64,000 nucleotides of DNA from Nitrospirota bacterium (GTDB taxonomy: Bacteria > Nitrospirota > Nitrospiria > SBBL01 > JAADHI01). Positions within the stretch are counted from its first letter, which is position 1. Every line of letters starts with the position of its first letter. Position numbers and translations under genes: made by a program. The stretch is taken from the NCBI GenBank assembly GCA_029261195.1, contig JAJDBU010000059.1:147299-211298 (forward strand), written 5' to 3'. Positions 1-64,000 of this stretch are shown piece after piece. The notes beneath the pieces are model-generated. The model saw only the letters and a list, made by a program, of their open reading frames with translations. It made no database searches and was not told the origin of the DNA.

Positions 1-1121
1 TGTGGTGAAATCAAAAGATCCTTCGTGGTTTCCCGGAAGCAGAAGCGCGAGAAGACCAAGTCGGAATTTGTTGGCGACGGCGCGTCAACAGAGATATCCA
101 GTGTGCGATCCAAGACATCTCGCAAGGATTCGGAAGCGACATGCCATTCCTGACGCACATGCCGGACGTGCAAATCCATCGGACCAATGCACCAACGTCC
201 CCGATGATCTCGTGGGACGGAAAACCTGCCCCACCAAGGTTTGACAGCAAGCCGTTGTGGGCCCACGATCTCGTCTTTCAAATCATTCAATTCTGATTCT
301 CCCCATCTTAAGGGATTAGACCCTATCCACAAAAAAGTAAAAAAAAAGAATAGCAGAAAGCAAGATCCAGTGCTCAAAAAAAGAGTCAATCGTCCTTCGT
401 CGACGCCCTTTCCTCAAACAAAACAAAGCCGCCAATCCGGACGCAGCGCAGACAGCATTCGTGAAATTTGAGCCGATGCCCATGGCAGGAACCGCAGCCG
501 GTCATCATCTTTTCGGGATTCGGGGCATCGTCAATCGCTTTGTCTTCCCATATATGTAATGCCTGCTTTCCCTTTGACCACAAAATTCCTGTTCTTCAGA
601 TACAATACTTTGCCCGCAGGACAGATGGGTCGTCCCAGCTTGTGAGCTGGGCATCTTCGCGCTTTCATTGTCGGTGATGTTGCTTTTGATGAGCTTGCCG
701 CTTTTTCCAGTTCTATCTTCGTTCTCTAATAGAAATTGTTTGATCTTTTCTGATTTTTTCCGGAGTTTTCTCAACTGCTTTTCTCTTTTTTCTTCTTCCG
801 ATTTTTCTGGTGTCGCGATCTGATCTTCTGCCCGGTGTCGCTTCAGGATATGACCGATGACTTTCTCTGGTTTTTCTTTTTTCTTTGCAAGGTCGGACTT
901 TGTGCCACTCCATTCTTTTGAGGCGTTTGGCGGATTCGATGTGATTTTAATCGGATCTAGATTGAATCCTAAAAATGTGCAGGAGCGAGATTTCTCATTT
1001 TGTTATCTCATGGAAATGGCCCAGCTTGGAAAGCAATTAAGAGTTGGCGGATATCGCAGCTGCCCGGTCACTGGGCCAAGCCGATATTGACAGCTCAGCG
1101 TCCCATCTCTACAATCCGCCC

Positions 1122-2186
1122 ATGTTTACAACCGTGCAATGGAAAGAGGGTGGTGTTCGCCTGCTAGATCAACGACTTCTCCCCGGAGAAGTCGTTGATC
1201 TAGACTGCAAGTCGGTCGAGCAAGTTGCTCAGGCCATTGAGTCACTCGCAGTTCGTGGTGCCCCTGCAATCGGCATTACAGCAGCTTACGGCGTCGCGCT
1301 TGCCGCGCAGAAGATCTCGGCTGAGTCATTTGATGCGTTTTATTCAGCGCTTCTTCCGAGTTGCAAACGACTCGCCGCAACAAGACCCACAGCCGTCAAC
1401 CTTTTCTGGGCCATTCAACGGATGAAAGAGGCCGCACAATCTCAGGCCCATCTTCCAATAGCAGCAATCAAGAAGCATCTTTTAGCCGAAGCCGACGCCA
1501 TTCTTTCTGAAGACATTGCGATGAATCATGCCATCGGGCTTTGGGGTGCGGAACTCATCAAACCTAACTGGACCATTCTGACCCACTGCAACGCCGGGGC
1601 GCTTGCGACCGGGGGTTACGGCACAGCCCTGGGTGTGATTCGCGGTGCCTGGGAGGCACATAAAAATATCTCGGTCTATGCCGATGAAACCCGACCAATT
1701 CTCCAGGGTGCTCGTTTGACGGCCTGGGAGTTGATGCAGGATGACATTCCGGTCACACTCATCACCGACAACATGGCTGCTCATTTTATGCAAAAGGGAA
1801 AGATTAACTGTTGCGTGGTCGGAGCGGATCGCATCGCAGCCAATGGGGATGTCGCCAATAAAATCGGTACCTATGGTCTGGCCATCCTTGCTGAGGCCCA
1901 CGGCATCCCGTTTTATGTAGCTGCGCCAAGCTCAACGGTCGACATTCAAATCACCTCCGGAGCCGAAATTCCAATTGAAGAACGCGACCCTCGTGAAGTC
2001 AGTCATCTCGCAGGAGTCTCCATAGCGCCGATAGGCGTTGCAGTCGCAAACCCCGCTTTTGACGTCACCCCCGCAAGATTCATTACAGGCATTATTACGG
2101 AAAAAGGCTGCTTCAAACCGGAGCAAGTCGGACAAACAATCGACCGGACTCCAGCACTAAAAAACAACAAAATACCGCCCTCATAA
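1122..2186 (+). CDS. mtnA: S-methyl-5-thioribose-1-phosphate isomerase (eIF-2B alpha/beta/delta family)
   Basis: ORF 1044..2186 carries family motifs VRGAPAIGITAAYG, THCNAGALAT and VGADRIAANGD. The ATG at 1122 (MFTTVQWKEGG) fits family N-termini better than the TTG at 1044. Confidence 0.85.
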   Translation: MFTTVQWKEGGVRLLDQRLLPGEVVDLDCKSVEQVAQAIESLAVRGAPAIGITAAYGVALAAQKISAESFDAFYSALLPSCKRLAATRPTAVNLFWAIQRMKEAAQSQAHLPIAAIKKHLLAEADAILSEDIAMNHAIGLWGAELIKPNWTILTHCNAGALATGGYGTALGVIRGAWEAHKNISVYADETRPILQGARLTAWELMQDDIPVTLITDNMAAHFMQKGKINCCVVGADRIAANGDVANKIGTYGLAILAEAHGIPFYVAAPSSTVDIQITSGAEIPIEERDPREVSHLAGVSIAPIGVAVANPAFDVTPARFITGIITEKGCFKPEQVGQTIDRTPALKNNKIPPS

Positions 2187-2220
2187 CAACCCCCAATAGT
2201 CCCTGATCTCTCCCCCTCAA

Positions 2221-2250
2221 TTGACAATCTGGAGAATCCTCGGATAATAT
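2221..2250 (+). promoter_or_regulatory. sigma70-like promoter candidate upstream of apbC
   Basis: TTGACA (2221-2226), an 18-nt spacer, then TAATAT (2245-2250). It lies 27 nt upstream of the ATG at 2277, which has a GGAG Shine-Dalgarno. Confidence 0.4.
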
Positions 2251-2276
2251 AAACCCTTTTATTGCGGAGCCTCACC

Positions 2277-3188
2277 ATGTCTACAAAAGAAAAAGACCTT
2301 AAATCTATTCTTGGCAAGTTGAAGTATCGTGACGATGCCAAGGTCATGAAACAGATTGTCGATAACACCCTCCAGGTTAAATTGCGCATGGGCAAGGTGA
2401 AGCGCAAGTTGGTCGTCATGAGCGGCAAGGGCGGGGTGGGAAAAAGTATGACCACCGCCAATCTTGCATTGGCTTTCGCCCGAGCTGGCCACAAAGTCGG
2501 TGTACTGGATGTTGACCTCAACGGACCCTGCATTCCAAAGATGTATGGCATGAAAGGCCGCTTCGAAATTACTCCCGACGGCGCGATCCCCCCCGTCGGA
2601 CCCTATGGCATGAAGATCGCCTCAATGGATTTCTTTTTAAAGGAAGAGAATTCCGCAGTGCGATGGAAGGGTTCAATGGAGCTTTCTCCCGTTTGGCTCG
2701 GCCTCATGGAAATGAATGTGATTCGGGAATTTTTGGCCGACATCATCTGGGGTGACCTCGACTACCTCTTGATCGACCTTCCGCCCGGTGCCGCCGCAGA
2801 TAAACCTCCTGTCATTGCAGGCTTCATTCCAGAACTTGACGGCGCAGTGGTGGTTGCGACGCCTTCACAGGTGACCCAGACCGTCGTCAGAAAGTCCATC
2901 CACTACGCACGAGATGTCGGGCTGCCCATGCTAGGCCTCATCGAAAATATGAGCGGCGGCATTTGTCCGGAATGCAATACGACTGTACCGTTTTTTGAAG
3001 GCGGTTGCGAAGATCTTTGTGCTGAACTGGATCTTCCCCTCCTGGCGAAAATTCCTTTTGATACCTGCTTGTCAAAGGCATGTGACACTGGAAAGCCGCT
3101 GGAGGAAGATCATGTAATTTCTTTAAATTTTGCCGGTGTGGCCTTACATATTCAAAACTTCCTTGAATCAAAAACAACACTTGTTTAG
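2277..3188 (+). CDS. apbC: Mrp/NBP35/ApbC-family Fe-S cluster carrier ATPase
   Basis: Deviant Walker A MSGKGGVGKS, DVDLNGP, and a C-terminal CPEC (CxxC) motif. The ATG at 2277 is preferred over the TTG at 2262. Confidence 0.85.
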   Translation: MSTKEKDLKSILGKLKYRDDAKVMKQIVDNTLQVKLRMGKVKRKLVVMSGKGGVGKSMTTANLALAFARAGHKVGVLDVDLNGPCIPKMYGMKGRFEITPDGAIPPVGPYGMKIASMDFFLKEENSAVRWKGSMELSPVWLGLMEMNVIREFLADIIWGDLDYLLIDLPPGAAADKPPVIAGFIPELDGAVVVATPSQVTQTVVRKSIHYARDVGLPMLGLIENMSGGICPECNTTVPFFEGGCEDLCAELDLPLLAKIPFDTCLSKACDTGKPLEEDHVISLNFAGVALHIQNFLESKTTLV

Positions 3189-3197
3189 GAGAATCCA

Positions 3198-3986
3198 ATG
3201 AAATTTGTCTGCATGAAGTGTGAAAGTTTTATGTCATTTGAAAAGGTTCAGACCCCCGCCGAGCAATCGCTGGGCGTCATGTTTGCCTGCCCGACCTGTG
3301 AAGCGAAGGTTGCCATGGTCACCAATCCGGGAGAAACCGCAATGGTTCAAGCCCTGGGCGTTAAACTTGGCGGAAAGACCCAAGCTTCGGCTCCGATGGA
3401 GTTGACCCGGGAAAGCCTGAAAGAAGCACCGGAAACACTGGAGCATACTTCCGCTTCCGCTCAGCAGGAAATGTTAAAAGCCGAAACGGCCAAGTCAGAG
3501 GAATCCAGTGAGGGCGGCTGTCCCTTTTCCAGCATGGTTTCCCAGATGGGTGGTGGCATGCCCGCAGGGATGCCCGAGATGCCGACTGGCATGCCGGAGA
3601 TGCCCAAAGAGGGTTCCGGTTGCCCGGTATCGATGCCGTCCTCAACATCGGCACAGACAGAACTGAACTGGTCTCCCGAAGCTGAAGAGCGTATTGAAAA
3701 AATTCCGACCTTCATGCGCCCGATGATTAAGATGGGTGTTGAAAGCTACGCCCAGAAGAACAATATCGCAGTCATCACCCCCGAAGTCATGGAAGCCTCC
3801 AAAAATGACAAGGGCGATCTCGAGTGGTCGAAAGAGGCCGAACAGCGCCTTGACAATATTCCCGCTTTTGTCCGCCCGATGGCGAAAAAAGAAATCGAAC
3901 GCATGGCCAAAGAACGGGGCGAAAGTGCAATCTCCGCTGAACTCTTAGAAGAAGCCAAGGGGAAATTCATGGGCATGGGCTACTAA
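3198..3986 (+). CDS. Zinc-ribbon protein with two PCP-reductase-type (protochlorophyllide reductase subunit B C-terminal-like) domains
   Basis: N-terminal CxxC...CxxC (CMKCE, CPTCE). A Met/Pro-rich linker (GMPAGMPEMPTGMPEMP). Two repeats of W(S)xEAExRhxxIPxFxRPM, typical of the PCP_red domain. Confidence 0.6.
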   Translation: MKFVCMKCESFMSFEKVQTPAEQSLGVMFACPTCEAKVAMVTNPGETAMVQALGVKLGGKTQASAPMELTRESLKEAPETLEHTSASAQQEMLKAETAKSEESSEGGCPFSSMVSQMGGGMPAGMPEMPTGMPEMPKEGSGCPVSMPSSTSAQTELNWSPEAEERIEKIPTFMRPMIKMGVESYAQKNNIAVITPEVMEASKNDKGDLEWSKEAEQRLDNIPAFVRPMAKKEIERMAKERGESAISAELLEEAKGKFMGMGY

Positions 3987-3999
3987 CGAAGCCTTGTGA

Positions 4000-4704
4000 T
4001 TGAGTGATTGGATGGACGCACAAAGCTACATCAAAGGCCTTGAAGATGAAATCCTGCACCACGAGGCCGTCCATCACCCTTTTTTAAAACGCTTTGCCTC
4101 CGAGTCATTAAGCCTGGAGCAAATTCGGACTTTCGGTCTGCAGCATTATCAGTTGGTCCGAATCTTCGTCAACTACATGACGAACCTGCTGCCTCTTATT
4201 CCGGACAAAGAGGCAGCAGATCTTTTCCGAACGGTTTTCGATGACGAGTTCGGGCAGCATACTATTTTCAGGAGCCACCCGGCCCTTTATCGGAATTTTT
4301 TAAAAGGGCTGGGCCTCCCTGAAGAGGCCTGGGGCCGTGTTGCCTTTCTTCCTGAAACCACACTATACATTGAAGCCCACAAAAAGTTGACCCGGGATGA
4401 AGATTTTCTCATTGGTTTAGGCGCAGTCGGCCCTGCCCATGAATTCGCGATTCCGACGATGTTTGAATACCTGATTTCAGGTTTTAAAAACAACACGGAC
4501 TTAAGCGATGAGGTTATGGAATATTTTGACTTTCATATTGTTCAAGACAAAGAACATGCCGTCGTCTTCAACCAACTGATCATCCGGCACATCGAAACGC
4601 CCGAATCACAAAAATTGCTTCGCGAAGGGGCAATGCGGTGCTTAGCCTTTAGAAAAGCCTTCTGGGACGGCCTATATCGAGCCGTTTTCGGCGAATCTCT
4701 CTAA
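4000..4704 (+). CDS. Iron-containing redox enzyme family protein (heme-oxygenase-like fold)
   Basis: All-helical 234-aa ORF with HHPFLKRF, LQHYQLVRIF, DDEFGQH and HPALYRNFLKGLGL, a layout typical of the heme-oxygenase-like (PqqC/TenA-related) family. TTG start at 4000; alternative ATG at 4012. Confidence 0.55.
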   Translation: MSDWMDAQSYIKGLEDEILHHEAVHHPFLKRFASESLSLEQIRTFGLQHYQLVRIFVNYMTNLLPLIPDKEAADLFRTVFDDEFGQHTIFRSHPALYRNFLKGLGLPEEAWGRVAFLPETTLYIEAHKKLTRDEDFLIGLGAVGPAHEFAIPTMFEYLISGFKNNTDLSDEVMEYFDFHIVQDKEHAVVFNQLIIRHIETPESQKLLREGAMRCLAFRKAFWDGLYRAVFGESL

Positions 4705-4737
4705 AGCCCTGTTTCTCTCCTCACTTCAGGATTTTTT

Positions 4738-5982
4738 ATGCCGGTGACTCTGCAAGATATTCGCGATTCCGCCGATGTCCTCTCGGGTAATATCGTCCCG
4801 ACCCCCTGTTTACGTTCAACAACGCTTTCCGAAATCACCGGGGCGGAAGTTTATCTCAAGTTTGAAAACCAACAATTTACGGCTTCTTTTAAAGACCGCG
4901 GTGCCTGGGTCAAGCTCTGCAGTCTCAACGCAAAACAGAGAGAGAATGGCATTATCGCCATGTCTGCCGGAAACCATGCACAGGCAGTCGCCTATCACGC
5001 AGCACGTTTAGGCATTGAGGCCACAATCGTCATGCCGAACCACACGCCCAATGTGAAGGTTGCGCGCACCCGTGGTTTTGGTGCAGAAGTCATTCTGCAC
5101 GGAGACAGTCTGGAGAAATCCTTCCACTTTACGCAAACACGCGTTGAAGAACGTGGACTCCAACTCATTCATCCCTATGACGATGCACAGATCATTGCAG
5201 GACAGGGCACCATTGCCCTTGAAATGCTTGAGGCCCAGCCTGAACTGGAAGTGCTGCTTGTACCTGTCGGTGGCGGGGGACTGATTTCCGGTGTCGCCAT
5301 TGCCGCCAAGGCCATCCGGCCGGAGATTGAAATCATCGGTGTTCAGACCCGGAGATTTCCGGCGGTACAACAGACCCTTTCCGGAAAGCCAATTGAGTGC
5401 GAAGCAATCACCATTGCAGACGGCATCGGCGTAAAGGCGCCAGGGATATTAACTCTGCCCATCATTCGGGAGCATGTCTCCCGGATTCTACTTGTGTCAG
5501 AACGGGAGATTGAAGCCGCAGTCTTGCTCTTCCTGGAAGTCGAAAAAAGCGTCATCGAGGGAGCGGGTGCCGTCGGACTCGCCGCACTGCTCAATCACGC
5601 TGAGCGCTTCAAAGGGAAAAAAGTCGGCTTGATTCTATCCGGCGGCAACATCGACATGCTGACGCTTTCATCCATTATTCAGAGAGGGCTTGTTCGATCA
5701 GAACGCCTGATTCGCCTCCATGTCAGCATCCCCGATATCCCGGGAGGTTTAGCCGAGGTGACGGCCCTTTTTAAGCGATCCAAGGCCAACATCATTGAAA
5801 TCCACCATCAGCGTACCTTTACGACACTTTCTCTCAGATCCGCCGACGTTGAATTTGTTCTCGAGACACTCGGCCCCGAACATGTGCGAGAAATTCAGGA
5901 AACACTGAAACAAGCCGGCTACCGGACCGCCCTCGGCGGCAACGAAGAAATGAAAACACCGGGACTTCACTCAAACCTCTGA
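4738..5982 (+). CDS. ilvA: Threonine ammonia-lyase (short form with C-terminal ACT-like domain)
   Basis: PLP-lysine motif FTASFKDRGA, MSAGNHAQAVAY, and the glycine loop VPVGGGGLISG. Confidence 0.85.
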   Translation: MPVTLQDIRDSADVLSGNIVPTPCLRSTTLSEITGAEVYLKFENQQFTASFKDRGAWVKLCSLNAKQRENGIIAMSAGNHAQAVAYHAARLGIEATIVMPNHTPNVKVARTRGFGAEVILHGDSLEKSFHFTQTRVEERGLQLIHPYDDAQIIAGQGTIALEMLEAQPELEVLLVPVGGGGLISGVAIAAKAIRPEIEIIGVQTRRFPAVQQTLSGKPIECEAITIADGIGVKAPGILTLPIIREHVSRILLVSEREIEAAVLLFLEVEKSVIEGAGAVGLAALLNHAERFKGKKVGLILSGGNIDMLTLSSIIQRGLVRSERLIRLHVSIPDIPGGLAEVTALFKRSKANIIEIHHQRTFTTLSLRSADVEFVLETLGPEHVREIQETLKQAGYRTALGGNEEMKTPGLHSNL

Positions 5983-6042
5983 GCCGTCCCGACTCCCTCT
6001 TCATGTCCTCAAATAATTCTCTCACATGGTATACTTGACCCC

Positions 6043-7437
6043 ATGGCATATAGAACCCGATTTAACATTTCCCTAGTAAAACCGCCTGTTTTCCTTAAAC
6101 TCGTCGCACTGATTTTTCTCCTAAGCGTAGCGCTCAAAACTGACTTATCGGCAAAAGACTACTCGCTCCACCACCTCATCCAGACAGAAGTCGCCTATCG
6201 CTACCAAAATTCACCGGCTTTTACAAAACTGCTTAATTATTATCAACTCGAAGTCCGCTACGATTACAGCCCTTCCCTGATTTTTTCAGCGATCAGCAGG
6301 CTAAGCTACGATGCGATTTATGATCTGAAAGACCTCTCTTCAATCAACCCCTTTCAAGACCGCTTTCAATCGACCGAGCCCCGAGAAATCTCTGAGGTCG
6401 ATTCCTTTGACGCCGATTTCAGGGAACTGTATGCCGATATTTATTTTGATAAGGTCGATCTCAGGCTCGGCAAGCAGATTACGCGATGGGGTGTGATTGA
6501 AGGGTTTCGCATCACCGATGAACTCAACCCGCAGGATTTCAGCGAATTCATTCTTCGTGAATTAAGCGATAAATACATTCCAATCTGGATGGCCAAGGCA
6601 GATGTTTATTTTGAAAACATGGCCCTGGAGTTGGTCTGGATTCCAGAGTTAATCTTTAATCGCCCCGCTGAACCCGGAACGGAATGGGAAGAATTTCAAC
6701 TGCCTCCGGGACTCGACAAACCACCGAGAACATTTGGAAATACGGAATTCGGCCTCCGCATGACCACACATCAACTCGGAACGGACTTCGCCTTCAGCTA
6801 TTTAGATGCCTGGGATGATTTCCCCACTGCTTCCCGAACCATCTTCGGTTTGAACACCGGACTTTCAGAGCGTTCAACTGATTTTGTGCCGCGCTACCAT
6901 CGCCTGCACATACTCGGTTTTTCCTTTTCCAGAACTGTCGGGCCGAACGTCATAAAAGGGGAACTCGCCTATGTCTTCGGAAAAAACTTCGGAACACTAC
7001 CCTTCGATGCTGAGCCGGCGGACGGCATTTCGGATATTGAGGAATTGGAACGACAGCATTTAAAATACGGCCTCGGCATCGACACCCGTCTTCCCGGACA
7101 CATCGAAACATTCATTCAATTCTCTCAGCAGATCATTGTGGATTACAATGATCTGATCATTGCCGACCGGGTGGAAAGCGGCGCCAGCCTCTTGCTGCGG
7201 AGGGAATTTCTTCACAAGCGACTCCTCTTCCGGGTGTTAACGCTCTACATGCTCAATGACAAGGAAGCGATGATTCGCCCCCGTATTTCATATCAGTGGA
7301 ATGACGGCTTAAAAATTTCCTTTGGGGTCGATTTGTTTGAAGGCACCCCTGGAAGGGTCAATGAAGACGATCTGCACTTCATCGGATTCTTTGATGAGAA
7401 TGACCGGGTTTATACAGAAATTCGCTATCAGTTTTGA
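6043..7437 (+). CDS. Outer-membrane beta-barrel protein, DUF1302/alginate-export-like
   Basis: Signal-peptide-like N-terminus, alternating beta-strand pattern, LRLGKQITRWG motif, and a C-terminal aromatic residue (IRYQF). Confidence 0.5.
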   Translation: MAYRTRFNISLVKPPVFLKLVALIFLLSVALKTDLSAKDYSLHHLIQTEVAYRYQNSPAFTKLLNYYQLEVRYDYSPSLIFSAISRLSYDAIYDLKDLSSINPFQDRFQSTEPREISEVDSFDADFRELYADIYFDKVDLRLGKQITRWGVIEGFRITDELNPQDFSEFILRELSDKYIPIWMAKADVYFENMALELVWIPELIFNRPAEPGTEWEEFQLPPGLDKPPRTFGNTEFGLRMTTHQLGTDFAFSYLDAWDDFPTASRTIFGLNTGLSERSTDFVPRYHRLHILGFSFSRTVGPNVIKGELAYVFGKNFGTLPFDAEPADGISDIEELERQHLKYGLGIDTRLPGHIETFIQFSQQIIVDYNDLIIADRVESGASLLLRREFLHKRLLFRVLTLYMLNDKEAMIRPRISYQWNDGLKISFGVDLFEGTPGRVNEDDLHFIGFFDENDRVYTEIRYQF

Positions 7438-7544
7438 GACAACTGAATCGTGTTTAACTGCTTACTGCATTGGCTGCACAAGCTCATGAGGATTTTCGAT
7501 TGGTAAAATAGATTGCCTCCCCTCCCTATCAGGAGTAATAAAAA

Positions 7545-9335
7545 ATGACTGATAATAAAAGCGATACTAAGGCAACTCAAGGCCCCGCATCTGTTCAAGC
7601 GAAGAAGAACAAAAGCAAAAACATTATCATCTGTTCGGATGGCACCGGCAACCGGGGGGGTGTTGGGCCGAGTACGAATGTTTGGCGTTTATACAATGGT
7701 ATCGACTTAAATCATCAACAGCGAAAGCAGATCACCTATTATGACGATGGTGTCGGCACGGAAGACAGTAAGTATTTGAAGATGCTGACGGGTGCAATGG
7801 GGCTTGGTTTTACGAGAAATGTGAAGCAGATCTATAAATTTCTTGTACTCAACTATGTCGAAGGAGATGACATTTATCTCTTCGGATTCAGCCGGGGCGC
7901 TTACACCGTCCGAGCACTCTCTGCCTTTGTTACAAGTTGCGGCGTCATCAAAGATGCCAAAAGACTGGATGATCAGCAACTCACAGATGCTGTTGATCAA
8001 CTGCTTGAAACTTATCATCAGCGACCCCGCCTACCTAAAGAAACATCCAAGCCGTCGAACGATGTCCTGAAGAAATATATGCAAGAGGTCCGAACACATA
8101 TAGAGACCAATTTCAAACATCCAAATTATACAAACCATCAAGATAAGCTGATCGGAACGAAGATAAACACAATCGGTGTCTGGGATACCGTTTCCGCCAT
8201 TGGACTGCCTTTTGAAGTCCCATTCAAAGATTGGCTGCTCAAGAAACGATTTCAATTCAAATTTAGAGACTACGCGCTATCTCCCGATGTCGCTCATGCC
8301 TACCATGCGCTTGCAATTGATGATGAGCGGCTTTCGTTTCACCCTGAAGTCTGGGACGAATCGGTCGCAAGAAAAGGTCAGATAGAGCAGGTCTGGTTTT
8401 CAGGGATGCATTCCGATGTCGGCGGCGGCTATCCAAAACAAGGACTTGCCCATGTGACATTGGAGTGGATGATAGCGAGAGTCAAACCCAATGGTCTGTT
8501 TTTTCAAGACGGCTTTGAGGATGAAGTCAAACGTGAGGCCGATGTCCATGCAAAGCTGTATGACTCACGTTCAGGATTCGCTGCATTCTATCGCTATGCC
8601 CCGCGCAACATAGAAGCGCTCTATAAAAAAGCATCTGGTTCTGGTGCCACCCACATCAATGTGCATGAATCTGTCTTCGACCGCATTGGTCGCCGGACAG
8701 GGAATTACAACCCCGGAAACCTCTTACCCGGAAGCAAGCTCGACATTCATGTCACCCCAGGCGGGATCAAACCGAGTCAAGCGCAAACCTTACAAAACAA
8801 GATCAATCAGCTCAAAACAAAAAGAGGCAGCCAAGGGGACCCCGCTGCCCCTTGGGTTGAAAAACGAAAAAACCTCCACTGGGCTTTTGTCGTGACGGTC
8901 TTGATGGTCATCACTGCCTTTGTGGTATTCATGATATTCCGATTAGATTTAGAAAAGCACAGCTTACAGGATGCAGGAGAGGTTCGTAATTTTATAAATT
9001 GGATCGTTTTACTCTTGGCCTCAGTCACTATGTTGTATGCCAGCTTCAAGCTCAGATCCAAAAAAAAGATGTTTTCGCTGTTAGTGATGTGGGGGGTGGT
9101 ATATGGCTTTAAATTCATACCTAAAGCCATTTCAGAAATACTCCTGTTTATATTGCCTGATATTGTCGCAGAAGCAATTATCTATTTTGCGGGAAACCAC
9201 CCTCAATATTTGGCACTTGTCCTCTCTCTTTTTATACTGGGTTGGGTATTGCGAGAAAGATATCGAGAGGAATGCAGTCAAATTTACGAAAACGCCTGGG
9301 AAACCCTTCATTTCATGAATGACACAAGGGGCTGA
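7545..9335 (+). CDS. DUF2235 (Tle1-like alpha/beta hydrolase) fused to a C-terminal multi-pass membrane domain
   Basis: IIICSDGTGN start, nucleophile elbow GFSRGA, GVWDTVSAIG, and HSDVGGGY (Ser-Asp-His layout of the DUF2235/Tle1 family). The last ~170 aa contain about 4-5 hydrophobic helices. Confidence 0.7.
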   Translation: MTDNKSDTKATQGPASVQAKKNKSKNIIICSDGTGNRGGVGPSTNVWRLYNGIDLNHQQRKQITYYDDGVGTEDSKYLKMLTGAMGLGFTRNVKQIYKFLVLNYVEGDDIYLFGFSRGAYTVRALSAFVTSCGVIKDAKRLDDQQLTDAVDQLLETYHQRPRLPKETSKPSNDVLKKYMQEVRTHIETNFKHPNYTNHQDKLIGTKINTIGVWDTVSAIGLPFEVPFKDWLLKKRFQFKFRDYALSPDVAHAYHALAIDDERLSFHPEVWDESVARKGQIEQVWFSGMHSDVGGGYPKQGLAHVTLEWMIARVKPNGLFFQDGFEDEVKREADVHAKLYDSRSGFAAFYRYAPRNIEALYKKASGSGATHINVHESVFDRIGRRTGNYNPGNLLPGSKLDIHVTPGGIKPSQAQTLQNKINQLKTKRGSQGDPAAPWVEKRKNLHWAFVVTVLMVITAFVVFMIFRLDLEKHSLQDAGEVRNFINWIVLLLASVTMLYASFKLRSKKKMFSLLVMWGVVYGFKFIPKAISEILLFILPDIVAEAIIYFAGNHPQYLALVLSLFILGWVLRERYREECSQIYENAWETLHFMNDTRG

Positions 9336-9442
9336 TTCTGGAGACAAATAACCCTCGACCTACAATCCCTTGAAAGAAGAGGTCAGGGCAAGTTAAAATG
9401 AAGCATGATCGGGATGTTGTATGATCATATGATGAGGGGATT

Positions 9443-9877
9443 ATGGTATTTTCGATCAAAAAATTCGGTCTTGACGGGGCTGCTCTTGTTCAGGGACTTG
9501 TTTCAAAAACCAACTGGACTGAAGATCTCAAACGCGGATTGAGCGTTCTTCAGTCAGGAGGACTTGCGGTTGTTGATCGCTCCTTTTCTGAAGTCGAACT
9601 GTATAAACTTCGAGGCCAATTGGATCAATGTGAAAAAAATCTGGATGAATGTTTCCAGACACTCGGGAAAAAAAGCATGGCGCATTGGAAAAATCAGCAG
9701 GAATTGGATGACAAAGAAAAAGAAAAAATCTTTGCTCAAATTGAACGATTCAAAACGGAAAAAGAACAAATACTTGCTTCAATTGCCGCACAAAAAACAC
9801 CCATTGATTCCAGCCCTCCTGAACCCGCTCCATCAAATATCCAGAAAGAGACCTCCGAAACCCCGTCTCTCGAGTGA
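9443..9877 (+). CDS. Hypothetical coiled-coil protein
   Basis: 144-aa ORF that is K/E/Q-rich with heptad character. Its stop overlaps the GTG start of the ppx-like gene (GTGA). No family recognised. Confidence 0.4.
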   Translation: MVFSIKKFGLDGAALVQGLVSKTNWTEDLKRGLSVLQSGGLAVVDRSFSEVELYKLRGQLDQCEKNLDECFQTLGKKSMAHWKNQQELDDKEKEKIFAQIERFKTEKEQILASIAAQKTPIDSSPPEPAPSNIQKETSETPSLE

Positions 9878-10848
9878 ATCCCACTCATTCGGACAGACCA
9901 ATCTCGCCTCTTGCTTCAATCGACATGGGAACAAACACCTTTCGTCTGCTCATCGCAGAGATGGCAGAAATAAAGGGGAGGGTCTGTCTCAAACCACTGT
10001 ATTCAGAAAACCGTATCGTCCGGCTGGGAGAAGGGTTTTCGGAGAAAAAAATAATCCGGCCCGCCGCGATTGCGCGTGCCTTGAATGCCTTGCAGGCCTT
10101 TCGGAATGTAACTGAGCAAGAGGCCATAACGTCTGTAATCGTCACTGGAACGAGCGCAATCAGAGAGGCTGAAAATCAGGAGGCCTTTCTTTCCCTTATC
10201 AAAGAAAAATGCGGCCTTAAAATTGAAATACTCTCCGGGCAGGAGGAGGCGCGCTTGACCCTTACGGGGGTCAAACTGGTTTTTCCAGAAGCAGAAAAAG
10301 AGAATGATTCGACTGTCGTCATCGACATCGGAGGCGGTTCGACCGAATTGATCCGGTCAAAAAGGGGGCAAAACCCCTTTCTTCTGAGCTTAGGTCTTGG
10401 CGCTGTCACCCTGAGTGAAAAATATCTGCACGGCGACCCGCCGACTTCAGTTGAAATAAAACAACTCAAAGCCGAGATCGATCTCACCCTCTCTAATATC
10501 GCACATCATTTTCCAAAAGACTGCCGCTTTGCCGGAACAGCCGGAACGGTGACCACTCTGGCCGCAATCGATCAGCTTATGACGCATTACGACCCGGACA
10601 AGATCAATCATTATCAGATGACCCAAGCACAGATTGCAGGGATTTTGGAAACCCTCTGTGCTCTGCCGAAGGAAAAACGGAAAAATCTTCCCGGTTTAGA
10701 AAAGGGCAGGGAAGATATCATCATTGCAGGAACGCTGGTGCTTTTGAATGTGATGGAAAGGTTTAGCTATGACCTGCTTCATGTCAGTGATTACGGACTA
10801 CGAGAAGGCGTTTTAATGGATCAATTTGGAAATCAAGACGCATCATGA
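9874..10848 (+). CDS. Ppx/GppA-family phosphatase (exopolyphosphatase-like)
   Basis: ASKHA-fold motifs: IDMGTNTFRLLIAE, GTSAIREA, and VIDIGGGSTEL. Confidence 0.8.
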   Translation: MNPTHSDRPISPLASIDMGTNTFRLLIAEMAEIKGRVCLKPLYSENRIVRLGEGFSEKKIIRPAAIARALNALQAFRNVTEQEAITSVIVTGTSAIREAENQEAFLSLIKEKCGLKIEILSGQEEARLTLTGVKLVFPEAEKENDSTVVIDIGGGSTELIRSKRGQNPFLLSLGLGAVTLSEKYLHGDPPTSVEIKQLKAEIDLTLSNIAHHFPKDCRFAGTAGTVTTLAAIDQLMTHYDPDKINHYQMTQAQIAGILETLCALPKEKRKNLPGLEKGREDIIIAGTLVLLNVMERFSYDLLHVSDYGLREGVLMDQFGNQDAS

Positions 10849-10915
10849 ACACTTTTTTTAAGTGACAGCTCAGTACGGGGCATTATAAAATGACAGCCTT
10901 TTTGGGGAATGAAGC

Positions 10916-12040
10916 ATGAACGATATCTCATTTTTAACCGGCTTAAGCAGATTACAAATGCGCATGCTGGACATCTGCCGTGTAATGGCCGAAGACGAAA
11001 AAGCGTTTATCGAGGCCAAAGATTTCCTGCAAGTCTTTACAAGTGCCGAATGGGATATGGACGACGAGACTTTTGAGGAGGAATGCGAGGCCCTGGAATG
11101 CGAGATTAGAAATATCGACGATTACCCGCCTGAAAGTGTCGGCTACGCCTTCCGTCTTCTTTTGCTTATGGGACTTCCCTGGCGTTGCCGCTACCCCTAT
11201 TTTGACCTGATTGGCGCAATCGGGGATTATCATGACGAGATTCCCTTCGGGCCTGCTTCTGTCGAACTCAGACTCTCAAAATATGCAAACTTCATCCTGC
11301 CGACAGAAAGAGAACCCCTGCTTCCGATGGCACTTTTAAACGGCGCTTCCCTTGCGGACGGCACTGAGATTCCGGCACATAATCTGGAAGAACTCTGGAT
11401 CGCCATAGAACATCTTCGCCAGAATCCGGATATCCCCCTCGACGACCTGATGGAAATTTTACCCGGTCCGGATTTCGCTGCGGGAGGCGTAGTCGGAGGG
11501 CTTGAAGCAATCCACAGCCTCTATAAAACAGGGGAAGGCACTTTGACCTTGAGAGCTCGGATTGATGTCGAGATCGAAGGGGGACGAACCCGCGTTGCGA
11601 TCCGTTCTCTTCCTCAAGGGGTATTGATCAAAACTGTGCTGGATCAGATTCGTCTATTGTCTGCAAAAGAGGCCTTCCCGCTTTACAAGCTAAAAGATAT
11701 TTCGGCGGGCATGCAGATTGGCATTGTTCTGGATGTTTCACCCAAAGTCTGCTCAGAACAATTAAAGGAGATCCTGTTTCGTGAGACAGACTTGGAGGTG
11801 ACCCGCACTTTTCGCTGTGGTTTTAAAGATCCATTCACCTGGTCTGAAACGGGAAACCTGCTCTCAATTCTTAAAGAAGCGGCACTGCAATGCCCGACGG
11901 CATGGAAAAGAAAAGACGGCCAGCCCAGCGAAGTCCTCCCGTCATTTAGCGATATTCTGGAGCACGGGGGCTATAAAAACCCCTTGAGCCGACTTATTGA
12001 TGGACGTCGGTCGAGAGTGTTAAGGATGGCCGCATCATGA
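10916..12040 (+). CDS. GyrA/ParC N-terminal-domain-like protein lacking the catalytic tyrosine
   Basis: Colinear with GyrA: [22 protein letters not shown] matches [33 protein letters not shown] matches [24 protein letters not shown] matches AYRTGRGKVYIRARA. The MRYTEIRL active-site stretch reads ASVELRL, with no Tyr. Confidence 0.55.
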   Translation: [374 protein letters not shown]

Positions 12041-12981
12041 AAGCCATTGTTTTTGCTACAGATCACTTGAACTCAGATTATCGCCTCAATGGCCTCAGTA
12101 GTTCTTTTTTAAATTTGCAGGGAAGGCCCATCCTGCTCTATGTACTTGTCGCCTTGAATCAATTGTCTGATATCGACGAGATCGCCATCGTCGGGCCACC
12201 CTCACAGATTATGCGCGTCCTCGAAGCCGCCCTCTTTGAAGTTCCCTTTTCAAAAAAAATCACCGTTCTACCGCAAAAAAAACAGCTCCTTGAGGATCTA
12301 CAGTCCGCAATATGTGGAGAAGCACAGCAAGCGCCTGATCCCCTACAGGTTTTGCCGACAGACGAAGCGGTGCTTTGTCTGCCAGGTAACATTCCATTGA
12401 TTACGACTGCCGAAATTGAGGCCTTTCTTGCGGATTCCGACATGACCTCTTATGACTATTGTATCGGGATCACTGAGGAAAATGCGCTGCGTGCCTTCTA
12501 TCCGGAGGGCGAGAAATCCGGTATCAAAAACCCCTGTATTCAAGTACAAAACAAATCCTTTCGTCTGAATAATCTTCACCTCCTTTACCCTTCTCGCATC
12601 AGCAGAGTCGTACAGGAGCAGCCTAATGCGTCGAAAAATGGAATCGGGTCAGGGTCTAGTACGCTACCGCTCTATATATCTGCATTATTGGGCGGAGGAC
12701 TCCGTAAATCAGATCAAGCTCATGAACTCGTATTATCCCTGTCTCATCAGAACAGTTCTATTGAAATGCTTGAAGACTGTTTATCCGAGATAAGCCAAAT
12801 AAAACTCAAGTTCACGGGACGCTGGAAAGGCGGGGCCGCATTAAATATTAATGATGAAGCTAGCTTTCAAGCAGTTTCAGAGCGAATCGATGATTGGCGA
12901 ATACTGACTGAGGATCTGAATCAAACAGAAGAGGGGAAGAAACAGTGCCCCACTTCGGGCCTTGCCTGTAAATCGGAATAA
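12037..12981 (+). CDS. Nucleotidyltransferase-fold (MobA-like NTP-transferase) protein, degenerate
   Basis: Its start overlaps the upstream stop (ATGA). The N-terminal beta-alpha-beta (KAIVFA...LQGRPILLYVL...EIAIVG) and LCLPGNIPLIT resemble NTP_transf_3 proteins, but the glycine-rich NTP loop is not conserved. Confidence 0.35.
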   Translation: MKAIVFATDHLNSDYRLNGLSSSFLNLQGRPILLYVLVALNQLSDIDEIAIVGPPSQIMRVLEAALFEVPFSKKITVLPQKKQLLEDLQSAICGEAQQAPDPLQVLPTDEAVLCLPGNIPLITTAEIEAFLADSDMTSYDYCIGITEENALRAFYPEGEKSGIKNPCIQVQNKSFRLNNLHLLYPSRISRVVQEQPNASKNGIGSGSSTLPLYISALLGGGLRKSDQAHELVLSLSHQNSSIEMLEDCLSEISQIKLKFTGRWKGGAALNINDEASFQAVSERIDDWRILTEDLNQTEEGKKQCPTSGLACKSE

Positions 12982-13052
12982 TGCTGTGGCTCTGAAGGGG
13001 CGACCCGGTAATGAACCAAACAAGAGACCGCTGGAAAAGGAGGAATGAAATA

Positions 13053-13394
13053 ATGGACCTATCGGAAAAAACCTGCACCGCCTGTCGCGTAGGTGCGCCT
13101 TTGGCGACGGAAGAAGAAATCGCCTTATTTTTACCCCAGATTCCAGAATGGAAGATCGTCGAGGTGGCAGGGGTCAATCAGCTCCGTCGGGTTTATGCCT
13201 TTGCCAATTTTGTGGATGCACTGGCTTTTACGAACAAGGTGGGGGCACTGGCGGAAGAGGCAGGTCATCATCCCGCCTTGCTGACGGAATGGGGACGAGT
13301 GACGACTTCCTGGTGGACACACAAGATCAAAGGGCTGCACGTGAACGACTTCGTCATGGCGGCTAAAACTGATCTGTTATTTCAGGCGCTCTGA
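13053..13394 (+). CDS. phhB: 4a-hydroxytetrahydrobiopterin (pterin-4a-carbinolamine) dehydratase
   Basis: EEAGHHPAL...W and W(W)THK motifs. AGGAGG Shine-Dalgarno lies upstream of the ATG at 13053. Confidence 0.85.
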   Translation: MDLSEKTCTACRVGAPLATEEEIALFLPQIPEWKIVEVAGVNQLRRVYAFANFVDALAFTNKVGALAEEAGHHPALLTEWGRVTTSWWTHKIKGLHVNDFVMAAKTDLLFQAL

Positions 13395-13430
13395 AAACGG
13401 TTTATTTTTTTGGGGTGTTGCGGAATTGGG

Positions 13431-13946
13431 TTAACCCACCCACTGTGAGATGGCACTGTAGCCTTTGGCAATATCTTGGGCGATGTTGATTCCGTTCTTA
13501 ATCCCTTTCACTGCTTTATGCAGCTTGGAATCTTTGTTTTCCAGTGCTTCGACTAAACGCCCTAAGCGCTTGGCGATGCCTTTCTTTTTGACTTCTTTTG
13601 GGTTCTTGAAGTTTTCAGCTTGCTCTAAGGCGATTGCGGCATTTTGGAGTTCTTTGGCTTCTTCTTCATCCCCTGCTTGTGTGAGGGATTGAGCCAAATC
13701 GTTTAAATCGCCCTGTAAGCCGATATTGCAGTTGTTGAAATTGAAAGTCGTATGTGTCGATTTATCAGCAATCAATTGATTTGCCTGTCCGCCTAACATC
13801 AAATTTTCAGTCTTTATGTCGTAATTATTAACCGTTTGGCTCAGATTGATTTTTTGTTTAGTAATGTATTCATAGAAAGGAACACTGTCTTTGGATTGAT
13901 TTAGAATCATGCTATCGGGTAACCACACTGGATGTTTCACCTCCAC
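13431..13946 (-). CDS. Hypothetical helical protein coupled to the Roc-COR GTPase
   Basis: 171-aa ORF overlapping the upstream stop by 10 nt. A GGAGG lies inside the overlap. Possible starts are GTG 13946, GTG 13928 and ATG 13910. The C-terminal half is K/E/A-rich and helical. No family recognised. Confidence 0.5.
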   Translation of the reverse strand: MEVKHPVWLPDSMILNQSKDSVPFYEYITKQKINLSQTVNNYDIKTENLMLGGQANQLIADKSTHTTFNFNNCNIGLQGDLNDLAQSLTQAGDEEEAKELQNAAIALEQAENFKNPKEVKKKGIAKRLGRLVEALENKDSKLHKAVKGIKNGINIAQDIAKGYSAISQWVG

Positions 13947-15985
13947 TTCTCGGGTATTTCCCCATAGCGCTCGATCCGATACTGCAACTCAGGCTTTTCG
14001 CTTTTGTAGCTATTAAAAATATCGTTGAGTGTTTCTCTTAATGTACTGATGTAGTTGGTTTTATCTGGGCCTTTCACTGAAACCGTGATGTCCCGATCTT
14101 CTTCCCGTACCAATGCCATACTTCCTTTGTCATCTTTTAGTAGCACACCATAACGCCAGACAACATATTTTCCTTTTTCTCTTTTTATTTGCTGATTGTG
14201 GCGGACGATGAAACGGGAAATCGTGTTGGGCGGCAAAGCTTGTTCTGCTTTGTATCGCAGCATCAAGCTTTCTCCTACAGGGAAATCGGGCAGTTCATTG
14301 GGGCGGTCTTCATTCAATAAATGAGGAATGACGAGTTTTTTTTCTTCCTTTGTTTCATAGGCCAACTCATAGTGTTTCATCAGCTTAAAAAGGAAGGGAT
14401 GTTTATCCTTTGGGTGGCGATTGCCGTCTTCTTTAAATACGACTTCAAACTCATCTAAAGTCAGTGAATACTTTTTTTCTTCATTGACCCAGTTGATGAT
14501 TTTATAGACACCGTGACTGATCCATTCGGGGTTCAGTACTAGGGTATCGATTTCCTTCATACCGCCGTACCACAAACTGACACCCAGATAATGCAGGTCT
14601 TTTAATATTTCATGGACATTGGCGATCTTATGTTTTTCTGCGATCTGGCGAAACTCATCTAAAGTGATGTGTTCTTGCCCCTTGTTCTTATCATTCTTGT
14701 CAAAAAGCTTTTCTAGTTCTTCTTTAACAAGGTAGTAGTTGGTGGGGATTTCTTGATTTTCCCAGGAGGGATTGGTTTTTATATAGTCTGCAACCTTATG
14801 GCGAAAGGCTTCTAGTTTCGTTTTGTCGTCTTGAATCGAAAAGGTGTAAACGCCCGCAATTGGATAGTTTTCTTTTAAGGTATTGATTTTAATATCTACA
14901 CTGTGTTGGTCACGTTTGTTGACTAAAATAATGGCTTGAGAATTACCTCCGTAATTTTTCATATGGTTGAGCCAATATTCCAACCTGTTTCTCTCTTCGG
15001 TTCGTCCATCATAGACCATGATATAAAGGCAGCGTTCTGATAAGAAAAATTGATGCACGGCATGGCTCACTGTGTGGCCTGCAAAATCCCAAATGCGTAC
15101 ATTAATATTATCTTCTTCCAATACCCACAGCGTCGTATCAACGCCTGCCGTGCTCTCATCATCCGTGGTCATGGGTGCATCGGGATCAATCAATCGTCTT
15201 GCGATACAGGTTTTCCCCGACCCTTTATCACCCAGGATAATAATCCGAGCTTCGTTGAGCCGCACCGCGCCTTGCGTTTCTAATGCTTCCAAATAGTTGG
15301 CGACTGCGGCAGCACCTTGCTCGCGGATTTCTTTTGGTACATTGATACGTCTTTCTAAGGCTTGTTGGTCTAGGACTAATCCACTATCAAAAATGCTCTG
15401 ATACAGGCGGCCCCAGTAGGCACAGCCTTCGTTTTTAAGCGCTTTTTGAAAATGATCCCAAGTCTCACAATACCAGTCAGTCGACTGACCTTGGTGCTCT
15501 CCTAGCTTTTTTTGTATATTCTTTAAATCTTGTAAAATTATAGATGCTAAATACCTATAATTTTGGGCATACACAGCGGCCGCGCGGGTGACGACCTTGG
15601 CTGCCTCGGTTTCTCCTTTAAGGTGGTGGGAGTGGCTCGCGTAGAAGACAGCTTCGGAAGCGACGGTGGCAACCTCTGCTGCCCCGATAGCCCCGGCGGT
15701 ACGAGCAGAGATGGCTGAGACGGAAACGGCGTCATAGGCGGAGAAGGCGTAGGCGGTGTAGAGGTGGCCGCCAAGGGTGGCTCCGTAGGCACACAGATCT
15801 AAAGCATAAAAAATACGCTGGATATGTCCTTGCCGATTTTTTTTAGACCAATAGTTGAAATCTCCCTCACTCCCCAAAAATGGCAAAGCCCGTACCGCAC
15901 AACGCCATGTAAAGTGTATAATTTGATCACGATCAAGTTGTTTTAATTCTTGTTCTATTTTTTTCTTAAACTTTTCTCTGTCCAT
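13937..15985 (-). CDS. Roc-COR (ROCO-type) small GTPase with an unassigned N-terminal helical domain
   Basis: G1 GDKGSGKT, G3 WDFAGH, and G4 NKRD. A COR-like region follows (LKDLHYLGVSLWY...LVLNPEWISHGVYKIIN). The first ~245 aa are Ala-rich, helical and contain no LRR. Confidence 0.75.
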   Translation of the reverse strand: MDREKFKKKIEQELKQLDRDQIIHFTWRCAVRALPFLGSEGDFNYWSKKNRQGHIQRIFYALDLCAYGATLGGHLYTAYAFSAYDAVSVSAISARTAGAIGAAEVATVASEAVFYASHSHHLKGETEAAKVVTRAAAVYAQNYRYLASIILQDLKNIQKKLGEHQGQSTDWYCETWDHFQKALKNEGCAYWGRLYQSIFDSGLVLDQQALERRINVPKEIREQGAAAVANYLEALETQGAVRLNEARIIILGDKGSGKTCIARRLIDPDAPMTTDDESTAGVDTTLWVLEEDNINVRIWDFAGHTVSHAVHQFFLSERCLYIMVYDGRTEERNRLEYWLNHMKNYGGNSQAIILVNKRDQHSVDIKINTLKENYPIAGVYTFSIQDDKTKLEAFRHKVADYIKTNPSWENQEIPTNYYLVKEELEKLFDKNDKNKGQEHITLDEFRQIAEKHKIANVHEILKDLHYLGVSLWYGGMKEIDTLVLNPEWISHGVYKIINWVNEEKKYSLTLDEFEVVFKEDGNRHPKDKHPFLFKLMKHYELAYETKEEKKLVIPHLLNEDRPNELPDFPVGESLMLRYKAEQALPPNTISRFIVRHNQQIKREKGKYVVWRYGVLLKDDKGSMALVREEDRDITVSVKGPDKTNYISTLRETLNDIFNSYKSEKPELQYRIERYGEIPEKWR

Positions 15986-16056
15986 TTTTTTTGTTTTGCT
16001 TTATGACTTTGAAGTCATTGGTTGCCATATGACAAGGTCTTAGATCTGCCACCTTG

Positions 16057-17601
16057 CTAATTCCAGTGTCGCCAGCCTTTCAAATAATAGCTCAAGATCA
16101 GCGGACGATCGAGGGAGCTGTATTCAATGTTTTCTTCGATAAGGTCTTTCGCAAAGGTAAATAAAGAACTTGCGATCTTGTCCTCAAGGTAGCGCGTCGG
16201 TACTTCAATCTGAACAGAATCCGTATCCAGTTGCGCTTCAGAGGCTAGCACAAAACCCCAATCTCCAAAAGAAGGGATGTAGAGGTGGTAGGGATGGGTC
16301 TTCATTCCAGCTTCGGTGATTGTCGCATTGATGCACCAGAAGGCCTTTTTCGCAAAATAAGGGCTGGTTGCCTGCGTGAGAAAGATGCCCCCTTTATTCA
16401 GGCGTGAGCGGATCAGTCGATAAAATTCCCGGCTGTAAAGCCGCGAAAGAGACACGTTGTTCGGATCGGGCAGGTCTGAAATGATGATATCAAAAGGCTC
16501 TTTGACCTCTTTAAGGAAAACAAAGGCGTCTTCATTAAATATCGTGACTCGCTTGTCCTCAAGGCTTTCCCGATTCATTTCTCTGATGTACTTATTTTTC
16601 TTAGAGATTCGGATGATTTCCGGGTCGATATCGACCAGGGTAATCGATTCGACATCGTCATATTTCAGCATCTCCCGCACAGCAAGTCCATCTCCTCCGC
16701 CCAAAATGAGTATGTTTTTTCGTCTTGGTGCGAGGCTGAGTGGAATATGAACAAGGGCCTCGTGATAGCGGTATTCGTCAACGGAAGAGAATTGCAGGTT
16801 GCCGTCCAGAAAGAGGCGAACGTCGTCTTTTGCTTTGGTCAAAATGATCTTTTGGTACTTGGTTTGTAAGGAAAAAATAATCCGGTCTTCGTAGAGAGAG
16901 CTGCTCCACGCTTTCATGAGAAAAGGGGCCGTTAAAAAGAGGCCTGCGAGAACAATGCAAACGGCAGTCGATGCAATAGTATAAAGCCGTCTCCGGCCAA
17001 GATTAAGCTCATCTTTAAAACACCAGAGGTTCATGAATCCGATGCACATATTAATCAAACCGAAAAAAAGAGAGCTTTTAAATGTGCCTAAAAAGGGGAG
17101 GAGGAGAAAGGGGAAAAGCAGGGTGGCAATCAAGGCGCCCAGGTAATCAATGGAGAGTACGTTAGATATATTGATTTTCAAGGTGTAGTACTGCTCCATG
17201 ATACGTGTGAGCAGAGGGATTTCAAGGCCGATCAGTGTGCCGATGGAGAGAATCATGAGCACCATGAAGAGTGTGTAGGACTCGGTGTAGGCATAACAGA
17301 AGTAGAGAATGGGCACGGACATGCCGCCAAGGAAGCCCAGTGCAATTTCGACTGCGATGAATTTAGAGAGCAGGTTTGTTTTGATGAGACGTGAGATGTA
17401 GGAGCCGATGCCCATGGCCGCCATGTAAAGGCCGATGGTAATCGAAAACTGTTTAACGCTGTCACCTAAAAAGTAGGAGGACGCGGTGCTGATGAGCAGC
17501 TCATAGATAATCGAGCAAAGCCCCGCGATAAAGATTGAGGCCACCAGAATCGAGATTTCTTTTTTCGACTCTGCTTGTGTAAGCTGTGTCGTATGGTCCA
17601 T
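16057..17601 (-). CDS. Membrane-bound polyamine aminopropyltransferase (spermidine-synthase-like)
   Basis: About 7-8 N-terminal TM helices, then the SpeE core: ILILGGGDGLAVRE, VDIDPE, and IISDLPDP. The ATG at 17601 overlaps the upstream stop (TAATG). The longer ORF to 17751 is rejected. Confidence 0.8.
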   Translation of the reverse strand: MDHTTQLTQAESKKEISILVASIFIAGLCSIIYELLISTASSYFLGDSVKQFSITIGLYMAAMGIGSYISRLIKTNLLSKFIAVEIALGFLGGMSVPILYFCYAYTESYTLFMVLMILSIGTLIGLEIPLLTRIMEQYYTLKINISNVLSIDYLGALIATLLFPFLLLPFLGTFKSSLFFGLINMCIGFMNLWCFKDELNLGRRRLYTIASTAVCIVLAGLFLTAPFLMKAWSSSLYEDRIIFSLQTKYQKIILTKAKDDVRLFLDGNLQFSSVDEYRYHEALVHIPLSLAPRRKNILILGGGDGLAVREMLKYDDVESITLVDIDPEIIRISKKNKYIREMNRESLEDKRVTIFNEDAFVFLKEVKEPFDIIISDLPDPNNVSLSRLYSREFYRLIRSRLNKGGIFLTQATSPYFAKKAFWCINATITEAGMKTHPYHLYIPSFGDWGFVLASEAQLDTDSVQIEVPTRYLEDKIASSLFTFAKDLIEENIEYSSLDRPLILSYYLKGWRHWN

Positions 17602-17855
17602 TATTTCCCGGCGCGTGGCCCGCCACCCTGGCGACTCGAACCGCCGGTACTGCCGGATCTGACGCTGGGTGATCCGTAGTAGCGAGGTCCGCCGAAATAC
17701 CAGAAGGATGGTCCATAAGCATAACCGCCGTAGTATCCCGGATAGCCCCAACCCCGAAAACTGAGCGAAAACAGGAAGACATAAACCAGAACCAGAGCAA
17801 TGATGACGCCAAGAAAGACACCACCACCTTGGTTATTTAAGGGGCGTTTTAGCAT
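17601..17855 (-). CDS. Small membrane protein with Gly/Tyr-rich tail
   Basis: 84 aa with one TM helix (GVFLGVIIALVLVYVFLF) and then a G/Y/S-rich low-complexity tail. Translationally coupled to the spermidine-synthase-like gene. Confidence 0.5.
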   Translation of the reverse strand: MLKRPLNNQGGGVFLGVIIALVLVYVFLFSLSFRGWGYPGYYGGYAYGPSFWYFGGPRYYGSPSVRSGSTGGSSRQGGGPRAGK

Positions 17856-17897
17856 CTTGAGTTTTTTATTTCTGATTTCAATTTTTTCTTCCTAATT

Positions 17898-18461
17898 TCA
17901 ATAGGGACGACCATAAGATTTTAAGGAACTCACGCTTGAAGCGGCAGCCATTTGATAGAGGATGACACCCAGAATTAATGCAATCACACCAGCGGTAAAA
18001 AGCGGCACAGAACTGCCCCCTTTCTGTTTTCCGATGATCTGAATGCTTCCAGTCACCTGGCTGACCTGTTCCGCCTCAAATCCGAGATAATAAGTCCCCT
18101 TTTGAAGCAAGACCTTGATCGTATAGTCGGTTTTACTTTCCGACCATGAGCCGCCGTCGTCATAGCCTGATTCGGCCCAGAATTCCTCTCCGAAACTGAA
18201 AAGGTGGTTTTTCTGTTCGTCAAGTACGGAACCTTCAACCTGGTTCCATGCACCGCTACTTCTGATATCCTGTGCGACGGTGATCTGGTAAACGGTTCGG
18301 TCTTTTTCAATCATGATCGGCCCGACGATTCCTCCCTTCGGGGATAAAATTTCAGAGATCTCGCCGCCGGTTGAGACATTAAAAAAAAGGGCCGATACAA
18401 AACTCAAAATGGCAAAAGCAATCAAGGCCATCGCCGCCTGTTTTTTGTCTTTATTGTTCAT
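17898..18461 (-). CDS. Hypothetical bitopic membrane protein
   Basis: 187 aa with N- and C-terminal TM helices flanking a ~130-aa soluble domain. Sits inside the pspA cluster. No family recognised. Confidence 0.55.
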   Translation of the reverse strand: MNNKDKKQAAMALIAFAILSFVSALFFNVSTGGEISEILSPKGGIVGPIMIEKDRTVYQITVAQDIRSSGAWNQVEGSVLDEQKNHLFSFGEEFWAESGYDDGGSWSESKTDYTIKVLLQKGTYYLGFEAEQVSQVTGSIQIIGKQKGGSSVPLFTAGVIALILGVILYQMAAASSVSSLKSYGRPY

Positions 18462-18487
18462 TTCTTCTCTTTTGGGGTATCACCAAA

Positions 18488-19348
18488 TTAAGCCATTGTA
18501 AAAAGTAGAATGACTGAAAAAGAAATTGCTGCAACCATTTCAAGTAAACCTGCACCTAGGTTGCGATCATTTTGAATCTCATGGTTGAGAGAAGCTTTAG
18601 GCATCATAATCCTGTCGAAAAAGAACCGGACCATCGGTAGGAGAACAAAGACCAAAAGAACATCCATCGCAAAAACAGAAAGATTATGACCCCAGTCGAC
18701 AAAGTGTCCCGAGGACCCTTTCATGAGGATGATGCCAACCGCAATTAAGGTCCCGCCGAAGGCGACCCCTGCCGCGATGTTGTCCCGTTCAATCTCATCA
18801 TGAATATCAAAAGGAGTGACCCAATTGTAGATCTTTGTAAACAGGATGAGTGCAATCTGTCCGAGCGCAAAAAAGACGAGCAGGGTATGAATGCCTCCCC
18901 CTTCACCGTGAATGGAGCCTGCCACAATCAATCCGGATGCGAAGTAGGAACCAAACTGAACTGCGCCGGTGCCGGCGTTTCGGTCTTCGATAATCTCTTT
19001 GACGTTTGAAAAGCTGTGCAGGATGAAGCGGTCGTTGATTAAGCGGGAGAGATTCAATAAAAAGATCCCTAGGAATGAGTAGCCCCCGACGACCATCAGG
19101 TCGTTTAGAATCCCCTTTGAAGGACCTAAGAGGCTGCCGACAAAGATGATGGTCGTCGCGCCCAGATAGCCTGCCATGCTGGTTGCTAAAGCGACGTTGT
19201 CTTTTTCGTGCAGTTCTTCATCAATTTTATAGGGGGTGAAATAGTCATTGATCATTTTAGAAAGCAGGAGGACGAGCAAGTAAAGCAGGATGAGACTGCC
19301 ACCATGCAGCAGTTCGTAAGCGATGCCTTCTTCATAACCTTCCATCAT
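18488..19348 (-). CDS. DUF350 (YjfL-like) membrane protein, duplicated domain
   Basis: Polytopic membrane protein with two DUF350-type motifs: DNVALATSMAGYLGA and DNIAAGVAFGGTLIA. Confidence 0.6.
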   Translation of the reverse strand: MMEGYEEGIAYELLHGGSLILLYLLVLLLSKMINDYFTPYKIDEELHEKDNVALATSMAGYLGATTIIFVGSLLGPSKGILNDLMVVGGYSFLGIFLLNLSRLINDRFILHSFSNVKEIIEDRNAGTGAVQFGSYFASGLIVAGSIHGEGGGIHTLLVFFALGQIALILFTKIYNWVTPFDIHDEIERDNIAAGVAFGGTLIAVGIILMKGSSGHFVDWGHNLSVFAMDVLLVFVLLPMVRFFFDRIMMPKASLNHEIQNDRNLGAGLLEMVAAISFSVILLFTMA

Positions 19349-19354
19349 TGCTCC

Positions 19355-19999
19355 CTATTTCTTGAGACTGAAAACCGTAAGCTGGTGAGCTTCGATTTCT
19401 TCACTGTAGGAGACATCATAGGAGCCATCGGCCCATTTTTCAACACCAATGAACTTGTCTTCGTCATCGTTCTCAAAGTCCCAATAATAGTAGCGCTCGC
19501 CTTGAGACTCGTCTCCGTTCCGATAGAATGTCGCCTCATCGGAATCTTCGTAATTATAGGTCTGCCCTTCGAAACGGACTTTCCCTTCTTCATCGTCATC
19601 GATTTGCTTTAAGTCCTTTTTCGACAGACCGATATCACGGAGTTTGACTTTTTTGAGGGTGATCGACAAGGCCAAGTCGTCTCCTTCTTCGAGGTCGATC
19701 CAGACTTTACCGTTAATGGATTCTCCTTCCAGCTCATACCAGGACGATCCCTCGTCTCGATAAAGATGTTTGGCGAGGATGCTGACATCGAACTCTTCCA
19801 TCTCAGCGCCAATGCCGGAGACGTGAATCATCCCTCCTGCGGCGACATTTTCTATGCGAAGGTCATCTTTTGCGTAGGCAGTGGGACGCTGAGTGGAAGC
19901 CTGGGTATTTGAGCCTTCTTCATTCTCAGATGTGCGCTTTTTCAAAAAATAATAGGCCAGACCACCTATGCCGAGCAATAAAAGAATCGTGCCTGTCAT
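19355..19999 (-). CDS. DUF4178-like protein with N-terminal membrane anchor
   Basis: N-terminal TM (ILLLLGIGGLAYYF), then an acidic beta-rich repeat with W/Y-E-L signatures (SSWYELEGE...VWIDLEE; YYYWDFEND...VEKW) typical of DUF4178. Confidence 0.6.
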   Translation of the reverse strand: MTGTILLLLGIGGLAYYFLKKRTSENEEGSNTQASTQRPTAYAKDDLRIENVAAGGMIHVSGIGAEMEEFDVSILAKHLYRDEGSSWYELEGESINGKVWIDLEEGDDLALSITLKKVKLRDIGLSKKDLKQIDDDEEGKVRFEGQTYNYEDSDEATFYRNGDESQGERYYYWDFENDDEDKFIGVEKWADGSYDVSYSEEIEAHQLTVFSLKK

Positions 20000-20025
20000 T
20001 TCCTCACTACCTCTCTGATGTCTGT

Positions 20026-20733
20026 TTATGTAATGCCCATCTTTGCTTTCAGGTCGGCCAGACTGGCATTCCCGCTTGAAGAACCACTACCGGTCAAAGC
20101 GGCGTTGATTTCGTCATCGACACTTTTGTCCACTGCGGCAATTTCACCATAGGATTCGGCAAGGGCCTCATCTTCCTCGACTTTTGACTTCATCTTTTCG
20201 AGCATGGCGATGGTGCCGGAGGAATCCACCTTTGCTAACTGCTCATTGATCTTGCGGGTTGCTGCCGCCGTCTTTGCCCTGGCACGGAGGGTGATGAGGT
20301 CATTCTCGTGGGTTGAAACGGTCGATTTCAGTTTTTCGACATTGCGTTGAAGCTGGGCCGACATTTTGTCCTGCTTCTCATAGTCTGCAATGAGGCGCAC
20401 CGCCTTGTGGCTCGCATCTTCTTTTTTGGACAAGGCATCTGAGGCAAGTCGTTCGGCATCGGCTGCCGGAAGCGAACCCTCCTGCATTTTTTGAAGGAGC
20501 AACATCGCCTTCCGTTCATAATCGGCGGCCAGACGCTTGTTTTCGTCCGCTTCTCGTTTCAGGCGAATCGTCACCCCTTTGACCTCGGCAAGAGAGCGCA
20601 AGGTGTCCTGCATATCTTTTTTAAGATCTCGAATCCCCTGTTCAGTCATCTTGATCGGATTTTCAAACTGGTCAATCACGCTATGGGCCTCTGACTGTCC
20701 CACCTTAAATAAACGCTGAAAAATACCTGCCAT
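20026..20733 (-). CDS. pspA: PspA/IM30-family membrane-stress protein
   Basis: MAGIFQRLFKV...ENPIKMTEQGIRDL N-terminus and long coiled coils, characteristic of PspA/YjfJ/Vipp1. Confidence 0.85.
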   Translation of the reverse strand: MAGIFQRLFKVGQSEAHSVIDQFENPIKMTEQGIRDLKKDMQDTLRSLAEVKGVTIRLKREADENKRLAADYERKAMLLLQKMQEGSLPAADAERLASDALSKKEDASHKAVRLIADYEKQDKMSAQLQRNVEKLKSTVSTHENDLITLRARAKTAAATRKINEQLAKVDSSGTIAMLEKMKSKVEEDEALAESYGEIAAVDKSVDDEINAALTGSGSSSGNASLADLKAKMGIT

Positions 20734-20829
20734 GATTTTTTCTCCTTACACTAATCGCGGTTAATTGTCTTTGCGTAATAAGTAACCTTAGTATGTAAAT
20801 CGCTTTGACAGAAAATCAAGCCACTTCAT

Positions 20830-21225
20830 CTAGTTCTTACTGAACGCAATCAGCTCATTTGCATTTTCTGCCAGGGCGAGACTTAGGGCATTGATTGAAC
20901 CCTCCAGCTCGTTCCGGTCCAGATTTTCCACTTGAAGCGTGTCTCGAAACAGAATGTTAAGCCCCTCCTCGTCCAGCACAAAGGCCCCGTGTACCAAAGT
21001 CCGGTTCAACTGAAGCAGGCGTTTATAAAACGAACTGGTGTCCTGGGGTGTCGACATAATCATCTGTTCGATGATCAAAATCGGATCTTCGCAGTCGATG
21101 ATGAGGTTGTTGATCCCTTTTTCTTCATCGTTGATCACCACCAGTTCCTCACCCTCATCTTCACTCGAAATCGAGAAACCCAAATCCATTAAATACGCTT
21201 TGACTTTTTCAAAATTTCCTGACAT
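20830..21225 (-). CDS. YjfI/YbjN-like (DUF2170-type) small acidic protein
   Basis: 131-aa acidic protein directly upstream of pspA, in the position YjfI holds in the E. coli yjfIJKLMC operon. Its profile resembles a putative sensory-transduction or chaperone fold. Confidence 0.45.
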   Translation of the reverse strand: MSGNFEKVKAYLMDLGFSISSEDEGEELVVINDEEKGINNLIIDCEDPILIIEQMIMSTPQDTSSFYKRLLQLNRTLVHGAFVLDEEGLNILFRDTLQVENLDRNELEGSINALSLALAENANELIAFSKN

Positions 21226-21280
21226 TCCTTTGTTCCTCCCTTCAAAAATAGTTCCACTAGGGGCGTATTGCTATACTCCC

Positions 21281-22318
21281 CTAGGCCTGCCTGGCAAATG
21301 TTGGCCGGTGCTCCGAGATAATCACCAGGCGATCATCTGCTTTAATCGTATATGAAACCGGTGGATTGGATAAAAAATTATTAGTATCCTGCGACTCGAC
21401 GGCAAGGACAATGACATTGTGCTCCTCTTTGAGCGTAGCGAGCACCTCAATAAATCGCCGGCCAACCAAGGATTCCGGCGGCAGAATCTTATAAAGACTG
21501 TTTCCGAAGCGATGACTGACCAGCTCTGTAATAATCCGCGTAATCCCGTGATCAAGCGCTGCCTGAACCAAAAGACTACTGCTCAATTCCCCGATGACGA
21601 TGATTTCATTTGCTCCCGCTCGTTGACAGTGCCGTGTATTTTTCGCGTCGGTCATCTCGACACAGATATAGACATCGGGATTGTGCTCCCGGATCGTCAG
21701 GGTACTGAAAACCACCTTAGCGTCTCTTGAGTAGGAATCAAGTCGATCATCCGAAACAATGAGCACTGCCGAGGCCTCTGCCAAGTTAGCCTTTTCAAGA
21801 TTTTCTTCGTTGACTTCTCCCGATATAAAATAGCACTGCTCCTCTTCGAAAGGTTTTTCACTCAGATCGGCGATTAGGACGATCGCTTTGTCCTCAAGCT
21901 TTCGGTCGGCCCGCATCTCCTCGACAATTTCCTTAACCTCATAGCTCCAGCCGCAGATCAAAAAATGGTCTGTGACGCTGACCTTATTCAGGCCTCTATC
22001 CTCTCTCAGATTTCCCTCCACAAACATACTGGCCACCGTTGCCGTAAACATGCCGAGCAGGCCGATGCCAAAGACCATGACAACTACGCCGGTAATGCGC
22101 CCGCCGACCGTTATCGGAGTGACATCACCGTAACCCACCGTTGTGATCGTGACAAAACTCCACCAAATGGCATCAGTGATTGAAGACATTTTTTCAAAAT
22201 AGTTTAAGCCTGCTGCGCCTAAGAGCAAGATGCCTACGGTCAATATAAACAGACGCCCTATTTTACTCCGAATCATGGAATAAAAGCGATTTTTGATTCG
22301 GCGGCGTTTAGTGGTCAT
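21281..22318 (-). CDS. Two-TM potassium channel with RCK (TrkA-N/TrkA-C) domain
   Basis: Selectivity filter TTVGYGD and a Rossmann-type RCK segment (FLICGWS). Confidence 0.85.
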   Translation of the reverse strand: MTTKRRRIKNRFYSMIRSKIGRLFILTVGILLLGAAGLNYFEKMSSITDAIWWSFVTITTVGYGDVTPITVGGRITGVVVMVFGIGLLGMFTATVASMFVEGNLREDRGLNKVSVTDHFLICGWSYEVKEIVEEMRADRKLEDKAIVLIADLSEKPFEEEQCYFISGEVNEENLEKANLAEASAVLIVSDDRLDSYSRDAKVVFSTLTIREHNPDVYICVEMTDAKNTRHCQRAGANEIIVIGELSSSLLVQAALDHGITRIITELVSHRFGNSLYKILPPESLVGRRFIEVLATLKEEHNVIVLAVESQDTNNFLSNPPVSYTIKADDRLVIISEHRPTFARQA

Positions 22319-22509
22319 TGCTCAGCATGGGATGGCTATGGCTCGGATGGAAAGATACTATCATGGATCATGTTCTAGAGAAACGGCTCGACCTTGTCAA
22401 TATTCCAATCTATTTGTTGAACACAAATGACACATAAAAAAAGAGGGAGCGACAATCGACCCCCTTTTTAGGTAGTTTTATCCCTTTCTTAAGTTCCGGA
22501 CAATCAATC

Positions 22510-22539
22510 TTGACAGCACTCCCGTGCTTATCCTAAAGT
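22510..22539 (+). promoter_or_regulatory. sigma70-like promoter candidate; would give a leaderless or near-leaderless mRNA
   Basis: TTGACA (22510-22515), an 18-nt spacer, then TAAAGT (22534-22539). The ATG at 22548 lies only 8 nt after the -10 box, and no Shine-Dalgarno is present. Confidence 0.35.
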
Positions 22540-22547
22540 GTCGCGCT

Positions 22548-23084
22548 ATGAACATCGTCTACTTTGATCTTGAGACGCAAAAAGGGGCCGACGAAGTCGG
22601 CGGTTGGGGTAATAAACACCTGATGAAGATCTCCTTCGGGGTGACTTATTCCTCTAAGGATGATGTTTATAAAGGTTTTGAGGAAGAAGACATGCCAGCG
22701 CTTGTCTCTGAACTTGTCGGGGCTGACTTGGTGATTGGCTACAACAACATCAACTTCGACAATGCCGTCTTAGCCCCCTACACCGATGTTAATTTGGCTA
22801 AACTGCCCACCTTGGACTTGATGGTCGATCTCCGCAAGATTTTAAAGTTTCGCCCCAAACTCGATACCCTGGCGCAGGCAACACTCCATGTCGGAAAATC
22901 GGCTGATGGTCTGATGGCTCTGACCTGGTTTCGTCAAAAGGAATTTGCAAAGATTGCGCTTTATTGTAAACAAGATGTGCAAGTGACACGCGATCTCCAC
23001 CGCTTTGGCTGTAAGCACAAATTTATTTATTACACCGACAGGATGAATCGCCTAGCTAAAGCCCCTGTAAACTGGTCCAAGTAA
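22548..23084 (+). CDS. RNase H-fold 3'-5' exonuclease-like protein (DEDD type)
   Basis: Exo I-like motif VYFDLET and GYNNINFD (Exo II-like). Standalone domain of about 178 aa. Confidence 0.55.
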   Translation: MNIVYFDLETQKGADEVGGWGNKHLMKISFGVTYSSKDDVYKGFEEEDMPALVSELVGADLVIGYNNINFDNAVLAPYTDVNLAKLPTLDLMVDLRKILKFRPKLDTLAQATLHVGKSADGLMALTWFRQKEFAKIALYCKQDVQVTRDLHRFGCKHKFIYYTDRMNRLAKAPVNWSK

Positions 23085-23105
23085 AATAAACGGGTCACAC
23101 AAAAA

Positions 23106-23885
23106 ATGATCCCTTTTCCCCGTATCGACCCGGTCTTCTTCCGAATCGGCCCGCTTGCTTTTCGCTGGTATGGCATGATGTATGCCATCTCCTTTGTCAG
23201 CGCTCTTTTTCTCATTCGTCGGGTCGCCCTTCGGAAAAAACTCAAGATTACTCAGGAACAGATCTCCGACCTGATGCTTTATGTTGCTCTGGGTGTCATT
23301 CTTGGCGGGCGCATCGGTTATGTGCTCTTCTACAATTTTATGTTTTACCTTGAAAACCCCTCTAAAATCATCGCCGTCTGGGAGGGAGGCATGTCCTTTC
23401 ATGGCGGCATGATCGGAGCGATTGTCGGCGGCATCCTTTATTGTAAAAAACAAAAACTTGTCGTCTATGAAGTTGCCGATGTTGCCATCGTGAGTGTACC
23501 GATTGGTTTGGCGCTCGGGCGGATCGGGAATTTCATCAATGGTGAACTCTTTGGTCGACCGACTGACCTGCCCTGGTGCATGGTTTTTCCGGGGGGAGGG
23601 GAGACCTGCCGGCATCCTTCTCAACTTTATCAGGCTGCACTAGAAGGAGTAACGCTCTTTCTAATCCTCTGGTTTCTTTCAAAAAAGAACTTGGCAAGGG
23701 GCGTCGTCTTCTGGTCTTTTATTTTCTTCTACGGTATTTTTCGATTCATTGCAGAGTTTGCCAGGGAGCCCGATGCCCACATTGGACTCATGGCCGACGT
23801 GCTTTCCAGAGGACAACTCTTAAGTCTGCCCATGGTGTTTTTGGGACTTGTGATGGTTTGGCGGTGTCGCTCGGTCGATCAATAG
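23106..23885 (+). CDS. lgt: Prolipoprotein diacylglyceryl transferase
   Basis: IGPLAFRWYGMMYA, GGRIGYVLFYN, GGMSFHGG, and RIGNFINGEL. Confidence 0.9.
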   Translation: MIPFPRIDPVFFRIGPLAFRWYGMMYAISFVSALFLIRRVALRKKLKITQEQISDLMLYVALGVILGGRIGYVLFYNFMFYLENPSKIIAVWEGGMSFHGGMIGAIVGGILYCKKQKLVVYEVADVAIVSVPIGLALGRIGNFINGELFGRPTDLPWCMVFPGGGETCRHPSQLYQAALEGVTLFLILWFLSKKNLARGVVFWSFIFFYGIFRFIAEFAREPDAHIGLMADVLSRGQLLSLPMVFLGLVMVWRCRSVDQ

Positions 23886-23897
23886 TTATTCCTGAGT

Positions 23898-24632
23898 TTA
23901 ATATTCGACTTTAACAAGGAAGAGACCGTGGGGGGGTGCTGTTAAACCGGCAGCCCGGCGGTCCAAGGCCGCAAGGATGTCGGGCACTTCGTCCGCAGAT
24001 CGTTGTCCGCGTCCGACTTCTACGAGAAAACCCACCATGTTTCTCACCATGTATTGCAAAAATCGGGTAGCCTCCAGGGTGATGGTAATCTGATCACCCT
24101 CTTTTATTATCCTGAGTTGTTTGAGGTCTATCAGGTGGTTCTTTACCTCAGAACCTGCGGCACAAAACGAAGTAAATAGATGTTGACCCCTCAAGGCTAA
24201 AGCCGCCTTGGACATCTGTTCCAAATCAAGCCTCTGCCTCAAGAACCACGCTGTCCGGTGAGTAAAAGCGGAGCGTTGTAATCCATTGTGAATGATATAG
24301 CGGTATTGTTTATTTTTGGCGGTATGTCTTGCATGAAAACTGTCATCGACCTGCTCTGCAGTATTGATGACAATATCAGGAGGGAGAAGCGCATTTAAAG
24401 CCCGGGGCCAATCTTCCGCTTGAAACCGTCCATCCGACAAAAAATGGGCAACTTGTCCAAGGGCATGGACCTTTGCGTCGGTGCGCCCGGCCCCGTATAC
24501 GGTGATGTGTTTTTGTGTCAGCCGGCTTAGTGCGGTCTCCACCTCACCCTGCACGCTTGGAAGCCTTTTCTGTCTCTGCCAACCGTGGTAGTTGCTACCG
24601 TCATAAGCCAAAGTCAGCTTAATGATCGGCAA
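23898..24632 (-). CDS. truA: tRNA pseudouridine(38-40) synthase
   Basis: LAYDGSNYHGWQRQ and the catalytic GAGRTDAKVHA. Confidence 0.9.
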   Translation of the reverse strand: MPIIKLTLAYDGSNYHGWQRQKRLPSVQGEVETALSRLTQKHITVYGAGRTDAKVHALGQVAHFLSDGRFQAEDWPRALNALLPPDIVINTAEQVDDSFHARHTAKNKQYRYIIHNGLQRSAFTHRTAWFLRQRLDLEQMSKAALALRGQHLFTSFCAAGSEVKNHLIDLKQLRIIKEGDQITITLEATRFLQYMVRNMVGFLVEVGRGQRSADEVPDILAALDRRAAGLTAPPHGLFLVKVEY

Positions 24633-24633
24633 C

Positions 24634-25794
24634 TTAGTTTCCGATCATTGAGGACTGGATGTAGGCTGCAAGTCCCTTAAACAGGGCTTCTGCAGCTTGC
24701 TGTCGATAATTTTTGCTCCGAAGCCGTTTCTCTTCACTGTGATTGCTGATAAAACTCAATTCGGCGAGGATTGCGGGCATTTCGGTATGAGAAAGCACAT
24801 AAAAAGGCGCTTTCTTGACACCTAATGCCGGTGTCGGATATTTGGAGATCAATGTTTTTTTTATGGCGTTGTTTGTGAAATGGGCCAGTTCGAGTGAGGC
24901 GTTTTGCGTAAATTCTCTTTCCAGATCATTTAGAATCATCTTCTGCAAATTGCTTGCGGCCTTGTGGGACGCAGCATTTTCCCGCCGTGCAGTGGCCAGC
25001 GCCCTTTTACTGGATGCCCGCCCAAGCAGATAGACCTCAATGCCTTTGAGTCTGCGTGAAGCGGCTGAATTGACATGGACGGAAATAAAAAGATCTGCAT
25101 GGTTTTCATTGGCAATCTGTGTCCGTTTTTTTAGAGAAATAAAGACGTCACTGTTTCGTGTCAAGATCACCTTTTTCTTCAAACGTTTTTCAACCAGCTC
25201 TTTCAGGCGACGAGAGATATCCAGCACGATATCTTTTTCTTTTAAACCCTTGCGGCTTGTCGCACCCGGATCTTTTCCTCCGTGCCCCGGATCGATGACG
25301 ATGGTCTGGATTTCAAATGGATTGGCAGCCGCAACTGGAGGATAAAGGTCAAGTACGAGCCGGTTCGGTTTTTTAAGCAACATGGCTTTATGTGCGCCAA
25401 GGTGTTTGTAAGTGAGTGAAAGTTCAACTTGCCCCTTTCCGTTCTGTTTTGCCTCTATTTTTTTAACCAACTTCCCTTTAACTGTATGGGAAGGCCTCTG
25501 GCTCAAGGACTCTCCAAGGCTTGCCTGACTCAGTTGAAGCACAAGCTTTTTGACCTTGCTGATTCGCTTAACCTGATAAAAAACGGGGTGACTGAGGTCG
25601 ATCACAACCCGGGTCCGTTCCGAACTGTTGGAGGAGCGAATTTTCTTGACCACTGAAACCGGCTTCACTTTGGATGTACGAGCAAAGAGCGTAGGGGGAG
25701 GCTTTTTCAGGGGGAAGGCTTCAGCACTTGCACAAGGAGGGCTGCCAAGGGAAAAAGCAAGGGAGAAAATAAGAACTAAAAGAAGTCGTTTCAT
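24634..25794 (-). CDS. N-acetylmuramoyl-L-alanine amidase with N-terminal AMIN-like domain
   Basis: Signal peptide, then the Amidase_3 core: IVIDPGHGGKDPGA, FISVHVNS, and LAELSFISN. The ATG at 25794 (MKRLLLVL) is preferred. Confidence 0.85.
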   Translation of the reverse strand: MKRLLLVLIFSLAFSLGSPPCASAEAFPLKKPPPTLFARTSKVKPVSVVKKIRSSNSSERTRVVIDLSHPVFYQVKRISKVKKLVLQLSQASLGESLSQRPSHTVKGKLVKKIEAKQNGKGQVELSLTYKHLGAHKAMLLKKPNRLVLDLYPPVAAANPFEIQTIVIDPGHGGKDPGATSRKGLKEKDIVLDISRRLKELVEKRLKKKVILTRNSDVFISLKKRTQIANENHADLFISVHVNSAASRRLKGIEVYLLGRASSKRALATARRENAASHKAASNLQKMILNDLEREFTQNASLELAHFTNNAIKKTLISKYPTPALGVKKAPFYVLSHTEMPAILAELSFISNHSEEKRLRSKNYRQQAAEALFKGLAAYIQSSMIGN

Positions 25795-25870
25795 GAATTT
25801 AGGGCCATAAAATAGCCGCAAATCAACGAAGTTGTCAATTTTAAGATAAACTCAGCATAATGTGGACAAC

Positions 25871-25910
25871 AAAAAAGCCCCCCACCCAAACCGGATGAGG
25901 GGCTTTTTTT
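25871..25910 (-). terminator. Rho-independent terminator after clpC (bidirectional in appearance)
   Basis: AGCCCC...GGGGCT stem with an inner CATCC/GGGTG helix. A/T runs flank it on both sides, giving TTTTTT after the hairpin on the minus strand. Confidence 0.6.
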
Positions 25911-25937
25911 AAAAAGCTATTTTGTTTGAATTTAAGA

Positions 25938-28370
25938 CTAAACCTCGGCTAAGGCCTCTGCTTCGATAAAGTCGGGCGCGTTGTCCTTTAAGGTCGCAAG
26001 TATTGAACAACCTGCCTTGAATCTCCCTTTTAAAATCTGTTCCGATAAAGGGTCTTCTATGTTCCTCTGAACACATCTCCGCATCGGACGGGCACCGTAG
26101 ATGGGGTCATAGCCTTCCTGTACCAGCCAGTGGAGGAGTTCGTCACTGACATCAATACTAATCTTTTTTTCAAGCAGCTTTTCGTTCAACTCCTGGACTA
26201 GAATCAGAATAATCTTTTCAAGGTGCTTCTTTTCTAGAGGATGAAAGACAAGGATGTCATCAATCCGGTTTAAAAACTCCGGATTAAAGGCCTTTTTCAA
26301 CTCGGCTTGAACCGAATCTTTCATTTTTCCGAGGACACTGTAGTCCGAGTCCTCACTCTGGAAACCGAGTGAGCTGGTTTTCCCAAGCATCCGTGTACCG
26401 AGATTGGAGGTCATGATGAGTACCGTGTTTCTAAAATCGACCTTCCGACCCAAGCTATCCGTCAGATAACCGTCATCAAGCACCTGAAGCAGGATGTTAA
26501 ACATATCCGGATGGGCCTTCTCGATTTCATCAAAGAGCACAACAGAGTAAGGTCGTCTTCGGACCTTTTCTGTCAACTGTCCTCCTTCTTCATATCCGAC
26601 ATAACCCGGAGGGGCACCGACCAGCCGCGAGCTTGAAAATTTTTCCATGTATTCCGACATGTCGATGCGGATAAGGGCTTCATCGGTGTCAAAGAGAAAC
26701 TCCGCAAGGGCGCGGGCAAGCTCTGTTTTTCCAACACCGGTTGGACCTAAAAAGATGAAAGAGCCGATCGGTCTGCGATCCCCTTTTAGCCCGGCACGGG
26801 AGCGTCTGATGGCACGGGATATGGCCGTGATGGCCTCTTCCTGCCCGATAATCCGGCGATGTAATTCGTCTTCCATGTGAATCAGTTTCTGCGTCTCCTC
26901 TTCCTCAATCCGGAAGAGGGGAATACCTGTCATCTTTGAAACCACACAGGCGATCTCTTCCCGATTGATCTCAGGACGGTTTTTCTCCTGTTTACTTTTC
27001 CACTCTGTCGTCGTCTCGCCAAGGACGGTTTTGACCCGCTCCTCTTCTTCACGGTAGCGGACGGCTTCTTCAAAATTTTGAAGCCGAATCGCCACTTCCT
27101 TGTCACGGACAATTTTTTTCAATTCCTGCTCAAGGATTCTCAGTTCTTCCGGTCGAGAATAGGCCTTCAATCTTGCCCTGGAGCCTGCTTCATCAATCAC
27201 ATCAATCGCTTTATCGGGCAAGAAGCGGTCTGAGATATAACGGTTGGAAAGCCGAACTGCTTCATCAACCGCCTCATCCGTAATGGTGACCCGGTGGTGG
27301 GACTCATATCGATCTTTCAAGCCTTTAATGATTTGGACGGTTTGAGCCGAGGAGGGAGGCTGGACATGAATCGCCTGAAATCGCCGTTTTAAAGCGGAAT
27401 CCTTTTCGATGTGCTTGCGGTATTCATCAAGGGTTGTTGCGCCGATGCACTGCATTTCGCCACGCGAGAGCGCCGGTTTCATCATGTTCGAAGCATCAAT
27501 GCTGCCTTCGGCCGCACCCGCTCCAACCAGGGTGTGCAACTCGTCAATAAAGATGATGATATTTCCGGAAGTGAGGATCTCCTTCATCACAACCTTGAGC
27601 CGCTCTTCAAACTGTCCACGATATTTTGTGCCTGCGACAAGAGAGCCAAGATCCAAGGAAATCACCCGACGATTAAAGAGGTTTTCAGGAACATCCATTG
27701 CGACGATCTTCTGGGCTAAGCCTTCTACGATGGCTGTTTTCCCAACGCCGGATTCTCCGATCAAAACAGGGTTGTTCTTCGCTCGGCGGCTTAGGATCTG
27801 AAGAACACGTTCAATTTCATCCTGACGACCGATAACCGGGTCAAGGCCCCCTTCACTCGCCATCTTCGTGAGATCACGACCGAACTCATCCAGTGCAGGT
27901 GTACTGCTCTTGCGATCTCGTTCACGCGGTGCCGATTTTCTGAGCAGATTGATGGTCAACTGTCGGGCCGTCAAGAGGTTCCCTCCCAGACTGCGCACCG
28001 TTTTTCCACCGATTCCGTCCTCTTCTCTCAGCACACCCAGTAAGAGATGTTCGCTTCCGATATAATTGTGCCCGAGCAGCTTTGCTTCTTCGACAGCATA
28101 TTCAATGACCTTTTTAACCCTCGGGGTAAATGGGATCTCACCAAAGGTCATTGTGTTGCTGCCGCTCGGAAGGTTTCGCTCGATTTCAAGCCGAATCTGC
28201 TCGACTGAGAGCCCCATCTTTTTAACGACGGCAATCGCAACACCATCTCTTTCCCTCAAGATGGCCAAGACAATATGCTCCGTCCCCAAATAATCATTCT
28301 GGTGCCGTTCTGCTTCTTCCCGGGCCAGAATAATGATCTTTCTTCCCCGATCCGTAAATTTCTCAAACAT
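25938..28370 (-). CDS. clpC: ATP-dependent Clp protease ATP-binding subunit ClpC
   Basis: Clp N repeats ([26 protein letters not shown]), two AAA+ modules ([16 protein letters not shown]), and a UVR-like linker. Confidence 0.9.
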
Positions 28371-28476
28371 CCCTATGCACCACCTTTTTTGAGGTTATTT
28401 TTGTGGAAACTGACATCCTGAAATCCCTGCCATAACGCTTCATTTAATTGTATCCACGGCAGATTTGGATGTCAAG

Positions 28477-28518
28477 GTGGATCTAGGACCCGTGTAAGAC
28501 CTGTGGATCTAAGACCCG
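28477..28518. promoter_or_regulatory. Direct-repeat operator candidate in the clpC / mpsC-like divergent region
   Basis: GTGGATCTAGGACCCG (28477-28492) and GTGGATCTAAGACCCG (28503-28518) match at 15/16 with a 26-nt period. A third TAAGACC lies between them. Confidence 0.35.
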
Positions 28519-28531
28519 ATGAAGCTGGCGA

Positions 28532-28561
28532 TTCAAAAAAAGAGGGCCTTTGTGGTATAAA
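28532..28561 (+). promoter_or_regulatory. Extended -10 promoter candidate for the mpsC-like gene
   Basis: TTCAAA (28532-28537), an 18-nt spacer ending in TGG, then TATAAA (28556-28561). GGGAGG Shine-Dalgarno precedes the ATG at 28612. Confidence 0.3.
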
Positions 28562-28611
28562 AGTCTGATGCTCGGAATAGCTTATCATCCAAAAGGGAGG
28601 CCTGAGGTAAT

Positions 28612-29005
28612 ATGCGGAAAACAAAAGGCGAATCGGAGGCTGAAATCAGTAAGGCCTTCATTCACTTTGAAAAAGATTTTATGGGCCGGGGTCCGACGGC
28701 ATGTAAAACCTATAAAAACCTATATATGGATGACATCATTCTCGTCCGCCTAAAAGGCGTTTTGACCCCGGCTGAGCAGCATTTGTCAAAGAATTCGGAA
28801 GGCAGAGAGTTAATCAAAAGGGTGAGGGCCAACCTCATTGAAAATGCCAGAACACTGCTGGCAGAGGTGATTGAAAAGGTGGTTGCCGTGAAGTTTACAA
28901 GCCTCCATACCGACATCAGCACCAAGACCCAAGACTGGCGAACGAGTAATCATCTTCACACTCACTGAAAACCTGGAAGCCCGCTACACGACACTTTCCT
29001 CTTGA
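28612..29005 (+). pseudogene. DUF2294 / MpsC-like protein gene, frameshifted by a 7-bp tandem duplication
   Basis: The N-terminal 105 aa match the MpsC family (EAEISKAFIHFEKDFMGRGP...VRLKGVLTPAEQHL...SLHTDISTKT). The expected continuation GERVIIFTLTENLE is encoded at 28937..29005 in another frame. CCAAGAC is duplicated at 28922-28928 and 28929-28935. Confidence 0.7.
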
Positions 29006-29179
29006 CCTCAGTATTTTGCCCATTGTTTAATATCTTCAGCGGATGACTTTCTGAAATCCCTTATTTAATCAGGGAAGTGGGACAGTCAGCCGCCGCAATA
29101 TATAAACTCGAACTTTTAAATAAAATCGACAAGCCACTATGGATCTCTTGTTATTTGAGGAAGGCCGGAGTGGAAGGTG

Positions 29180-29219
29180 GGCCGGCAAAACTTTGATCAA
29201 AGGAATGCTGGCTTTTTTT
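29180..29219 (+). terminator. Rho-independent terminator / attenuator candidate 30 nt upstream of dabB
   Basis: GCCGGCA (29181-29187) pairs with TGCTGGC (29206-29212), including one G-U pair. Inner CTTT/AAAG helix with a GATC loop. Followed by TTTTTTT (29213-29219). Confidence 0.6.
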
Positions 29220-29248
29220 ATACCCTTTTGAATTAAGGACCCGCTCTC

Positions 29249-30979
29249 ATTCAAAACGTCGTCGCCACCCTCTCAATTCTGATTCCCCTTCTCCCGCTAC
29301 TAGCGGGTCTCCTGATTCCAACCCTGGGAAAGCGAATCGGTGAGCGTGTCTACCTTGTCGGCCTTACCGCGCAGATTATCGCCTTCTTCACAAGCCTGCT
29401 GGCGCTCTATCAAGTGAGTGTCGGTGCGGCCATCCAGATCAATCCCCTGTCCTTTCTGGAAAACGGTATCATGCACGCAGGTCTTTTCATCGATCGCCTG
29501 GCTGCTGTCATGATGGTGCTGGTGACTTCGGTCAGCATTGTCATCCATGTTTTTGCCTCACGTTATCTTCAGGAAGAACAAGGCTTTACCCGCTTCTACA
29601 CCCTGCTCTCGCTCATTACCTTTACGCTGCTGGCCCTGGTTGCAAGCCCGAACCTGCTGATGCTCTTTGTCTTCTGGCAGCTACTGGGCTGGCTGCTTTA
29701 CTTGCTGCTGGCCTACAACATCACCCATCTTCCAAGCGCTCAGGCGGCCTTTAAAACCCTGATTATTCTTCGTGTCGGAGATGTTTTTTTTCTGGGCGGC
29801 GTCATCCTGGCCTATCTTATTTTCGGGACCCTCGATTTTCCCCTACTCTTTGAGAAAGCTGCGGCAGGTCCGATTCCACTTCCTCTTCTTCCGGGAGGCT
29901 TGCTCTCCATTGACGCAGTCACGGCCATCACCCTGCTGATTTTTGTGGGGGCGATGAGCAAGTCGGTCCAATTCCCCTTCCATGTCTGGCTGCCCGATAC
30001 CATGTATGGCCCCTCTCCGGTCTCGGCCCTGATGCACGCGGGTATTGTGAATTCCGGCGGATTTTTATTGAATCGCTTAGCCCCCCTCTACGGGCTTTCC
30101 TCTCCCAGCCTCCACGTGGCCTTTGCGGTCGGCGCGTTCACGACCTTCCTTGGGGCGATCATCATGCTCACTGTGAACGATGTCAAAAAGATGCTCGGCT
30201 ACTCGACTATTGCACAGATGGGCTACATGATCATGGAGTGCGGATTGGGCGCCTTTGCCCTGGCGATCTTCCACTTCATCGCCCACGGCTTGTTTAAAGC
30301 GACCCTCTTTTTAAGCTCGGCCAGCGCCATCGGCGCGGCCCGGAAGGAGCCAAAATTCCCGCATCACGGAGTAGACGATGCCATACCCCCTGCGCCATTC
30401 TCCGTCCTGACCTGGAGTACCGGGCTTGTTACGACCCTCCTGCTTCCCCTGCTTATTTTATTGTCCGCCCATGATCTTTTTCATATCCCGCTGGTCGGGG
30501 CAGGAGCGCATGGGGCCGTCATCTTTCTCTTTTTCTCCTGGGTCACCTCGTCACAGGCCATCCTCAGCCTCTACCGTCTCAATGCAGTGTCCTCCTGGAA
30601 GGTGGCGGGAGCGATGGTGCTGACGCTGATCCTCATTGTATTTACTTACCTCTGGGCGGGAGAACTCTTCACCCATTTCCTCTATCCCGATCCGGGCCTG
30701 GCTGCCTATTATTTTGAGGTCGCAGCATTGCACCCGCTTTTATTCGACCTTGCCATCATCGTTGCGACCTTAGGTACCGTCCTCATCTGGGTCAATCTCT
30801 ACGCCGAGGCCCACGGAAAACGACGAGAGAAACCGGCTTGGATGTCCGCGCTTGAAGAAAAGACCTATGTGTTTTGCATGAAGGGCTTCTATATCGACGG
30901 ACTCTATCAGCGCCTGAATCAAAAAGTGCTTCATGTCATCCAGGTGATTGATAAACGCTATTTGGCGAGGATTCCATAA
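29249..30979 (+). CDS. dabB: DabB / MpsA-like proton-conducting membrane subunit (NuoL/MnhA family)
   Basis: Typical antiporter-like core (WLPDTMYGPSPVSALMHAG, GYSTIAQMGYM). The frame is open from 29237 and encodes a canonical NuoL-type N-terminus (ILIPLLPLLAGLL) upstream of the GTG at 29414. The only start-like codon there is ATT at 29249, 10 nt after AAGGA. Confidence 0.7.
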   Translation: MQNVVATLSILIPLLPLLAGLLIPTLGKRIGERVYLVGLTAQIIAFFTSLLALYQVSVGAAIQINPLSFLENGIMHAGLFIDRLAAVMMVLVTSVSIVIHVFASRYLQEEQGFTRFYTLLSLITFTLLALVASPNLLMLFVFWQLLGWLLYLLLAYNITHLPSAQAAFKTLIILRVGDVFFLGGVILAYLIFGTLDFPLLFEKAAAGPIPLPLLPGGLLSIDAVTAITLLIFVGAMSKSVQFPFHVWLPDTMYGPSPVSALMHAGIVNSGGFLLNRLAPLYGLSSPSLHVAFAVGAFTTFLGAIIMLTVNDVKKMLGYSTIAQMGYMIMECGLGAFALAIFHFIAHGLFKATLFLSSASAIGAARKEPKFPHHGVDDAIPPAPFSVLTWSTGLVTTLLLPLLILLSAHDLFHIPLVGAGAHGAVIFLFFSWVTSSQAILSLYRLNAVSSWKVAGAMVLTLILIVFTYLWAGELFTHFLYPDPGLAAYYFEVAALHPLLFDLAIIVATLGTVLIWVNLYAEAHGKRREKPAWMSALEEKTYVFCMKGFYIDGLYQRLNQKVLHVIQVIDKRYLARIP

Positions 30980-30980
30980 A

Positions 30981-32180
30981 ATGAAAAAGGTCGCCCTGGG
31001 AATCACCCTCGCAACGCACATCGGCCTTTCGGTCTTTTTATCCGGAGGGACGACTTCATTGATGACCCCGCTTGTCCTCCTGCTTCCCCTTGCGGCCACG
31101 TTCACGCTTCTTGCCGCTGATGGACATCTGACGGACAGGGCAGAGCTGCTCACTCTCCTACTCCTTCTGTGTCTTGGCCTGGGCTTCATGATGCTACCAG
31201 GCGGGGCGAGTCTTCTTGCCCTGGGTGGGGTTTTCATTGTCTTGATTGTGCTGCTGTTTCGAGAACAAAGCCGGTCCCGTTTTTCGGTACTTTGGGGTAT
31301 CGGACTCTATGGATTCGCACTGGCGGCCCTCTTTGCCTCTTTTGCAGTCTCTTCCCCGACAGCATCTACTCTATTGTTCATAGCCTATGCCATTCTTCTT
31401 CCCACTTGTCCGCTGCATGGGGCATCCATCGTGTGCGCAAGTCGTCTGCGGGGGATTCCGCCTAATTTTCTTGCGCTCTTTTTGCCGATACTGGGACTGC
31501 ACGGAGCCTTGGGTATCCTCCCCGACCTACCCTCTGCACTCATGAATGTCGTGTCTGTTTTTGCCTTGATCGGCGCGCTTTACGGCGGCATTCGGGCAGT
31601 GGTTCAAACCAACATCCGCCATCGATTGGCCTATGCCGCACTCAGCTTCTGGTCGATTCTCTGGTGGTATCTTGCCTCTCCCGGCATGGAGGCAGCGACG
31701 GCGATGCTTTACCTCTGCGCCCTCGGTCTTATCATGCAGGGACTCTTTGTCAGCGTACAACTACTGGAAAAACGTCATGGCCTGCTGAATCTCGATCAAT
31801 TGGGCGGACTGGCTCAGGTCATGCCTCGTTTCGGTGTCTTATTGAGTCTGCTGGTTGCAGCAGGCATGGGCCTGCCCCTCTTCGGTTCTTTCACAGCCTT
31901 GCTTGCCATGGCGACCTCTCCGGCAACCACACTTTCATGGGGTTTTGTGCTTGTCCTCCTGGCCTGGCTCCTGTCCTCCTGGCATTTTCCCCTTTTCATG
32001 CAGCGCATTCTCATGGGTCCGCCGAAACCCGATAGAATCTACCGCGACCTGGACCGAAGCGAAACCCTTTCTTTAACTCTAATTGTCGTGATGATCGTGA
32101 TACTGGGAATTGCGCCACAAGTCCTTATCGGCTCAGCACAGACACTTTCCGTTCAGAAGGCCAACTCCCGGATAAAATAG
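30981..32180 (+). CDS. Second, short antiporter-like (NuoM/NuoN/MrpD family) membrane subunit
   Basis: The ATG at 30981 lies 1 nt after the dabB stop. Core motifs: RHRLAYAALSFWS, LGGLAQVMP, and GLPLFGSFTALLAM. About 12 TM helices. Confidence 0.6.
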   Translation: MKKVALGITLATHIGLSVFLSGGTTSLMTPLVLLLPLAATFTLLAADGHLTDRAELLTLLLLLCLGLGFMMLPGGASLLALGGVFIVLIVLLFREQSRSRFSVLWGIGLYGFALAALFASFAVSSPTASTLLFIAYAILLPTCPLHGASIVCASRLRGIPPNFLALFLPILGLHGALGILPDLPSALMNVVSVFALIGALYGGIRAVVQTNIRHRLAYAALSFWSILWWYLASPGMEAATAMLYLCALGLIMQGLFVSVQLLEKRHGLLNLDQLGGLAQVMPRFGVLLSLLVAAGMGLPLFGSFTALLAMATSPATTLSWGFVLVLLAWLLSSWHFPLFMQRILMGPPKPDRIYRDLDRSETLSLTLIVVMIVILGIAPQVLIGSAQTLSVQKANSRIK

Positions 32181-32182
32181 AC

Positions 32183-35100
32183 ATGGCTGAAACAAAGATG
32201 AACAAAAAAACAAAGAACGCCTACGACGATTCCGCCCGAATGGGCTTGAGGGGGCTCGTCCGTATCGCCGGTGAAATCAATTCAAGCGTTTGGCCGATGA
32301 CCTCCTTCGTCACCAATAACCCGCTGCATTCCCTGGAATATCTCGATTTTGAAGAAGCCATCCGTCTGGGTCGTGAGCGGATCGGCGGCTTAGGCTATCT
32401 CTCAAATACATTTTACCGGGACTATTACCGGTCCGGGCGTATTCTTTTGGAAGACATCGATCAGGCCCTTAAAACACGGGTACAGGATGAAAGCATTCAA
32501 CTTGGAAATCGCGAATTGAGCCATAAAGAAGTCCTTCGCATCCGCCTTCTTGTCCCGACGGCTCCGCCGAAAACAGCGGCCGCAGACATCCTGCTTCAAA
32601 TTGCAGAAGACGCAGGCGGCCTGAAAAAACTGTCGGAAAAACTGAAAGGGACCATCAAAGCCCCATCAATCGAAGAACAAATCGCCGCCATGCAAAAAGC
32701 GGATTCGGGCAAACTGGCCCATCACCAAAGCCTTTCCCGATGGTGTGACGAAAGTTTCGGGACGGAGATCTCCGAAAAAATCAACAAGGAAATGACCCAT
32801 TGGTGCGGGGCTTTTTTGGATGAGGGACAGGCCCCCTGGGAAATGCCCGGTAGAGAACAGGGCTTTTACACGGCATGGAAACGCGCCGCACAAGAGTATT
32901 GTGAGGGTAGCGGTATCCGCAATATCCGGGAGAAGATCAGCCGTCTTTCAGAACATGCTGAATCTGCTGTGCTGGAAAGCCTTGATCTGCTGGGGATTCC
33001 ATCGTCTGCACGGGAAGCCTACCTTTCACTTCATCTTGCCGCGCTTCCCGGCTGGACGGCCTTTGCCAAGTGGCGGTCACGGCAGACTGAATATGAATGG
33101 CAGAAGGCTTATCCGATTGATCTGGTTCAGATGCTGGCCGTTCGTTTGTGGTATGAGCGGGAATGGGTATTAACGCTTTGTGATGAAAAAATCCGTCCGG
33201 GAGATGAAAACGCCTATGGGACGATTCTCACCTACATGGAACAATGCTCCGCAGCACATTTTTTCAGAAAGGAAGGTGTTGCAGGCCACTTGCCCGCCTG
33301 GCTTTCAGAGGAGGTTGATCTTCTGCTTTATGCCGATCTCTCCCGACAGACAAAAGGCTGGGATCAACTGGCCGCAGACTACGAAAACGAAGAGAGCCCG
33401 GATCGAGACCGCCTTGCCTGTCTTTCCGCTGCCTGGCAACTCACGGCCCTTGCTTATGAACTGAAGATCAATGCTGAACACCTGCACGACCTCCCGACGG
33501 ACAGGCTCTTGACCCTGCTTGCCTGGCTGGAAGACTTCCCTGAATCCCGACACGGACCCTATTGGCTGGCGGCTTTTGAGGCGGGTTATCGGCGGACACT
33601 GATCGAAAAATTGCAACGAAATATCGTCAAAAGTACGGAACGAAATGCGACATCTTCAAATGGCCGTCCCCTGGCCCAGGCCATCTTCTGTATTGATGTC
33701 CGTTCGGAACCCTTCCGTCGTCAACTGGAACAGGTCGGTCATTACGACACCTACGGCTTTGCCGGTTTTTTTGCGGCCTTCATCCGTTATCGCGCCTTTG
33801 GCAGCCACCACGACACCGACCTCTTCCCCGTGGTGATGGAAGCCAAGAATGTCGTCCATGAAATCCCCAGAATCTCTGAAGAAAAACACGTCTCCCGTCA
33901 CCTGGCCGGAACAAAACTCCTCCATGCGGGACACACCCTTTTTCACGACCTGAAAGAAAACGTCATCACCCCCTATGTCATGGTCGAATCCATCGGCTGG
34001 TTTTTCGCCTTTCCCTTTTTCGGGAAAACCTTCTGGCCCGTGCAATATGCAGCCTGGGTCAAGCGCCTGCTGAAACGCTTTGCCCCGCCCATCGCCACCA
34101 CTCTAACAGTGGATAAATCAAGTAAGGCGGAGGTGGAAGAAATCATCATTTCCGAACAGTGTGTGACGATTCGTCAGGCCCTTCGAGCATGGCTTAATCG
34201 ATCGGTCAGTGATGTTCCCCACAATCGGATTGAAGCCCTGCGTGAATGGGCCTTGAGCGGAAGTTTGTCGCAAGCGGAGGGTAGGAAAAAAACACATCAG
34301 AAGACCCTGAGCCTCTTTAAATCCAAAGCAGACGCAAGCGCCTTTGTTGAAGAACTCAGCAAGCGCTATCGGATCACTCCCGGATGGTCTTCGGCCCGAA
34401 TGGAGCAGGTGACACGGACAGGTTATACGGTGAAGGAACAGGCCTTTACGGTCGAAACGGCCTTTAGGGTGATGGGGCTCACGGACAATTTCGCCCCTTT
34501 TGTTCTGCTTTGCGCCCACGGCAGCAGCAATGAAAACAACCCCTTCGAGGCGGCCCTCGACTGCGGGGCCTGCGGCGGAAATCCCGGTGGCCCCAATGCG
34601 CGGGTTTTAGCGGCGATGGCGAACAAACCGGCCATCCGAAAATTACTCGCCAAAAAAGGACTGCTCATCCCGGAAGACACCTGGTTTATCGCCGCTCAGC
34701 ATGATACAACCACGGATGAAGTCAGCCTTTTTGACTTGGAAGAACTCCCCTCAAGCCATCATGAAGCGCTTTCCCGACTCAAAGACGATCTAAAAAAAGC
34801 CGCTCTGCTGAACAATGCAGAACGCTGTCGCACCCTGTCCAATCTTAAGACCGACCTTTCTCCGGAAGAGGCCTCAAAAGATGTGCAAAAACGCAGTAAG
34901 TCCTGGAACCAGGTAAGACCTGAATGGGGACTTTCAGGCAATGCGGCATTCATCATCGGTCATCGCGATTTGACGGAAGGTCTTGATTTGGCGGGTCGAG
35001 TCTTTCTTCATTCCTACGACACAGAGGCCGATCCGGAAGGCGCAAAGCTCGAAATCATCATGACCGGCCCCCAGGTGGTGACCCAGTGGATCAGCATGGG

Positions 35101-35443
35101 ATACTATTTTTCCATCGTCGATAATGAGGTCTACGGAAGCGGAAACAAGATTTATCATAATGTGGCCGGACGGATCGGGGTCATGTACGGGGCAAGCAGT
35201 GATTTGAGGACGGGGCTGCCCTGGCAGAGTGTCAGCAGGGACAACCGTCCCTATCATGAACCCATGCGCCTGCTGGTTGTCATTGAGGCTCCGAGGGCAC
35301 GCATTGACCCGATTATCGCGAGGCATCAAATTTTACAGCGTTATTATCACAATCGTTGGGTGAATTTAGTCGCCCTGGATGCGGGCTGCTTTTATCAATA
35401 TCTGCCGAGTGGCGAGTGGGTACGGGTACAAAAATCACCGTAG
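32183..35443 (+). CDS. dabA: DabA / MpsB (DUF2309) inorganic-carbon pump subunit
   Basis: 1086 aa with beta-carbonic-anhydrase-like metal-ligand motifs FCIDVRSE and CAHGSS...LDCGACGG. Starts 2 nt after the preceding stop. Confidence 0.85.
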   Translation: MAETKMNKKTKNAYDDSARMGLRGLVRIAGEINSSVWPMTSFVTNNPLHSLEYLDFEEAIRLGRERIGGLGYLSNTFYRDYYRSGRILLEDIDQALKTRVQDESIQLGNRELSHKEVLRIRLLVPTAPPKTAAADILLQIAEDAGGLKKLSEKLKGTIKAPSIEEQIAAMQKADSGKLAHHQSLSRWCDESFGTEISEKINKEMTHWCGAFLDEGQAPWEMPGREQGFYTAWKRAAQEYCEGSGIRNIREKISRLSEHAESAVLESLDLLGIPSSAREAYLSLHLAALPGWTAFAKWRSRQTEYEWQKAYPIDLVQMLAVRLWYEREWVLTLCDEKIRPGDENAYGTILTYMEQCSAAHFFRKEGVAGHLPAWLSEEVDLLLYADLSRQTKGWDQLAADYENEESPDRDRLACLSAAWQLTALAYELKINAEHLHDLPTDRLLTLLAWLEDFPESRHGPYWLAAFEAGYRRTLIEKLQRNIVKSTERNATSSNGRPLAQAIFCIDVRSEPFRRQLEQVGHYDTYGFAGFFAAFIRYRAFGSHHDTDLFPVVMEAKNVVHEIPRISEEKHVSRHLAGTKLLHAGHTLFHDLKENVITPYVMVESIGWFFAFPFFGKTFWPVQYAAWVKRLLKRFAPPIATTLTVDKSSKAEVEEIIISEQCVTIRQALRAWLNRSVSDVPHNRIEALREWALSGSLSQAEGRKKTHQKTLSLFKSKADASAFVEELSKRYRITPGWSSARMEQVTRTGYTVKEQAFTVETAFRVMGLTDNFAPFVLLCAHGSSNENNPFEAALDCGACGGNPGGPNARVLAAMANKPAIRKLLAKKGLLIPEDTWFIAAQHDTTTDEVSLFDLEELPSSHHEALSRLKDDLKKAALLNNAERCRTLSNLKTDLSPEEASKDVQKRSKSWNQVRPEWGLSGNAAFIIGHRDLTEGLDLAGRVFLHSYDTEADPEGAKLEIIMTGPQVVTQWISMGYYFSIVDNEVYGSGNKIYHNVAGRIGVMYGASSDLRTGLPWQSVSRDNRPYHEPMRLLVVIEAPRARIDPIIARHQILQRYYHNRWVNLVALDAGCFYQYLPSGEWVRVQKSP

Positions 35444-35532
35444 GGGCAGACCTGCGTGTCTGCCCGGTTTTGGATCGGACATGAGAGGGCCAACACATAG
35501 GTTCGCCCTCTCTACAGTAAAGGAAAAATCAT

Positions 35533-35871
35533 ATGAACAGTTTAGTGCTTCACCCGATGAAAGAGGTCCGGGTGATTGTTCCGGGCGAACATCAGGGTTT
35601 CGTAATTGAAATATTTGATGCCCTCCATATTTCGGGCTACACCATCATCAAAAATCTGGCAGGGAAAGGGCATCATGGTCTCCACACCTCCCATACCATG
35701 TTTGATGAGACGGAAAGCCGCCTGATGATTATGACAGTCGTTTCAGAAGAAAAGGTGGCACCCATCCTTGCAGGCTTGGCCCCGCTTTTCGGCCGCCATT
35801 CCGGCGTGATGTTTGTCAGCGATGTTTCAGTCAGCCGCCTGGAATATTTTTCCGAATCATCGAAAAAATGA
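35533..35871 (+). CDS. P-II-like small regulatory protein
   Basis: 112 aa with a beta-alpha-beta layout (KEVRVIVPGEH...GYTII...GKGHHG...MIMTVV), as in the P-II-family proteins often encoded beside DAB genes. Confidence 0.55.
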   Translation: MNSLVLHPMKEVRVIVPGEHQGFVIEIFDALHISGYTIIKNLAGKGHHGLHTSHTMFDETESRLMIMTVVSEEKVAPILAGLAPLFGRHSGVMFVSDVSVSRLEYFSESSKK

Positions 35872-35886
35872 TGTTTCATGACTTAA

Positions 35887-36312
35887 TCAGCCCACCTTGA
35901 TGAGGAGGTCCGTAAGGTGTTCCATGCCATCACACTCGACGATAACACAGAATATGTCGTATATTTCTCCTGATTCGCCCGTATTAAATTCAATGTGAGT
36001 CCGTCTATTCAAATCGGAAATCGTTCCACTTTCGATCTCTTCATCAGAATCAAACAGGAGAACGAAGGCATGTTTTTCCCCCGGTTTTCCGACATGTTCA
36101 AATACGAGTTTTACAGATCGTCCCTTAGGAACCTCAATGAGATTATTAAAAGATTTCCCGTTTCTGTCATAAAAACCATCTTCGTTTACTTTTATGATGA
36201 CTTCAATTTGAGCAGGGACCGCCCTGACCTGAAAAGGGTATAAGGTCAAAGCCGTGGCACAGAATAATAATACTATTGCCAAGAGACCAATTTGCGTACG
36301 CCCTCTTTTCAA
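35887..36312 (-). CDS. Secreted cupredoxin-like protein (paralog 1)
   Basis: Signal peptide, a beta-rich domain, candidate ligands HAFVLL, and C-terminal FCVIVECDGMEH. About 60% identical by eye to the product of 50939..51358. Confidence 0.6.
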   Translation of the reverse strand: MKRGRTQIGLLAIVLLFCATALTLYPFQVRAVPAQIEVIIKVNEDGFYDRNGKSFNNLIEVPKGRSVKLVFEHVGKPGEKHAFVLLFDSDEEIESGTISDLNRRTHIEFNTGESGEIYDIFCVIVECDGMEHLTDLLIKVG

Positions 36313-36360
36313 TCGACCTCCCTAATCACGACCTCTATTGCTGAGCATAGGGATTGAAAA

Positions 36361-36681
36361 TCAAACCCTGGACAAACTTTCGAGATGTTTCTTCGCCTCC
36401 CTGTCATAAAGTTCCTGAGCCTCCTTAATATGAAGGCAGTCCTTATCACAGGTGATCACCCCTTCTCCCCCGGAGAAATGGCTGCATGTTTCTGCATCCA
36501 AGCCGGTTTTCCTTTTTGGATCCCGAAAAATATTTACGAAAAAACCGACACGGTATTCCTCTTTATGAACAGGGCAAAGAATTTTCTTAACGGTAATCGG
36601 TTTTTTAATGCTAACGATCACCGCAAACAATAAAATAAAAACCAGTGTCAGAATGTTCGCCACAATAAAAAACAGGTCCAT
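36361..36681 (-). CDS. Membrane-anchored 4-Cys protein
   Basis: 106 aa with an N-terminal TM helix, then the Cys pattern C-x32-C-x12-C-x3-C. No family recognised. Confidence 0.45.
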   Translation of the reverse strand: MDLFFIVANILTLVFILLFAVIVSIKKPITVKKILCPVHKEEYRVGFFVNIFRDPKRKTGLDAETCSHFSGGEGVITCDKDCLHIKEAQELYDREAKKHLESLSRV

Positions 36682-36784
36682 TTCTTCCTCCTTTCTCCTT
36701 TAGGAAACTCTGATATCACCAACCAGGCTCGACCCGGAGTCCCTGCTTGCTTGTCCTCCTTATCATTTGTGCCAATCTTCTGCA

Positions 36785-37348
36785 TCACTTCGCCTTTTTC
36801 CTAATCAAGTCGGCATCGCAACAGGGGTATGAAGCTTCACTGGTCAATCGGTTAATGATGAAAGAAATGAAATTATCTCGGCAGACAAAGATGAGCATCG
36901 CGAAACTGACCAACAAAAAGATCACCGACGTTGCATAATAAAACTCTTTCCAAAAGGGCAACAGGCGGGAAAGCCCCCCCGGCGCGGCGCGGCCTGCACC
37001 ACTTAAAGAGACAAAACGGGCATCGGTGGAAGATGGCAAAACACCTGCGTCGATTTCCTCGCCCCTCTTCGTTTCTAATAACCTGATCTTCTGTATAATT
37101 TCCTCTCGCTTCTGACTTAATACCTCCACCTGCTCCCAGAATGCTTGAACACGGAGATCCTTTTGATAAACACTGTACTCCGAAAAAAGCACCGCCTCTT
37201 TTTCAATGATTTGACTCAGGTGATCATAGGGTGTAAGGGACGCTTCGCGGATCGACCCATCCCCTGTGGCACCAATCGCCCCGGAAACGCTGCTCAAAAA
37301 CACAGCCAGTATCAGTAAATAAGGCATCGCCCCTACCGCTTTTTTCAT
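36785..37348 (-). CDS. Hypothetical secreted coiled-coil protein with C-terminal TM helix
   Basis: The ATG at 37348 is preceded by GGAGGGG. Signal peptide MKKAVGAMPYLLILAVFLSSVSGA and a C-terminal hydrophobic helix. Confidence 0.45.
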   Translation of the reverse strand: MKKAVGAMPYLLILAVFLSSVSGAIGATGDGSIREASLTPYDHLSQIIEKEAVLFSEYSVYQKDLRVQAFWEQVEVLSQKREEIIQKIRLLETKRGEEIDAGVLPSSTDARFVSLSGAGRAAPGGLSRLLPFWKEFYYATSVIFLLVSFAMLIFVCRDNFISFIINRLTSEASYPCCDADLIRKKAK

Positions 37349-38006
37349 AGTCGCCCCTCCTATTTTAAATTCCGCACAGCCCTCCCTCCCTGCCCCCGAA
37401 ATAGAGCAAAAATGATACCGAATTGTCTGTAGGCCGTGCATATATTTAGCTTTATTTTCAATTACTTAAATGATTGATGGCGTATTCAGTGTGGCTAATT
37501 TCCACAACTTGTAGAAGAAATATCCTCAGAGCGAATCAGATTCCTGTGTTGTTCTTTAAGCGAGTGATTGAGTTGGAGAGAAAGAGGATTTTATTCCGGT
37601 GCCGGAACGAAATAGAAGGAGAAATCTTGCGTTTGATTCTGTCCCTGATCTTCTAAAATCATAAGATTTCTCCCTTTGCTCGAAATGACAAGGCTACCGC
37701 AATTTCTTAACCGGAAGTGACTGACTTTTATAGCATTGCTGAATTTTGTTAAGAAAAAATATGCGCAAGATGTGACATCCCGGAAACGAATACGTAAATA
37801 TGAGCGTCCATTTTTACACGCACTGTAGCTATATGCCACACTCGTATGAGTTCCCTCTTGTAACATATTGAATATATGTATGAAATTAAGGTGAATCGTC
37901 GGAGGCTTAGGCATTAAATTTGCTTATTCAGGGGCTGGCAGACTAAGCAATTGCCGGAGAGAGATAAGGAGTCCTAAACAGAAACAATCACGATGGGGAG
38001 GAAGCT

Positions 38007-38450
38007 ATGCGCCAAGTTGACTATCTTGTAGGGAAGCACGACTTTGAAAAACTGGAGGCATACCAATTTATGCAAGGAAGTGTGAGTACCTGCTTTCAAG
38101 GAACAAAGGCAGAAATGGCTGCCATGGCCATCACAACAGGGCATTTTGGAAGTCTGCCTGTCGTCGATGAAGGGAAGCGGCTTGTCGGAATTGTGAGTGA
38201 GTTTGATCTCTTAAGGGCTCTTCGTGCGGGCAAAGATCTTGACAAGGTGACCGTACAAGAAGTGATGACCCCGCAACCGGTTTCTGTCCAGGAAGGGGCA
38301 ACGGCCGACGATTTGATGAAGGTCTTGGAAGAGAATCACTTTATTCGGGTTCCAGTGGTTGATGATACCAATAAGGTCGTAGGCGTTGTTTCCCGAACAG
38401 ATATTTTACAGGGATACCTCTACGCCGATGTTAACGAGATGCCGTGGTGA
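38007..38450 (+). CDS. CBS-pair domain protein
   Basis: Two CBS motifs (GSLPVVDEGKRLVGIVSEFDLL and IRVPVVDDTNKVVGVVSRTDIL). GGGAGG Shine-Dalgarno. Confidence 0.8.
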   Translation: MRQVDYLVGKHDFEKLEAYQFMQGSVSTCFQGTKAEMAAMAITTGHFGSLPVVDEGKRLVGIVSEFDLLRALRAGKDLDKVTVQEVMTPQPVSVQEGATADDLMKVLEENHFIRVPVVDDTNKVVGVVSRTDILQGYLYADVNEMPW

Positions 38451-38511
38451 ATGTCATCTTCCAGGAGGATCGCTTAAGAACATCCTTCTTGATGCGGTCT
38501 CGTCATTCAAT

Positions 38512-38581
38512 AAACAACCCTTGATTTGCCTGTAAAAGGTTGATGAAAATGCTAAATGGCAATTCAGGGGTTGTTTTTTTT
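38512..38581 (+). terminator. Terminator candidate after the CBS gene
   Basis: AAACAACCC (38512-38520) pairs with GGGTTGTTT (38568-38576) around a structured loop (TTGCC/GGCAA). Followed by a T-run through 38581. Confidence 0.4.
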
Positions 38582-38726
38582 CTGGTGAAATAGATATACA
38601 TGAACCCGTCAAGCTCGACGAGGAGACGCGACGCGTGATGGGTGGTTTTCAGATGTCATACCAGATTGATAGATAATACTAAATACGAATGTTTTTGTAG
38701 TATTACGTCATTGAACTATTTTTAGT

Positions 38727-39227
38727 TTGGATGGAATCTTGCGAAAAAAAGTATATGTGTTTGACGAAGATGCGGGCACACGCGCCATTTTATGGAAAGC
38801 GTTTGATCAACGGGGCTACAAGGTAAGCACTCATTCGAGGCCTGGAGCCTGCCCTGACACTTTTCAGACTCAACTTGATTGTATCTCAGGTCGTGCTTGT
38901 GGCGATTTTGTTGTCACAAGCGTTGATCTGCCTGAAGCTCCACGATTAGAATCTATAAAAGAATTGATTATAAAAAGGGCCTGTAAAGTAGAAAATATTG
39001 CTCTGATGTCATCAACATGGACAGATTCTGAATTGGAAACTGCCAAAATGCTTGGCTGTAAGGCACTCTGGAAGCCACTGACTGTGGGTGCAGTGGCTGC
39101 ATGGATAGATGTTTGTGAAAAAAGACAGCTAGGGCGAGGGAATGAATGTTTCAAGCTACAAAAATCAGTTCGTGTCGCTTCTTCGACATGCAAGATACTG
39201 ATGTACATAGCGATTTTTATAGCTTGA
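38727..39227 (+). CDS. Orphan receiver (CheY-like) domain protein, atypical
   Basis: TTG start. REC landmarks are present in order: KVYVFDED, VTSVDLPE, ALMSS and WKP. A Cys-rich insertion is present, and the region is A+T-rich. Confidence 0.4.
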   Translation: MDGILRKKVYVFDEDAGTRAILWKAFDQRGYKVSTHSRPGACPDTFQTQLDCISGRACGDFVVTSVDLPEAPRLESIKELIIKRACKVENIALMSSTWTDSELETAKMLGCKALWKPLTVGAVAAWIDVCEKRQLGRGNECFKLQKSVRVASSTCKILMYIAIFIA

Positions 39228-39245
39228 AGAGAAAATGAGAGAGTT

Positions 39246-41573
39246 TTATTCCGGTACCGGAACGAAACCGTCCCTCAGTTCTTCCGGCCCCACCGTTACT
39301 TTTCCGCCATTGCTTTGCATGAATGCAATGATCGTCAGTAGTTCCTGCTCTGAAAGCCCGATGGGCGGTTTATTGATGACGGGCATTTGTGCTGAAAACT
39401 CAACCGGCTTTCCAGCATCGAAGTCCAGTTTGACATAGGCCGCAGGCTTGACCAGCGCCTCATGGATAAACTCACGGGTTAATCGCGCCCCCACCCCGGA
39501 AAGGTTCGGACAACGACCTTGGCCCGGACCGATGGCGTGGCACAAGGCGCACTGGCCCTTGCTGTAGAATATTTCCTGCCCGATTTGAACCAGATCATCT
39601 TTGGTTTTAATCTTTGTCAGATCCAGGGCCTTCTTTTCGGGAGGTAAGCCGATCTTCTGCGGCACTTGGTAGCCGATATAGGCGTAGGCGAATAAAAAGA
39701 CGCTGACAACGCCGACGACTTTCAGAATCACAAAACGGGGACGACCGGCATCCTTTGCAGTATCTTTTCGATGCTCAGGCCGATGCTCACCAAAGAGATC
39801 CACAAGATACATCAAGACAGAAGGAATAAAAAAATAGCGTGTAGAAAAGCGATTGAGGCGTATCGTGTGTGAAGTCCAAAAAATAATGCCGACTAAAAGA
39901 AAAAAAATCGCCGTACTCATCACAAAAAGGGCGGAAGCGACCCCTAAAGTCGGCGTATAAGCATAAGCAGAGGTATCTTCCATGACCCCATAGATATGCC
40001 AGTGCACACGCGATGCGGAACGGGCATAGCCCATCATGGACATGGTTAAAACGACGAAGACCGCATTGACGATCAGCGCATACTGGGAGCGTTTCGGCAT
40101 CACGCCCCACTTCATTTCATGTGTCAGTTTTGCCGACCTGAGAGAAAGGGCCGTCAGCGGTGTGATCGTACAAAGAACGAAGAGAACCGCGAGGACCTGA
40201 GCCACGGAAAGCACATTCACCCGATAGACAGAGGGAACGAAATAACCGTAAACCCCGAGCCAGATGATGTAGACCACTGCGCCGCTAATCAGAACAACCG
40301 TAAAAATATTCGCCGCCTTCCCCCATTTCACCGTCACCACCTTGTCTGCACGCCAATAGAGGATGAAGCAGATGAAGGTCGTGATAATCATGAGGTTCAC
40401 AGCCGTCAACTTGGCCGACATCACCCCGAAGACTCCAAGCAGAGGATGGTGCGCCCCCCCCATCGCCCTTTCCTCGGCAACACTGGCTACAAGAGAATGA
40501 GGCGTCAGCCAAACCGCAAAAGAGCCGACTAAAACCACGAGCATAATGACAATGGGCATCTTGTACTTTTGGGCGGAGGAAGTTCGATAGGCGATCCCCT
40601 GCCAGAAATAGTAGTTTGCCCCGACGAAAAGCACGCCGATGAGCACCGCCTGGAGGATGAAAAGCCAGGAGAGGATGCCTCCCATGAGCATAATCCCCAT
40701 CTGCTGGTTATATTCATAGATTTCGCGCATCAGGTAGTAGCCCGCGAAAGGCATCGGAAGGATCCCGAAAACACCGATAAAATTTCCGGTATAGCCCATC
40801 CAGTCGTAATGTTCCCGCTCTTCCTGTGTTTTTGCGCCTAAATACGCAACCCCGGCATAAGCACCGCAGACAAAGCCTCCCAGAACAATATTGCCGACAA
40901 TTCGGTGTATATTCACGGGCCACCATGTCGGGTTGTTCATGGCGGCCCAGGCCCGTTCCCACTCCCCTAATTCCGGATTCAAGACCACGGGGCTTGCCTG
41001 GAAGGAGAGAAAACCACTCGGAAGACACATCACCGCAAATCCGAAAAGATTGAGCATCACCCCCCAAAAAACATGAAGGGCTTTTCGATCCTTCCATTTT
41101 TCCCACTTGGACCAATAGTAGTAGATCGAGGTTGTCTCGCCTATAAACAGGCCGAGATAGACGTAGTAGGCCGGCTTAAAGATGCCTGTCATCACGCTCA
41201 TGAGTTCAGGATAAAAAACGAGGAGCGTAAAAAGAAAAAGCATCCCAAGCGTTGCAGTCGTTGCAAAACAGGCGACGATCAGGTCGGTAAATTCCTTGGC
41301 GAGACGGTCATAGCGTTTTTCACCGGTTGAAATGCCGATGATTTCGACAATGAGGACAAATATGGGCACACCCAACACGAATGCGCCGAATAAGATGTGC
41401 AACTGGGCTAACATCCAGATCAGATTACGGCTGCCGATGCCAGCGATATCGCGATAACGCACAGCAGAGCCGGTCTCCGCAAAGACCACTGTTGAAGGGA
41501 GCAAGAGCAGCGCCATTAAAAGGAAGACCGCCCAAACAACTGAATTATTATATTTTTTAATTGAATTTCTCAT
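39246..41573 (-). CDS. Cytochrome bd-like oxidase subunit I homolog fused to a C-terminal class I cytochrome c domain
   Basis: CydA-like N-terminal helices (AQLHILFGAFVLGVPIF; NPTWWPVNIHRIVGN) and about 14 TM helices. The C-terminal domain has CALCH plus a distal Met (AQMPV). No cydB-like gene is adjacent. Confidence 0.7.
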   Translation of the reverse strand: MRNSIKKYNNSVVWAVFLLMALLLLPSTVVFAETGSAVRYRDIAGIGSRNLIWMLAQLHILFGAFVLGVPIFVLIVEIIGISTGEKRYDRLAKEFTDLIVACFATTATLGMLFLFTLLVFYPELMSVMTGIFKPAYYVYLGLFIGETTSIYYYWSKWEKWKDRKALHVFWGVMLNLFGFAVMCLPSGFLSFQASPVVLNPELGEWERAWAAMNNPTWWPVNIHRIVGNIVLGGFVCGAYAGVAYLGAKTQEEREHYDWMGYTGNFIGVFGILPMPFAGYYLMREIYEYNQQMGIMLMGGILSWLFILQAVLIGVLFVGANYYFWQGIAYRTSSAQKYKMPIVIMLVVLVGSFAVWLTPHSLVASVAEERAMGGAHHPLLGVFGVMSAKLTAVNLMIITTFICFILYWRADKVVTVKWGKAANIFTVVLISGAVVYIIWLGVYGYFVPSVYRVNVLSVAQVLAVLFVLCTITPLTALSLRSAKLTHEMKWGVMPKRSQYALIVNAVFVVLTMSMMGYARSASRVHWHIYGVMEDTSAYAYTPTLGVASALFVMSTAIFFLLVGIIFWTSHTIRLNRFSTRYFFIPSVLMYLVDLFGEHRPEHRKDTAKDAGRPRFVILKVVGVVSVFLFAYAYIGYQVPQKIGLPPEKKALDLTKIKTKDDLVQIGQEIFYSKGQCALCHAIGPGQGRCPNLSGVGARLTREFIHEALVKPAAYVKLDFDAGKPVEFSAQMPVINKPPIGLSEQELLTIIAFMQSNGGKVTVGPEELRDGFVPVPE

Positions 41574-43117
41574 GTCACATGCCTTAAAAACGCAAGGCGT
41601 TTAACCAAACACATAAATACAGCGCTTCCTTTTCTGTAGAAATAATCCGTATCCAGACTGATCTGCTTTTCCGGCTTCAACTTCTTCAAGAACAGCATAA
41701 AGGCCAAGAGCGTAAAACCCAGATACTGAAAGGCTTCAACGAGGTGGCCCATCGTGTAGGGATGATAGTCCATTGGATGGGGCAGCATGTCATAGAGCAA
41801 TCCGGGAAAAAGGCCAAAAGAGACACAGATCAATGCAAGAATTCTCATTGCCCACAACATGTGAGCAGGCGGATCTTTCGCCGTAATTTTCCAGCCTTCC
41901 CCCCGAGCTTCTCCAAGAAAAATCGTATAGATGAGTTTCAAGGGTGTCAGCCAGGTCCCGCAGGCGGCAAAGACAAGCATCAATATCACCCAGCCCTGAT
42001 GTGCTTCAGCCGCAGCTGAAACAACAATCGACTTGCTCACAAATCCCAGAAGCGGGGGCAGACCCGCAATGGAAAAGCCCCCGATCACGAACAGAAGAAA
42101 GGTCCAGGGCATACTTTTGTAAAGCCCTCCCAGCTCGCTTTGCTTTCGCCCTCCCGTCATGTGGGTGACGGAACTGATACCCATCATGAGCAGGGCCTTA
42201 TAAATAATATTAGTGAACGCGAGGGAGACCGCGCCGTTGATTCCCAGCGCAGTGCCGATACCGATCCCTGTAATCATGTATCCGTTCTGACTGATCAGAT
42301 GGTAACACCAGGCCCGTTGACAATTATTTTCATTGACCACATACATCACGCCGTAAACCGCCATAACGGCCCCCAGGACAATCAGGATGGGCGTTCCGGG
42401 AAAACCGCGAATCAAGGCATAAATCGCCGTCTTTGTTGTAAAGACACTCAGAAAAATTACACCGGTCAATGTTGCTTCGGGATAGGCATCTGCCAGCCAG
42501 GCATGAACCGGCGGCACTGCCGCGTTAATCAGGAAGCCCATGAGCATCATGATCGGGCCTAATCCCATTTGCGGAAAAGCATCAAATGTGATTCCGCCAC
42601 CACTCGCGACATGCATCGTAATCCCGCCAAGCAGTAAAATTCCGCCGGTAATGTGAACCAGCATATAACGCATGCCGGCAGCATTAGACGCTTTTCCCCC
42701 CCGTAACCAAATCAAGAAGACAGAGGAAAACGAAGCAATTTCCCAGAATAGAAAGAAGGTAAAGAGGTCGCCCGCAAAGACCGCACCCACTGCACTGCCG
42801 ACGTAGAGCAGCGCGGCCATATGTTCACGGCAATCTTTCACATGTAAAGCAAAGACAAAGCTTGCAAAAGCACTCACCATAAAAACAGCGCCGAATCCTA
42901 GGCTTAATTTGTCGACACGACCGAAGATCAGGTCATGACCGATAAAAGGAAGGACACCATGTGTTCCCTGCGAAGCGGAAAGGATTGCAAGCAAGCCCAG
43001 CGCTGGGATCGAAAGCAGCAGCGCAGAACGGCTTCTTCCTTTTACAAGGGGAAGAAGCGCTGCGCCAAGATAGAAGAACAGGGAGGGTTGCACCCACTCA
43101 ATCATCGTTATTCTCAA
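41570..43117 (-). CDS. MrpD/NuoN-type antiporter-like membrane subunit (2)
   Basis: Proton_antipo_M-type core: FFLFWEIASFSS, PVHAWLADAYPEA, and GGLYKSMPWTF. Its stop overlaps the bd-like oxidase start (ATGA). Confidence 0.75.
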   Translation of the reverse strand: MRITMIEWVQPSLFFYLGAALLPLVKGRSRSALLLSIPALGLLAILSASQGTHGVLPFIGHDLIFGRVDKLSLGFGAVFMVSAFASFVFALHVKDCREHMAALLYVGSAVGAVFAGDLFTFFLFWEIASFSSVFLIWLRGGKASNAAGMRYMLVHITGGILLLGGITMHVASGGGITFDAFPQMGLGPIMMLMGFLINAAVPPVHAWLADAYPEATLTGVIFLSVFTTKTAIYALIRGFPGTPILIVLGAVMAVYGVMYVVNENNCQRAWCYHLISQNGYMITGIGIGTALGINGAVSLAFTNIIYKALLMMGISSVTHMTGGRKQSELGGLYKSMPWTFLLFVIGGFSIAGLPPLLGFVSKSIVVSAAAEAHQGWVILMLVFAACGTWLTPLKLIYTIFLGEARGEGWKITAKDPPAHMLWAMRILALICVSFGLFPGLLYDMLPHPMDYHPYTMGHLVEAFQYLGFTLLAFMLFLKKLKPEKQISLDTDYFYRKGSAVFMCLVKRLAFLRHVT

Positions 43118-43123
43118 ATTTCA

Positions 43124-44662
43124 TCAGCCTGTCACCTGTTTAATCAGATCCAGAAAAAGGTCCGGGAAAATCCCCAATAGAATAGAAAGTGCAGCCGTCA
43201 CGCACAAAGGAATCACACAAAACAGGGGCTCCTTCACTCGGATTTCAGGCACAGGGAATTCAGTCCCCTCCAAGCCTCGCCCTCCGCCTTCCTCAAGGCC
43301 ATCTTTGTCCCCTGCAAGGGCAAGCGACAGCCTCTTGTCAGGCGCCTTAAAAAAAGCCTGATGGACAATCGGTAAAAAATAAAAAGCGTTTAATAAACCA
43401 CTGCTGAGCATCACAAAAAACATGGGCGCCTGATTGGCCTCAACTGAACCCAGCAACAAATACCACTTGCTTAAGAAGCCGGCAGAGGGTGGCACGCCAA
43501 TCATGCTCAAGCTTGCAATGGCAAAGGCCCCCATCGTCCAGGGCATCTGCCGACCCATGCCATTGAGTTGAGACACCTTGGTCTTTTGCGTCGCCACATA
43601 GATTGCACCCGCACAGAAGAAGAGTGTGATTTTAGAAACCGCATGATTGACAATGTGTAAAATACCGCCGGTCAGCCCGCTGGAGCTTAGGAGCACCGCG
43701 CCCAAGACCATGTAGGAAAGCTGACTCACCGTAGAATAGGCAATCCGTTCCTTGAGGTTATCCCGCGACAAGGCATAGATCGATGCCATAATAATCGTAA
43801 AACCGGCGAGGGTGCTGGCAATTGATCCGACATTCAGGGTCTTCAGCAGGTCCACACCGAAGGTATTGAGGACAACGCGCAAAATACAAAATGCTCCGGT
43901 ATTCACCACTGCAACGGCATGCAGGAGCGCACTGACCGGTGTGGGGGCAACCATGGAAGCAGGTAACCAGGCAGAAAAAGGCATCAGCGCCGTCTTGGTC
44001 GCGCCGAAGAGGAAAAGGAAAAAAATAAGGACCAGGGTGCTTGATGCCATATCCGCAGGGAAAATGCCGCTTGCCGTAAAATCAAGTGTTCCAGCGTGGT
44101 AGTAGCTTAAGAAAATGGCGATTCCCAGGAAAACCTTCGAGGGCGCCATCAGATATAAGAGGTACTTATTCCCTCCAAGCCAGGCCTCCTTTGTTTCATG
44201 ATGCACGACCAGAGGGTAGGTAAAGAAGGTAATCAGTTCATAAAAGAAAATGAGCGTCAACCAGTTATTGGAAAAAGCCGCCCCCATGGTCGCAAACAGC
44301 GTCACTGCAAAAAAGAAATAGAAGCGGGTCTGTGAATGCTCATTGAGGCCGCGCATATATCCGATAGAGTACAAGGTGGTCAAGATCCAGGTAAAGGAGG
44401 AGACTAGGGCAAAAAGCAGCCCCAGGCCATCCACCCGGAAGCCCGTGGGAACAGAAGGCCATATCGTGAAGAGGGTATAACGAAGGGTTTTCCCCTCAAG
44501 GACGGGGGGGATCATGCTCAGCACAGCAAAAAACATCAAGACCCCTGCCACAAGGGAACATCCCTCCCGAAGATTTTTATGCTTCCGGGTGACAAGGATC
44601 AGCAGGGCCCCGATAAAAGGGATCAATGCTGCGACAAAGGGTTTGATGGATTCCATTTCCAT
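43124..44662 (-). CDS. MrpD/NuoM-type antiporter-like membrane subunit (1)
   Basis: FFYELITFFTYPLV, FSAWLPASMVAPTPVSALLHA, RIAYSTVSQLSYM, and LNGMGRQMPW. It sits 6 nt upstream of the next gene. Confidence 0.75.
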   Translation of the reverse strand: MEMESIKPFVAALIPFIGALLILVTRKHKNLREGCSLVAGVLMFFAVLSMIPPVLEGKTLRYTLFTIWPSVPTGFRVDGLGLLFALVSSFTWILTTLYSIGYMRGLNEHSQTRFYFFFAVTLFATMGAAFSNNWLTLIFFYELITFFTYPLVVHHETKEAWLGGNKYLLYLMAPSKVFLGIAIFLSYYHAGTLDFTASGIFPADMASSTLVLIFFLFLFGATKTALMPFSAWLPASMVAPTPVSALLHAVAVVNTGAFCILRVVLNTFGVDLLKTLNVGSIASTLAGFTIIMASIYALSRDNLKERIAYSTVSQLSYMVLGAVLLSSSGLTGGILHIVNHAVSKITLFFCAGAIYVATQKTKVSQLNGMGRQMPWTMGAFAIASLSMIGVPPSAGFLSKWYLLLGSVEANQAPMFFVMLSSGLLNAFYFLPIVHQAFFKAPDKRLSLALAGDKDGLEEGGGRGLEGTEFPVPEIRVKEPLFCVIPLCVTAALSILLGIFPDLFLDLIKQVTG

Positions 44663-44909
44663 GCTTGTTCTCAGATCCTAACTTTAGGCTGCCTTCGCGG
44701 CAGAGGGCCACAACGCTCAGTCTGCTAAACAGACGGGCCAAACAACCTACGCTATCACAAAACTAAAGCGATGTTCTATCGGCTTGGAAGGGTCTCATAT
44801 TTCAGCTTGAGTCATCACTCTCATTGAGAGTCGAATCTCAAACACAGCCTTTAAAAGGCGACGAGACAGGTCAAACTTGAAACACTGACATCAGCTCACT
44901 CAGGTTTGA

Positions 44910-45356
44910 TTAGAAACCCGATTGCCGGCCGACGGTTGATTCAACATAACAGTCAAGAATATCTCTACGTGCAACGATACCAATCAATTTCCCTTTAGGG
45001 TCGACTACGGGTACGCGGATGAGGTGTCGCGCCTGGAGAAGGTCAATCACCTCCATGACCGGCGTCTCTTCCTCAATGGTGACCACTGACTGCGTCATGA
45101 CCTCTGAGGCGGGAGTCTCACGCAGATATTTCCCTTTCATCAAGGCATTTAGAATATCGAATTCACTCACAAGGCCGATCAGCATCCTTTCCGAGTTAAT
45201 GACCGGGATGCTCCCAAAGCCCCTTTTGAACAATGTATCCGCGATGTCATGGCAGGAAGTCTCTTTATCGACGGAAACAACATTTCTTTCCATCAAGTGA
45301 GAGGCCTTGACCTCGGCCATGCTTTTTCCACCCACGCGAAAATCTGTTAGTCGCAT
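44910..45356 (-). CDS. CBS-pair domain protein (tandem paralog B)
   Basis: The ATG at 45356 follows AAGGAG. Two CBS motifs (GSIPVINSERMLIGLVSEFDIL and IRVPVVDPKGKLIGIVARRDIL). Confidence 0.8.
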   Translation of the reverse strand: MRLTDFRVGGKSMAEVKASHLMERNVVSVDKETSCHDIADTLFKRGFGSIPVINSERMLIGLVSEFDILNALMKGKYLRETPASEVMTQSVVTIEEETPVMEVIDLLQARHLIRVPVVDPKGKLIGIVARRDILDCYVESTVGRQSGF

Positions 45357-45382
45357 CGTCAAACTCCTTTTTCTATTGTCGT

Positions 45383-45844
45383 TCAAACATCATGTTTAAA
45401 GCCAGGGAGCGGCCCGAAGCCTGATTTGGCATAACATCCCAGAATATCTCTCCGCGAAATAATCCCGATCAAGATCTCTTCGGCATCGACCACCGGTACC
45501 CGGATAAAGTGTTTAGACAGAAGGAGGTGTATCACCTCCTCTATCGGCATCTCCTCTGTAATCGATATAACGGGCTTCGCCATGATCTCAACAGCGAGTG
45601 TCTCGCGCAGATCCATTCCTTCTTTCAGCGCTTCCATGAGGTCATATTCACTCACAACCCCGATCAACTCCTTTTTATGGTTGGTGATCGGGATACTGCC
45701 AAATCTCCCTTTAAGCATGGTCTCTGCCAGCACATTGCAGTAAGTCTCTTTACCAAAGGAGATCACCTCTCGATTCATCATGTGGGAGGCGGTCATCTCC
45801 GTCATGCTTTTTCCCCCGACACGGAAAGCCAGTCGTTGATTCAT
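45383..45844 (-). CDS. CBS-pair domain protein (tandem paralog A)
   Basis: The ATG at 45844 (MNQRLAFRVGGKSM) is chosen by alignment with paralog B (MRLTDFRVGGKSM). Two CBS motifs. Confidence 0.75.
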   Translation of the reverse strand: MNQRLAFRVGGKSMTEMTASHMMNREVISFGKETYCNVLAETMLKGRFGSIPITNHKKELIGVVSEYDLMEALKEGMDLRETLAVEIMAKPVISITEEMPIEEVIHLLLSKHFIRVPVVDAEEILIGIISRRDILGCYAKSGFGPLPGFKHDV

Positions 45845-46316
45845 AGCTGCTATCCTTTCTCTCTTTATATGATTTGTTGAGACGTGAACACCTGAAAACT
45901 CAGTACGACCTTCATCAGTACGACCTTCAGTTGATGAACTTACAAGCGATCTGTCCCCTACCTCCTGCTTCACCCTGAGGCCAAAATCCTTCAAGGACAG
46001 CATCAGCGTGGTACTCGTCAAAATAATTCCCGCTTCATTTGGAGAATTGCGACTTGCGATCATAACATAGACCGCAATAGTCAGGCCAATCAGAAATTAA
46101 AAATCTACACTTAGAATAAGAATAAAAACAATGACTTAAAGTCTGAAAGTCCAGGACGATCTGGAGGCGATTTTGTGATGTTGTCTAAAGGTGTCCATCT
46201 GCGTAGATTCAAAGAAATACTGTTAGACATTTTTATTGACAAAAATGTCCTGAACTCACTTGAGTCTTTCTGATTCTCTCTAGCTCATTACGCGGGATTC
46301 TTGATTTCGCGCGGCC

Positions 46317-48254
46317 CTATCTTCCGCTGAAAAACCAGCCGAGCAGTCCGACGAGTACACCGAACACGGCCAGCCACATCCGCACCTGGGTGGATTTTCG
46401 CGTTCTTTCGGTATTCTGAGCCGCAATCAAATTGAGGTAGTTTGAACTGGTCCGCAGGAAGGCCGTGTAGTTCTTCATCATTTCCTGAGAAATCGATCTT
46501 AGATTATCCAAACCCGTGAGATATTTGCAGCGGAGGACCGCAGTGCGGGAGGTGTTGGCGAGAAGATGCGCTTCTAAAAGTTCCGTCAAATCGCCAAAGG
46601 GGGAAACCAACCTGGCGCGCGCCATGAACGAGGTGGCTTCCGCAATCCATTTTGAGAATTCTGCTTCGACCTCGTGTTTTTCCAGTTTTAATGTAAGTTG
46701 TTCCCGACGTAGCTCCTTGATGCTGTGATGCCCGCTTTCATCTTTTTTCATCCAGGAAAGAAACTGACTCCTCCAGGACAGGGTTGCGGATGGATAGCTC
46801 ACCATCTGTTTCACCTTGATGTTGAGCTGCTCAAAAACAAAAGCCCCCTCATTGTGAATGGCGCGGGTAAACAAACGCTGCGCCCTGGCGGCGGTATTAA
46901 TGATGTTGATGACGATATGCACGGCTTCGACTACGCCGAAGCGGAAGGCCATTTTATCGCGTTCATCATAATCCAGGACACACCAACCGCGCCTTGCGAT
47001 ATAAACAATGCTCCCGCTTGCGCCATAAATGTTTCTTTTGCTCAGATAGCGGTCGATATGATCAAACTTGTTTAGAAAAGCGGGGGTTGTTCGCCCCGCA
47101 GCCACAACGAGATATTTTTCCATCATTTCTTTTTTTCCATCAGACAAGTCGTCTTTGGCTGTTTCCGTCTTGAAAATAATGGTCCCAATGTAGGGTCTGG
47201 AGCAGGTCAACCTTTTGTCACGGCCATATTCCGGGAGGGTCTCCCATTGACCAGACTCAAAAGTGAGCCTTCTGAGTCCAAGTTTTTTCAAGGCATGCAC
47301 AATGACACGATCAATTTTATTTCTGAAAAATTCTGCATGGACAAGCAATTCCCCGATTTTTTGCCCGTGAGTGTCGCTTCGACGACGGATGAGTTCCGGA
47401 TGGCAAATTGCGCCCAGCAGTTGGTCAGCAGATATCTTATCCCGGTTTTGAAGTCGAATATTCAGCGAGACAAAGCCATATTTCCATATCGTCACTTCAA
47501 TGCTGGAGATACCTTCATAGGCCTCATATCTTTCCGAAAGGGCGAAAGGGCAGTCTGTGAAGTGTGTAGTGCCTTCATGAATCGGTATTGTGAATTCGTC
47601 GTTTGCGGCGCTTTTGCTCTCAAGACTGATCTGAAATTGGGTGAGAATGATTTCACTTAAAAACTGGTCGCTGAAATAGGCAGTGGCTTGAGCGCTTCTT
47701 AAATTACGAAAGTGAATTTGGTACTGCTCGTCGGTTTCATTTTTCTCGTTTAATAAACCGGGATAGGTCTGTGCTAAAAGGCTTCGATTGAGCGAAATAA
47801 GATCGACCCATTCCTGTTGTTGATCCATTGAAGTCGCACTTGAGGCCTTGCTGTAGTCTTTTTCCGAGCGAAAGCGGTTGCTGATCAAAAATTGATTCAG
47901 TTTGTTGCTCAAAATCGTTTTTAGAAAGTTCTCAGAATCTCCGGAGGCCTGACATTGATTCAGCTGCTGTCGCATGGAAGGGGAGAATTGCCGCTGGAGG
48001 TAATGGGAGAGAGGGTCGCTTCCAGTGCGGATTTGATCCCATAATTTAAAGGCTGAAAGGATGTCATCCCCGCAAAAGGGCGGAAGGGATTTTACGACAA
48101 GCGGATCCCTGATAAAGTCATCCTGCTCGAATGTCGAGGATTCAATCTTTGTGGATATGCGGCCGCCAAGGTAGTAATGATAGGTGAAATTGAGTTCCAG
48201 GCCTTTCGGCGGCATCTGAAGGAGATTTTCTTCAAAATCATTTTTTGCTGTCAT
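46317..48254 (-). CDS. Large hypothetical tail-anchored membrane protein (645 aa)
   Basis: The long ORF is trimmed to the ATG at 48254, 20 nt after the pdxH stop. It has a single C-terminal TM helix (MWLAVFGVLVGLLGWFF). No family recognised. Confidence 0.6.
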   Translation of the reverse strand: MTAKNDFEENLLQMPPKGLELNFTYHYYLGGRISTKIESSTFEQDDFIRDPLVVKSLPPFCGDDILSAFKLWDQIRTGSDPLSHYLQRQFSPSMRQQLNQCQASGDSENFLKTILSNKLNQFLISNRFRSEKDYSKASSATSMDQQQEWVDLISLNRSLLAQTYPGLLNEKNETDEQYQIHFRNLRSAQATAYFSDQFLSEIILTQFQISLESKSAANDEFTIPIHEGTTHFTDCPFALSERYEAYEGISSIEVTIWKYGFVSLNIRLQNRDKISADQLLGAICHPELIRRRSDTHGQKIGELLVHAEFFRNKIDRVIVHALKKLGLRRLTFESGQWETLPEYGRDKRLTCSRPYIGTIIFKTETAKDDLSDGKKEMMEKYLVVAAGRTTPAFLNKFDHIDRYLSKRNIYGASGSIVYIARRGWCVLDYDERDKMAFRFGVVEAVHIVINIINTAARAQRLFTRAIHNEGAFVFEQLNIKVKQMVSYPSATLSWRSQFLSWMKKDESGHHSIKELRREQLTLKLEKHEVEAEFSKWIAEATSFMARARLVSPFGDLTELLEAHLLANTSRTAVLRCKYLTGLDNLRSISQEMMKNYTAFLRTSSNYLNLIAAQNTERTRKSTQVRMWLAVFGVLVGLLGWFFSGR

Positions 48255-48273
48255 CGGTCTGTCGTCATTTTCA

Positions 48274-48912
48274 TTATGGGGCCAGTCGTTCGATGTGCCA
48301 TAGATCATCAGGCTGTGGCGTATAAACGAAACGATCATGGAGGCGGTCGGGGCGTCCTTGCCAGAATTCAAAAAGTCCGGGAACAATCCGATAGCCTCCC
48401 CAGAAATCGGGAATCGGTATCGAGCCTTCAGAAAAGCGTTTCGTGAAGGTTCTGAACTGGTTCTCCAGAATCTTTCTTGAGGAAATGACGCTGCTCTGGT
48501 GAGAGATCCAGGCCCCGAGTTGGCTGCCTCTCGGACGGGAGATGAAGTATTTGAGCGATTCCGCTGTGGGTATTTTCGATGCCGTCCCGAGTATTTTGAC
48601 CTGACGGTCAAGACTTAACCACGGAAACAGGAGGGCGACCTGTTTATTTTCTTCGATCTGCAGGGCTTTTTCACTCGCATAATTCGTAAAAAAGACAAAA
48701 CCACGCTCATCGAAAATCTTGAGCAAAACCGTCCTGAGGGTCGGCATCCCGGATTTTGATGCCGTCGCCAAACTCATTGCATTCGGATAATCGATCTTTG
48801 AATCACAGGCCTCCGTAAACCAGGTTGCAAACTGTCTGACAGGGTTTTGATCAAGATCAGTTTTCTGAAGGCCTTCCCGTTGATGTTCTTTTCTTATGCC
48901 ACTGATATCCAC
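48274..48912 (-). CDS. pdxH: Pyridoxamine 5'-phosphate oxidase
   Basis: RTVLLK, FVFFTNYASEK, and FEFWQGRPDRLHDR, with the C-terminal ERLAP. Confidence 0.9.
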   Translation of the reverse strand: MDISGIRKEHQREGLQKTDLDQNPVRQFATWFTEACDSKIDYPNAMSLATASKSGMPTLRTVLLKIFDERGFVFFTNYASEKALQIEENKQVALLFPWLSLDRQVKILGTASKIPTAESLKYFISRPRGSQLGAWISHQSSVISSRKILENQFRTFTKRFSEGSIPIPDFWGGYRIVPGLFEFWQGRPDRLHDRFVYTPQPDDLWHIERLAP

Positions 48913-48915
48913 TGA

Positions 48916-50580
48916 TTAATCCCGCAAAGCGGCATGAACAATGTCCTGTGCTTCCTCTTGAATTTTTTTGAGATGTGCAAGACTTTGGAAACTTTCTGCA
49001 TAGATCTTGTACACATCTTCCGTCCCTGAGGGACGGGCTGCAAACCAGCCGTTTTCCGTGACAACCTTTAAACCGCCCAGAGCGGCCTGATTTCCAGGGG
49101 CATGCGTTAACTTCATTTGTATCATTTCACCTGCCAGGGTTTTTGCTTGAATCGCATCTACAGAGAGCCGTTTTAATTTCTCTTTCTCCTCCCGCGTTGC
49201 GGGGGCATCGATTCTTTCAAAAAAAGGTCGTCCGAACTGTTCTTCTAATGCCTGATACTGTTCGCCCGGATCACGTCCTGTTCTTGCGGTCATTTCGGCA
49301 GACAGGAGATTCAGGATAATCCCGTCCTTGTCCGTTGTCCAAACCTGTCCATTTTTCCGAAGGAAAGAAGCCCCGGCGCTTTCTTCTCCTCCAAAGCCCA
49401 GTGCACCGGTCAAAAGCCCTTCGACGAACCACTTAAATCCGACGGGAACTTCAACAAGGGTCTTCCCTAAATCGGCAACGACCCGATCAATCATCGCACT
49501 CGATACCAGGGTTTTACCGACCGCAATGTCCGCTTTCCAATTGGGCCGATGTCGATAAAGATAGGAGATGGCCACCGCGAGGTAATGATTCGGATTCATT
49601 AAGCCTGCGCTTTTGGTCACAATCCCGTGGCGGTCACTGTCGGGATCATTGCCAAAAGCGATATCGAATTGATCTTTGAGTTTAAGAAGGTTTGCCATTG
49701 CATAGGGCGAGGAGCAATCCATGCGAATTTTCCCGTCTTTGTCCAGAGGCATGAACGAAAAAGTCGGATCAACAGTGGAATTGACGATTTCCAGATTGAG
49801 TGAATAGGCCTCGGCGATGGGCGCCCAAAAGTCGACAGCGGATCCGCCCATCGGATCGACCCCGATTTTGAGATCGCTTCCGGCAATGAGTTCCATATCG
49901 ACGACATTTTTTAAATCCAGTATATAGGGACGGACGAAATCGTAATATTGTGTCGTTTCCGACTTCAGCGCTTTGTCAAAAGAGATTCTTTTAACATCTT
50001 TCAGACCGCTTTGAATGATCTCATTCGCACGGTTTTGAATCCACGTCGTCACCTTTCCATCAGCGGGGCCCCCATGCGGCGGATTATATTTAAACCCGCC
50101 ATCTTCCGGAGGGTTGTGAGAGGGCGTAATGACGACGCCGTCTGCAAACCCGGCTGTTTTTCCCTGCCCGCCTATTTTATCATGGTTGTAAGTGAGTATG
50201 GCGTGCGATATCACAGGAGTCGGGGTGTAGCCCAAACCGGATTGAATCCGAAGCGTAATGCCGTTTGCGGCAAACACTTCGACTGCGCTTACCAGGGCGG
50301 GCTCTGATAAGGCGTGGGTGTCCATCCCGACAAATAAAGGGCCTTTAATCCCTTCCATCAAGCGGTACTCACAAATCGCCTGAGAGATGGCCAGAATATG
50401 GGCTTCGTTGAAACTCTGCTTTAAAGAAGACCCGCGATGGCCTGAGGTCCCGAAGGCGACCTGATGATTCGGATTATCGGGGTCGGGCTCATTCGCATAA
50501 AAGGAAGTCACGAGTCGGGGGACATTAAGCAATTTTTCGCGGGGGCAGGGTTGACCTGCGAGTTCATGTAAAGGCATCAT
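48916..50580 (-). CDS. pgm: Phosphoglucomutase (alpha-D-glucose-phosphate specific)
   Basis: Active-site loop [15 protein letters not shown], metal loop [10 protein letters not shown], and GGEESAG. Confidence 0.9.
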
Positions 50581-50938
50581 CTTTCCTCTGAGTGATCATT
50601 TAATCAGTTTTCTACTTGAGCTTATTCTATTCCCATAATGTACACCTTTAGGGAATTGACCTCAAAATTAATTTCAGTCAAAATGTCGGGAGTGATGCCT
50701 TGGTGGGACTATCGCTCTCGCTTCGAGTGGCCGACGATTCCAGGCAGTGGCCCCAACAAGGTGAGAGAATAAGTCTTTAATAATCAATTTGTTTTATGCA
50801 AATGACGGCCTTGTTTTTTCAGGAAAAAGGACTATATTTATGGTGTAGAGCGAAAAAAGGAAGACCGCTCTTTTGAGGCGAGTTGTTCTGATTTTCTTTT
50901 TAAATTTCAGTCATCTAAACAGAGTAGAGGGTACAATA

Positions 50939-51358
50939 ATGAAAGCGTCAAGAATGTCAATCGTTGCTTTGTTCACGGCAGTCCTATTCACGGGTTTAAG
51001 TGTATTTCCATCTTTTTTAACGGCAGGGACTTCTCCGATTGAAGTCCTGATTAGAGTCACCGACCAGGGCTTTTTCGATGCAGAGGGCCGCTCCCTCAAT
51101 AACCTCATTAAGGTGCCAAAGGAGCGGAACATCAAGCTCATCTTTGAGGGCGCGGGAAAACCTACGGAAAGACACGCCTTTGTCCTATTATTTGACTCTG
51201 ATAAAGAGATAGAAAGCGGGCGGATTGACGATCAAAACAGACGGACGCAGATTGAGTTTACCTCGGGCGAGGCGGATGAAACCTATGACGTTTTCTGTGT
51301 CCTCGTCGATTGCGATGGCATGGAACATTTGACAGATCTCGTCATCATGGCAATTTAA
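50939..51358 (+). CDS. Secreted cupredoxin-like protein (paralog 2)
   Basis: The ATG at 50939 (MKASRMSIVALF). Carries the same HAFVLLFDSD and FCVLVDCDGMEH motifs as 35887..36312. Confidence 0.6.
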   Translation: MKASRMSIVALFTAVLFTGLSVFPSFLTAGTSPIEVLIRVTDQGFFDAEGRSLNNLIKVPKERNIKLIFEGAGKPTERHAFVLLFDSDKEIESGRIDDQNRRTQIEFTSGEADETYDVFCVLVDCDGMEHLTDLVIMAI

Positions 51359-51903
51359 TGAAGGCCATGGAGACGCAAGCGATGTCGCAAAAAATGATTT
51401 TACAGGTGATGGTGATTGTTGCAGTAAGCCTCATATTGAGTCAGGGCAAGGCCTTTTCTGCAGAAGGGAATGAAAAACCTTTAAAGCCGGTTCCTGCGGC
51501 CTACGCCGATAAGCTTATGCCGGAAGGCTGGTGGACGGATGCGAAGATCATTGAAGAGGGAAAGAAGATCTTTGAGACGACAGTCTTGGAATACGAGTTT
51601 AAGCGAAAAAAACGCATTGCCAAAGAAGGCTGTTCAAGCTGTCATGGCATTGACATCAAAAAAGATCGCCCCAAAAAGAGAGGGTCGCCTGATTTCAGAA
51701 TTGCCGAAAGAGTCAACCGTTTTTCAGAGGCTTACTGGTTCTGGCGGGTTGCGGAAGGGGTTGCCAAAACGCGTATGCCCCCTTGGAAAAAGAAACTTTC
51801 CGAGGCGGAAATCTGGAAAGTCATTGCCTATCAGCACACTTGGTCTCACGGAAACACCTCTGCCATACACGACCACAAGGAAATAGAACACCCTGTTCGG
51901 TAG
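51358..51903 (+). CDS. Monoheme c-type cytochrome
   Basis: Its start overlaps the preceding stop (TAATG). Signal peptide, CSSCH heme site, and a distal Met in TRMPPW. Confidence 0.7.
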   Translation: MKAMETQAMSQKMILQVMVIVAVSLILSQGKAFSAEGNEKPLKPVPAAYADKLMPEGWWTDAKIIEEGKKIFETTVLEYEFKRKKRIAKEGCSSCHGIDIKKDRPKKRGSPDFRIAERVNRFSEAYWFWRVAEGVAKTRMPPWKKKLSEAEIWKVIAYQHTWSHGNTSAIHDHKEIEHPVR

Positions 51904-51932
51904 AGGCACAAAATTTTGTGCCTCTACGTTTT
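51900..51932 (+). terminator. Rho-independent terminator between convergent cytochrome c and typA genes
   Basis: Perfect 28-nt palindrome GTAGAGGCACAAAATTTTGTGCCTCTAC (51900-51927), followed by GTTTT. Confidence 0.55.
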
Positions 51933-51953
51933 GTCCCTACCCTGTAAACCCTT

Positions 51954-53798
51954 TTAGCTCGTACTTTTTTTCGCCGCCCGTTTCCGGTCATTTTCATTCA
52001 GATGTTTTTTCCGAAGTCGGATGGATTTCGGCGTGACTTCAAGTAGCTCATCCTCCGCCACAAAAGAAATCGCTTCTTCCAGACTCATCTTTTTAGGCGG
52101 GGTCAGGGTCAATGCCTCGTCAGCACCGGAGGAACGCATATTGGACAACTGTTTCTTTTTGCAGGCATTGACGACCAGGTCATTGCCTCTGGAATGCGCT
52201 CCGATCACCATGCCTTCGTACAATTTTTCACCCGAACCAATGAATAACTGGCCTCTCTCCTGAATGTTATGCAGCGAAAAAGTCACCGATTCCCCTTTTT
52301 CCAATGAGATCAGCGCACCCTTTGTTCGGGAGGGGATCTCACCTTTAAAGGGCAGGTAGCCTGAAAAGACATAGTTCATCAGGCCGGTGCCACGGGTTGC
52401 GGTCAAAAAGTCGGAGCGATAGCCGATGAGACCACGGGAAGGCACATCAAAGGTCAGACGGGTATTGCCACTGTGGGAAGTCCCCATATTTTTAAGCTCC
52501 CCTTTACGCCGCCCCAGGGCCTCCATGACCGGGCCAATATAAGTGTCCCCGACATCAATGGTCAGGTGTTCAATTGGCTCTTGTTTTTTTCCGTCAATGG
52601 TTTTAAAAATAACATTCGGGCGGGAGACGGCAAACTCATAACCTTCGCGACGCATGGTTTCAATCAGGATCGAAAGATGTAATTCTCCACGACCGGAAAC
52701 CTTGAACACTTCAGTCGAATCCGTTTCTTCCACGCGCAAAGCCACGTTGGATCGAAGCTCTTTCATTAGGCGATCTCTGACTTGACGACTGGTGACATAC
52801 TCCCCTTCCAAACCGGCAAAGGGGGAAGTGTTGACCATGAAATTCATTGAAATCGTCGGCTCCCCAATCTCAATTGAGGGCAGGGCCTGAGGATCTTCGG
52901 CACTCGCAAGGGTTTCCCCGATTTGTGGCGCTTCAAATCCGGCAATGCCCACGATCTCACCCACCTTGGCCTCTTTCAGATCAATTTTTTTAAGCCCTTC
53001 ATAACCGAGGAGACGGGTAATCTTTGATTTGATCACACCACCGTCTTTCTGAACCAAAGCAACTATTTCTCCCTGACGTACCTTGCCGTGGTTGATCCGC
53101 CCTAAAGAAACCCTCCCGATGAAGTTGTCATATTCGAGTGAAGAAACGAGCATCTGAAAAGGAGCGTCTTCATCACCGACGGGAGCCCCAACCCTGTCGA
53201 GAATCATCTCAAAGAGAGGTTCCAGATTGGAATCGGCATCTTCAAGATTGAGTTTACAGGTGCCTTGCTTGGCCGAGGCAAATATCACGGGAAAGTCGAG
53301 CTGTTTGCCTTCCTCATCCAGTTCAAGGAAAAGGTCGGTGATCTGATCGGCCACTTCAAGCGGAGTGGCTCCCGGTCGGTCAATTTTGTTGATCACGACG
53401 ATTGTTTTAAGTTGAAGGTCGAGGGCCTTTTTTAAAACGAATTTTGTCTGAGGCATTGCTCCTTCGAAGGCGTCAACCAGGAGCAAGACCCCATCGACCA
53501 TCTTAAGCGTCCGTTCAACCTCGCCGGAGAAATCGGCATGTCCGGGAGTATCGACGATATTGATTTTGTATTCCTTGTAATGAATCGAGGTGTTTTTTGC
53601 CAGAATGGTAATGCCCCGTTCCCGCTCCAGCTCGTTGGAATCCATGACGCGTTCCACAATCCCTTCACGGGCGTGAAAGGCCCCACCCTGCTGGAGCATT
53701 TTGTCCACCAGTGTGGTCTTGCCATGATCCACATGGGCGATAATGGCAATATTGCGGATATCTTCTCTTGCTTTTATGTTTGCTTCTTGTTCAATCAC
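51954..53798 (-). CDS. typA: Translational GTPase TypA/BipA
   Basis: [18 protein letters not shown] and NKID, with EF-G-like domains. Confidence 0.9.
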
Positions 53799-54033
53799 TT
53801 ACATACCTCGAACATCATCACAGCAACGCACAGGTCACCAAGGGTTAAAATTCCTTCCTCAAAAATCCAATCGGGTTGGGGGGTTTTGGAGAAGACGGGT
53901 TAAACAGAATAAAATCGGAGCAGTGTAACAAGTGTTCTCCCCCTAATCAAATGATCTCTATGCCGTATTTTTTTGCGTGAAAAAAGTTTGACAATTTTGC
54001 TGCTACATCAAATGATAGCAGAATGTGTGAACT

Positions 54034-54972
54034 TTGGAATTCATCCGAGTGACGGATACAAACAATTCCACCCTCTTGCTACTGACCCTCCTTCGCTGGT
54101 TTGATATTGTCGGGGTCGTGCTCTTTGTCGGAGCCGTGTCGTTTCGGGAAATAACTTACTTGCCCGCTATCCCTGCGGTAAAGGATAAGACCACACGAAA
54201 GCGAATGTCGGCCGGGGAGGCGGGTTATCCCGACCAGCGTATCCTCTACTACTTAGGCGGACTACAGCTCGCCAGCCTGGCTTCCCGGGTGTTTCTGATG
54301 GAAGGCGATATCGGGCTTGCCTGGGACGAAGCCGACTTTGGAGCGATTTGGGTGGCTAAATTATTTGTGATTGCTCTTCTCTTGCTCCTCGTCCGTTCCA
54401 GAGTCCTTTGGAAAGGCCCTCTTCTCTTTGCGCTGTCCACCCTGCTTTGTCTTGCGGGGAGCCTCAGCGGTCATGCCTTTGCTTCAGGGGCGATCTATCT
54501 CGTCTTAGGTGATTGGCTGCATTTTACCGCCGTATCGGTCTGGGCCGGGGGCTTGCTCCCCCTTCGTGACGCCGCCCGTCGGAGTCGGGAATACTTGGAA
54601 ACGACCGAGCGAGCGGCCTTTCTCGCACGCTTGATCGAGGTCTTCTCGATCTGGGCAATTCTTTGTGTCGTCACGATAGTGATGACCGGCAGCTTTAAGG
54701 CCATGATCTACCTTGAGCCTGCGGACAATATTTTTGAGATTCCTTATGGAAGGATCCTTTTTACCAAGTTGTCTATCGTTTCAATTGCCATAGGCCTTGG
54801 CGGGGTGAGTCGATTCTATCTCTTCCCTCGTCTGCAAAAAATCGAAGCCTCCACATCAACGGCGCTTGAGCGACTTGAAAAACAACTCTACGGGGTGTTG
54901 ACCGTGGAGTTTTTTTTTGTCGCCCTCGTCCTGATTTTTGCCGCCCTTTTGACACAGACTCCTCCCCCCTGA
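54034..54972 (+). CDS. CopD-family membrane protein
   Basis: TTG start. Eight hydrophobic helices and an N-terminal LLRWFDIVGVVLFVG-type segment, as in CopD/YcnJ C-terminal domains. Confidence 0.5.
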   Translation: MEFIRVTDTNNSTLLLLTLLRWFDIVGVVLFVGAVSFREITYLPAIPAVKDKTTRKRMSAGEAGYPDQRILYYLGGLQLASLASRVFLMEGDIGLAWDEADFGAIWVAKLFVIALLLLLVRSRVLWKGPLLFALSTLLCLAGSLSGHAFASGAIYLVLGDWLHFTAVSVWAGGLLPLRDAARRSREYLETTERAAFLARLIEVFSIWAILCVVTIVMTGSFKAMIYLEPADNIFEIPYGRILFTKLSIVSIAIGLGGVSRFYLFPRLQKIEASTSTALERLEKQLYGVLTVEFFFVALVLIFAALLTQTPPP

Positions 54973-55042
54973 AAGAAATTGTCTTCCCTGTCATGAGCAA
55001 GGTATACTGCCTGTTCCTCTTGTTTGCCTTTGAAGGATCTTC

Positions 55043-55717
55043 GTGCTACCACTCAAAGATGACCTGCCGACGCGTACTTTTCCCCTTGTGACGCTTGGCT
55101 TAATCGCCGCAAATATCTATGTTTTTTTCCAGGAACTTTCGCTTGGACCGCGAATGGAAGCTATGTTTTTTACTTTCGGGGCGATCCCTTTCGAGTTGAT
55201 GCACGGGGTTGAACTCGGCAAGGATTCGGTCCCTATTCTCGCCACCCTTTTTACCTCAATGTTTATCCACGGCGGTTTTTTTCATGTGGGCGGGAACATG
55301 CTCTATCTCTGGATCTTCGGCAATAATATTGAAGATGCAATGGGGCATGGCCGCTTCATCTTTTTTTACCTCATCTGCGGGGTCATCGCGGCCTACTCCC
55401 ATGCCATATTCGATGCAAATTCAAAGGTCCCGATGATCGGGGCAAGTGGTGCGGTTTCGGGTGTACTCGGAGCCTACATCCTACTTTTTCCACAGGCGAG
55501 AGTCTTGACGGTCATCCCGCTCGGCATCTTTTTCCCCATTGTCAAGATTCGCGCTTTTTATGTACTCGGCTTCTGGTTCGTAGCACAGTCTTTAAATGCC
55601 TTTTTAGGGGCAAAAGGAGGGATTGCCTGGTTCGCCCACGTCGGTGGTTTTGTTGCGGGGATGCTCTTGATCTTTTTTTTCAGAAAGCGGCAGCCACGCT
55701 GGAAGCGGTATTTGTAA
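55043..55717 (+). CDS. Rhomboid-family intramembrane serine protease
   Basis: HGGFFHVGGNMLYLW, catalytic GASGAVSG, and AHVGGFVAG. Confidence 0.85.
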   Translation: MLPLKDDLPTRTFPLVTLGLIAANIYVFFQELSLGPRMEAMFFTFGAIPFELMHGVELGKDSVPILATLFTSMFIHGGFFHVGGNMLYLWIFGNNIEDAMGHGRFIFFYLICGVIAAYSHAIFDANSKVPMIGASGAVSGVLGAYILLFPQARVLTVIPLGIFFPIVKIRAFYVLGFWFVAQSLNAFLGAKGGIAWFAHVGGFVAGMLLIFFFRKRQPRWKRYL

Positions 55718-55784
55718 TTAAAGAGGGCTTGAAGTGAGATATTTCATTATTCCATTTCCTGTTCCCTGCAAACCAAAAAAAACA

Positions 55785-56198
55785 CTAAGGGGCCTCTTCT
55801 GTCCCTTGATGGGCTGCAAACTGCCCTAAGCCCCCAAAGAAAGACCAATTGAGCCAAATAAACTCCGGCTGAAGCGTGGGTCGGTAACGGGCTGGAAAAG
55901 GGAGAGGAAATGTCACTGTTTCATATAGTCCTGAACCCGTGCGAGCCATGGCCATCCCTACCCCAAAAATCGGACCATACAGAACCCCTGTCACCAGGCC
56001 TTTTTCTACGCCGATCACATAGATACCCTGGAAAATTTCGATCCAGCCCGTTGAAATATTGACAACGCCGCGAAGCAGTTTGCTGCCTGCATTATTGTCG
56101 ATGTGATTGGCAAATGATGGGGGTGGGAAGGATAGGATAAGAAACAAGGTCAGGCTCAAGAAAAAAAATTCCGTAATTGAGTTTGCCTTGCGTAACAT
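55785..56198 (-). CDS. Exosortase-system-associated small protein (TIGR04073-like)
   Basis: Signal peptide, then KLLRGVVNISTGWIEI and GSGLYETVTFPLP, the typical pattern of this family. Confidence 0.5.
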   Translation of the reverse strand: MLRKANSITEFFFLSLTLFLILSFPPPSFANHIDNNAGSKLLRGVVNISTGWIEIFQGIYVIGVEKGLVTGVLYGPIFGVGMAMARTGSGLYETVTFPLPFPARYRPTLQPEFIWLNWSFFGGLGQFAAHQGTEEAP

Positions 56199-56245
56199 AA
56201 GCGCCTCCTCCTTTCACGAATTTTGGTTTTCCCAAACGACTCTTT

Positions 56246-56512
56246 TTACATATTCTGACAAACTTCTCTTAGCTGCCCGATAAGTTTTTCCAGATCCGGC
56301 ACGCCTATTTCACAAATCTTTCCTTCTAAAACAAAAGTCGGGGAGATGAAAATACCAAGCGACTGGGCTCTCGCACGATCTGTTTGATCCGATTTCCGGA
56401 TAATCAGCATAACGCCTGATACCGCCTCCACCGCCTTTTTCGCCACCTTAATTGCAGCATCACAAGACGGACATCGTTGGGAAATAAAGACCTCAAGAGT
56501 CATCATGTTCAT
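56246..56512 (-). CDS. Small thioredoxin-fold protein
   Basis: 88 aa with a CPSC (CxxC) motif near the N-terminus of a beta-alpha-beta fold. Confidence 0.6.
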   Translation of the reverse strand: MNMMTLEVFISQRCPSCDAAIKVAKKAVEAVSGVMLIIRKSDQTDRARAQSLGIFISPTFVLEGKICEIGVPDLEKLIGQLREVCQNM

Positions 56513-56819
56513 AAAATACCATTTTTATTAGAGAGCGAAATGTAGTCTGGAATACCAGAAGGAGAACATTCCTATCCACCTCGAAATACAAAGACTTTAA
56601 TTTAAGGGCAACTTTTTAATCCCAATTGTATGCTTCGTTACATTACGCCCCCCTTAAGCCCCCTATCCTAAAGAGGATCGGATCAACCCGATTGCCTTAT
56701 CTGGAGAAGGAATGAAGTCCAGCGTCAGAAGAATGATTTTTATTAAAAAGAGTCAGGCATCCTTTTCGGAAAAAAATGTCTGACAAAGGTTTCGTGATCA
56801 ATCAAAGGAGGAAAGAACA

Positions 56820-57422
56820 ATGAAGAAAACATTACTTTTCATGATGCTCGGTGGGGTTTCCCTCTTGGGCATCAGTGCATGTTCATCCATGGGTGGACAG
56901 CCCGCGATGGCAGAATCGGGTGGCTCGGAAATGAGCATGGATATGGGGGCAGACTCCTATCTCATGCCGCCCGCCAAGGTGAAAATGATGATGAAGATGA
57001 TGATGTCAATGAAACCGGACACCTTGTCGGCAGGCATCAAACGGGGAGAAAAACTATTTTACAATGAAAAACTTGGAGGGAATACCAGTCGAAAAAGCTG
57101 TGGCACCTGTCATGAGGGTGGGGGAACGGTCGGTGGCGCGGCTCAAATGAAGTGGAAAGGGATGACCATGAAGGTGAATATTCCGACGCTTAAGGGTGCT
57201 GCTGCCCATTTTCCAAAACCCATGGGTCCCATGAAGGCCTTAGTCGATCTGGAGAGCATGAATAATATGTGCATCATGACTTTCCTTAAAGGACGACCCA
57301 TCAACAAAAACACGCAACAATCCATTGATCTGGCGGCATACGTCACCTCCTTTAGCAAAGGAAAACGTCTAGAGCCAGGCAAAGAAAAGACCGTACCCCG
57401 CCCTGTTCCGGGTGCGATGTAA
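56820..57422 (+). CDS. c-type cytochrome lipoprotein with Met-rich segment
   Basis: Lipobox LLGISAC, Met-rich KVKMMMKMMMSMK, and heme site CGTCH. Confidence 0.65.
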   Translation: MKKTLLFMMLGGVSLLGISACSSMGGQPAMAESGGSEMSMDMGADSYLMPPAKVKMMMKMMMSMKPDTLSAGIKRGEKLFYNEKLGGNTSRKSCGTCHEGGGTVGGAAQMKWKGMTMKVNIPTLKGAAAHFPKPMGPMKALVDLESMNNMCIMTFLKGRPINKNTQQSIDLAAYVTSFSKGKRLEPGKEKTVPRPVPGAM

Positions 57423-57499
57423 ACGAGAATAATCTTCTGAAATACGGGGAGGGATATATTTTGCGATCCCTCCCCTACAAGTGAAAAAGGAGGTTCAGT

Positions 57500-58159
57500 A
57501 TGCGATACAAAGATAAAGTCAGTTTCGGATTTATTCTGCTCTTATCCATTTTCATCTCCATCGGCTTGATTGCATCGTTCCCTTTCCAGGCTTCGGCTGA
57601 AGGAGACGAAGAACAAATGGATTTCACCGGAGATCCCGTTGCCGGAGAAAAACTTGCGAAAGAGCTTGACTGCTTTCAATGTCATGTCATCGGAGATGAA
57701 GGGGGCGATGTCGGCCCACGACTCACGAATGTGGGATTGAGACGCTCTAAAGATTGGTTATTCCAATGGCTTGAAGATCCCAGCAACAGTCGCCCCGCAA
57801 CGGGCATGCCTGCCTTTGAATGGCAGTCGGAAGAAGAGATCCTCAATATCATTGCCTATCTCTATACCTTTCTTACTCCGGTTAACAGCAAAGAAATCCT
57901 TAAGGAAAAAAATCTGATCAAAGCCGGAGAACGGCTTGTAGAGGCCTATGACTGCCGGGCCTGTCATACCATCAAAACAGGGGGGAGAGATATCTATCCC
58001 AATTTGACCCATGCAGGTGATAAACTGAAACCGGAATGGGACAAAAAATTTCTAAAAGACCCCTCTGCCTGGGATATCTATACTTTCATGCCTAATTTCC
58101 ATCTGACTGATCAGGAAATTGAAGCGATTGTGTCCTATGTTTTGAGTCCAAATAAATGA
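57500..58159 (+). CDS. Diheme c-type cytochrome
   Basis: Signal peptide and two CxxCH sites (CFQCH, CRACH), each followed by a Met-containing segment (GMPAF, FMPNF). Confidence 0.75.
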   Translation: MRYKDKVSFGFILLLSIFISIGLIASFPFQASAEGDEEQMDFTGDPVAGEKLAKELDCFQCHVIGDEGGDVGPRLTNVGLRRSKDWLFQWLEDPSNSRPATGMPAFEWQSEEEILNIIAYLYTFLTPVNSKEILKEKNLIKAGERLVEAYDCRACHTIKTGGRDIYPNLTHAGDKLKPEWDKKFLKDPSAWDIYTFMPNFHLTDQEIEAIVSYVLSPNK

Positions 58160-59133
58160 TCAGACCCGCTCCCGCTTTACCCCGAACATTACTTTTTCTC
58201 TCTGTCCTGCTTTTGCAAGGAATGCTCGTACTCTCATGCACGAAGCAGGATGAAGTGAAAGTCGAACCGGAAGTTGCGTCCTCATGGAGCCTTCAGGAAA
58301 GCGGAACAACTGTAAATCTAAGCAGTGTTGTTTTTATCAATCATCGACAAGGCTGGGTCGCGGGAGAAAAAGGAACGATCCTTTATACAGAAGATTCCGG
58401 GAACCACTGGATAAAACAAGAGAGCGAAACAACACATGATCTCTTTACCATCGATTTTGTTAATGAGAAGACGGGATGGGCTGCCGGGGCCGAAGAAATT
58501 ATTCTACACACGAATGATGGTGGGCAGACCTGGTTGAAGCGATCACCCTCAGGCGCTCAAACCATTCTTGATCTTGATTTTTTAGACGAGAAACAAGGCC
58601 GTGTCCTGGGCACCTTTCCCGATATCCGGAAAACAAGTGATGGCGGGCAGCAATGGGAGGCAGAATCTACGGAAGCAACTTCCAACTGGACCAGCCTGTT
58701 TTTTCTGGATGCACAAAACGGCTGGGCCACCAGTATGCGGGGCGATATTATCCACACCAATGACGGCGGGCTTACCTGGATCGGTCAGATTAGAATTATT
58801 GTTCCGCTTTCCGGTATCTATTTTGCCAATTTGAAGCAGGGATGGGCCAGTGGCCCCGGCGGGAGACTTTTTTCGACATTAGACGGTGGAAAAAACTGGG
58901 ATGAAAAAACCTCGGGAACAGCGGCCGATCTTTGGGGACTCGCTTTTTCCGACCCATCAAGCGGTTTTATCGTTGGCGCGGGGGGCTTAATTCTGAATAC
59001 CACTGATGGCGGAGCACAATGGCAACAAAACATTTCTGCGACAAAAGAAGACCTTTGGAATATCAGTTTTCCAGACGTCTCACATGCTTGGGCCGTGGGC
59101 CACGGCGGCACCATTTTAAGTTATCAGCCCTGA
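58156..59133 (+). CDS. Ycf48/BNR-like beta-propeller lipoprotein
   Basis: Its start overlaps the upstream stop (ATGA). Lipobox LVLSC. Six Asp-box-like repeats: SGNHW, DGGQTW, DGGQQW, DGGLTW, DGGKNW, DGGAQW. Confidence 0.7.
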   Translation: MIRPAPALPRTLLFLSVLLLQGMLVLSCTKQDEVKVEPEVASSWSLQESGTTVNLSSVVFINHRQGWVAGEKGTILYTEDSGNHWIKQESETTHDLFTIDFVNEKTGWAAGAEEIILHTNDGGQTWLKRSPSGAQTILDLDFLDEKQGRVLGTFPDIRKTSDGGQQWEAESTEATSNWTSLFFLDAQNGWATSMRGDIIHTNDGGLTWIGQIRIIVPLSGIYFANLKQGWASGPGGRLFSTLDGGKNWDEKTSGTAADLWGLAFSDPSSGFIVGAGGLILNTTDGGAQWQQNISATKEDLWNISFPDVSHAWAVGHGGTILSYQP

Positions 59134-59189
59134 AGTTTTCTGTGAAGTTTTCATGAAGTCCATCTTCTCAGCCTCTGAGATGAAGTGAA

Positions 59190-59432
59190 ATGAAACAATC
59201 TCTTTTTGACTGTTGTAAAAAATCGATCAAGGTTTCTTTGGTCGTCGGAACGATACTCAGCCTCGTCAATCAAGGCGATGCCATTTTAAATAATACGCTT
59301 AGTCTTCAAGACGCTCTGCGGATCTTCTTCAATTTTTTAATTCCCTTACTTGTATCAACATATTCGAGGCTTGCCCTGTTAAAAGAGATGAAAAACCTTC
59401 AGAAACAGATCGACTCAAAAAAGGGAAGCTGA
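59190..59432 (+). CDS. NrtS-like small membrane protein
   Basis: 80 aa. KVSLVVGTILSLVNQGD and a second hydrophobic helix resemble the NrtS family. Confidence 0.45.
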   Translation: MKQSLFDCCKKSIKVSLVVGTILSLVNQGDAILNNTLSLQDALRIFFNFLIPLLVSTYSRLALLKEMKNLQKQIDSKKGS

Positions 59433-59702
59433 GTGCGTGACCGCAATGATGAGTTGATGACAAAGACTTTTAAGACATTACCATATTGCAGGGGGCTATG
59501 CATATCTGTAGGATATTGTCCTTTAACGCTTGAATCGCATGTCAAATATTGTTTGAATCTGCATCCATGTGTTTGAAAAACGATCATTAAAACCCGGCAA
59601 GGCCTTTCTCTGGCGCTTATGACGATGTATTCTATGCTGAACTCAGGGCAACAGATTTTTTTAATTCAGACTTAATCAGAGTTTCCAAAAGGAGTCTACG
59701 AA

Positions 59703-60020
59703 ATGAATATTCATCGGGTTAGTGTGGAAGAAACGCAGCAATTAATGTCAGATGGAACGCTGACCATCCTGGATATTCGTGATGAACAGTCTTATGCGGA
59801 AGGCCATCTGCCCGACGCGATTCATATCAAAGAGATCAATATCGACGATTTTATAGAAAATCAAGACAAGGATCAGGGCCTCTTACTCTATTGCTATCAC
59901 GGACATTCCAGTATCTCGGCAGCGGGCTATTTTGCCGAAAAGGGTTTTAGGCTCTGCTACAGCATGGACGGCGGATATGAAGCCTGGCCTCCGCCCGTGT
60001 CCGGAAGTAAGGCGCAATGA
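59703..60020 (+). CDS. Single-domain rhodanese (GlpE-like sulfurtransferase)
   Basis: Active-site loop CYHGHSS, and ILDIRD...YAEGHLP. Confidence 0.8.
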   Translation: MNIHRVSVEETQQLMSDGTLTILDIRDEQSYAEGHLPDAIHIKEINIDDFIENQDKDQGLLLYCYHGHSSISAAGYFAEKGFRLCYSMDGGYEAWPPPVSGSKAQ

Positions 60021-60415
60021 AGCAATCCCCCGAATGGCTTAGTGGGACGGCAATCGTCTTATTCGATGCGCTTTGTCCGCTTTGTACGCACACCGTCTCC
60101 TTCCTCATGAAGCGGGACAGCAAACATCTACTCACATTTATCTCGATGCATTCTGAGACAGGGAAAAGCCTGATGGAAAAATATGGCCTTACCCTGGAGA
60201 TGGATACCTTTGTCTTGATTCAAGGCGCTAGCGCCTTGATTCGGAGTGATGCGGTGTTCGGCATCGCCAGACAGCTTGGCGGGGGCTGGATTTTTTTACG
60301 TTTTTTTTCAGTCATTCCTCGGTCCCTTCGTGATGCCTGTTACGCCTTTGTTGCCAAGAACCGCTATCGGTGGTTTGGCCGCCATAAAAGCTGTGTGCTG
60401 CCGTCGGCCCGGTAG
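60017..60415 (+). CDS. DCC-family thiol-disulfide oxidoreductase (DUF393)
   Basis: VLFDALCPLCTHTV (DxxCxxC). Its start overlaps the rhodanese stop (ATGA). Confidence 0.7.
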   Translation: MKQSPEWLSGTAIVLFDALCPLCTHTVSFLMKRDSKHLLTFISMHSETGKSLMEKYGLTLEMDTFVLIQGASALIRSDAVFGIARQLGGGWIFLRFFSVIPRSLRDACYAFVAKNRYRWFGRHKSCVLPSAR

Positions 60416-60499
60416 GAATCAAAAGTCAAATTTTTCCACTGTCTCAAATGGGGGGAAATTTTGATGATGACAAGTTTTTGCCTTTGCTTGGTGCATCGT

Positions 60500-61219
60500 T
60501 CATTTTTTCCCGAAGTCTTTGAAAAGGCCCTTCTTCTGATCGGTAAAGCGGGTAAGCTCCTTGTTCTTTCCGACAAGGATGAGCACATCCCCTTCTTCTA
60601 TGCAATACGCATCATCAGGATTAAATATAAGTCGATCCTGTTCCTTCCTCCAGGCAAAATTCTTTGACGCACCGTCCGCTTTTTTGATGGCAAAGAGGTT
60701 CAAACCCCATTTTTCTGTGACATTCAATTCACCGAGTGAAACATCAATAAGGTTCTTGGGTACTTCCCATTGCACAATCGAATGGGTCGGTGTCAGCTCA
60801 ATATAGTCCAGAATGGCATTGCCTGAATAGGTCTTCCCGAGCCGCCGTCCCATTTCCTGTTCAATAAAGATCACACGGCTGGCTCCAACAAGATGCAGAA
60901 TGCGCTTTTCCCTTTCCGTATAGGCTCGAACAATAATCTCGCTCAGCCCCAACTCTCGCAAGATGACGGTCGTCACCACACTCGCCTCCAAATTTTCACC
61001 AATGGCAATAATGGCCGCATCGACATCATTCGCTCCGACCGACTTGAGGGCCTCTCCGTCCATACCGTCAAGTTGAACGGCGTGACTGACGCGCTCCTTG
61101 ATTTCTTCAACTTTATCTGCGCGTTCATCGACGGCAATCACTTCAGCCCCCTCAGCATAGAGGGTCTCAGCGAGACTCATCCCGAAGCGGCCCAGTCCAA
61201 TCACCAAAAATCGTTTCAT
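60500..61219 (-). CDS. trkA: Trk/Ktr potassium-uptake NAD-binding subunit
   Basis: VIGLGRFG Rossmann motif plus a TrkA-C domain. Confidence 0.85.
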   Translation of the reverse strand: MKRFLVIGLGRFGMSLAETLYAEGAEVIAVDERADKVEEIKERVSHAVQLDGMDGEALKSVGANDVDAAIIAIGENLEASVVTTVILRELGLSEIIVRAYTEREKRILHLVGASRVIFIEQEMGRRLGKTYSGNAILDYIELTPTHSIVQWEVPKNLIDVSLGELNVTEKWGLNLFAIKKADGASKNFAWRKEQDRLIFNPDDAYCIEEGDVLILVGKNKELTRFTDQKKGLFKDFGKK

Positions 61220-61275
61220 AATGCTCCTTTATTAAAATGCGAAACAGGTTCACAGTTCACGGTTTATGACCTTAA

Positions 61276-61354
61276 GCGTCATTCCCGCATGATCCTAGCG
61301 GGAATCTATCTGCTGAATGCGATGGGTTCCGGCTACAAGATTACCGGAATGACG
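61276..61354. repeat. REP-like nested palindromic element in the trkH-trkA spacer
   Basis: ATTCCCGC/GCGGGAAT (61281-61288 with 61298-61305). CGTCATTCC/GGAATGACG (61277-61285 with 61346-61354). TTCCGG/CCGGAA (61328-61333 with 61344-61349). Confidence 0.45.
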
Positions 61355-61403
61355 GCAATGTCGGGCTTATTAGCTTATCTTCAAAAAGGTGTAAACCCAA
61401 TCT

Positions 61404-63182
61404 CTAACCAATAATAACCCGTTCCTGAGGATAGGTATATTTCCCCTTGCTGACCCGTTCGGCCAGACTGAAGGCCAGTGTCAGGGGGCCGATTCTACCG
61501 ACAAACATAGTCAGGGTAATGATTACTTTTCCGACAGGGCTCAAGCTTGAGGTGATTCCCGTTGATAGACCCACCGTATTAAAAGCCGACACCGCTTCAA
61601 ACATTAGCGCCTTGAAACTACCCTCCTCCGTTGCAAGCAGCAATAATAGAAAGATGGCAAGCAGCGCTGAAGAGATAAAGGCAATTGAAATGGATTTTTT
61701 GACCGCAAGCGGAGAAAGACTTCTTTCGAACAGGCTGACCTCTTCCCGGTGGCGCAGCATCGCCCTCAAGGTCGCAAACATGACCCCGAAGGTCGTTGTT
61801 TTGATTCCCCCTGCAGTGGATGCAGGTGAACCCCCGATCCACATGAGCAGCATCAGCAAAAAGAGGCTTGCGCCTGAGAAGCTGCCGAGATTCAGGGTGT
61901 TAAAACCGGCCGTTCGTGCCGTGACGGAATGAAAGAAGGCCGCGAGCCATTTGTCAAACCACGAGAGTCCGGCCAGGGCATTGTTGTATTCAAGAAGATA
62001 AAGTCCGATCGTTCCGATGAAAAGAAGCGAGGCCGAGATGGAAAGCACCATTTTAGAGTGAAAACTGAGCCGCCAGGCCGCTCGTCCTTTATTGATGATG
62101 GGATAACTAAGCAGGTTGTTCAGCACCGGGAAACCGACGCCACCTAGAATAATCAGGAAGACAATAGTGAGATTGATCGCGATGTGTCCCGTATATCCCT
62201 CTAGATTGCTCGGGATGAGGGAAAACCCCGCATTGCAAAAAGCCGAAATCGAATGAAAGACTGCAGTAAAAAATGAGCTGCCTTCGGGAAGAAAGACCCA
62301 CATCAAAAAGGCGCCGACAACCTCAATACTGAATGTCATCATCAAGATCAGTCCAATCTCTTTCCGCACCGTACCGATGGACTCTGTTTCGAGCACCCCT
62401 TGCAATGCAACCTCGTCATGGAGCTTGATGCGCTTATGGGAAATGAGGGAGAACAAGACACCGAAGGTCATGATGCCAAGTCCTCCGAGTTGAATCAAAA
62501 CAAGAATGACCCAAAGGCCGCTTGGCCGGTAAAACTCAGAAATTGGCCCTAGCGCCAGGCCTGTGACCGTGCTTGCAGAGGTGGCGGTAAAAAGGGCGTC
62601 GATGATTGAAATTTTTGAAGGATCGATCACCATCTGCGGAAGAGAAAGCAGCAAGGTGCCAATCAGAATCAATACAACAAAACCCATTAAAAGTGTTTGA
62701 GCCGGTTTTAAGCTGATGCGGCTGAAAAGGCCTGCAACGACATTGAATCTGAGGACATAGATCAAGAGGGAAGCACTGAAAAAAATGATACTGTAGGCTT
62801 GATAGGGTTTCGCCATTGGGCCGGTTAGCCCTTCCCAGATTGCGTGCAGAATCAAGCCCTTTTCAACATAGAAAAGTAGGGAAATTGCAAAAAGAGCGAT
62901 GGGAATCAGTTTTTTCTTCCAGGAAAGACGTCTGAATTTCAGTTGAAGATATCTTTCCTCAAAGACCAGTTTGACCAGAACGCCAGCTTGCAGAAACATA
63001 GCAAGCACCTTGCAGGGAAAAGGTAGCCAGGCGGAAAAGTCGAGAATAAGAGAAAAGAGCAACATCCCTGCAGTAGAGAAAACCTTAACCCCTCGTAAAG
63101 AGTTTGTCAGTGAGACAAGTAAAGCTTTAGGGAAAAACCGGGAAAAGGCCGCTAAAATTTCTCGAAAATCAAAATTTTTCAC
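61404..63182 (-). CDS. trkH: TrkH/KtrB-family potassium transporter with N-terminal extension
   Basis: Four MPM-type repeats with filter-like segments (TATSASTVTGL, ISAFCNAGFS, VTARTAGFN, FNTVGLSTG). About 150 extra N-terminal residues with about 4 TM helices. Confidence 0.8.
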   Translation of the reverse strand: MKNFDFREILAAFSRFFPKALLVSLTNSLRGVKVFSTAGMLLFSLILDFSAWLPFPCKVLAMFLQAGVLVKLVFEERYLQLKFRRLSWKKKLIPIALFAISLLFYVEKGLILHAIWEGLTGPMAKPYQAYSIIFFSASLLIYVLRFNVVAGLFSRISLKPAQTLLMGFVVLILIGTLLLSLPQMVIDPSKISIIDALFTATSASTVTGLALGPISEFYRPSGLWVILVLIQLGGLGIMTFGVLFSLISHKRIKLHDEVALQGVLETESIGTVRKEIGLILMMTFSIEVVGAFLMWVFLPEGSSFFTAVFHSISAFCNAGFSLIPSNLEGYTGHIAINLTIVFLIILGGVGFPVLNNLLSYPIINKGRAAWRLSFHSKMVLSISASLLFIGTIGLYLLEYNNALAGLSWFDKWLAAFFHSVTARTAGFNTLNLGSFSGASLFLLMLLMWIGGSPASTAGGIKTTTFGVMFATLRAMLRHREEVSLFERSLSPLAVKKSISIAFISSALLAIFLLLLLATEEGSFKALMFEAVSAFNTVGLSTGITSSLSPVGKVIITLTMFVGRIGPLTLAFSLAERVSKGKYTYPQERVIIG

Positions 63183-63324
63183 AATAAAAGTTCTGCTCCA
63201 AACGACAGGCAGTTTACCATAATTAATAAAATGCGGAGGGGAAATAGAAGGGAACTTGCAGCGCTGAAAACAGAAAGGGACTGGAAGCGGTCTGATGTTT
63301 TAAGAATGCCCCGGAACGTCTTTT

Positions 63325-63363
63325 GCTTTGTGTCCTTCACCAAAGTGGTGAAGGACACAAAGC
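63325..63363. other. Perfect 17-bp hairpin abutting the 3' end of tRNA-Pro
   Basis: GCTTTGTGTCCTTCACC (63325-63341) pairs with GGTGAAGGACACAAAGC (63347-63363), with a 5-nt loop. No U-tract on either strand. Confidence 0.6.
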
Positions 63364-63367
63364 ATGG

Positions 63368-63444
63368 TGGTCGGGACGACTGGATTTGAACCAGCGACCT
63401 CTCGCACCCCAAGCGAGTGCGCTACCAGGCTGCGCCACGCCCCG
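63368..63444 (-). tRNA. tRNA-Pro (anticodon GGG), CCA encoded
   Basis: The reverse complement reads CGGGGCG TG GCGC AGCCTGGTA GCGC A CTCGC TTGGGGT GCGAG AGGTC GCTGG TTCAAAT CCAGT CGTCCCG A CCA. This is a cloverleaf with anticodon loop TTGGGGT. Confidence 0.9.
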
Positions 63445-63458
63445 ATGATCCCCATGAA

Positions 63459-63776
63459 TCAACTTAACAAATGGAGTAACTCTTCTAATTCTTTTTTCAC
63501 ATAAGTGAGCGTGTGATGAACATCGTTACGATTTTCTAAGCGAGGCGAAGACTTCAGGCGCTTTCTTGCTCCGGGGATGGTTAATCTCTCCTGATAGAGC
63601 AAGCGTTTGATTTCGACAATCAGATTAATTTCTCTCTTGGTGTATGTCCTTTGGTTCCCTTTGCTTTTTCTCGGATGCAGTGTCGGAAACTCGGTTTCCC
63701 AAAACCGGATCACATAGGGTTCAAGCCCTGTTTGCTGGCTGACCTCACTGATTTTGTAAAACAGTTTTTCCTGCAC
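63459..63776 (-). CDS. MerR-family transcriptional regulator
   Basis: N-terminal HTH (YKISEVSQQTGLEPYVIRFWETEF) and RTYTKREINLIVEIKRL. Confidence 0.8.
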   Translation of the reverse strand: MQEKLFYKISEVSQQTGLEPYVIRFWETEFPTLHPRKSKGNQRTYTKREINLIVEIKRLLYQERLTIPGARKRLKSSPRLENRNDVHHTLTYVKKELEELLHLLS

Positions 63777-63781
63777 GCCAT

Positions 63782-64000
63782 TTATTCGTTGACAGACTGT
63801 TTAAAAAGCTGGCTCGGCCTGAATGTCACGACGCGACGGGGAGTGATGCCGATTTCTTCTCCCGTTTTGGGGTTTCTCCCCTTTCTCGCCTTTTTTTCTC
63901 GTACGACAAAGTTTCCGAATCCGGCGATTTTAACGGTCTCCCCTTTTTGCAAGGTTGCCTTGATTTCATCCAGCACCATGGTCAGCACATCTATAGACTC
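63782..64000 (-). CDS. ihfA: Integration host factor alpha subunit (5' end outside the window)
   Basis: [38 protein letters not shown] closely parallels E. coli IhfA. The frame stays open to the window edge ([13 protein letters not shown]), so the real start lies beyond 64000. Confidence 0.85.

What the first reader, a model, noticed from the sequence alone, without database searches (positions are those of the whole stretch)
10916..12981. Catalytically dead GyrA/ParC-like protein coupled to a degenerate nucleotidyltransferase-fold protein
Seen in the sequence: the 374-aa product is colinear with the GyrA winged-helix and tower region (NGAS...[33 protein letters not shown]). Where GyrA has the DNA-cleaving AAMRYTEIRL, this protein reads GPASVELRL, with no tyrosine. 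It also lacks the C-terminal beta-pinwheel. Its stop overlaps (ATGA) the start of a 314-aa protein that has an NTP-transferase-like fold but no glycine-rich NTP loop. Both follow a Ppx/GppA phosphatase. Inference: this is a non-cleaving, DNA-binding or GyrB-binding derivative of topoisomerase subunit A. It could act as a decoy, a regulator or a nucleoid protein. I do not recognise the pair as a described system.
Basis: partly seen in the sequence, partly recalled or inferred. Interest (0 to 1): 0.6.

Follow-up and report, generated by a model that had tools for sequence, protein, structure and literature searches.

The report
Dead, truncated GyrA paralog with partner
A small group of uncultured Nitrospirota carries a well-conserved, cut-down copy of the DNA gyrase A subunit that has lost everything needed to cut DNA, and in this genome it is co-translated with an equally degenerate nucleotidyltransferase-like protein; nobody has described it and its job is unknown.

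Summary
ORF A (10916-12040, 374 aa) is a true GyrA/ParC homolog (Pfam 1.8e-21; family profile vs PDB 1e-36; AF2 pLDDT 89.7; Foldseek 7e-23). It is reduced to winged-helix plus tower. It lacks the N-arm, the wing, the whole C-gate and the CTD. The RYT catalytic triad reads A-S-V. Across the family the Tyr position is Ser, Tyr, Gly or Leu and the Arg position is never Arg. Most conserved basic and His residues of the DNA gate are gone, and the protein is acidic (about -16). A is still under strong purifying selection (dN/dS 0.08-0.19) and has its own conserved promoter. The family is small, discrete and found only in Nitrospirota (Nitrospiria / Ca. Manganitrophaceae). ORF B (12037-12981) has an IspD/MobA fold. 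In the clade where it overlaps A by ATGA, B has lost its Gly loop, Lys and acidic motif. B copies not adjacent to A keep near-canonical motifs. Ppx upstream is incidental. "Non-cleaving" is well supported. "GyrB decoy or DNA binder" is untested, and the sequence gives reasons to doubt it. I found no description in the literature searched. It is a new variant of a known kind.

The parts
10862..10891 (+). Sigma-70-type promoter of the A-B unit (GTGACA-N18-TAAAAT), in the 67-nt gap after ppx
   Evidence: Found by the consensus scan, which alone is not significant (7 sites found, 6.2 expected). The same (G/A)TGACA(A/G)-N17-TATA(A/C/G)AAT element lies at the same distance upstream of A in L001, L003, L006, L007, L088, L089, L090, L008, L092 and L093, although the upstream genes differ.
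10916..12040 (+). Gene A: 374-aa non-catalytic GyrA/ParC-derived protein (winged-helix + tower + closing strand)
   Evidence: dN/dS is 0.08-0.19 in homolog pairs.
10973..11038 (+). Family-specific 22-residue insertion ([22 protein letters not shown]) in the winged-helix domain, within a very acidic N-terminal 70 residues (net charge -14.5)
   Evidence: Block map against E. coli GyrA and 84 GyrA/ParC representatives; charge calculation.
11222..11239 (+). Family-specific GDxHD(E/D) motif (GDYHDE) where GyrA/ParC have G-S-x-D-G-D
   Evidence: D104 is conserved in 94%, H106 in 91% and D107 in 100% of the family. The GyrA/ParC consensus is S/D/G at these columns.
11255..11263 (+). Remnant of the catalytic R-Y-T triad, here A114-S115-V116
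   Evidence: Ungapped profile alignment to S. pneumoniae GyrA QRYTE; column counts S 23 / Y 15 / G 5, with no Arg at the preceding column; GyrA/ParC are 99-100% R, Y, T at these columns.
11345..11920 (+). Tower domain and start of the helix that leads to the C-gate in GyrA (window residues 144-335 = E. coli GyrA 174-367)
   Evidence: It retains PxHN..E, PGPDF and G236. G173 is deleted and I174 is not conserved.
11921..12037 (+). C-gate deletion junction and closing segment (…[10 protein letters not shown]…[19 protein letters not shown]); R364 aligns with E. coli GyrA R517
   Evidence: E. coli residues ~368-508 are a gap in the whole family. The C-gate-less protein P0178 aligns in one stretch through this region, ending FGDKRRTAIV.
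12037..12040 (+). ATGA stop/start overlap (translational coupling of A and B)
   Evidence: Identical ATGA junction in the window, L001, L003, L006, L007 and L088.
12037..12981 (+). Gene B: 314-aa IspD/MobA-fold (GT-A-like NTP-transferase) protein with degenerate catalytic motifs
   Evidence: dN/dS is 0.13-0.27.
12049..12129 (+). Position of the NTP-binding Gly-rich loop and catalytic Lys of IspD/MobA enzymes, here VFATDHLNSDYRLNGLSSSF (no GxG, no Arg or Lys in register)
   Evidence: Profile alignment to B. subtilis IspD. B homologs not adjacent to A keep LAGDxG…NKAxL.
12379..12396 (+). LPGNIP, at the position of the acidic D-x-P motif of MobA-like enzymes
   Evidence: The residue is N in B copies that overlap A and D or E in unlinked copies (LPADIP / LPAEIP). 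The equivalence to the metal-binding D-x-P motif is from my own knowledge of MobA-like enzymes.
12946..12969 (+). Conserved C-terminal C-x2-SG-x2-C tail (CPTSGLAC), preceded by the conserved DWR (12892-12900)
   Evidence: C304 is invariant, C311 is at least 90% conserved, W287 is invariant. This tail has low model confidence.

Best explanation
Gene A encodes a lineage-restricted pseudoenzyme derived from the GyrA/ParC breakage-reunion domain. It is reduced to the winged-helix and tower domains plus the short strand that closes the GyrA N-terminal domain. With no RYT triad, C-gate, N-arm or CTD, it cannot cleave DNA or form the three-gate clamp, so it is not a topoisomerase subunit (shown). It is a stably folded, strongly acidic protein kept under purifying selection and transcribed from its own near-consensus promoter (shown). 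Without the C-gate it is probably monomeric (inferred). In the window's clade it is translationally coupled to B, an IspD/MobA-fold protein that has lost its NTP-binding signature in that same clade (shown). My best reading is that A and B form a stoichiometric, non-enzymatic complex. In that complex the old DNA-gate scaffold serves as a binding module for another macromolecule through surfaces new to this family: the GDxHD loop, the ELW..E..RQ.P helix, GGRTR, and the C-terminal W..K…GGYK.PL..D.R segment (inferred). The target is unknown. A type IIA topoisomerase B subunit is the most obvious candidate but has no direct support.
For: Homology and fold. Loss of catalytic and DNA-gate residues, measured against 84 diverse GyrA/ParC representatives: R32, K42, R46, K65, H78, H80, G81, D82, R91, R121, Y122, T123, G173/I174 and K270 are all changed or deleted, while core motifs are kept. 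The Tyr column is S/Y/G/L, with E-Y apparently ancestral and several independent replacements. dN/dS is 0.08-0.19 in Ser-, Tyr- and Gly-type pairs alike, so the function does not depend on that residue. Architecture: N-arm, wing, C-gate and CTD are absent. Acidity: median pI 5.06, net charge -16. The family is discrete: five full-length 50%-identity representatives at 408-601 bits, then a drop to 139 bits for ordinary GyrA/ParC. A conserved promoter lies upstream of A regardless of the neighbouring gene. The ATGA coupling to B is present in 6 of 6 non-redundant Ser-clade loci although the flanks are rearranged on both sides. B's motifs are degenerate only where it overlaps A. No defence-system, phage or literature match was found.
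Against: All carriers belong to one lineage, so A-B adjacency and the Ser/B correlation amount to about one evolutionary event plus L093, where B lies 3.5 kb away, and could be inherited synteny. A persists without an adjacent B in Tyr- and Gly-type lineages, and B occurs without A within 6 kb in L086, so neither needs the other next to it. B remains under purifying selection and some family members keep D/E and K, so residual or altered enzymatic activity cannot be excluded. The conserved GDxHD motif could equally be a new catalytic or metal site in A.
Confidence: 0.5

Rival explanations
1. GyrB/ParE-binding decoy or regulator. A occupies the GyrA-binding face of the Toprim domain and so titrates or regulates the B subunit of gyrase or topo IV.
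For: A keeps the WHD + tower scaffold that faces the Toprim domain in all type IIA enzymes, and many core motifs (LxNG, PxHN..E, PGPDF) are retained. An acidic surface would suit a DNA-mimicking inhibitor such as MfpA or Igy, which act on GyrB (review PMC10886550).
Against: The GyrA N-terminal arm (residues 1-31) is absent, and the near-invariant RALPDxxDGLKPxxRR segment survives only as G-L…R. No gyrB/parE or any Toprim gene lies near A in any locus. No GyrA-derived regulator is listed among known protein inhibitors of gyrase. Binding was not tested.
Confidence: 0.2
2. Non-cleaving DNA-binding or DNA-bending (nucleoid) protein that uses the G-segment groove of WHD + tower.
For: The fold is the DNA-gate half of GyrA. 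R47, Y86, E124 and R126 equivalents are kept.
Against: Net charge is about -16 and the N-terminal 70 residues carry -14.5. Conserved basic residues K42, R46, K65 (now Glu), R91 and K270 are lost. The wing (E. coli 136-155) is deleted. The G173/I174 element, which I recall as the DNA-bending intercalation site, is deleted or not conserved. Without the C-gate there is no obvious dimer to form a two-fold DNA groove.
Confidence: 0.1
3. Neofunctionalised enzyme. The family-specific GDxHD(E/D) loop next to the old active site, possibly with B, forms a new metal-dependent catalytic site unrelated to topoisomerase chemistry.
For: D104, H106 and D107 are 91-100% conserved and absent from GyrA/ParC. E117 and R119 nearby are retained. 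Purifying selection is strong. B homologs not adjacent to A keep near-canonical NTP-transferase motifs, so the ancestral B was probably an enzyme.
Against: The loop is the least confident part of the A model (pLDDT 69 for residues 101-110). No known enzyme family matched. The adjacent ex-Tyr residue varies freely. The window's B has lost its Gly loop, Lys and acidic residue.
Confidence: 0.12
4. RNA-related role. A works with the neighbouring DEAD-box helicase and tRNA/nucleotide genes (Dus, Maf), with the WHD-tower exapted to bind RNA or an RNA-processing protein.
For: Maf-Dus lies divergently upstream of A (or of B) in L086, L088, L089, L090, L092 and L093. An orthologous DEAD-box helicase (69-82% identity) follows A within 16-41 nt in L005, L091 and L092.
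Against: All loci come from one lineage, so this may be plain synteny. The helicase near A-B in L088 is only a paralog (35-38%). The window has none of these genes within 64 kb. Acidity argues against nucleic-acid binding.
Confidence: 0.06
5. Decaying relic of a duplicated gyrA/parC with no function, adjacent to B by chance.
For: Catalytic residues are lost and several domains are deleted.
Against: ORFs are full-length and intact in every lineage at 45-89% identity, with 39 invariant columns. dN/dS is 0.08-0.19. The fold prediction is confident. The promoter is conserved. The ATGA junction is conserved.
Confidence: 0.02

Closest known systems
GyrA / ParC N-terminal breakage-reunion domain (GyrA59/ParC55; PF00521)
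   Same: Homologous and colinear. It has the same winged-helix + tower fold (Foldseek E~1e-22, TMq 0.70) and shares core motifs: GL…R47, Y86, G107/G110, E124/R126, LxNG, PxHN..E, PGPDF, G236 and R517.
   Different: No RYT triad, H78/H80, N-arm, wing, C-gate coiled coil or dimerisation domain, and no CTD. It has a 22-residue acidic insertion and a new GDxHD motif. It scores 115 bits where NCBIfam needs 654-902 for GyrA/ParC.
P0178-type C-gate-less GyrA-like protein (535 aa, metagenomic, uncharacterised)
   Same: It also lacks the C-gate and CTD and ends at the GDKRRT closing strand. It aligns in one stretch with the family's residues 76-369. It has also lost the Arg of the RYT triad (I-Y-T).
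   Different: It is much closer to canonical GyrA (PF00521 4e-58). It keeps Tyr, the GLKPAQRR segment and the wing, and has an unrelated ~180-aa N-terminal domain. It is not a member of the family (112 bits against at least 408).
Non-catalytic relatives of type IIB topoisomerase subunits (TopoVI-like subunits, mini-A)
   Same: They are a precedent for topoisomerase subunits being recruited to other roles; the families are named in bioRxiv 10.1101/2022.05.08.491100. The analogy is conceptual only.
   Different: They belong to a different superfamily (type IIB, Spo11/Top6A fold). No sequence or fold relation was tested or is expected.
Protein regulators of gyrase (YacG, GyrI, MfpA/Qnr, MurI, CcdB/ParE toxins, phage peptides)
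   Same: If the decoy hypothesis is right, A would act like these, and its acidity recalls the DNA-mimic inhibitors (PMC10886550).
   Different: None of them derives from GyrA. No homology was found and no functional test was done here.
IspD / MobA / KdsB / GlmU-N nucleotidyltransferases and T. thermophilus TTHA0179 (PDB 2dpw)
   Same: B has the same fold (Foldseek E=9e-12 to 2dpw, TMt 0.78; about 1e-10 to IspD). It has weak sequence matches to PF12804 and to IspD.
   Different: In the window's clade, B lacks the Gly-rich loop, the Arg/Lys and the acidic motif. It has a ~130-residue C-terminal extension ending in DWR…CxxSGxxC. It scores below the Pfam cut-off (26.3 vs 27).

Membership tests
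DNA gyrase subunit A / topoisomerase IV subunit A (functional enzyme subunit) | Catalytic Tyr within the R-Y-T triad (E. coli R121-Y122-T123; triad described in PMC11164529) | tested here: not met
   The window reads A114-S115-V116. In the family the Arg column is never R, the Tyr column is S 23 / Y 15 / G 5 (plus L in two more representatives), and the Thr column is V or I.
DNA gyrase subunit A / topoisomerase IV subunit A (functional enzyme subunit) | C-gate: coiled coil ending in a globular dimerisation domain (PMC2995079) | tested here: not met
   E. coli residues ~368-508 are a gap in all family members. The protein resumes at the GDKRRT-equivalent strand.
DNA gyrase subunit A / topoisomerase IV subunit A (functional enzyme subunit) | C-terminal beta-pinwheel DNA-wrapping domain (with a GyrA box in gyrase; PMC9348778) | tested here: not met
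   The protein ends at the equivalent of E. coli residue ~525. All 43+ members are 362-392 aa.
DNA gyrase subunit A / topoisomerase IV subunit A (functional enzyme subunit) | Curated whole-protein score (NCBIfam equivalog/subfamily cut-offs) | tested here: not met
   The best score is 114.9 bits against a cut-off of 654 (PRK05561). GyrA models score 84-89 bits against 877-902.
GyrA/ParC superfamily (PF00521 DNA_topoisoIV domain, homology only) | Significant match to the domain model, and the winged-helix + tower fold | tested here: met
   PF00521 scores 76.9 bits against a cut-off of 31. Foldseek gives E=7e-23, TMq 0.70 and about 350 aligned columns. The profile vs PDB gives 1.4e-36.
MobA-like / IspD-like NTP transferase (PF12804 and relatives) | GT-A-like alpha/beta NTP-transferase fold | tested here: met
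   The model has pLDDT 77 and pTM 0.81. Foldseek hits are 2dpw at 9e-12, IspD at 1.7e-10, then KdsB and GlmU.
MobA-like / IspD-like NTP transferase (PF12804 and relatives) | N-terminal Gly-rich NTP-binding loop (AGxGxR) and the following catalytic Lys | tested here: not met
   IspD PAAGQGKRM…NK aligns to B FATDHLNSDYRL…SS. The loop is absent in every B that overlaps an A and partly kept (LAGDxG…NK) in unlinked B copies.
MobA-like / IspD-like NTP transferase (PF12804 and relatives) | Pfam gathering score | tested here: not met
   It scores 26.3 bits against a cut-off of 27, which is borderline. All NCBIfam equivalogs score below 15 bits against cut-offs above 100.
Known anti-phage defence systems (PADLOC-DB) | Match of either protein to any defence-system model | tested here: not met
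   No families matched A or B at E<=0.1.
Protein inhibitors or regulators of gyrase (functional class) | Physical binding to GyrA/GyrB and modulation of gyrase activity | not testable with these tools
   This needs biochemistry or a multimer prediction. There is only indirect sequence evidence, and most of it is unfavourable.

The most novel reading that the evidence does not exclude
A and B are a two-pseudoenzyme complex. It would be the first known case in bacteria of a type IIA topoisomerase A-subunit scaffold exapted into a non-topoisomerase role. That role could be a new kind of regulator of gyrase or topo IV B subunits or of DNA topology, or a new binding or catalytic module built on the GDxHD loop. 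Both partners' catalytic motifs would have degenerated together once the genes became translationally coupled.
Probability: 0.3. Interest if true: 0.75.

Novelty: new variant of a known kind. Interest (0 to 1): 0.52.

Why it matters
Type IIA topoisomerases are among the best-studied enzymes and major drug targets. To my knowledge, and in the literature I could search, no conserved bacterial paralog has been described that keeps only the winged-helix/tower half of GyrA and has lost cleavage, both dimerisation gates and DNA wrapping.

Such a protein shows that the DNA-gate scaffold can fold and be selected for on its own. It could also point to an unknown way of sensing or regulating topoisomerase B subunits or some other partner.

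The parallel loss of catalytic motifs in A and in its co-translated partner B is a clean natural example of two enzymes degenerating together into a presumably structural complex.

The limits are that the family is confined to a small, uncultured lineage (Nitrospiria, Ca. Troglogloeales/Manganitrophaceae-like MAGs) and there is no functional evidence yet.

Tried and rejected
1. Species-genome scan with the full family alignment. Only four true family loci were recovered, so absence elsewhere is not proven by that scan.

2. Metagenome scan re-seeded with a family-specific segment. It was clean but returned only seven loci.

3. Local HMM search for a second, C-terminal match of the family profile in full-length GyrA. 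None was found. The C-gate excision was instead shown by the MAFFT block map (R517 = R364) and by P0178.

4. PADLOC, phage tblastn and the viral structure library. They gave only ordinary viral or bacterial topoisomerases, so there is no defence or phage link.

5. Four literature searches plus reading four papers. None describes this family.

6. Exact look-up of the window's B protein in the contig index and cluster names. Neither gave a record or a name, so the window's assembly and organism remain unidentified beyond its Nitrospirota relatives.

7. GyrA versus ParC origin. The nearest relatives are a mix of both, so this is unresolved.

8. DEAD-box helicase as a family-wide partner. Rejected: it is orthologous only within the Tyr/Gly lineages and absent from the window.

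9. Ppx/GppA as part of the system. Rejected: it is not conserved upstream anywhere, and A has its own promoter.

10. Pseudogene or relic reading. Rejected by the dN/dS values.

Its register was checked only by R121/Y122 and by alignment with 84 database representatives.
Full report

Yes. The + strand carries ORF A (10916-12040, 374 aa) and ORF B (12037-12981, 314 aa), and they share an ATGA stop/start overlap.

A matches the GyrA/ParC domain model far above chance:
- PF00521: E=1.8e-21, 76.9 bits against a cut-off of 31.
- NCBIfam PRK05561: E=4.5e-33.
- S. pneumoniae ParC in the PDB: E=5e-23.

A profile of 43 family members hits PDB GyrA at 1.4e-36 and extends the match back to residue ~47-67. 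An AlphaFold2 model built on that alignment is confident (pLDDT 89.7, pTM 0.86). It superposes on GyrA/ParC breakage-reunion domains over about 350 of 374 columns (Foldseek E=7e-23, TMq 0.70). The upstream gene is a Ppx/GppA exopolyphosphatase and the downstream gene is a pterin-4a-carbinolamine dehydratase.

**2. Catalytic status of A**

The profile alignment is ungapped through the active site. Family [20 protein letters not shown] aligns with S. pneumoniae GyrA GSMDGDSAAAQRYTEARMSK. The active site of gyrase is described as an R-Y-T triad (PMC11164529). The window has A114-S115-V116 at those positions.

Across the 43 aligned members the Tyr column is Ser 23, Tyr 15, Gly 5, and the Arg column is never Arg. 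Two further representatives have Leu at the Tyr column. A rough NJ tree rooted on real GyrA/ParC places E-Y lineages basally. It implies several independent replacements of the Tyr: Gly in two or three lineages, Leu twice, and Ser in one large clade containing the window plus P0031 separately.

I also compared the family column by column with 84 diverse full-length GyrA/ParC representatives.
- **Lost:** nearly every residue that is at least 85% conserved there and that I recall as active-site or DNA-gate. These are R32 (the protein starts here), K42, R46, K65 (now Glu), H78, H80, G81, D82, R91, R121, Y122, T123, G173 (deleted), I174 and K270.
- **Kept:** structural-core motifs G40-L41, R47, Y86, G107, G110, E124, R126, L167-x-N169-G170, P183-x-H185-N186..E189, P215-D216-F217, G236 and R517.

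The functional roles of individual residues (R32/R47/H78/H80 near Tyr122, I174 as the DNA-bending intercalator) come from my own knowledge of the gyrase literature, not from a tool.

**3. Architecture of A**

The block map against E. coli GyrA gives the following picture.

| E. coli GyrA region | State in the family |
|---|---|
| N-terminal arm, 1-31 | absent |
| after residue 50 | 22-residue insertion |
| wing, 136-155 | deleted |
| 171-173 | deleted |
| 174-367 (tower) | present, = window 144-335 |
| ~368-508 (C-gate coiled coil and dimerisation domain) | deleted |
| 509-521 (closing strand) | present, = window 353-368 |
| C-terminal domain | absent |

The family-invariant R364 aligns with E. 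coli R517. An independent C-gate-less GyrA-like protein, P0178, aligns in one stretch through this whole C-terminus and ends in FGDKRRTAIV.

The family is acidic, with median pI 5.06 and net charge -16. The first 70 residues of the window protein carry -14.5. Family-specific conserved residues include a GDxHD(E/D) motif just before the former active-site loop, W161/E165/R168/Q169, T225/R226, D273, C326/W330/K333 and G351/G352.

**4. Is A a working gene?**

Yes.
- All members are full-length (362-392 aa) at 45-89% identity to the window protein, with 39 invariant columns.
- dN/dS is 0.11 for a Ser-type pair, 0.08-0.16 for Tyr-type pairs and 0.14-0.19 for Gly-type pairs. The protein is under strong purifying selection whatever occupies the old Tyr position.
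- A near-consensus sigma-70-type promoter, (G/A)TGACA(A/G)-N17-TATA(A/C/G)AAT followed by TTTGGAG and the ATG, lies upstream of A in most lineages even though the upstream genes differ. In the window it is at 10862-10891.

A-B is therefore its own transcription unit. The Ppx gene is incidental, and no other locus has Ppx upstream.

**5. Distribution**

The word-indexed search of 5.8 billion proteins found 44 clusters. Where they are named, all are Nitrospirota: Nitrospiria, Ca. Manganitrophaceae, 'Nitrospirae'.

The exhaustive HMM search of 1.84 billion representatives found only five full-length 50%-identity representatives plus fragments at 408-601 bits. Scores then drop straight to 139 bits for ordinary ~800-aa GyrA/ParC.

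A clean family-specific scan of JGI metagenomes found seven. Ca. Manganitrophaceae belongs to Nitrospiria / Ca. Troglogloeales. The nearest full-length relatives are a mix of GyrA and ParC, so the parent gene is unresolved.

**6. Protein B**

B has an IspD/KdsB/GlmU-N type (GT-A-like) nucleotidyltransferase fold. The model has pLDDT 77 and pTM 0.81. Foldseek gives E=9e-12 and TMt 0.78 to the uncharacterised T. thermophilus TTHA0179 (2dpw), and about 1e-10 to IspD. Sequence matches are marginal: PF12804 at 26.3 bits against 27, and the family profile vs IspD at E=0.008.

IspD's PAAGQGKRM…NK aligns with B's FATDHLNSDYRL…SS, so the Gly loop and the Arg/Lys are gone.

The B family (30 clusters, all Nitrospirota where named) has invariant L115/I119/P120/T123/E126, W287 and C304, and a C-terminal DWR…CxxSGxxC tail. 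B copies that are not adjacent to A keep a near-canonical LAGDxG…NKAxL and LPA(D/E)IP. B copies that overlap A read FA(T/N/G)(D/T)… and LPGNIP and have lost the Lys. B evolves faster than A (53% against 79% identity in the same genome pair) but is still constrained (dN/dS 0.13-0.27).

**7. How tight is the pair?**

| Lineage type | Loci | Position of B |
|---|---|---|
| Ser clade | window, L001, L003, L006, L007, L088 | starts at an ATGA overlap with A's stop in all six |
| Independently derived Ser-type | L093 | 3.5 kb downstream, same strand |
| Tyr- and Gly-type (≥1.9 kb downstream sequence) | L005, L009, L089, L090, L091, L092, L095, L098 | not adjacent; A is followed by EamA or a DEAD-box helicase |

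In the Ser clade the flanks differ on both sides: Ppx, NtrX, AHSA1 or Dus upstream, and PCD or GDH-CBS downstream.

The genes downstream of A in L089 (ABC_sub_bind, then HisKA) match those upstream of a 'lone' B in L087. In that lineage A and B probably lie about 8 kb apart in one block. L086 has Maf-Dus <> B <> CBS with no A within 6 kb.

So A and B belong to one ancestral syntenic neighbourhood anchored by Maf-Dus and CBS. They abut and are translationally coupled only in the Ser clade. The correlation between Ser at the ex-Tyr site, the ATGA overlap and the degenerate B motifs is striking, but it amounts to essentially one evolutionary event.

**8. What it most likely is**

- **Shown:** A is a non-catalytic, C-gate-less, acidic derivative of the GyrA/ParC DNA-gate half. 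It is maintained by selection and expressed from its own promoter.
- **Shown:** in this genome A is co-translated with a fold-intact but motif-degenerate NTP-transferase-like protein.
- **Inferred:** the two form a stoichiometric, non-enzymatic complex that uses family-specific surfaces to bind another macromolecule.

The N-arm and the conserved RALPD…K…R segment are gone, five of six conserved basic residues are lost, the wing and the I174 element are deleted, the protein is strongly acidic, and no Toprim gene is ever nearby. A new metal or catalytic site at GDxHD, or a role linked to the neighbouring DEAD-box helicase, Dus and Maf genes, are lesser alternatives. A decaying pseudogene is excluded.

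**9. Comparison with what is known**

A belongs to the GyrA/ParC superfamily by homology and fold. It fails every functional criterion of a GyrA/ParC subunit: the triad, the C-gate, the CTD and the curated scores. B has the IspD/MobA fold but fails the motif and score criteria.

- No defence-system model matches either protein.
- No phage or viral relative resembles the reduced form.
- A review of protein regulators of gyrase lists no GyrA-derived member (PMC10886550).
- Full-text searches found no description.

I rate it a new variant of a known kind. It is moderately interesting because the architecture is unprecedented and clearly under selection. The interest is limited by a narrow, uncultured host range and no functional evidence.

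Noticed in passing
protein P0178 (metagenomic representative, no locus): This is a second kind of C-gate-less GyrA-like protein (535 aa). It has an unannotated ~180-aa N-terminal domain, then a much more canonical WHD + tower (PF00521 4e-58) with I-Y-T in place of R-Y-T, and it ends at FGDKRRTAIV. Reduced GyrA derivatives may be more widespread than this one family.
   Followed up: partly
L005:9112-10449, L091:6129-7439, L092:3245-4516: In Tyr- and Gly-type lineages, A is followed within 16-41 nt by an orthologous DEAD-box helicase (69-82% identity), probably in the same operon. The window has no such helicase, and the Ser-clade locus L088 has only a paralog.
   Followed up: yes
window 7545-9335 (+): A 596-aa protein has a T6SS Tle1-like phospholipase catalytic domain (PF09994, 3.4e-75) fused to a hydrophobic C-terminal half. 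No T6SS genes were seen nearby.
   Followed up: no
window 13937-15985 (-), with 13431-13946 (-) overlapping its end: A bacterial Roc-COR GTPase (Roc 1e-25, COR-A 5e-25, COR-B 2e-13) has a ~240-aa N-terminal region with no domain match. It is followed by a 171-aa ORF that overlaps its stop.
   Followed up: no
window 29414-35443 (+): Two Proton_antipo_M (DabB-like) genes are followed by a 1086-aa DabA (PF10070, 2e-261). This looks like an inorganic-carbon uptake module, which fits an autotroph.
   Followed up: no
window 39246-41573 (-): A 775-aa protein joins a cytochrome bd-like subunit I region (PF01654, 2e-17) to a C-terminal cytochrome c domain. It is followed by two further large ORFs (41570-44662) that I did not annotate.
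   Followed up: no
window 16057-17751 (-): A 564-aa protein has multiple N-terminal hydrophobic segments and a C-terminal spermine/spermidine synthase domain (8e-47).
   Followed up: no
window 46317-48611 (-): A 764-aa ORF has no Pfam match at E<=0.001.
   Followed up: no
L086, L088, L089, L090, L092, L093: A divergently transcribed Dus (tRNA-dihydrouridine synthase) and Maf pair is the most constant neighbour of A (or of B when A is absent). In the window the A-B unit has left this context intact.
   Followed up: partly

Follow-up and report, generated by a model that had tools for sequence, protein, structure and literature searches.

The window, by which we mean the whole 64,000-nucleotide stretch of Nitrospirota DNA analyzed herein, carries two overlapping reading frames, ORF1 and ORF2, lodged between phhB and a spermidine synthase gene (Table 1). 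ORF1 ends in three out-of-frame codons (KWR) followed by TGA, and its overlap with ORF2 is 10 nt long (13937-13946) and contains a GGAGG at 13944-13940. A possible GTG start of ORF2 is located at 13928, 11 nt after the GGAGG; the NCBI annotation gives a 165-aa product for ORF2, and expression of this fragment is possible. The two ORFs, their overlap and the short spacers on both sides, all reported in an earlier note on this DNA, are real features of the window. The locus marks the end of synteny with relatives and follows a conserved block of DUF350, a 187-aa gene and speE. An exact "empty site" with phhB adjoining speE was found in none of the relatives, which possess the DUF350 / 187-aa / speE side only. 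Searching the region against Rfam gave no match, and a scan for promoters and terminators was uninformative (three signals versus 5.4 expected, and no terminators).

Table 1. Features of the Roc-COR locus and its flanks (window coordinates)
Feature	Position	Strand	Description
phhB (Pterin_4a)	13011-13394		36-nt spacer to ORF2
Degraded remnant of LPQVPxPFLKK-stop	13402..13433	(-)	premature TAA 13433-13431, net 4-nt loss
ORF2	13431..13946	(-)	171 aa; frame-shifted continuation (rest of COR-B, linker, C-terminal tail domain)
C-terminal tail helical bundle	13434..13745	(-)	ORF2 aa 68-171; pLDDT 83-94; homologous to CtRoco 961-1104
ORF1	13937..15985	(-)	682 aa; N-terminal helical domain, Roc, COR-A and most of COR-B
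1-nt deletion site	13949..13951	(-)	window CCC GA- GAA GTG; closest intact relative CCC GAT GAA GTG
COR-B (Pfam-matched part)	13994..14272	(-)	aa 572-664; E 1.9e-13; domain runs on past the break into ORF2
COR-A	14315..14746	(-)	aa 414-557; Pfam E 5.3e-25
Roc G domain	14909..15247	(-)	aa 247-359; Pfam Roc E 1.2e-25; GDKGSGKT (P-loop), DFAGH, NKRD
N-terminal orphan all-alpha domain	15251..15985	(-)	aa 1-245; searches recovered no relative by sequence or by fold
Hypervariable core of N-terminal domain	15551..15793	(-)	aa 65-145; rich in Ala/Ser/Tyr/Thr/Asp/Asn
Spermidine synthase	16057-17751		71-nt spacer to ORF1

The core of ORF1 is a Roc-COR GTPase. As the earlier note had recognized, a complete Ras-like G domain, with all three of its motifs present in the translation, is followed by a COR region, and the Pfam models for Roc, COR-A and COR-B are each matched above the gathering score. 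The same note took the two frames for a two-gene module, in which the GTPase is accompanied by an overlapping small partner or effector. Comparison with homologs leads to a different picture. As judged from the sequences, the locus holds one gene, and the 171-aa ORF encodes, out of frame, the last 170 residues of that one protein, severed by a 1-nt deletion. Putting back one base at ~13950 yields a single ORF of 851 aa. When the DNA was aligned to that of the closest intact relative (L086; 77.9% identical), the indels consisted of three in-frame events of 3, 15 and 3 nt, all within the N-terminal core at aa 65-145, and a lone 1-nt gap at 13950. The listed homologs (n=120) are nearly all 800-900 aa long, to be compared with 682 + 171 = 853, and in the homologs compared, the protein alignment is colinear through ORF1 and then ORF2 ("...RIERFGxIPDE-VEAKHPVWLPD...").

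The repaired protein was further compared by tblastn with 80 species-representative (GTDB) genome loci, a set to which the window's source organism does not belong. A single-frame HSP crosses residues 660-720 in 73 of the 80 loci and extends to the C-terminal end in 64; a break at residue 681 was found in none. Thus, Roc-COR homologs are not accompanied by the small ORF as a conserved gene of its own; its sequence is fused in frame with that of ORF1, and for this reason the two-gene reading is wrong. Other "small" homologs are fragments of genes, each broken at different sites. Several homologs of ~175 aa start near "PLWLPD", which raised the possibility that genes are repeatedly split at one fixed junction; it was rejected when frame mapping revealed differing breaks. 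Clustering the neighbors in 79 loci yielded no conserved neighbor gene.

Several features could nonetheless be taken to favor a genuine two-gene system, in which a Roc-COR GTPase is translationally coupled to a small helical effector or partner: the overlap itself, a GGAGG succeeded by GTG, a product called by a gene caller, and the natural occurrence of the tail domain in trans, both as EAD11-tail proteins and as one free-standing copy. We regard such a system as very unlikely. The GGAGG arises from the codons for Val-Glu-Val and would likewise be present in homologs with Val-Glu-Ala; it therefore provides no evidence for translational coupling. The cut lies within COR-B, away from any domain boundary, so that this domain is not complete in the Roc-bearing polypeptide of the window copy, whereas it is complete there in the 73 single-frame homolog loci. 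Moreover, natural in-trans forms make use of a pair of EAD11 adaptors, which the window locus lacks, the invariant terminal motif of the tail is destroyed, and PADLOC contains no match.

A programmed -1 ribosomal frameshift, or transcriptional slippage, could in principle make a full-length protein from the split gene, as the ORF frames overlap, a -1 shift would give back the full protein, and the SD-like GGAGG is close by. This, too, was weighed and appears hardly credible. Upstream of the ORF1 stop, the permissive stretch is devoid of an X_XXY_YYZ heptamer, and a scan of ~85 nt around the break revealed only homopolymers shorter than 5 nt. By homology, the shift falls between "IPE" and "EVEV", a site that reads CCCGAGAAG. 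Furthermore, homologs use a single frame, the split is not conserved, and other loci are broken elsewhere.

A second lesion is found at the 3' end of the gene. LPQVPxPFL, a near-invariant C-terminal motif of the family, is destroyed in the window copy, and the ancestral stop (AAA AAA TAA) is still recognizable at 13404-13402. Along the terminal-motif stretch, ~18 of 33 nt match versus 26 expected (p = 0.002). The rest of the coding sequence is pristine, with changes in 4 of 158 highly conserved columns, compared to 8.9 in the average homolog. It follows that inactivation was very recent or that the 1-nt gap stems from faulty assembly. In the latter case, the gene would be intact in the organism (about 851-862 aa), with the base at 13950 missing from the contig through an assembly or sequencing error. 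The lesion is indeed one single-base gap in a gene otherwise free of decay, and every other indel relative to the closest relative is a multiple of 3. However, the gap lies outside any homopolymer, while the five A7-A8 runs of the gene are all in frame, and the identical 682-aa product is present in both NCBI and Logan, though these probably derive from the same reads. In addition, the 3' lesion is separate, comprises multiple substitutions and removes a near-invariant motif, and a single read error cannot account for it. An artefact is accordingly unlikely, and recent inactivation is the most likely of the two.

The locus is thus, with good probability, a single Roco gene of the ~855-aa family that has been frameshifted and has lost its terminal motif. 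One base would have been lost within COR-B, at ~13950; starting at the ATG, translation would end after 682 residues, and the remaining COR-B and the tail would be left out of frame. Because the frame is broken in COR-B and the terminal motif is destroyed, the window copy is most likely a pseudogene of recent origin; at best, it would be a truncated and impaired form.

The gene looks horizontally acquired, as the earlier note had proposed, because its composition is atypical, synteny ends at the locus, and family members from many phyla share 40-76% identity. The A+T-richness noted earlier was borne out by windowed analyses: the GC content is 0.433 at the locus versus 0.484 window-wide, among the lowest 0.6% of same-size windows, and the tetranucleotide distance lies in the top 0.8%. 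GC3 is 0.456, compared to a mean of 0.539 (sd 0.042).

The repaired protein was compared with known Roco proteins. The best solved-structure match is Roc-COR-A of Methanosarcina barkeri Roco2 (PDB 4WNR; E 4.5e-49, residues 217-556), which takes in the helix before Roc (PxEIxxQGxxAVxNY); as that structure comprises Roc-COR-A only, neither the N-terminal domain nor the tail has an equivalent in it. The Roc-COR tandem is also shared with the eukaryotic ROCO proteins LRRK2, LRRK1 and DAPK1 (E ~1e-13 to LRRK2), but unlike these, the family has no kinase and no LRR, ANK or WD40 repeats, and possesses a bacterial-type tail. CtRoco of Chlorobaculum tepidum (PDB 8R4B/C/D, 6HLU, 3DPU) is the main bacterial model for LRRK2. 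Residues 216-847 of the repaired protein align in one stretch to CtRoco 423-1089 (E 4e-38), with Roc, COR-A and COR-B colinear, and CtRoco's final ~150 residues are homologous to the family tail, including an ...AxxYNxxAxxxxLPxVP motif. The two differ at the N-terminus, where CtRoco has LRRs and the family a helical orphan domain whose core is hypervariable. The window copy, unlike CtRoco, is split by the frameshift and lacks the terminal motif. Residue 681, at the break, aligns to CtRoco ~900, which falls within the COR-B dimerization segment, 892-940 (PMC11052575). CtRoco undergoes a GTP-driven dimer-monomer cycle (PMC11052575, PMC5714945), and by homology such a switch is expected to be common to CtRoco and the intact family. 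The CtRoco tail is uncharacterized, as it gave no cryo-EM density and was cut off for crystallization (PMC11052575).

Nearly all homologs are encoded as one polypeptide of about 850-870 aa, and the order in the intact family is helical N-terminal domain, Roc, COR-A, COR-B, linker, and a helical-bundle tail with LPQVPxPFL. The homologs are spread patchily over more than 12 phyla plus Bathyarchaeia, and three or more loci each are found in SAR324 PL24a_bin.25, Cytophagales UBA9432 and Dokdonia. Homology to CtRoco, combined with domain-swap logic, suggests how such intact proteins most probably work. The variable N-terminal domain, in the position of the LRRs, would serve as an input or autoinhibitory module, Roc-COR would act as a GTP-driven switch between a COR-B-mediated dimer and a monomer, and the tail would occupy an output slot as an effector or adaptor. 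The same slot is filled by EAD11 in close paralogs, and the tail can also be supplied separately as an EAD11-tail protein.

The N-terminal domain, which the earlier note had left unassigned and described as helical, is predicted to be all-helical (pLDDT 84). Residues 1-245 have no match in Pfam, NCBIfam, PADLOC or PHROGs, nor did a profile of the domain match any PDB sequence. Foldseek searches of its model against PDB and BFVD were uninformative (best E 0.7-1.4); the only compact match, DUF416 (2q9r; prob 0.47), was likewise judged uninformative. When the 245 aa were used alone as a query, Roc-containing fragments only, and no new architectures, were recovered. The core at aa 65-145 is the most divergent portion: there, 106 homologs are on average 15% identical to the window copy, compared to 52-76% in other domains, and 36% in the linker (681-745). 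The length of the core ranges from 19 to 114 aa across the family, and a low-complexity Ala-rich region of this kind could vary without selection.

At the other end, a profile of the ORF2 family matches the CtRoco tail (961-1104) at E 1.6e-9. A Foldseek search with the ORF2 model gave generic four-helix bundles only (E >= 0.47). The tail is exchangeable. EAD11 stands in its place in three paralogs (P0071, P0098 and P0118; E to 2e-20), two proteins have an EAD11-tail arrangement (P0157 and P0160), and alternative C-termini occur at four further loci (L077-L080). No EAD11-tail gene was found beside the Roc-COR-EAD11 paralogs. Fusions of the tail with response-regulator receiver, PAS and HEAT domains occur as well, and it is present in pentapeptide-repeat proteins. 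In one genome (L001), a free-standing 173-aa copy retains the motif with no Roc-COR upstream, and because of this copy, a stand-alone tail form may be viable.

Whether these proteins take part in defense was addressed from several sides. Searching both ORFs with the PADLOC-DB v2 models (E <= 1) returned no family, neither NCBIfam nor PHROGs gave a meaningful match to the unassigned parts (weak matches to YscE, TPR and DUF4404 were rejected as coiled-helix noise), and no defense enrichment was seen among 125 nearest neighbors, ~5 of which are defense-like and a few of which are integrase, HTH or RadC genes. The likeness to the NTPase-plus-small-partner modules in PADLOC is superficial only, confined to the overlap between a gene for a P-loop NTPase and a small ORF; unlike those modules, homologs lack the small ORF as a gene in its own right, and no model is matched. 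What looks like an NTPase-plus-partner operon is one gene with a frameshift, and the locus is therefore not to be counted as a candidate two-component defense system.

A closer likeness is to the AP-GTPase conflict proteins of Kaur, Burroughs, Iyer and Aravind (eLife 2021, PMC8195603; EADs, eLife 2020, PMC7159879), computational predictions with an N-terminal sensor, Roc-COR and a C-terminal effector or EAD (PMC8195603). EAD11 itself was defined in predicted conflict systems (PMC7159879, PMC8195603). The family has the same single-chain layout and shares with them a C-terminal slot for exchangeable domains, with EAD11 in family paralogs, as well as several paralogs per genome and a patchy phyletic spread. 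On the other hand, its N-terminal module is not LRR, unlike that of the described proteins, and its tail corresponds to no named effector and lacks a Pfam model. The family thus fits the predicted single-chain architecture, and a defense role is putative.

That the intact proteins are instead ordinary cellular signaling or regulatory GTPases is quite plausible, if somewhat short of probable. Their nearest neighbors are mostly housekeeping genes, PADLOC and PHROGs have no match, the tail also resides on receiver, PAS and HEAT proteins, and CtRoco itself has no known defense role. In contrast, a patchy spread across phyla and domains at high identity, multiple paralogs per genome, a hypervariable N-terminal core, and the swapping of the tail for a domain of predicted conflict systems are less readily expected of such a GTPase; furthermore, copies adjoin transposases and integrases and are often broken. 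Given the portability of the tail, the orphan N-terminal fold and the wide transfer, the intact homologs, rather than the window copy, are reasonable conflict/defense candidates. We tentatively suggest, as a possibility and not as the favored outcome, that the intact family represents undescribed single-chain Roco immune-type sensors, with a hypervariable helical N-terminal recognition surface and a new portable output or adaptor tail. If so, the tail would offer a first way into the function of the CtRoco C-terminus.

The earlier note had read this A+T-rich locus as a two-gene module, a Roc-COR GTPase (ORF1) with a small overlapping partner protein (ORF2). The positions, lengths and 10-nt overlap of the two ORFs, and both spacers to the flanking genes, were recovered exactly (see the table). 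The ORF1 translation shows the GDKGSGKT, DFAGH and NKRD motifs, and the proposed Ras-like G domain and COR-like region correspond to Pfam Roc, COR-A and COR-B. ORF1 residues 1-245 had no match, and ORF2 no significant match, in Pfam, NCBIfam, PADLOC or PHROGs. The composition is atypical as claimed: GC is 0.433 versus 0.484 for the window (lowest 0.6% among windows of equal size), tetranucleotide distance lies in the top 0.8%, and GC3, which averages 0.539 (sd 0.042), is 0.456 here, at the bottom of 39 long ORFs. The best explanation is that the locus is one horizontally acquired bacterial Roco gene, recently disabled.

A protein search with ORF1 returned 378 significant relatives, and among the 120 listed nearly all are 800-900 aa long; ORF1 and ORF2 together amount to 853 aa (682 + 171). 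Some ORF2 matches contain COR-B or EAD11. In a direct alignment, the homologs run unbroken from "...RIERFGxIPDE" into "VEAKHPVWLPD..."; at this point ORF1 terminates with "...RYGEIPEKWR*", and translation in the ORF2 frame gives "...TREVEVKHPVWLPD". One base inserted after CCCGAG yields a single ORF of 851 aa (the repaired protein, whose numbering is used for residues). The closest intact relative for DNA alignment (P0002 at locus L086, 859 aa) shares 77.9% nucleotide identity over 2601 nt. Its coding indels of 3, 15 and 3 nt all lie in the variable N-terminal core, and the one further indel is a single-base gap in the window at ~13950 (CCC GAT GAA GTG in L086; CCC GA- GAA GTG in the window). 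The small partner is thus an artefact of a frameshift, the homologs being one continuous protein.

A true two-gene module is distinctly improbable. When the repaired protein was used in tblastn searches of GTDB species-representative genomes, 80 loci of 38-76% identity were obtained; in 73 of them, a single HSP spans residues 660-720 without a change of frame, so that both parts are fused, and none of the 80 is broken at residue 681. The HSP reaches the C-terminus in 64; the remaining loci run into a contig end, carry an alternative C-terminal domain or have their shift elsewhere (L050, ~708-722). Where the ~150-250-aa ORF2 "homologs" lie on longer contigs, they prove to be fragments of genes whose breaks are at different sites. 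Moreover, the repaired protein aligns with full-length CtRoco, the Chlorobaculum tepidum Roco protein (structure 8r4b), in one stretch (query 216-847 versus 8r4b_A 423-1089, E 4e-38) and is colinear with it through Roc-COR. The break aligns to 8r4b ~904-907, native residue ~900, a mapping that is approximate owing to weak local alignment. Since CtRoco residues 892-940 form the COR-B dimerisation element in the cryo-EM study (PMC11052575), the cut falls inside a domain rather than between domains.

Programmed recoding, in which the ribosome would join the two frames, is very unlikely, close to negligible, because the stretch ahead of the ORF1 stop contains no slippery heptamer and there is no homopolymer of 5 nt or longer near the break. 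For the same lack of a run, and because all five A7-A8 runs of the gene are in frame, an assembly error of the homopolymer type does not fit. Assembly error in general appears rather unlikely, since a separate 3' lesion is present. The C-terminus of family members is a near-invariant "...AQW.GLPQVPKPFLK(K)*" (counterpart in CtRoco, "LPSVPPVLL"), and the window copy terminates at "...SQWVG*". The next ~33 nt match L086 at ~18 of 33 positions versus 26 expected (p = 0.002), a divergence far above that of the remaining gene, with a net loss of 4 nt, and the ancestral AAA AAA TAA can still be made out at 13404-13402. Such divergence and loss do not come from a single read error. A 1-nt deletion inside COR-B, together with loss of the terminal motif, would have disabled the gene. 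Any inactivation was recent, as the copy is otherwise well preserved: it deviates at 4 of 158 columns conserved to at least 90%, all conservatively, versus a homolog average of 8.9.

Broken copies seem common among relatives of the window gene, and two family copies adjoin transposase genes. An exception among the short ORF2 homologs is L001:7911-8522 (ENA ERZ26168053 contig_26, 3.1 Mb), a free-standing ORF2 homolog of 173 aa (up to 203 aa) with its LPQVPKPFLK end intact and no Roc-COR upstream, which may be either a relic or a true stand-alone form. The same contig encodes a 1023-aa family member, P0004, with a ~170-aa insertion between a partial first tail start ("DFRDNNISLQGNLNELGQ") and a complete tail ("NFRDCNIGLQGNLNELAQ"), an internal partial duplication.

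Horizontal insertion is supported by the atypical composition and by relatives of the adjoining block. The DUF350/187-aa/spermidine-synthase block is kept in more than 20 metagenome loci (45-89% identity), and no Roc-COR or phhB follows speE in those reaching past it (~12 with several kb downstream). No exact empty site (phhB next to speE) turned up. The spermidine synthase of the block is long and N-terminally extended. At 40-76% identity, the family occurs in Bacteroidota, Planctomycetota, Desulfobacterota, SAR324, Gammaproteobacteria, KSB1, Ignavibacteriota, Fibrobacterota, Spirochaetota, Firmicutes, Cloacimonadota and Bathyarchaeia, with several copies in some genomes. Homologs of ~40-45% identity are present in Bathyarchaeia MAGs (L069 and L081, Candidatus Bathycorpusculum; these and other loci carry termite-gut-style isolate codes) together with Firmicutes, Fibrobacterota and Bacteroidota MAGs of apparently similar sample origin, which suggests cross-domain transfer within one habitat. 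There is no conserved neighbour, the top cluster (a generic ABC ATPase) occurring in 5 of 79 loci. Housekeeping genes make up most of the 125 nearest neighbours, with a few integrase, HTH and RadC genes and ~5 defence-like ones; these data are neutral between defence and ordinary signalling.

Coordinates of the locus, its flanks, protein regions and other family copies (identity, mean to the window copy across 106 full-length homologs; Pfam scores above gathering)
Feature	Position	Strand	Remark
ORF1, 682 aa	13937-15985	(-)	translation
ORF2, 171 aa	13431-13946	(-)	translation
Roc (Pfam)	ORF1 aa 247-359		E 1.2e-25
COR-A (Pfam)	ORF1 aa 414-557		E 5.3e-25
COR-B (Pfam)	ORF1 aa 572-664		E 1.9e-13
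Pterin-4a-carbinolamine dehydratase (phhB)	13011-13394		flank, 36-nt spacer
Spermidine synthase (speE)	16057-17751		flank, 71-nt spacer
Unannotated 187-aa protein	17898-18461	(-)	hydrophobic N- and C-terminal stretches
DUF350 protein	18488-19348	(-)	block 16057-19348
N-terminal, first part	residues 1-64		identity 0.52
Hypervariable core	residues 65-145 (window 15551-15793)		identity 0.15
N-terminal, last part	residues 146-245		identity 0.55
Roc	residues 246-400		identity 0.76
COR-A	residues 401-560		identity 0.61
COR-B	residues 561-680		identity 0.71
Linker	residues 681-745		identity 0.36
Tail	residues 746-851		identity 0.54
L005, broken copy	~689-704		break
L003, broken copy	~655-672		break
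L004, broken copy	L004:3073-6465		several frames (at least 3); adjoins ISL3 transposase
L087, family copy	L087:5216-6459		adjoins ISAZ013/DDE_3 transposase

In the ORF2 model, a short alpha/beta element supplies the remainder of COR-B; a disordered linker follows and then, at ORF2 residues 70-170, a confidently modelled helical bundle, the tail, which structurally resembles only generic four-helix bundles. The ORF2 family profile matches CtRoco residues 961-1104 (E 1.6e-9), to which the tail is homologous; for the CtRoco C-terminal region "no density is observed", and it was removed for crystallisation (PMC11052575). A search of 1.84 billion cluster representatives detected the tail (window 13434-13745; P0182-P0323), for which Pfam has no model, in 683 proteins (396 at E <= 1e-10); in nearly all it sits at the extreme C-terminus. 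Among 39 matches that do not cover the COR-B portion of the profile, the partners were pentapeptide repeats (16), LRR-Roc-COR (5) and receiver domains (2), with PAS or HEAT in others. The helical bundle with its "AQW.GLPQVPKPFLK" end is a portable domain. The pentapeptide-tail proteins have an extra conserved block, "RSIEFPPEY..AG..IL.YFG", in common. In close paralogs (P0071, P0098 and P0118), the tail is replaced by Pfam EAD11 (E down to 2e-20), and P0157 and P0160 combine EAD11 with the tail. P0157 lies in a three-gene cluster (L002:1789-5233, GCA_024223855.1, source name "Candidatus Brocadiaceae bacterium") with an EAD11-ABC_tran ATPase (424 aa) and a 416-aa protein without a Pfam match; the cluster looks like a putative adaptor-coupled system employing the tail in trans.

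The N-terminal domain, which the earlier note had called helical and unassigned, is predicted by AlphaFold2 to have 13 helices (residues 1-245, pLDDT 84, pTM 0.84); neither PDB nor BFVD yielded an informative structural neighbour for the model, and the domain's sequence profile matched no PDB sequence. Well-conserved helices flank the hypervariable core, which spans 19-114 aa across 106 homologs, is 36% Ala and is rich in S, Y, T, D and N; either diversifying selection or drift of a low-complexity region could produce such variation. For the intact family, by analogy with CtRoco (PMC11052575, PMC5714945) and following the logic of domain swaps set out by Kaur et al. (PMC7159879, PMC8195603), most likely the variable N-terminal domain would serve as input, Roc-COR as a GTP switch cycling between COR-B dimer and monomer, and the C-terminal module in an output or adaptor role. 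The family fits the single-chain template of the AP-GTPase conflict proteins predicted by Kaur et al. in 2021, whose C-terminal slot can be occupied by 24 or more effector domains or EADs (PMC8195603); those proteins have fast-evolving N-terminal LRRs, whereas in this family the N-terminal domain is of another kind and the tail has no name. The leads, of moderate interest, are the intact family and the tail module shared with CtRoco, rather than the window locus.

Elsewhere in the window, the stretch 10916-12981 (+) encodes a 374-aa protein that matches only the middle of GyrA/ParC (DNA_topoisoIV, positions 130-313 of 432) and a 314-aa MobA-like nucleotidyltransferase (marginal Pfam match), the two overlapping by 4 nt, an unusual pairing. 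The other strongest tetranucleotide outliers lie at ~29000-31000 and ~41500-44000, and GC3 peaks at 0.657 in the ORF at 29237-30976. A tRNA-Pro (GGG) at 63368-63444 (-) is the sole RNA gene found by Rfam and ARAGORN.

What the first reader, a model, noticed from the sequence alone, without database searches (positions are those of the whole stretch)
28612..35871. Elaborated DAB/Mps inorganic-carbon pump locus: MpsC-like, DabB, an extra antiporter-like subunit, DabA, P-II-like
Seen in the sequence: five co-oriented genes. They are a DUF2294/MpsC-like gene, a NuoL-like DabB, a second 399-aa NuoM/N-like subunit starting 1 nt after the dabB stop, a 1086-aa DUF2309 protein starting 2 nt later with the beta-CA-like ligand motifs FCIDVRSE and AHGSS...LDCGACGG, and a 112-aa P-II-like protein. 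Established knowledge: DabA-DabB (MpsB-MpsA in Staphylococcus, with MpsC) form an energy-coupled CO2/bicarbonate uptake system usually described as a two-component pump. Inference: the tightly coupled additional antiporter-like subunit suggests a three-subunit membrane module with two ion channels per DabA. The P-II-like gene suggests metabolite control. Neither feature belongs to the canonical two-gene description.
Basis: partly seen in the sequence, partly recalled or inferred. Interest (0 to 1): 0.6.

Follow-up and report, generated by a model that had tools for sequence, protein, structure and literature searches.

The report
DAB1-type CO2 pump with long DabC
This is a three-subunit DAB1-type CO2-uptake pump (DabB, DabC, DabA) with its P-II regulator, a system already described in other bacteria; the only unusual part is that the "extra" membrane subunit is a nearly full-length but inactivated copy of a complex I proton channel, not the usual half-size DabC.

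Summary
The five genes are real and lie at the stated coordinates. DAB1 is a DabA-DabB-DabC heterotrimer (T. albus cryo-EM preprint). The Nitrobacter hamburgensis DAB1 operon has the same order: dabB, dabC, dabA, P-II.

The window's P-II matches the solved carboxysome-associated CPII (E 4e-28). Residues 131-378 of the 399-aa protein are homologous to the whole of canonical 253-aa DabC (hhalign 99.1%, E 6e-19). The whole protein aligns end to end with NuoM (99.7%, E 4e-27; Foldseek TM 0.82-0.84).

All five NuoM proton-path residues tested are hydrophobic in the window protein and in all 27 family members. The Glu-bearing TM5 segment has no counterpart. "Two ion channels per DabA" is therefore not supported. 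The protein is most likely a structural or allosteric pseudo-antiporter.

The long DabC is conserved: 180 genome hits, nearly all Nitrospirota among the best 80. The order dabB-dabC-dabA holds in 66 of 76 loci. It is not a fragment of DabB.

What is new is modest: a long DabC that still matches PF00361 and links NuoM to short DabC. Side findings are a conserved ATT start for dabB and a 7-bp duplication that frameshifts mpsC.

The parts
28612..28968 (+). mpsC (PF10057/DUF2294), probably inactivated near its 3' end
   Evidence: Pfam E 7e-31, but only profile positions 1-101 of 111 are matched. A tandem CCAAGAC duplication at 28922-28935 shifts the frame. The +1 frame continues as TGERVIIFTLTENLE... 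to a stop at 29003-29005, which matches the conserved ...GERVFVFT... C-terminus of Nitrospira MpsC.
29002..29033 (+). conserved sigma-70-like promoter candidate for the dab operon (TTGACC, 18 nt, TTTAAT)
   Evidence: The block TTGACCTCAnnnTTTnnnnCATTGTTTAAT is shared by the window, L003 and L005 upstream of dabB, although the upstream genes differ. It was not detected by the simple consensus scan. Function is inferred.
29249..30979 (+). dabB (NuoL-like proton-conducting subunit, about 576 aa) with a non-canonical ATT start
   Evidence: PF00361 E 2e-47 and PF00662 E 4.5e-12. It is 39% identical to N. hamburgensis DabB1 over most of its length. The TM7 Lys motif MSKSVQFPFHVWLPD and the HGLFKAT motif are present. 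The frame is open from 29237 and the only start-like codon before the conserved TM1 is ATT at 29249, conserved in L003 and L005.
30981..32180 (+). long-form dabC: a 399-aa NuoM-like pseudo-antiporter subunit
   Evidence: PF00361 E 7e-12. hhalign against canonical DabC gives probability 99.1%, E 5.7e-19, with residues 131-378 matching DabC 2-245. hhalign against NuoM gives 99.7%, E 4e-27 over 410 columns. The AF2 model has pLDDT 84 and pTM 0.85 with broken TM7- and TM12-like helices. Foldseek top hits are ND4/NuoM at TM 0.82-0.84. The proton-path residues are all hydrophobic.
32183..35443 (+). dabA (DabA1-type beta-carbonic-anhydrase-like cytoplasmic subunit, 1086 aa)
   Evidence: PF10070 E 2e-261. 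The Zn-ligand motifs align with DabA2 of PDB 9rd0. The N. hamburgensis DabA1 hit is the only one of 126 plasmid hits that covers at least 80% of the query in a single place (94%, one piece).
35444..35465 (+). G+C-rich hairpin followed by GGTTTTGG, between dabA and the P-II gene
   Evidence: Terminator-like site. Function was not tested. It could be an attenuator or an RNA-stability element.
35533..35871 (+). CPII-type P-II protein (112 aa)
   Evidence: PF00543 E 5e-20. E 4e-28 over residues 1-103 to PDB 5D4N/5D4L. 46% identical to the P-II encoded after dabA1 in N. hamburgensis. A P-II gene follows dabA in 62 of 76 related loci.

Best explanation
The locus is a DAB1-type (DabABC) energy-coupled CO2-hydrating pump from a Nitrospirota (class Nitrospiria) genome. 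It is transcribed as dabB-dabC-dabA followed by a CPII-type P-II gene, with a damaged mpsC gene upstream. By analogy with the solved DAB1 and DAB2 complexes, DabB conducts protons down the proton motive force. This drives conformational changes in the buried zinc site of DabA, so that CO2 is hydrated to bicarbonate in one direction only. The 399-aa protein is DabC. It sits beside DabB where NuoM sits beside NuoL, but it does not conduct ions because every tested channel residue is hydrophobic. It most likely acts as a structural or allosteric support that the complex needs. Here DabC is a long form that keeps almost the whole NuoM fold. The published DabC keeps only the C-terminal part, about 250 aa. 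The P-II protein most likely tunes pump activity to adenine-nucleotide or bicarbonate status, as proposed for CPII and SbtB. Shown here: domain content, homologies, loss of the channel residues, and conservation of the gene order. Inferred: complex formation, transport activity and regulation.
For: Domains were found for all five genes. The gene order and sizes match the N. hamburgensis DAB1 operon, which reads DabB 565, DabC 253, DabA 1037, P-II 108 aa. That operon is listed as a DabC-containing DAB1 in Supplementary Table 6 of the DAB1 structure preprint. Long DabC against canonical DabC gives hhalign 99.1%, E 5.7e-19. Long DabC against NuoM gives 99.7%, E 4e-27. Fold search places it with ND4/NuoM at TM 0.82-0.84. 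K234, K265, H322, H348 and E407 are hydrophobic in 27 of 27 members and in canonical and fused DabC, whereas genuine NuoM hits keep K234, H322, H348 and E407. P-II matches the CPII structures. Of 76 related loci with a separate dabC, 66 show B-C-A and 59 show B-C-A-P. The literature reports that DabC is essential, shows no ordered water chain and has hydrophobic channel residues.
Against: The DabC here is 399 aa and matches PF00361, unlike the published description of about half of NuoM with no Pfam match. The extra N-terminal 130 residues may add a function not seen in the solved complex. mpsC is frameshifted and dabB lacks a canonical start, which could mean the locus is decaying. Against that, the ATT start is conserved in two relatives and dabC, dabA and the P-II gene are intact. 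No carboxysome genes were found among the window ORFs scanned, so the name 'carboxysome-associated' does not fit the P-II here.
Confidence: 0.8

Rival explanations
1. One reading: the 399-aa protein is an active second antiporter-like channel, so each DabA is driven by two ion paths.
For: It matches PF00361. It is translationally coupled to dabB and dabA. It has a near-complete antiporter-like fold with the two broken helices.
Against: The five NuoM channel residues tested are L, F, F, L and L, and they are hydrophobic in all 27 family members. The Glu-bearing TM5 segment aligns to a gap. No acidic or basic residue is conserved in residues 1-125 except R94 at a helix end. In the solved DAB1 complex DabC shows no water chain.
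Confidence: 0.04
2. The ORF is a split-off fragment of DabB, from gene fission, a frameshift or an assembly artefact.
For: DabB and DabC are fused into one protein of 848-877 aa in anammox Planctomycetota and other lineages. They are recorded as 'fused' in Aquificota.
Against: There is no BLASTP similarity to DabB (E 0.66). DabB here aligns almost to the end of N. hamburgensis DabB1, reaching residue 572 of 580 in the 29237-frame translation. In the fusions, the part that matches the window protein is the C-terminal DabC domain, not DabB. The gene is a separate ORF in 76 of 80 related loci.
Confidence: 0.02
3. The long N-terminal half gives DabC an added role that short DabC lacks. Examples are docking a further antiporter-like subunit (the second DabB paralogue of Nitrospira) or lining a hydrophobic gas path for CO2.
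For: The N-terminal helices are conserved across the family. 41 of 76 loci carry an extra intact dabB paralogue directly upstream. The former polar path is uniformly hydrophobic.
Against: The window itself has no second dabB. Loci with a single dabB have the same long DabC. In the T. albus model the CO2 channel opens to the cytosol through DabA, not through DabC.
Confidence: 0.1
4. The locus is decaying and non-functional.
For: mpsC has a frameshift. dabB has no ATG/GTG/TTG start before its conserved TM1.
Against: The ATT codon, the purine-rich stretch before it and the encoded N-terminus are conserved in L003 and L005. dabC, dabA and the P-II gene have intact frames and conserved catalytic motifs.
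Confidence: 0.04

Closest known systems
DAB1 (DabA1-DabB1-DabC) of Halothiobacillus neapolitanus, Thermocrinis albus and Nitrobacter hamburgensis
   Same: The gene order is dabB-dabC-dabA-P-II. DabA is long, about 1040-1090 aa. DabB is NuoL-like. DabC is NuoM-derived and has no proton-path residues.
   Different: DabC here is 399 aa (436 aa in Nitrospira) and matches PF00361. It aligns with NuoM end to end apart from the TM5 segment. Published DabC is about 250 aa and is described as having no Pfam match: 25 of 27 long-form members match PF00361, against 1 of 24 canonical DabC members. The host phylum is Nitrospirota, whose autotrophs are reported to use the rTCA cycle. No carboxysome genes were found among the window ORFs scanned.
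DAB2 / MpsAB / two-subunit DAC (H. neapolitanus DabA2B2, PDB 9rd0; S. aureus MpsAB)
   Same: Both have a PF10070 DabA with the same Zn-ligand motifs and a NuoL-like DabB.
   Different: DAB2 has no third membrane subunit. Its DabA is shorter (827 aa), and the alignment to the window DabA breaks into five pieces.
NuoM / ND4 of respiratory complex I
   Same: The fold and the sequence profile match. The position next to a NuoL-like partner is inferred.
   Different: All tested channel residues are lost and the TM5 segment has no counterpart. The NCBIfam NuoM score of 97 bits is far below the 264-bit cutoff.
CPII, the carboxysome-associated P-II protein (PDB 5D4L/5D4N; name given from my own knowledge of Wheatley et al. 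2016)
   Same: The match covers the full length at E 4e-28, and the gene lies directly after dabA.
   Different: No carboxysome genes are nearby. Ligand binding was not tested.

Membership tests
DAB1 (DabABC) inorganic-carbon pump | DabA: PF10070 protein with the Cys/Asp/His/Cys zinc-ligand motifs | tested here: met
   PF10070 E 2e-261. FCIDVRSE and HGSS...LDCGAC align with the same motifs of DabA2 in PDB 9rd0.
DAB1 (DabABC) inorganic-carbon pump | DabB: NuoL-like PF00361 subunit encoded next to dabA, with proton-path residues kept | tested here: met
   PF00361 and PF00662. 39% identity to N. hamburgensis DabB1. The TM7 Lys and HGLFK motifs are invariant in the 4-sequence alignment.
DAB1 (DabABC) inorganic-carbon pump | DabC: third membrane protein encoded between dabB and dabA, homologous to canonical DabC | tested here: met
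   hhalign probability 99.1%, E 5.7e-19, covering DabC residues 2-245. The gene position is the same as in N. hamburgensis.
DAB1 (DabABC) inorganic-carbon pump | [quoted passage not shown] | tested here: not met
   399 aa, PF00361 E 7e-12. It aligns with NuoM over 410 columns. This is a long-form variant of the subunit.
DAB1 (DabABC) inorganic-carbon pump | DabC lacks the hydrophilic proton-path residues of NuoM | tested here: met
   K234, K265, H322, H348 and E407 correspond to L139, F167, F223, L248 and L307. These positions are hydrophobic in 27 of 27 members.
DAB1 (DabABC) inorganic-carbon pump | The three subunits form a complex, accumulate inorganic carbon and rescue CA-free E. coli | not testable with these tools
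   No multimer prediction or experiment is available.
Proton-translocating antiporter-like subunit (NuoM/NuoN/MrpD) | Conserved TM5 Glu, TM7 and TM8 Lys, connecting His residues, and TM12 Glu or Lys | tested here: not met
   Genuine NuoM hits treated in the same way keep K234, H322, H348 and E407.
CPII-type P-II protein | Full-length sequence similarity to the solved CPII, and a gene adjacent to the DAB genes | tested here: met
   E 4e-28 to 5D4N. 46% identity to the N. hamburgensis DAB1-linked P-II.
CPII-type P-II protein | Nucleotide and bicarbonate binding; association with a carboxysome locus | not testable with these tools
   Binding cannot be tested. No carboxysome genes were found among the window ORFs scanned.
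MpsC (PF10057) | Complete MpsC domain | tested here: not met
   Only profile positions 1-101 of 111 are matched. The 7-bp duplication removes the conserved C-terminal strand.

The most novel reading that the evidence does not exclude
The long DabC of Nitrospirota is more than a relic. Its conserved N-terminal half may be a functional addition that short DabC lacks. It could be a docking face for the second DabB paralogue that many Nitrospira encode, giving a NuoN-NuoM-NuoL-like three-subunit membrane arm with two live proton channels around a dead central one. Alternatively it could be a hydrophobic route for CO2. A weaker and much more likely version is that it is the evolutionary intermediate showing that DAB1 arose from a NuoL/NuoM-type antiporter pair.
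Probability: 0.15. Interest if true: 0.55.

Novelty: new variant of a known kind. Interest (0 to 1): 0.3.

Why it matters
It matters mainly for classification and evolution. The locus shows that the DabC subunit of DAB1 CO2 pumps is a degenerate NuoM. In Nitrospirota it survives as a nearly full-length form detectable by sequence, and this form links complex I/Mrp-type antiporter pairs to the minimal DabC. That gives a natural series for testing which parts of DabC the pump needs: long DabC, short DabC, fused DabB-DabC, and no DabC in DAB2. It also warns annotators that a second PF00361 gene in a DAB locus is DabC, not a NuoM or a second ion channel. It does not change the known mechanism of DAB pumps.

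Tried and rejected
- The PDB sequence search found only DAB2 (9rd0) and no T. albus DAB1 entry, so DabC could not be compared with a solved chain.
- The paper on one-, two- and three-subunit DACs (Schmid 2021) is not held in the library.
- The DabA homologue search returned only Nitrospirota in its top 120 hits, so canonical DAB1 loci were reached instead through a tblastn of plasmids, which found N. hamburgensis.
- Rfam found nothing in the locus.
- The consensus promoter scan missed the conserved upstream element, which was found only by comparing relatives.
- The idea that the 399-aa gene is a recent dabB duplicate was rejected because there is no similarity.
- The idea that the missing canonical dabB start means a pseudogene was rejected because the ATT codon and the encoded N-terminus are conserved.
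- A weak alignment placing NuoM E144 opposite the LLPLAAT motif (2.6 bits) was not used. The profile-profile alignment was preferred.
Full report
**1. Observation**

Five co-oriented ORFs lie at 28612-35871. Pfam assigns them as follows:
- MpsC, PF10057, E 7e-31.
- A NuoL-like protein, PF00361 plus PF00662.
- A 399-aa protein with a weak PF00361 match, E 7e-12.
- A 1086-aa DabA, PF10070, E 2e-261.
- A 112-aa P-II, PF00543, E 5e-20.

One base separates the dabB stop from the next ATG. Two bases separate the next stop from the dabA ATG. The zinc-ligand motifs FCIDVRSE and HGSS...LDCGAC align with those of DabA2 in PDB 9rd0.

**2. The architecture is that of the published DAB1 class**

H. neapolitanus DAB1 was described as a three-gene cluster. 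It has DabA1 of 1046 aa, DabB1 of 559 aa and a third gene between them, inside an operon that also holds a P-II gene (10.1101/476713).

A 2026 preprint solved the T. albus DAB1 complex as a DabA-DabB-DabC heterotrimer (10.64898/2026.05.01.722082). It reports that DabC:
- has no Pfam match;
- aligns structurally with the NuoM helices next to NuoL;
- has hydrophobic residues where NuoM has its proton path;
- shows no water chain;
- is nonetheless required in vivo.

A tblastn of the window DabA against plasmids found 126 records. Only one of them, the N. hamburgensis plasmid, covered at least 80% of the query in a single place (94%, one piece, 35% identity). That locus reads DabB 565 aa, a 253-aa hypothetical protein, DabA 1037 aa and P-II 108 aa. 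This is the same order as in the window. The locus is listed as a DabC-containing DAB1 in the preprint's Supplementary Table 6.

The window proteins match the N. hamburgensis ones. DabB is 39% identical. P-II is 46% identical. The window P-II also matches the solved P-II proteins 5D4N/5D4L over its full length at E 4e-28. From my own knowledge these entries are the carboxysome-associated CPII protein.

**3. The 399-aa protein is a long form of DabC**

- Pairwise BLASTP against the N. hamburgensis DabC gives only a weak collinear match at the C-termini (E 9e-5).
- A profile of 27 relatives of the window protein (A1) was compared with a profile of 24 canonical DabC proteins of 241-270 aa (A2). 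hhalign gives probability 99.1% and E 5.7e-19. Window residues 131-378 cover DabC residues 2-245.
- The window protein is therefore an N-terminal stretch of about 130 residues followed by a complete DabC domain.
- The same A1 profile aligns with genuine NuoM proteins over 410 columns (99.7%, E 4e-27). It hits E. coli NuoM in the PDB at 1.4e-16.
- The AlphaFold2 model has pLDDT 84 and pTM 0.85. It shows five N-terminal helices, followed by the broken TM7- and TM12-like helices typical of antiporter-like subunits.
- Foldseek ranks ND4/NuoM chains first, with TM-scores of 0.82-0.84 normalised to the query.
- The short DabC profile is much further from NuoM. Its best NuoM/ND4-type hit covering nearly its whole length is at 2e-4. 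Only 1 of 24 short members matches PF00361, against 25 of 27 long members.
- The long form is thus a sequence bridge between NuoM and canonical DabC.

**4. It is not a second ion channel**

The E. coli NuoM residues K234, K265, H322, H348 and E407 were mapped through the family profile. The roles of these residues are taken from my own knowledge of complex I. They correspond to L139, F167, F223, L248 and L307 in the window protein. The same positions are hydrophobic in all 27 family members.

Fused and canonical DabC proteins show the same loss. Four genuine NuoM hits from the same search keep K234, H322, H348 and E407.

In the profile-profile alignment, the NuoM segment around the conserved TM5 Glu (FWE..L.PM...WGG) faces a gap. 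No acidic or basic residue is conserved in residues 1-125 except R94, which lies at a helix end.

A structural or allosteric role, as proposed for DabC in the preprint, is the best reading.

**5. It is neither an artefact nor a DabB fragment, and it is conserved**

- The protein has no similarity to the adjacent DabB (E 0.66).
- DabB itself is complete.
- A scan of one genome per GTDB species found 180 stretches encoding relatives. The best 80 comprise 77 records titled Nitrospirota (or untitled 'uncultured bacterium') and 3 anammox Planctomycetota.
- I annotated these loci with phmmer. Of 76 loci with a separate dabC, the counts are:

| Feature | Loci |
|---|---|
| dabB-dabC-dabA order | 66 |
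| dabB-dabC-dabA-P-II order | 59 |
| mpsC present (usually divergently transcribed) | 49 |
| a second dabB paralogue directly upstream | 41 |

- In the three anammox loci, and in several database proteins of 850-877 aa, DabB and a short DabC domain are fused into one protein. This agrees with the 'fused' entries for Aquificota in the preprint's table.
- Long, short and fused DabC thus all exist, alongside DAB2 systems that have none. The whole-database profile search found 108 cluster representatives at E <= 1e-30.

**6. Two corrections to the gene models**

dabB start. The dabB frame is open from 29237, but it has no ATG, GTG or TTG before GTG 29414. The region in between encodes the conserved first helix (SILIPLLPLLAGL...), which aligns with the N-terminus of NdhF/NuoL. 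The window and two relatives, L003 and L005, share the sequence CTC ATT CA(A/G) AA(C/T), preceded by a purine-rich stretch. The protein sequence is conserved from that ATT onward. I therefore place the start at ATT 29249, giving about 576 aa. This is an inference from conservation.

mpsC frameshift. mpsC carries a tandem CCAAGAC duplication at 28922-28935. It shifts the frame, so the product ends ...TKTQDWRTSNHLHTH instead of ...TKTGERVIIFTLTENLE.... The latter is encoded in the +1 frame and matches the conserved C-terminus of Nitrospira MpsC. This is either a real inactivation or a sequencing error.

A conserved promoter-like element (TTGACC, 18 nt, TTTAAT, at 29002-29031) lies downstream of mpsC. 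It is shared with L003 and L005, whose upstream genes are different. The dab genes probably have their own promoter. mpsC is not detected in the nearest relatives L003-L005.

**7. Mechanism**

Shown here:
- the subunit set;
- the intact catalytic and DabB motifs;
- the dead channel in DabC;
- the conserved operon.

Inferred from the DAB1 and DAB2 structures:
- DabB admits a proton.
- This switches DabA between a state open to CO2 and water and a state that releases bicarbonate to the cytoplasm.
- DabC braces DabB.
- The P-II protein adjusts activity to metabolic state.

All surveyed members of Nitrospirota are reported to carry at least one DAC, and the phylum's autotrophs use the rTCA cycle (PMC13147460).

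**8. Novelty and verdict**

The three-subunit arrangement and the P-II linkage are already known. The new element is the long DabC, which matches PF00361 and retains nearly the whole NuoM fold. The preprint describing DabC does not report such a form. None of the DabA1 entries I read in its list of 50 is from Nitrospirota (part 1 of 2 of the table). No other paper in the searched library uses the name DabC for this system. I could not read Schmid 2021, which may mention such forms.

Verdict: a new variant of a known kind, of modest interest.

Noticed in passing
window 28922-28935: A 7-bp tandem duplication (CCAAGAC twice) frameshifts mpsC and removes its conserved C-terminal strand. The intact reading continues in the +1 frame to 29005.
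   Followed up: yes
window 29249; L003 7275; L005 728: dabB appears to start at a conserved ATT codon in this Nitrospiria clade. No canonical start precedes the conserved first transmembrane helix. A rare AUU start could imply translational control.
   Followed up: partly
window 29002-29033; also upstream of dabB in L003 and L005: A promoter-like block (TTGACC, 18 nt, TTTAAT, embedded in CATTGTTTAAT) is conserved although the upstream genes differ. In the window it lies about 215 nt before the ATT start, which leaves a long 5' leader.
   Followed up: partly
L002 4303-6246 (Nitrospira japonica) and 41 of 76 related loci: Many Nitrospira carry a second, apparently intact dabB paralogue directly upstream of dabB-dabC-dabA-P-II. 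It is 50% identical to the window DabB and keeps the TM7 Lys and HGLFK motifs. The window lacks it.
   Followed up: partly
L006, L009, L013 (anammox Planctomycetota); L007; proteins P0281, P0299, P0302: DabB and a short DabC domain are fused into single proteins of about 850-877 aa. The DabC part is 40-46% identical to window residues 128-380.
   Followed up: partly
window 39246-44662, minus strand: Two MrpD-like antiporter subunits of 512 and 515 aa reach their NCBIfam cutoffs. Directly downstream of them on the minus strand, with a 4-base overlap, is a 775-aa protein that combines a cytochrome bd subunit I-like domain with a cytochrome c domain. Two CBS-domain genes lie upstream (44910-46063). 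This is a separate antiporter-like module in the same window.
   Followed up: partly
window 35444-35465: A G+C-rich hairpin with a weak T-tract lies immediately after the dabA stop and before the P-II gene. It may be an attenuator or a processing site.
   Followed up: no
L003 10215-13500: In the closest genome relative, dabA is split into two ORFs of 172 and 890 aa. This is probably a frameshift in that MAG.
   Followed up: no
L059 1-2600, minus strand: One Nitrospira MAG has an additional two-gene DAB2-like pair (DabB 562 aa plus a partial DabA) on the opposite strand next to mpsC.
   Followed up: no
window 13937-15985 (minus strand) and 7545-9335: A bacterial Roc-COR (Roco) GTPase of 682 aa and a T6SS Tle1-like phospholipase-domain protein of 596 aa lie elsewhere in the window.
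   Followed up: no
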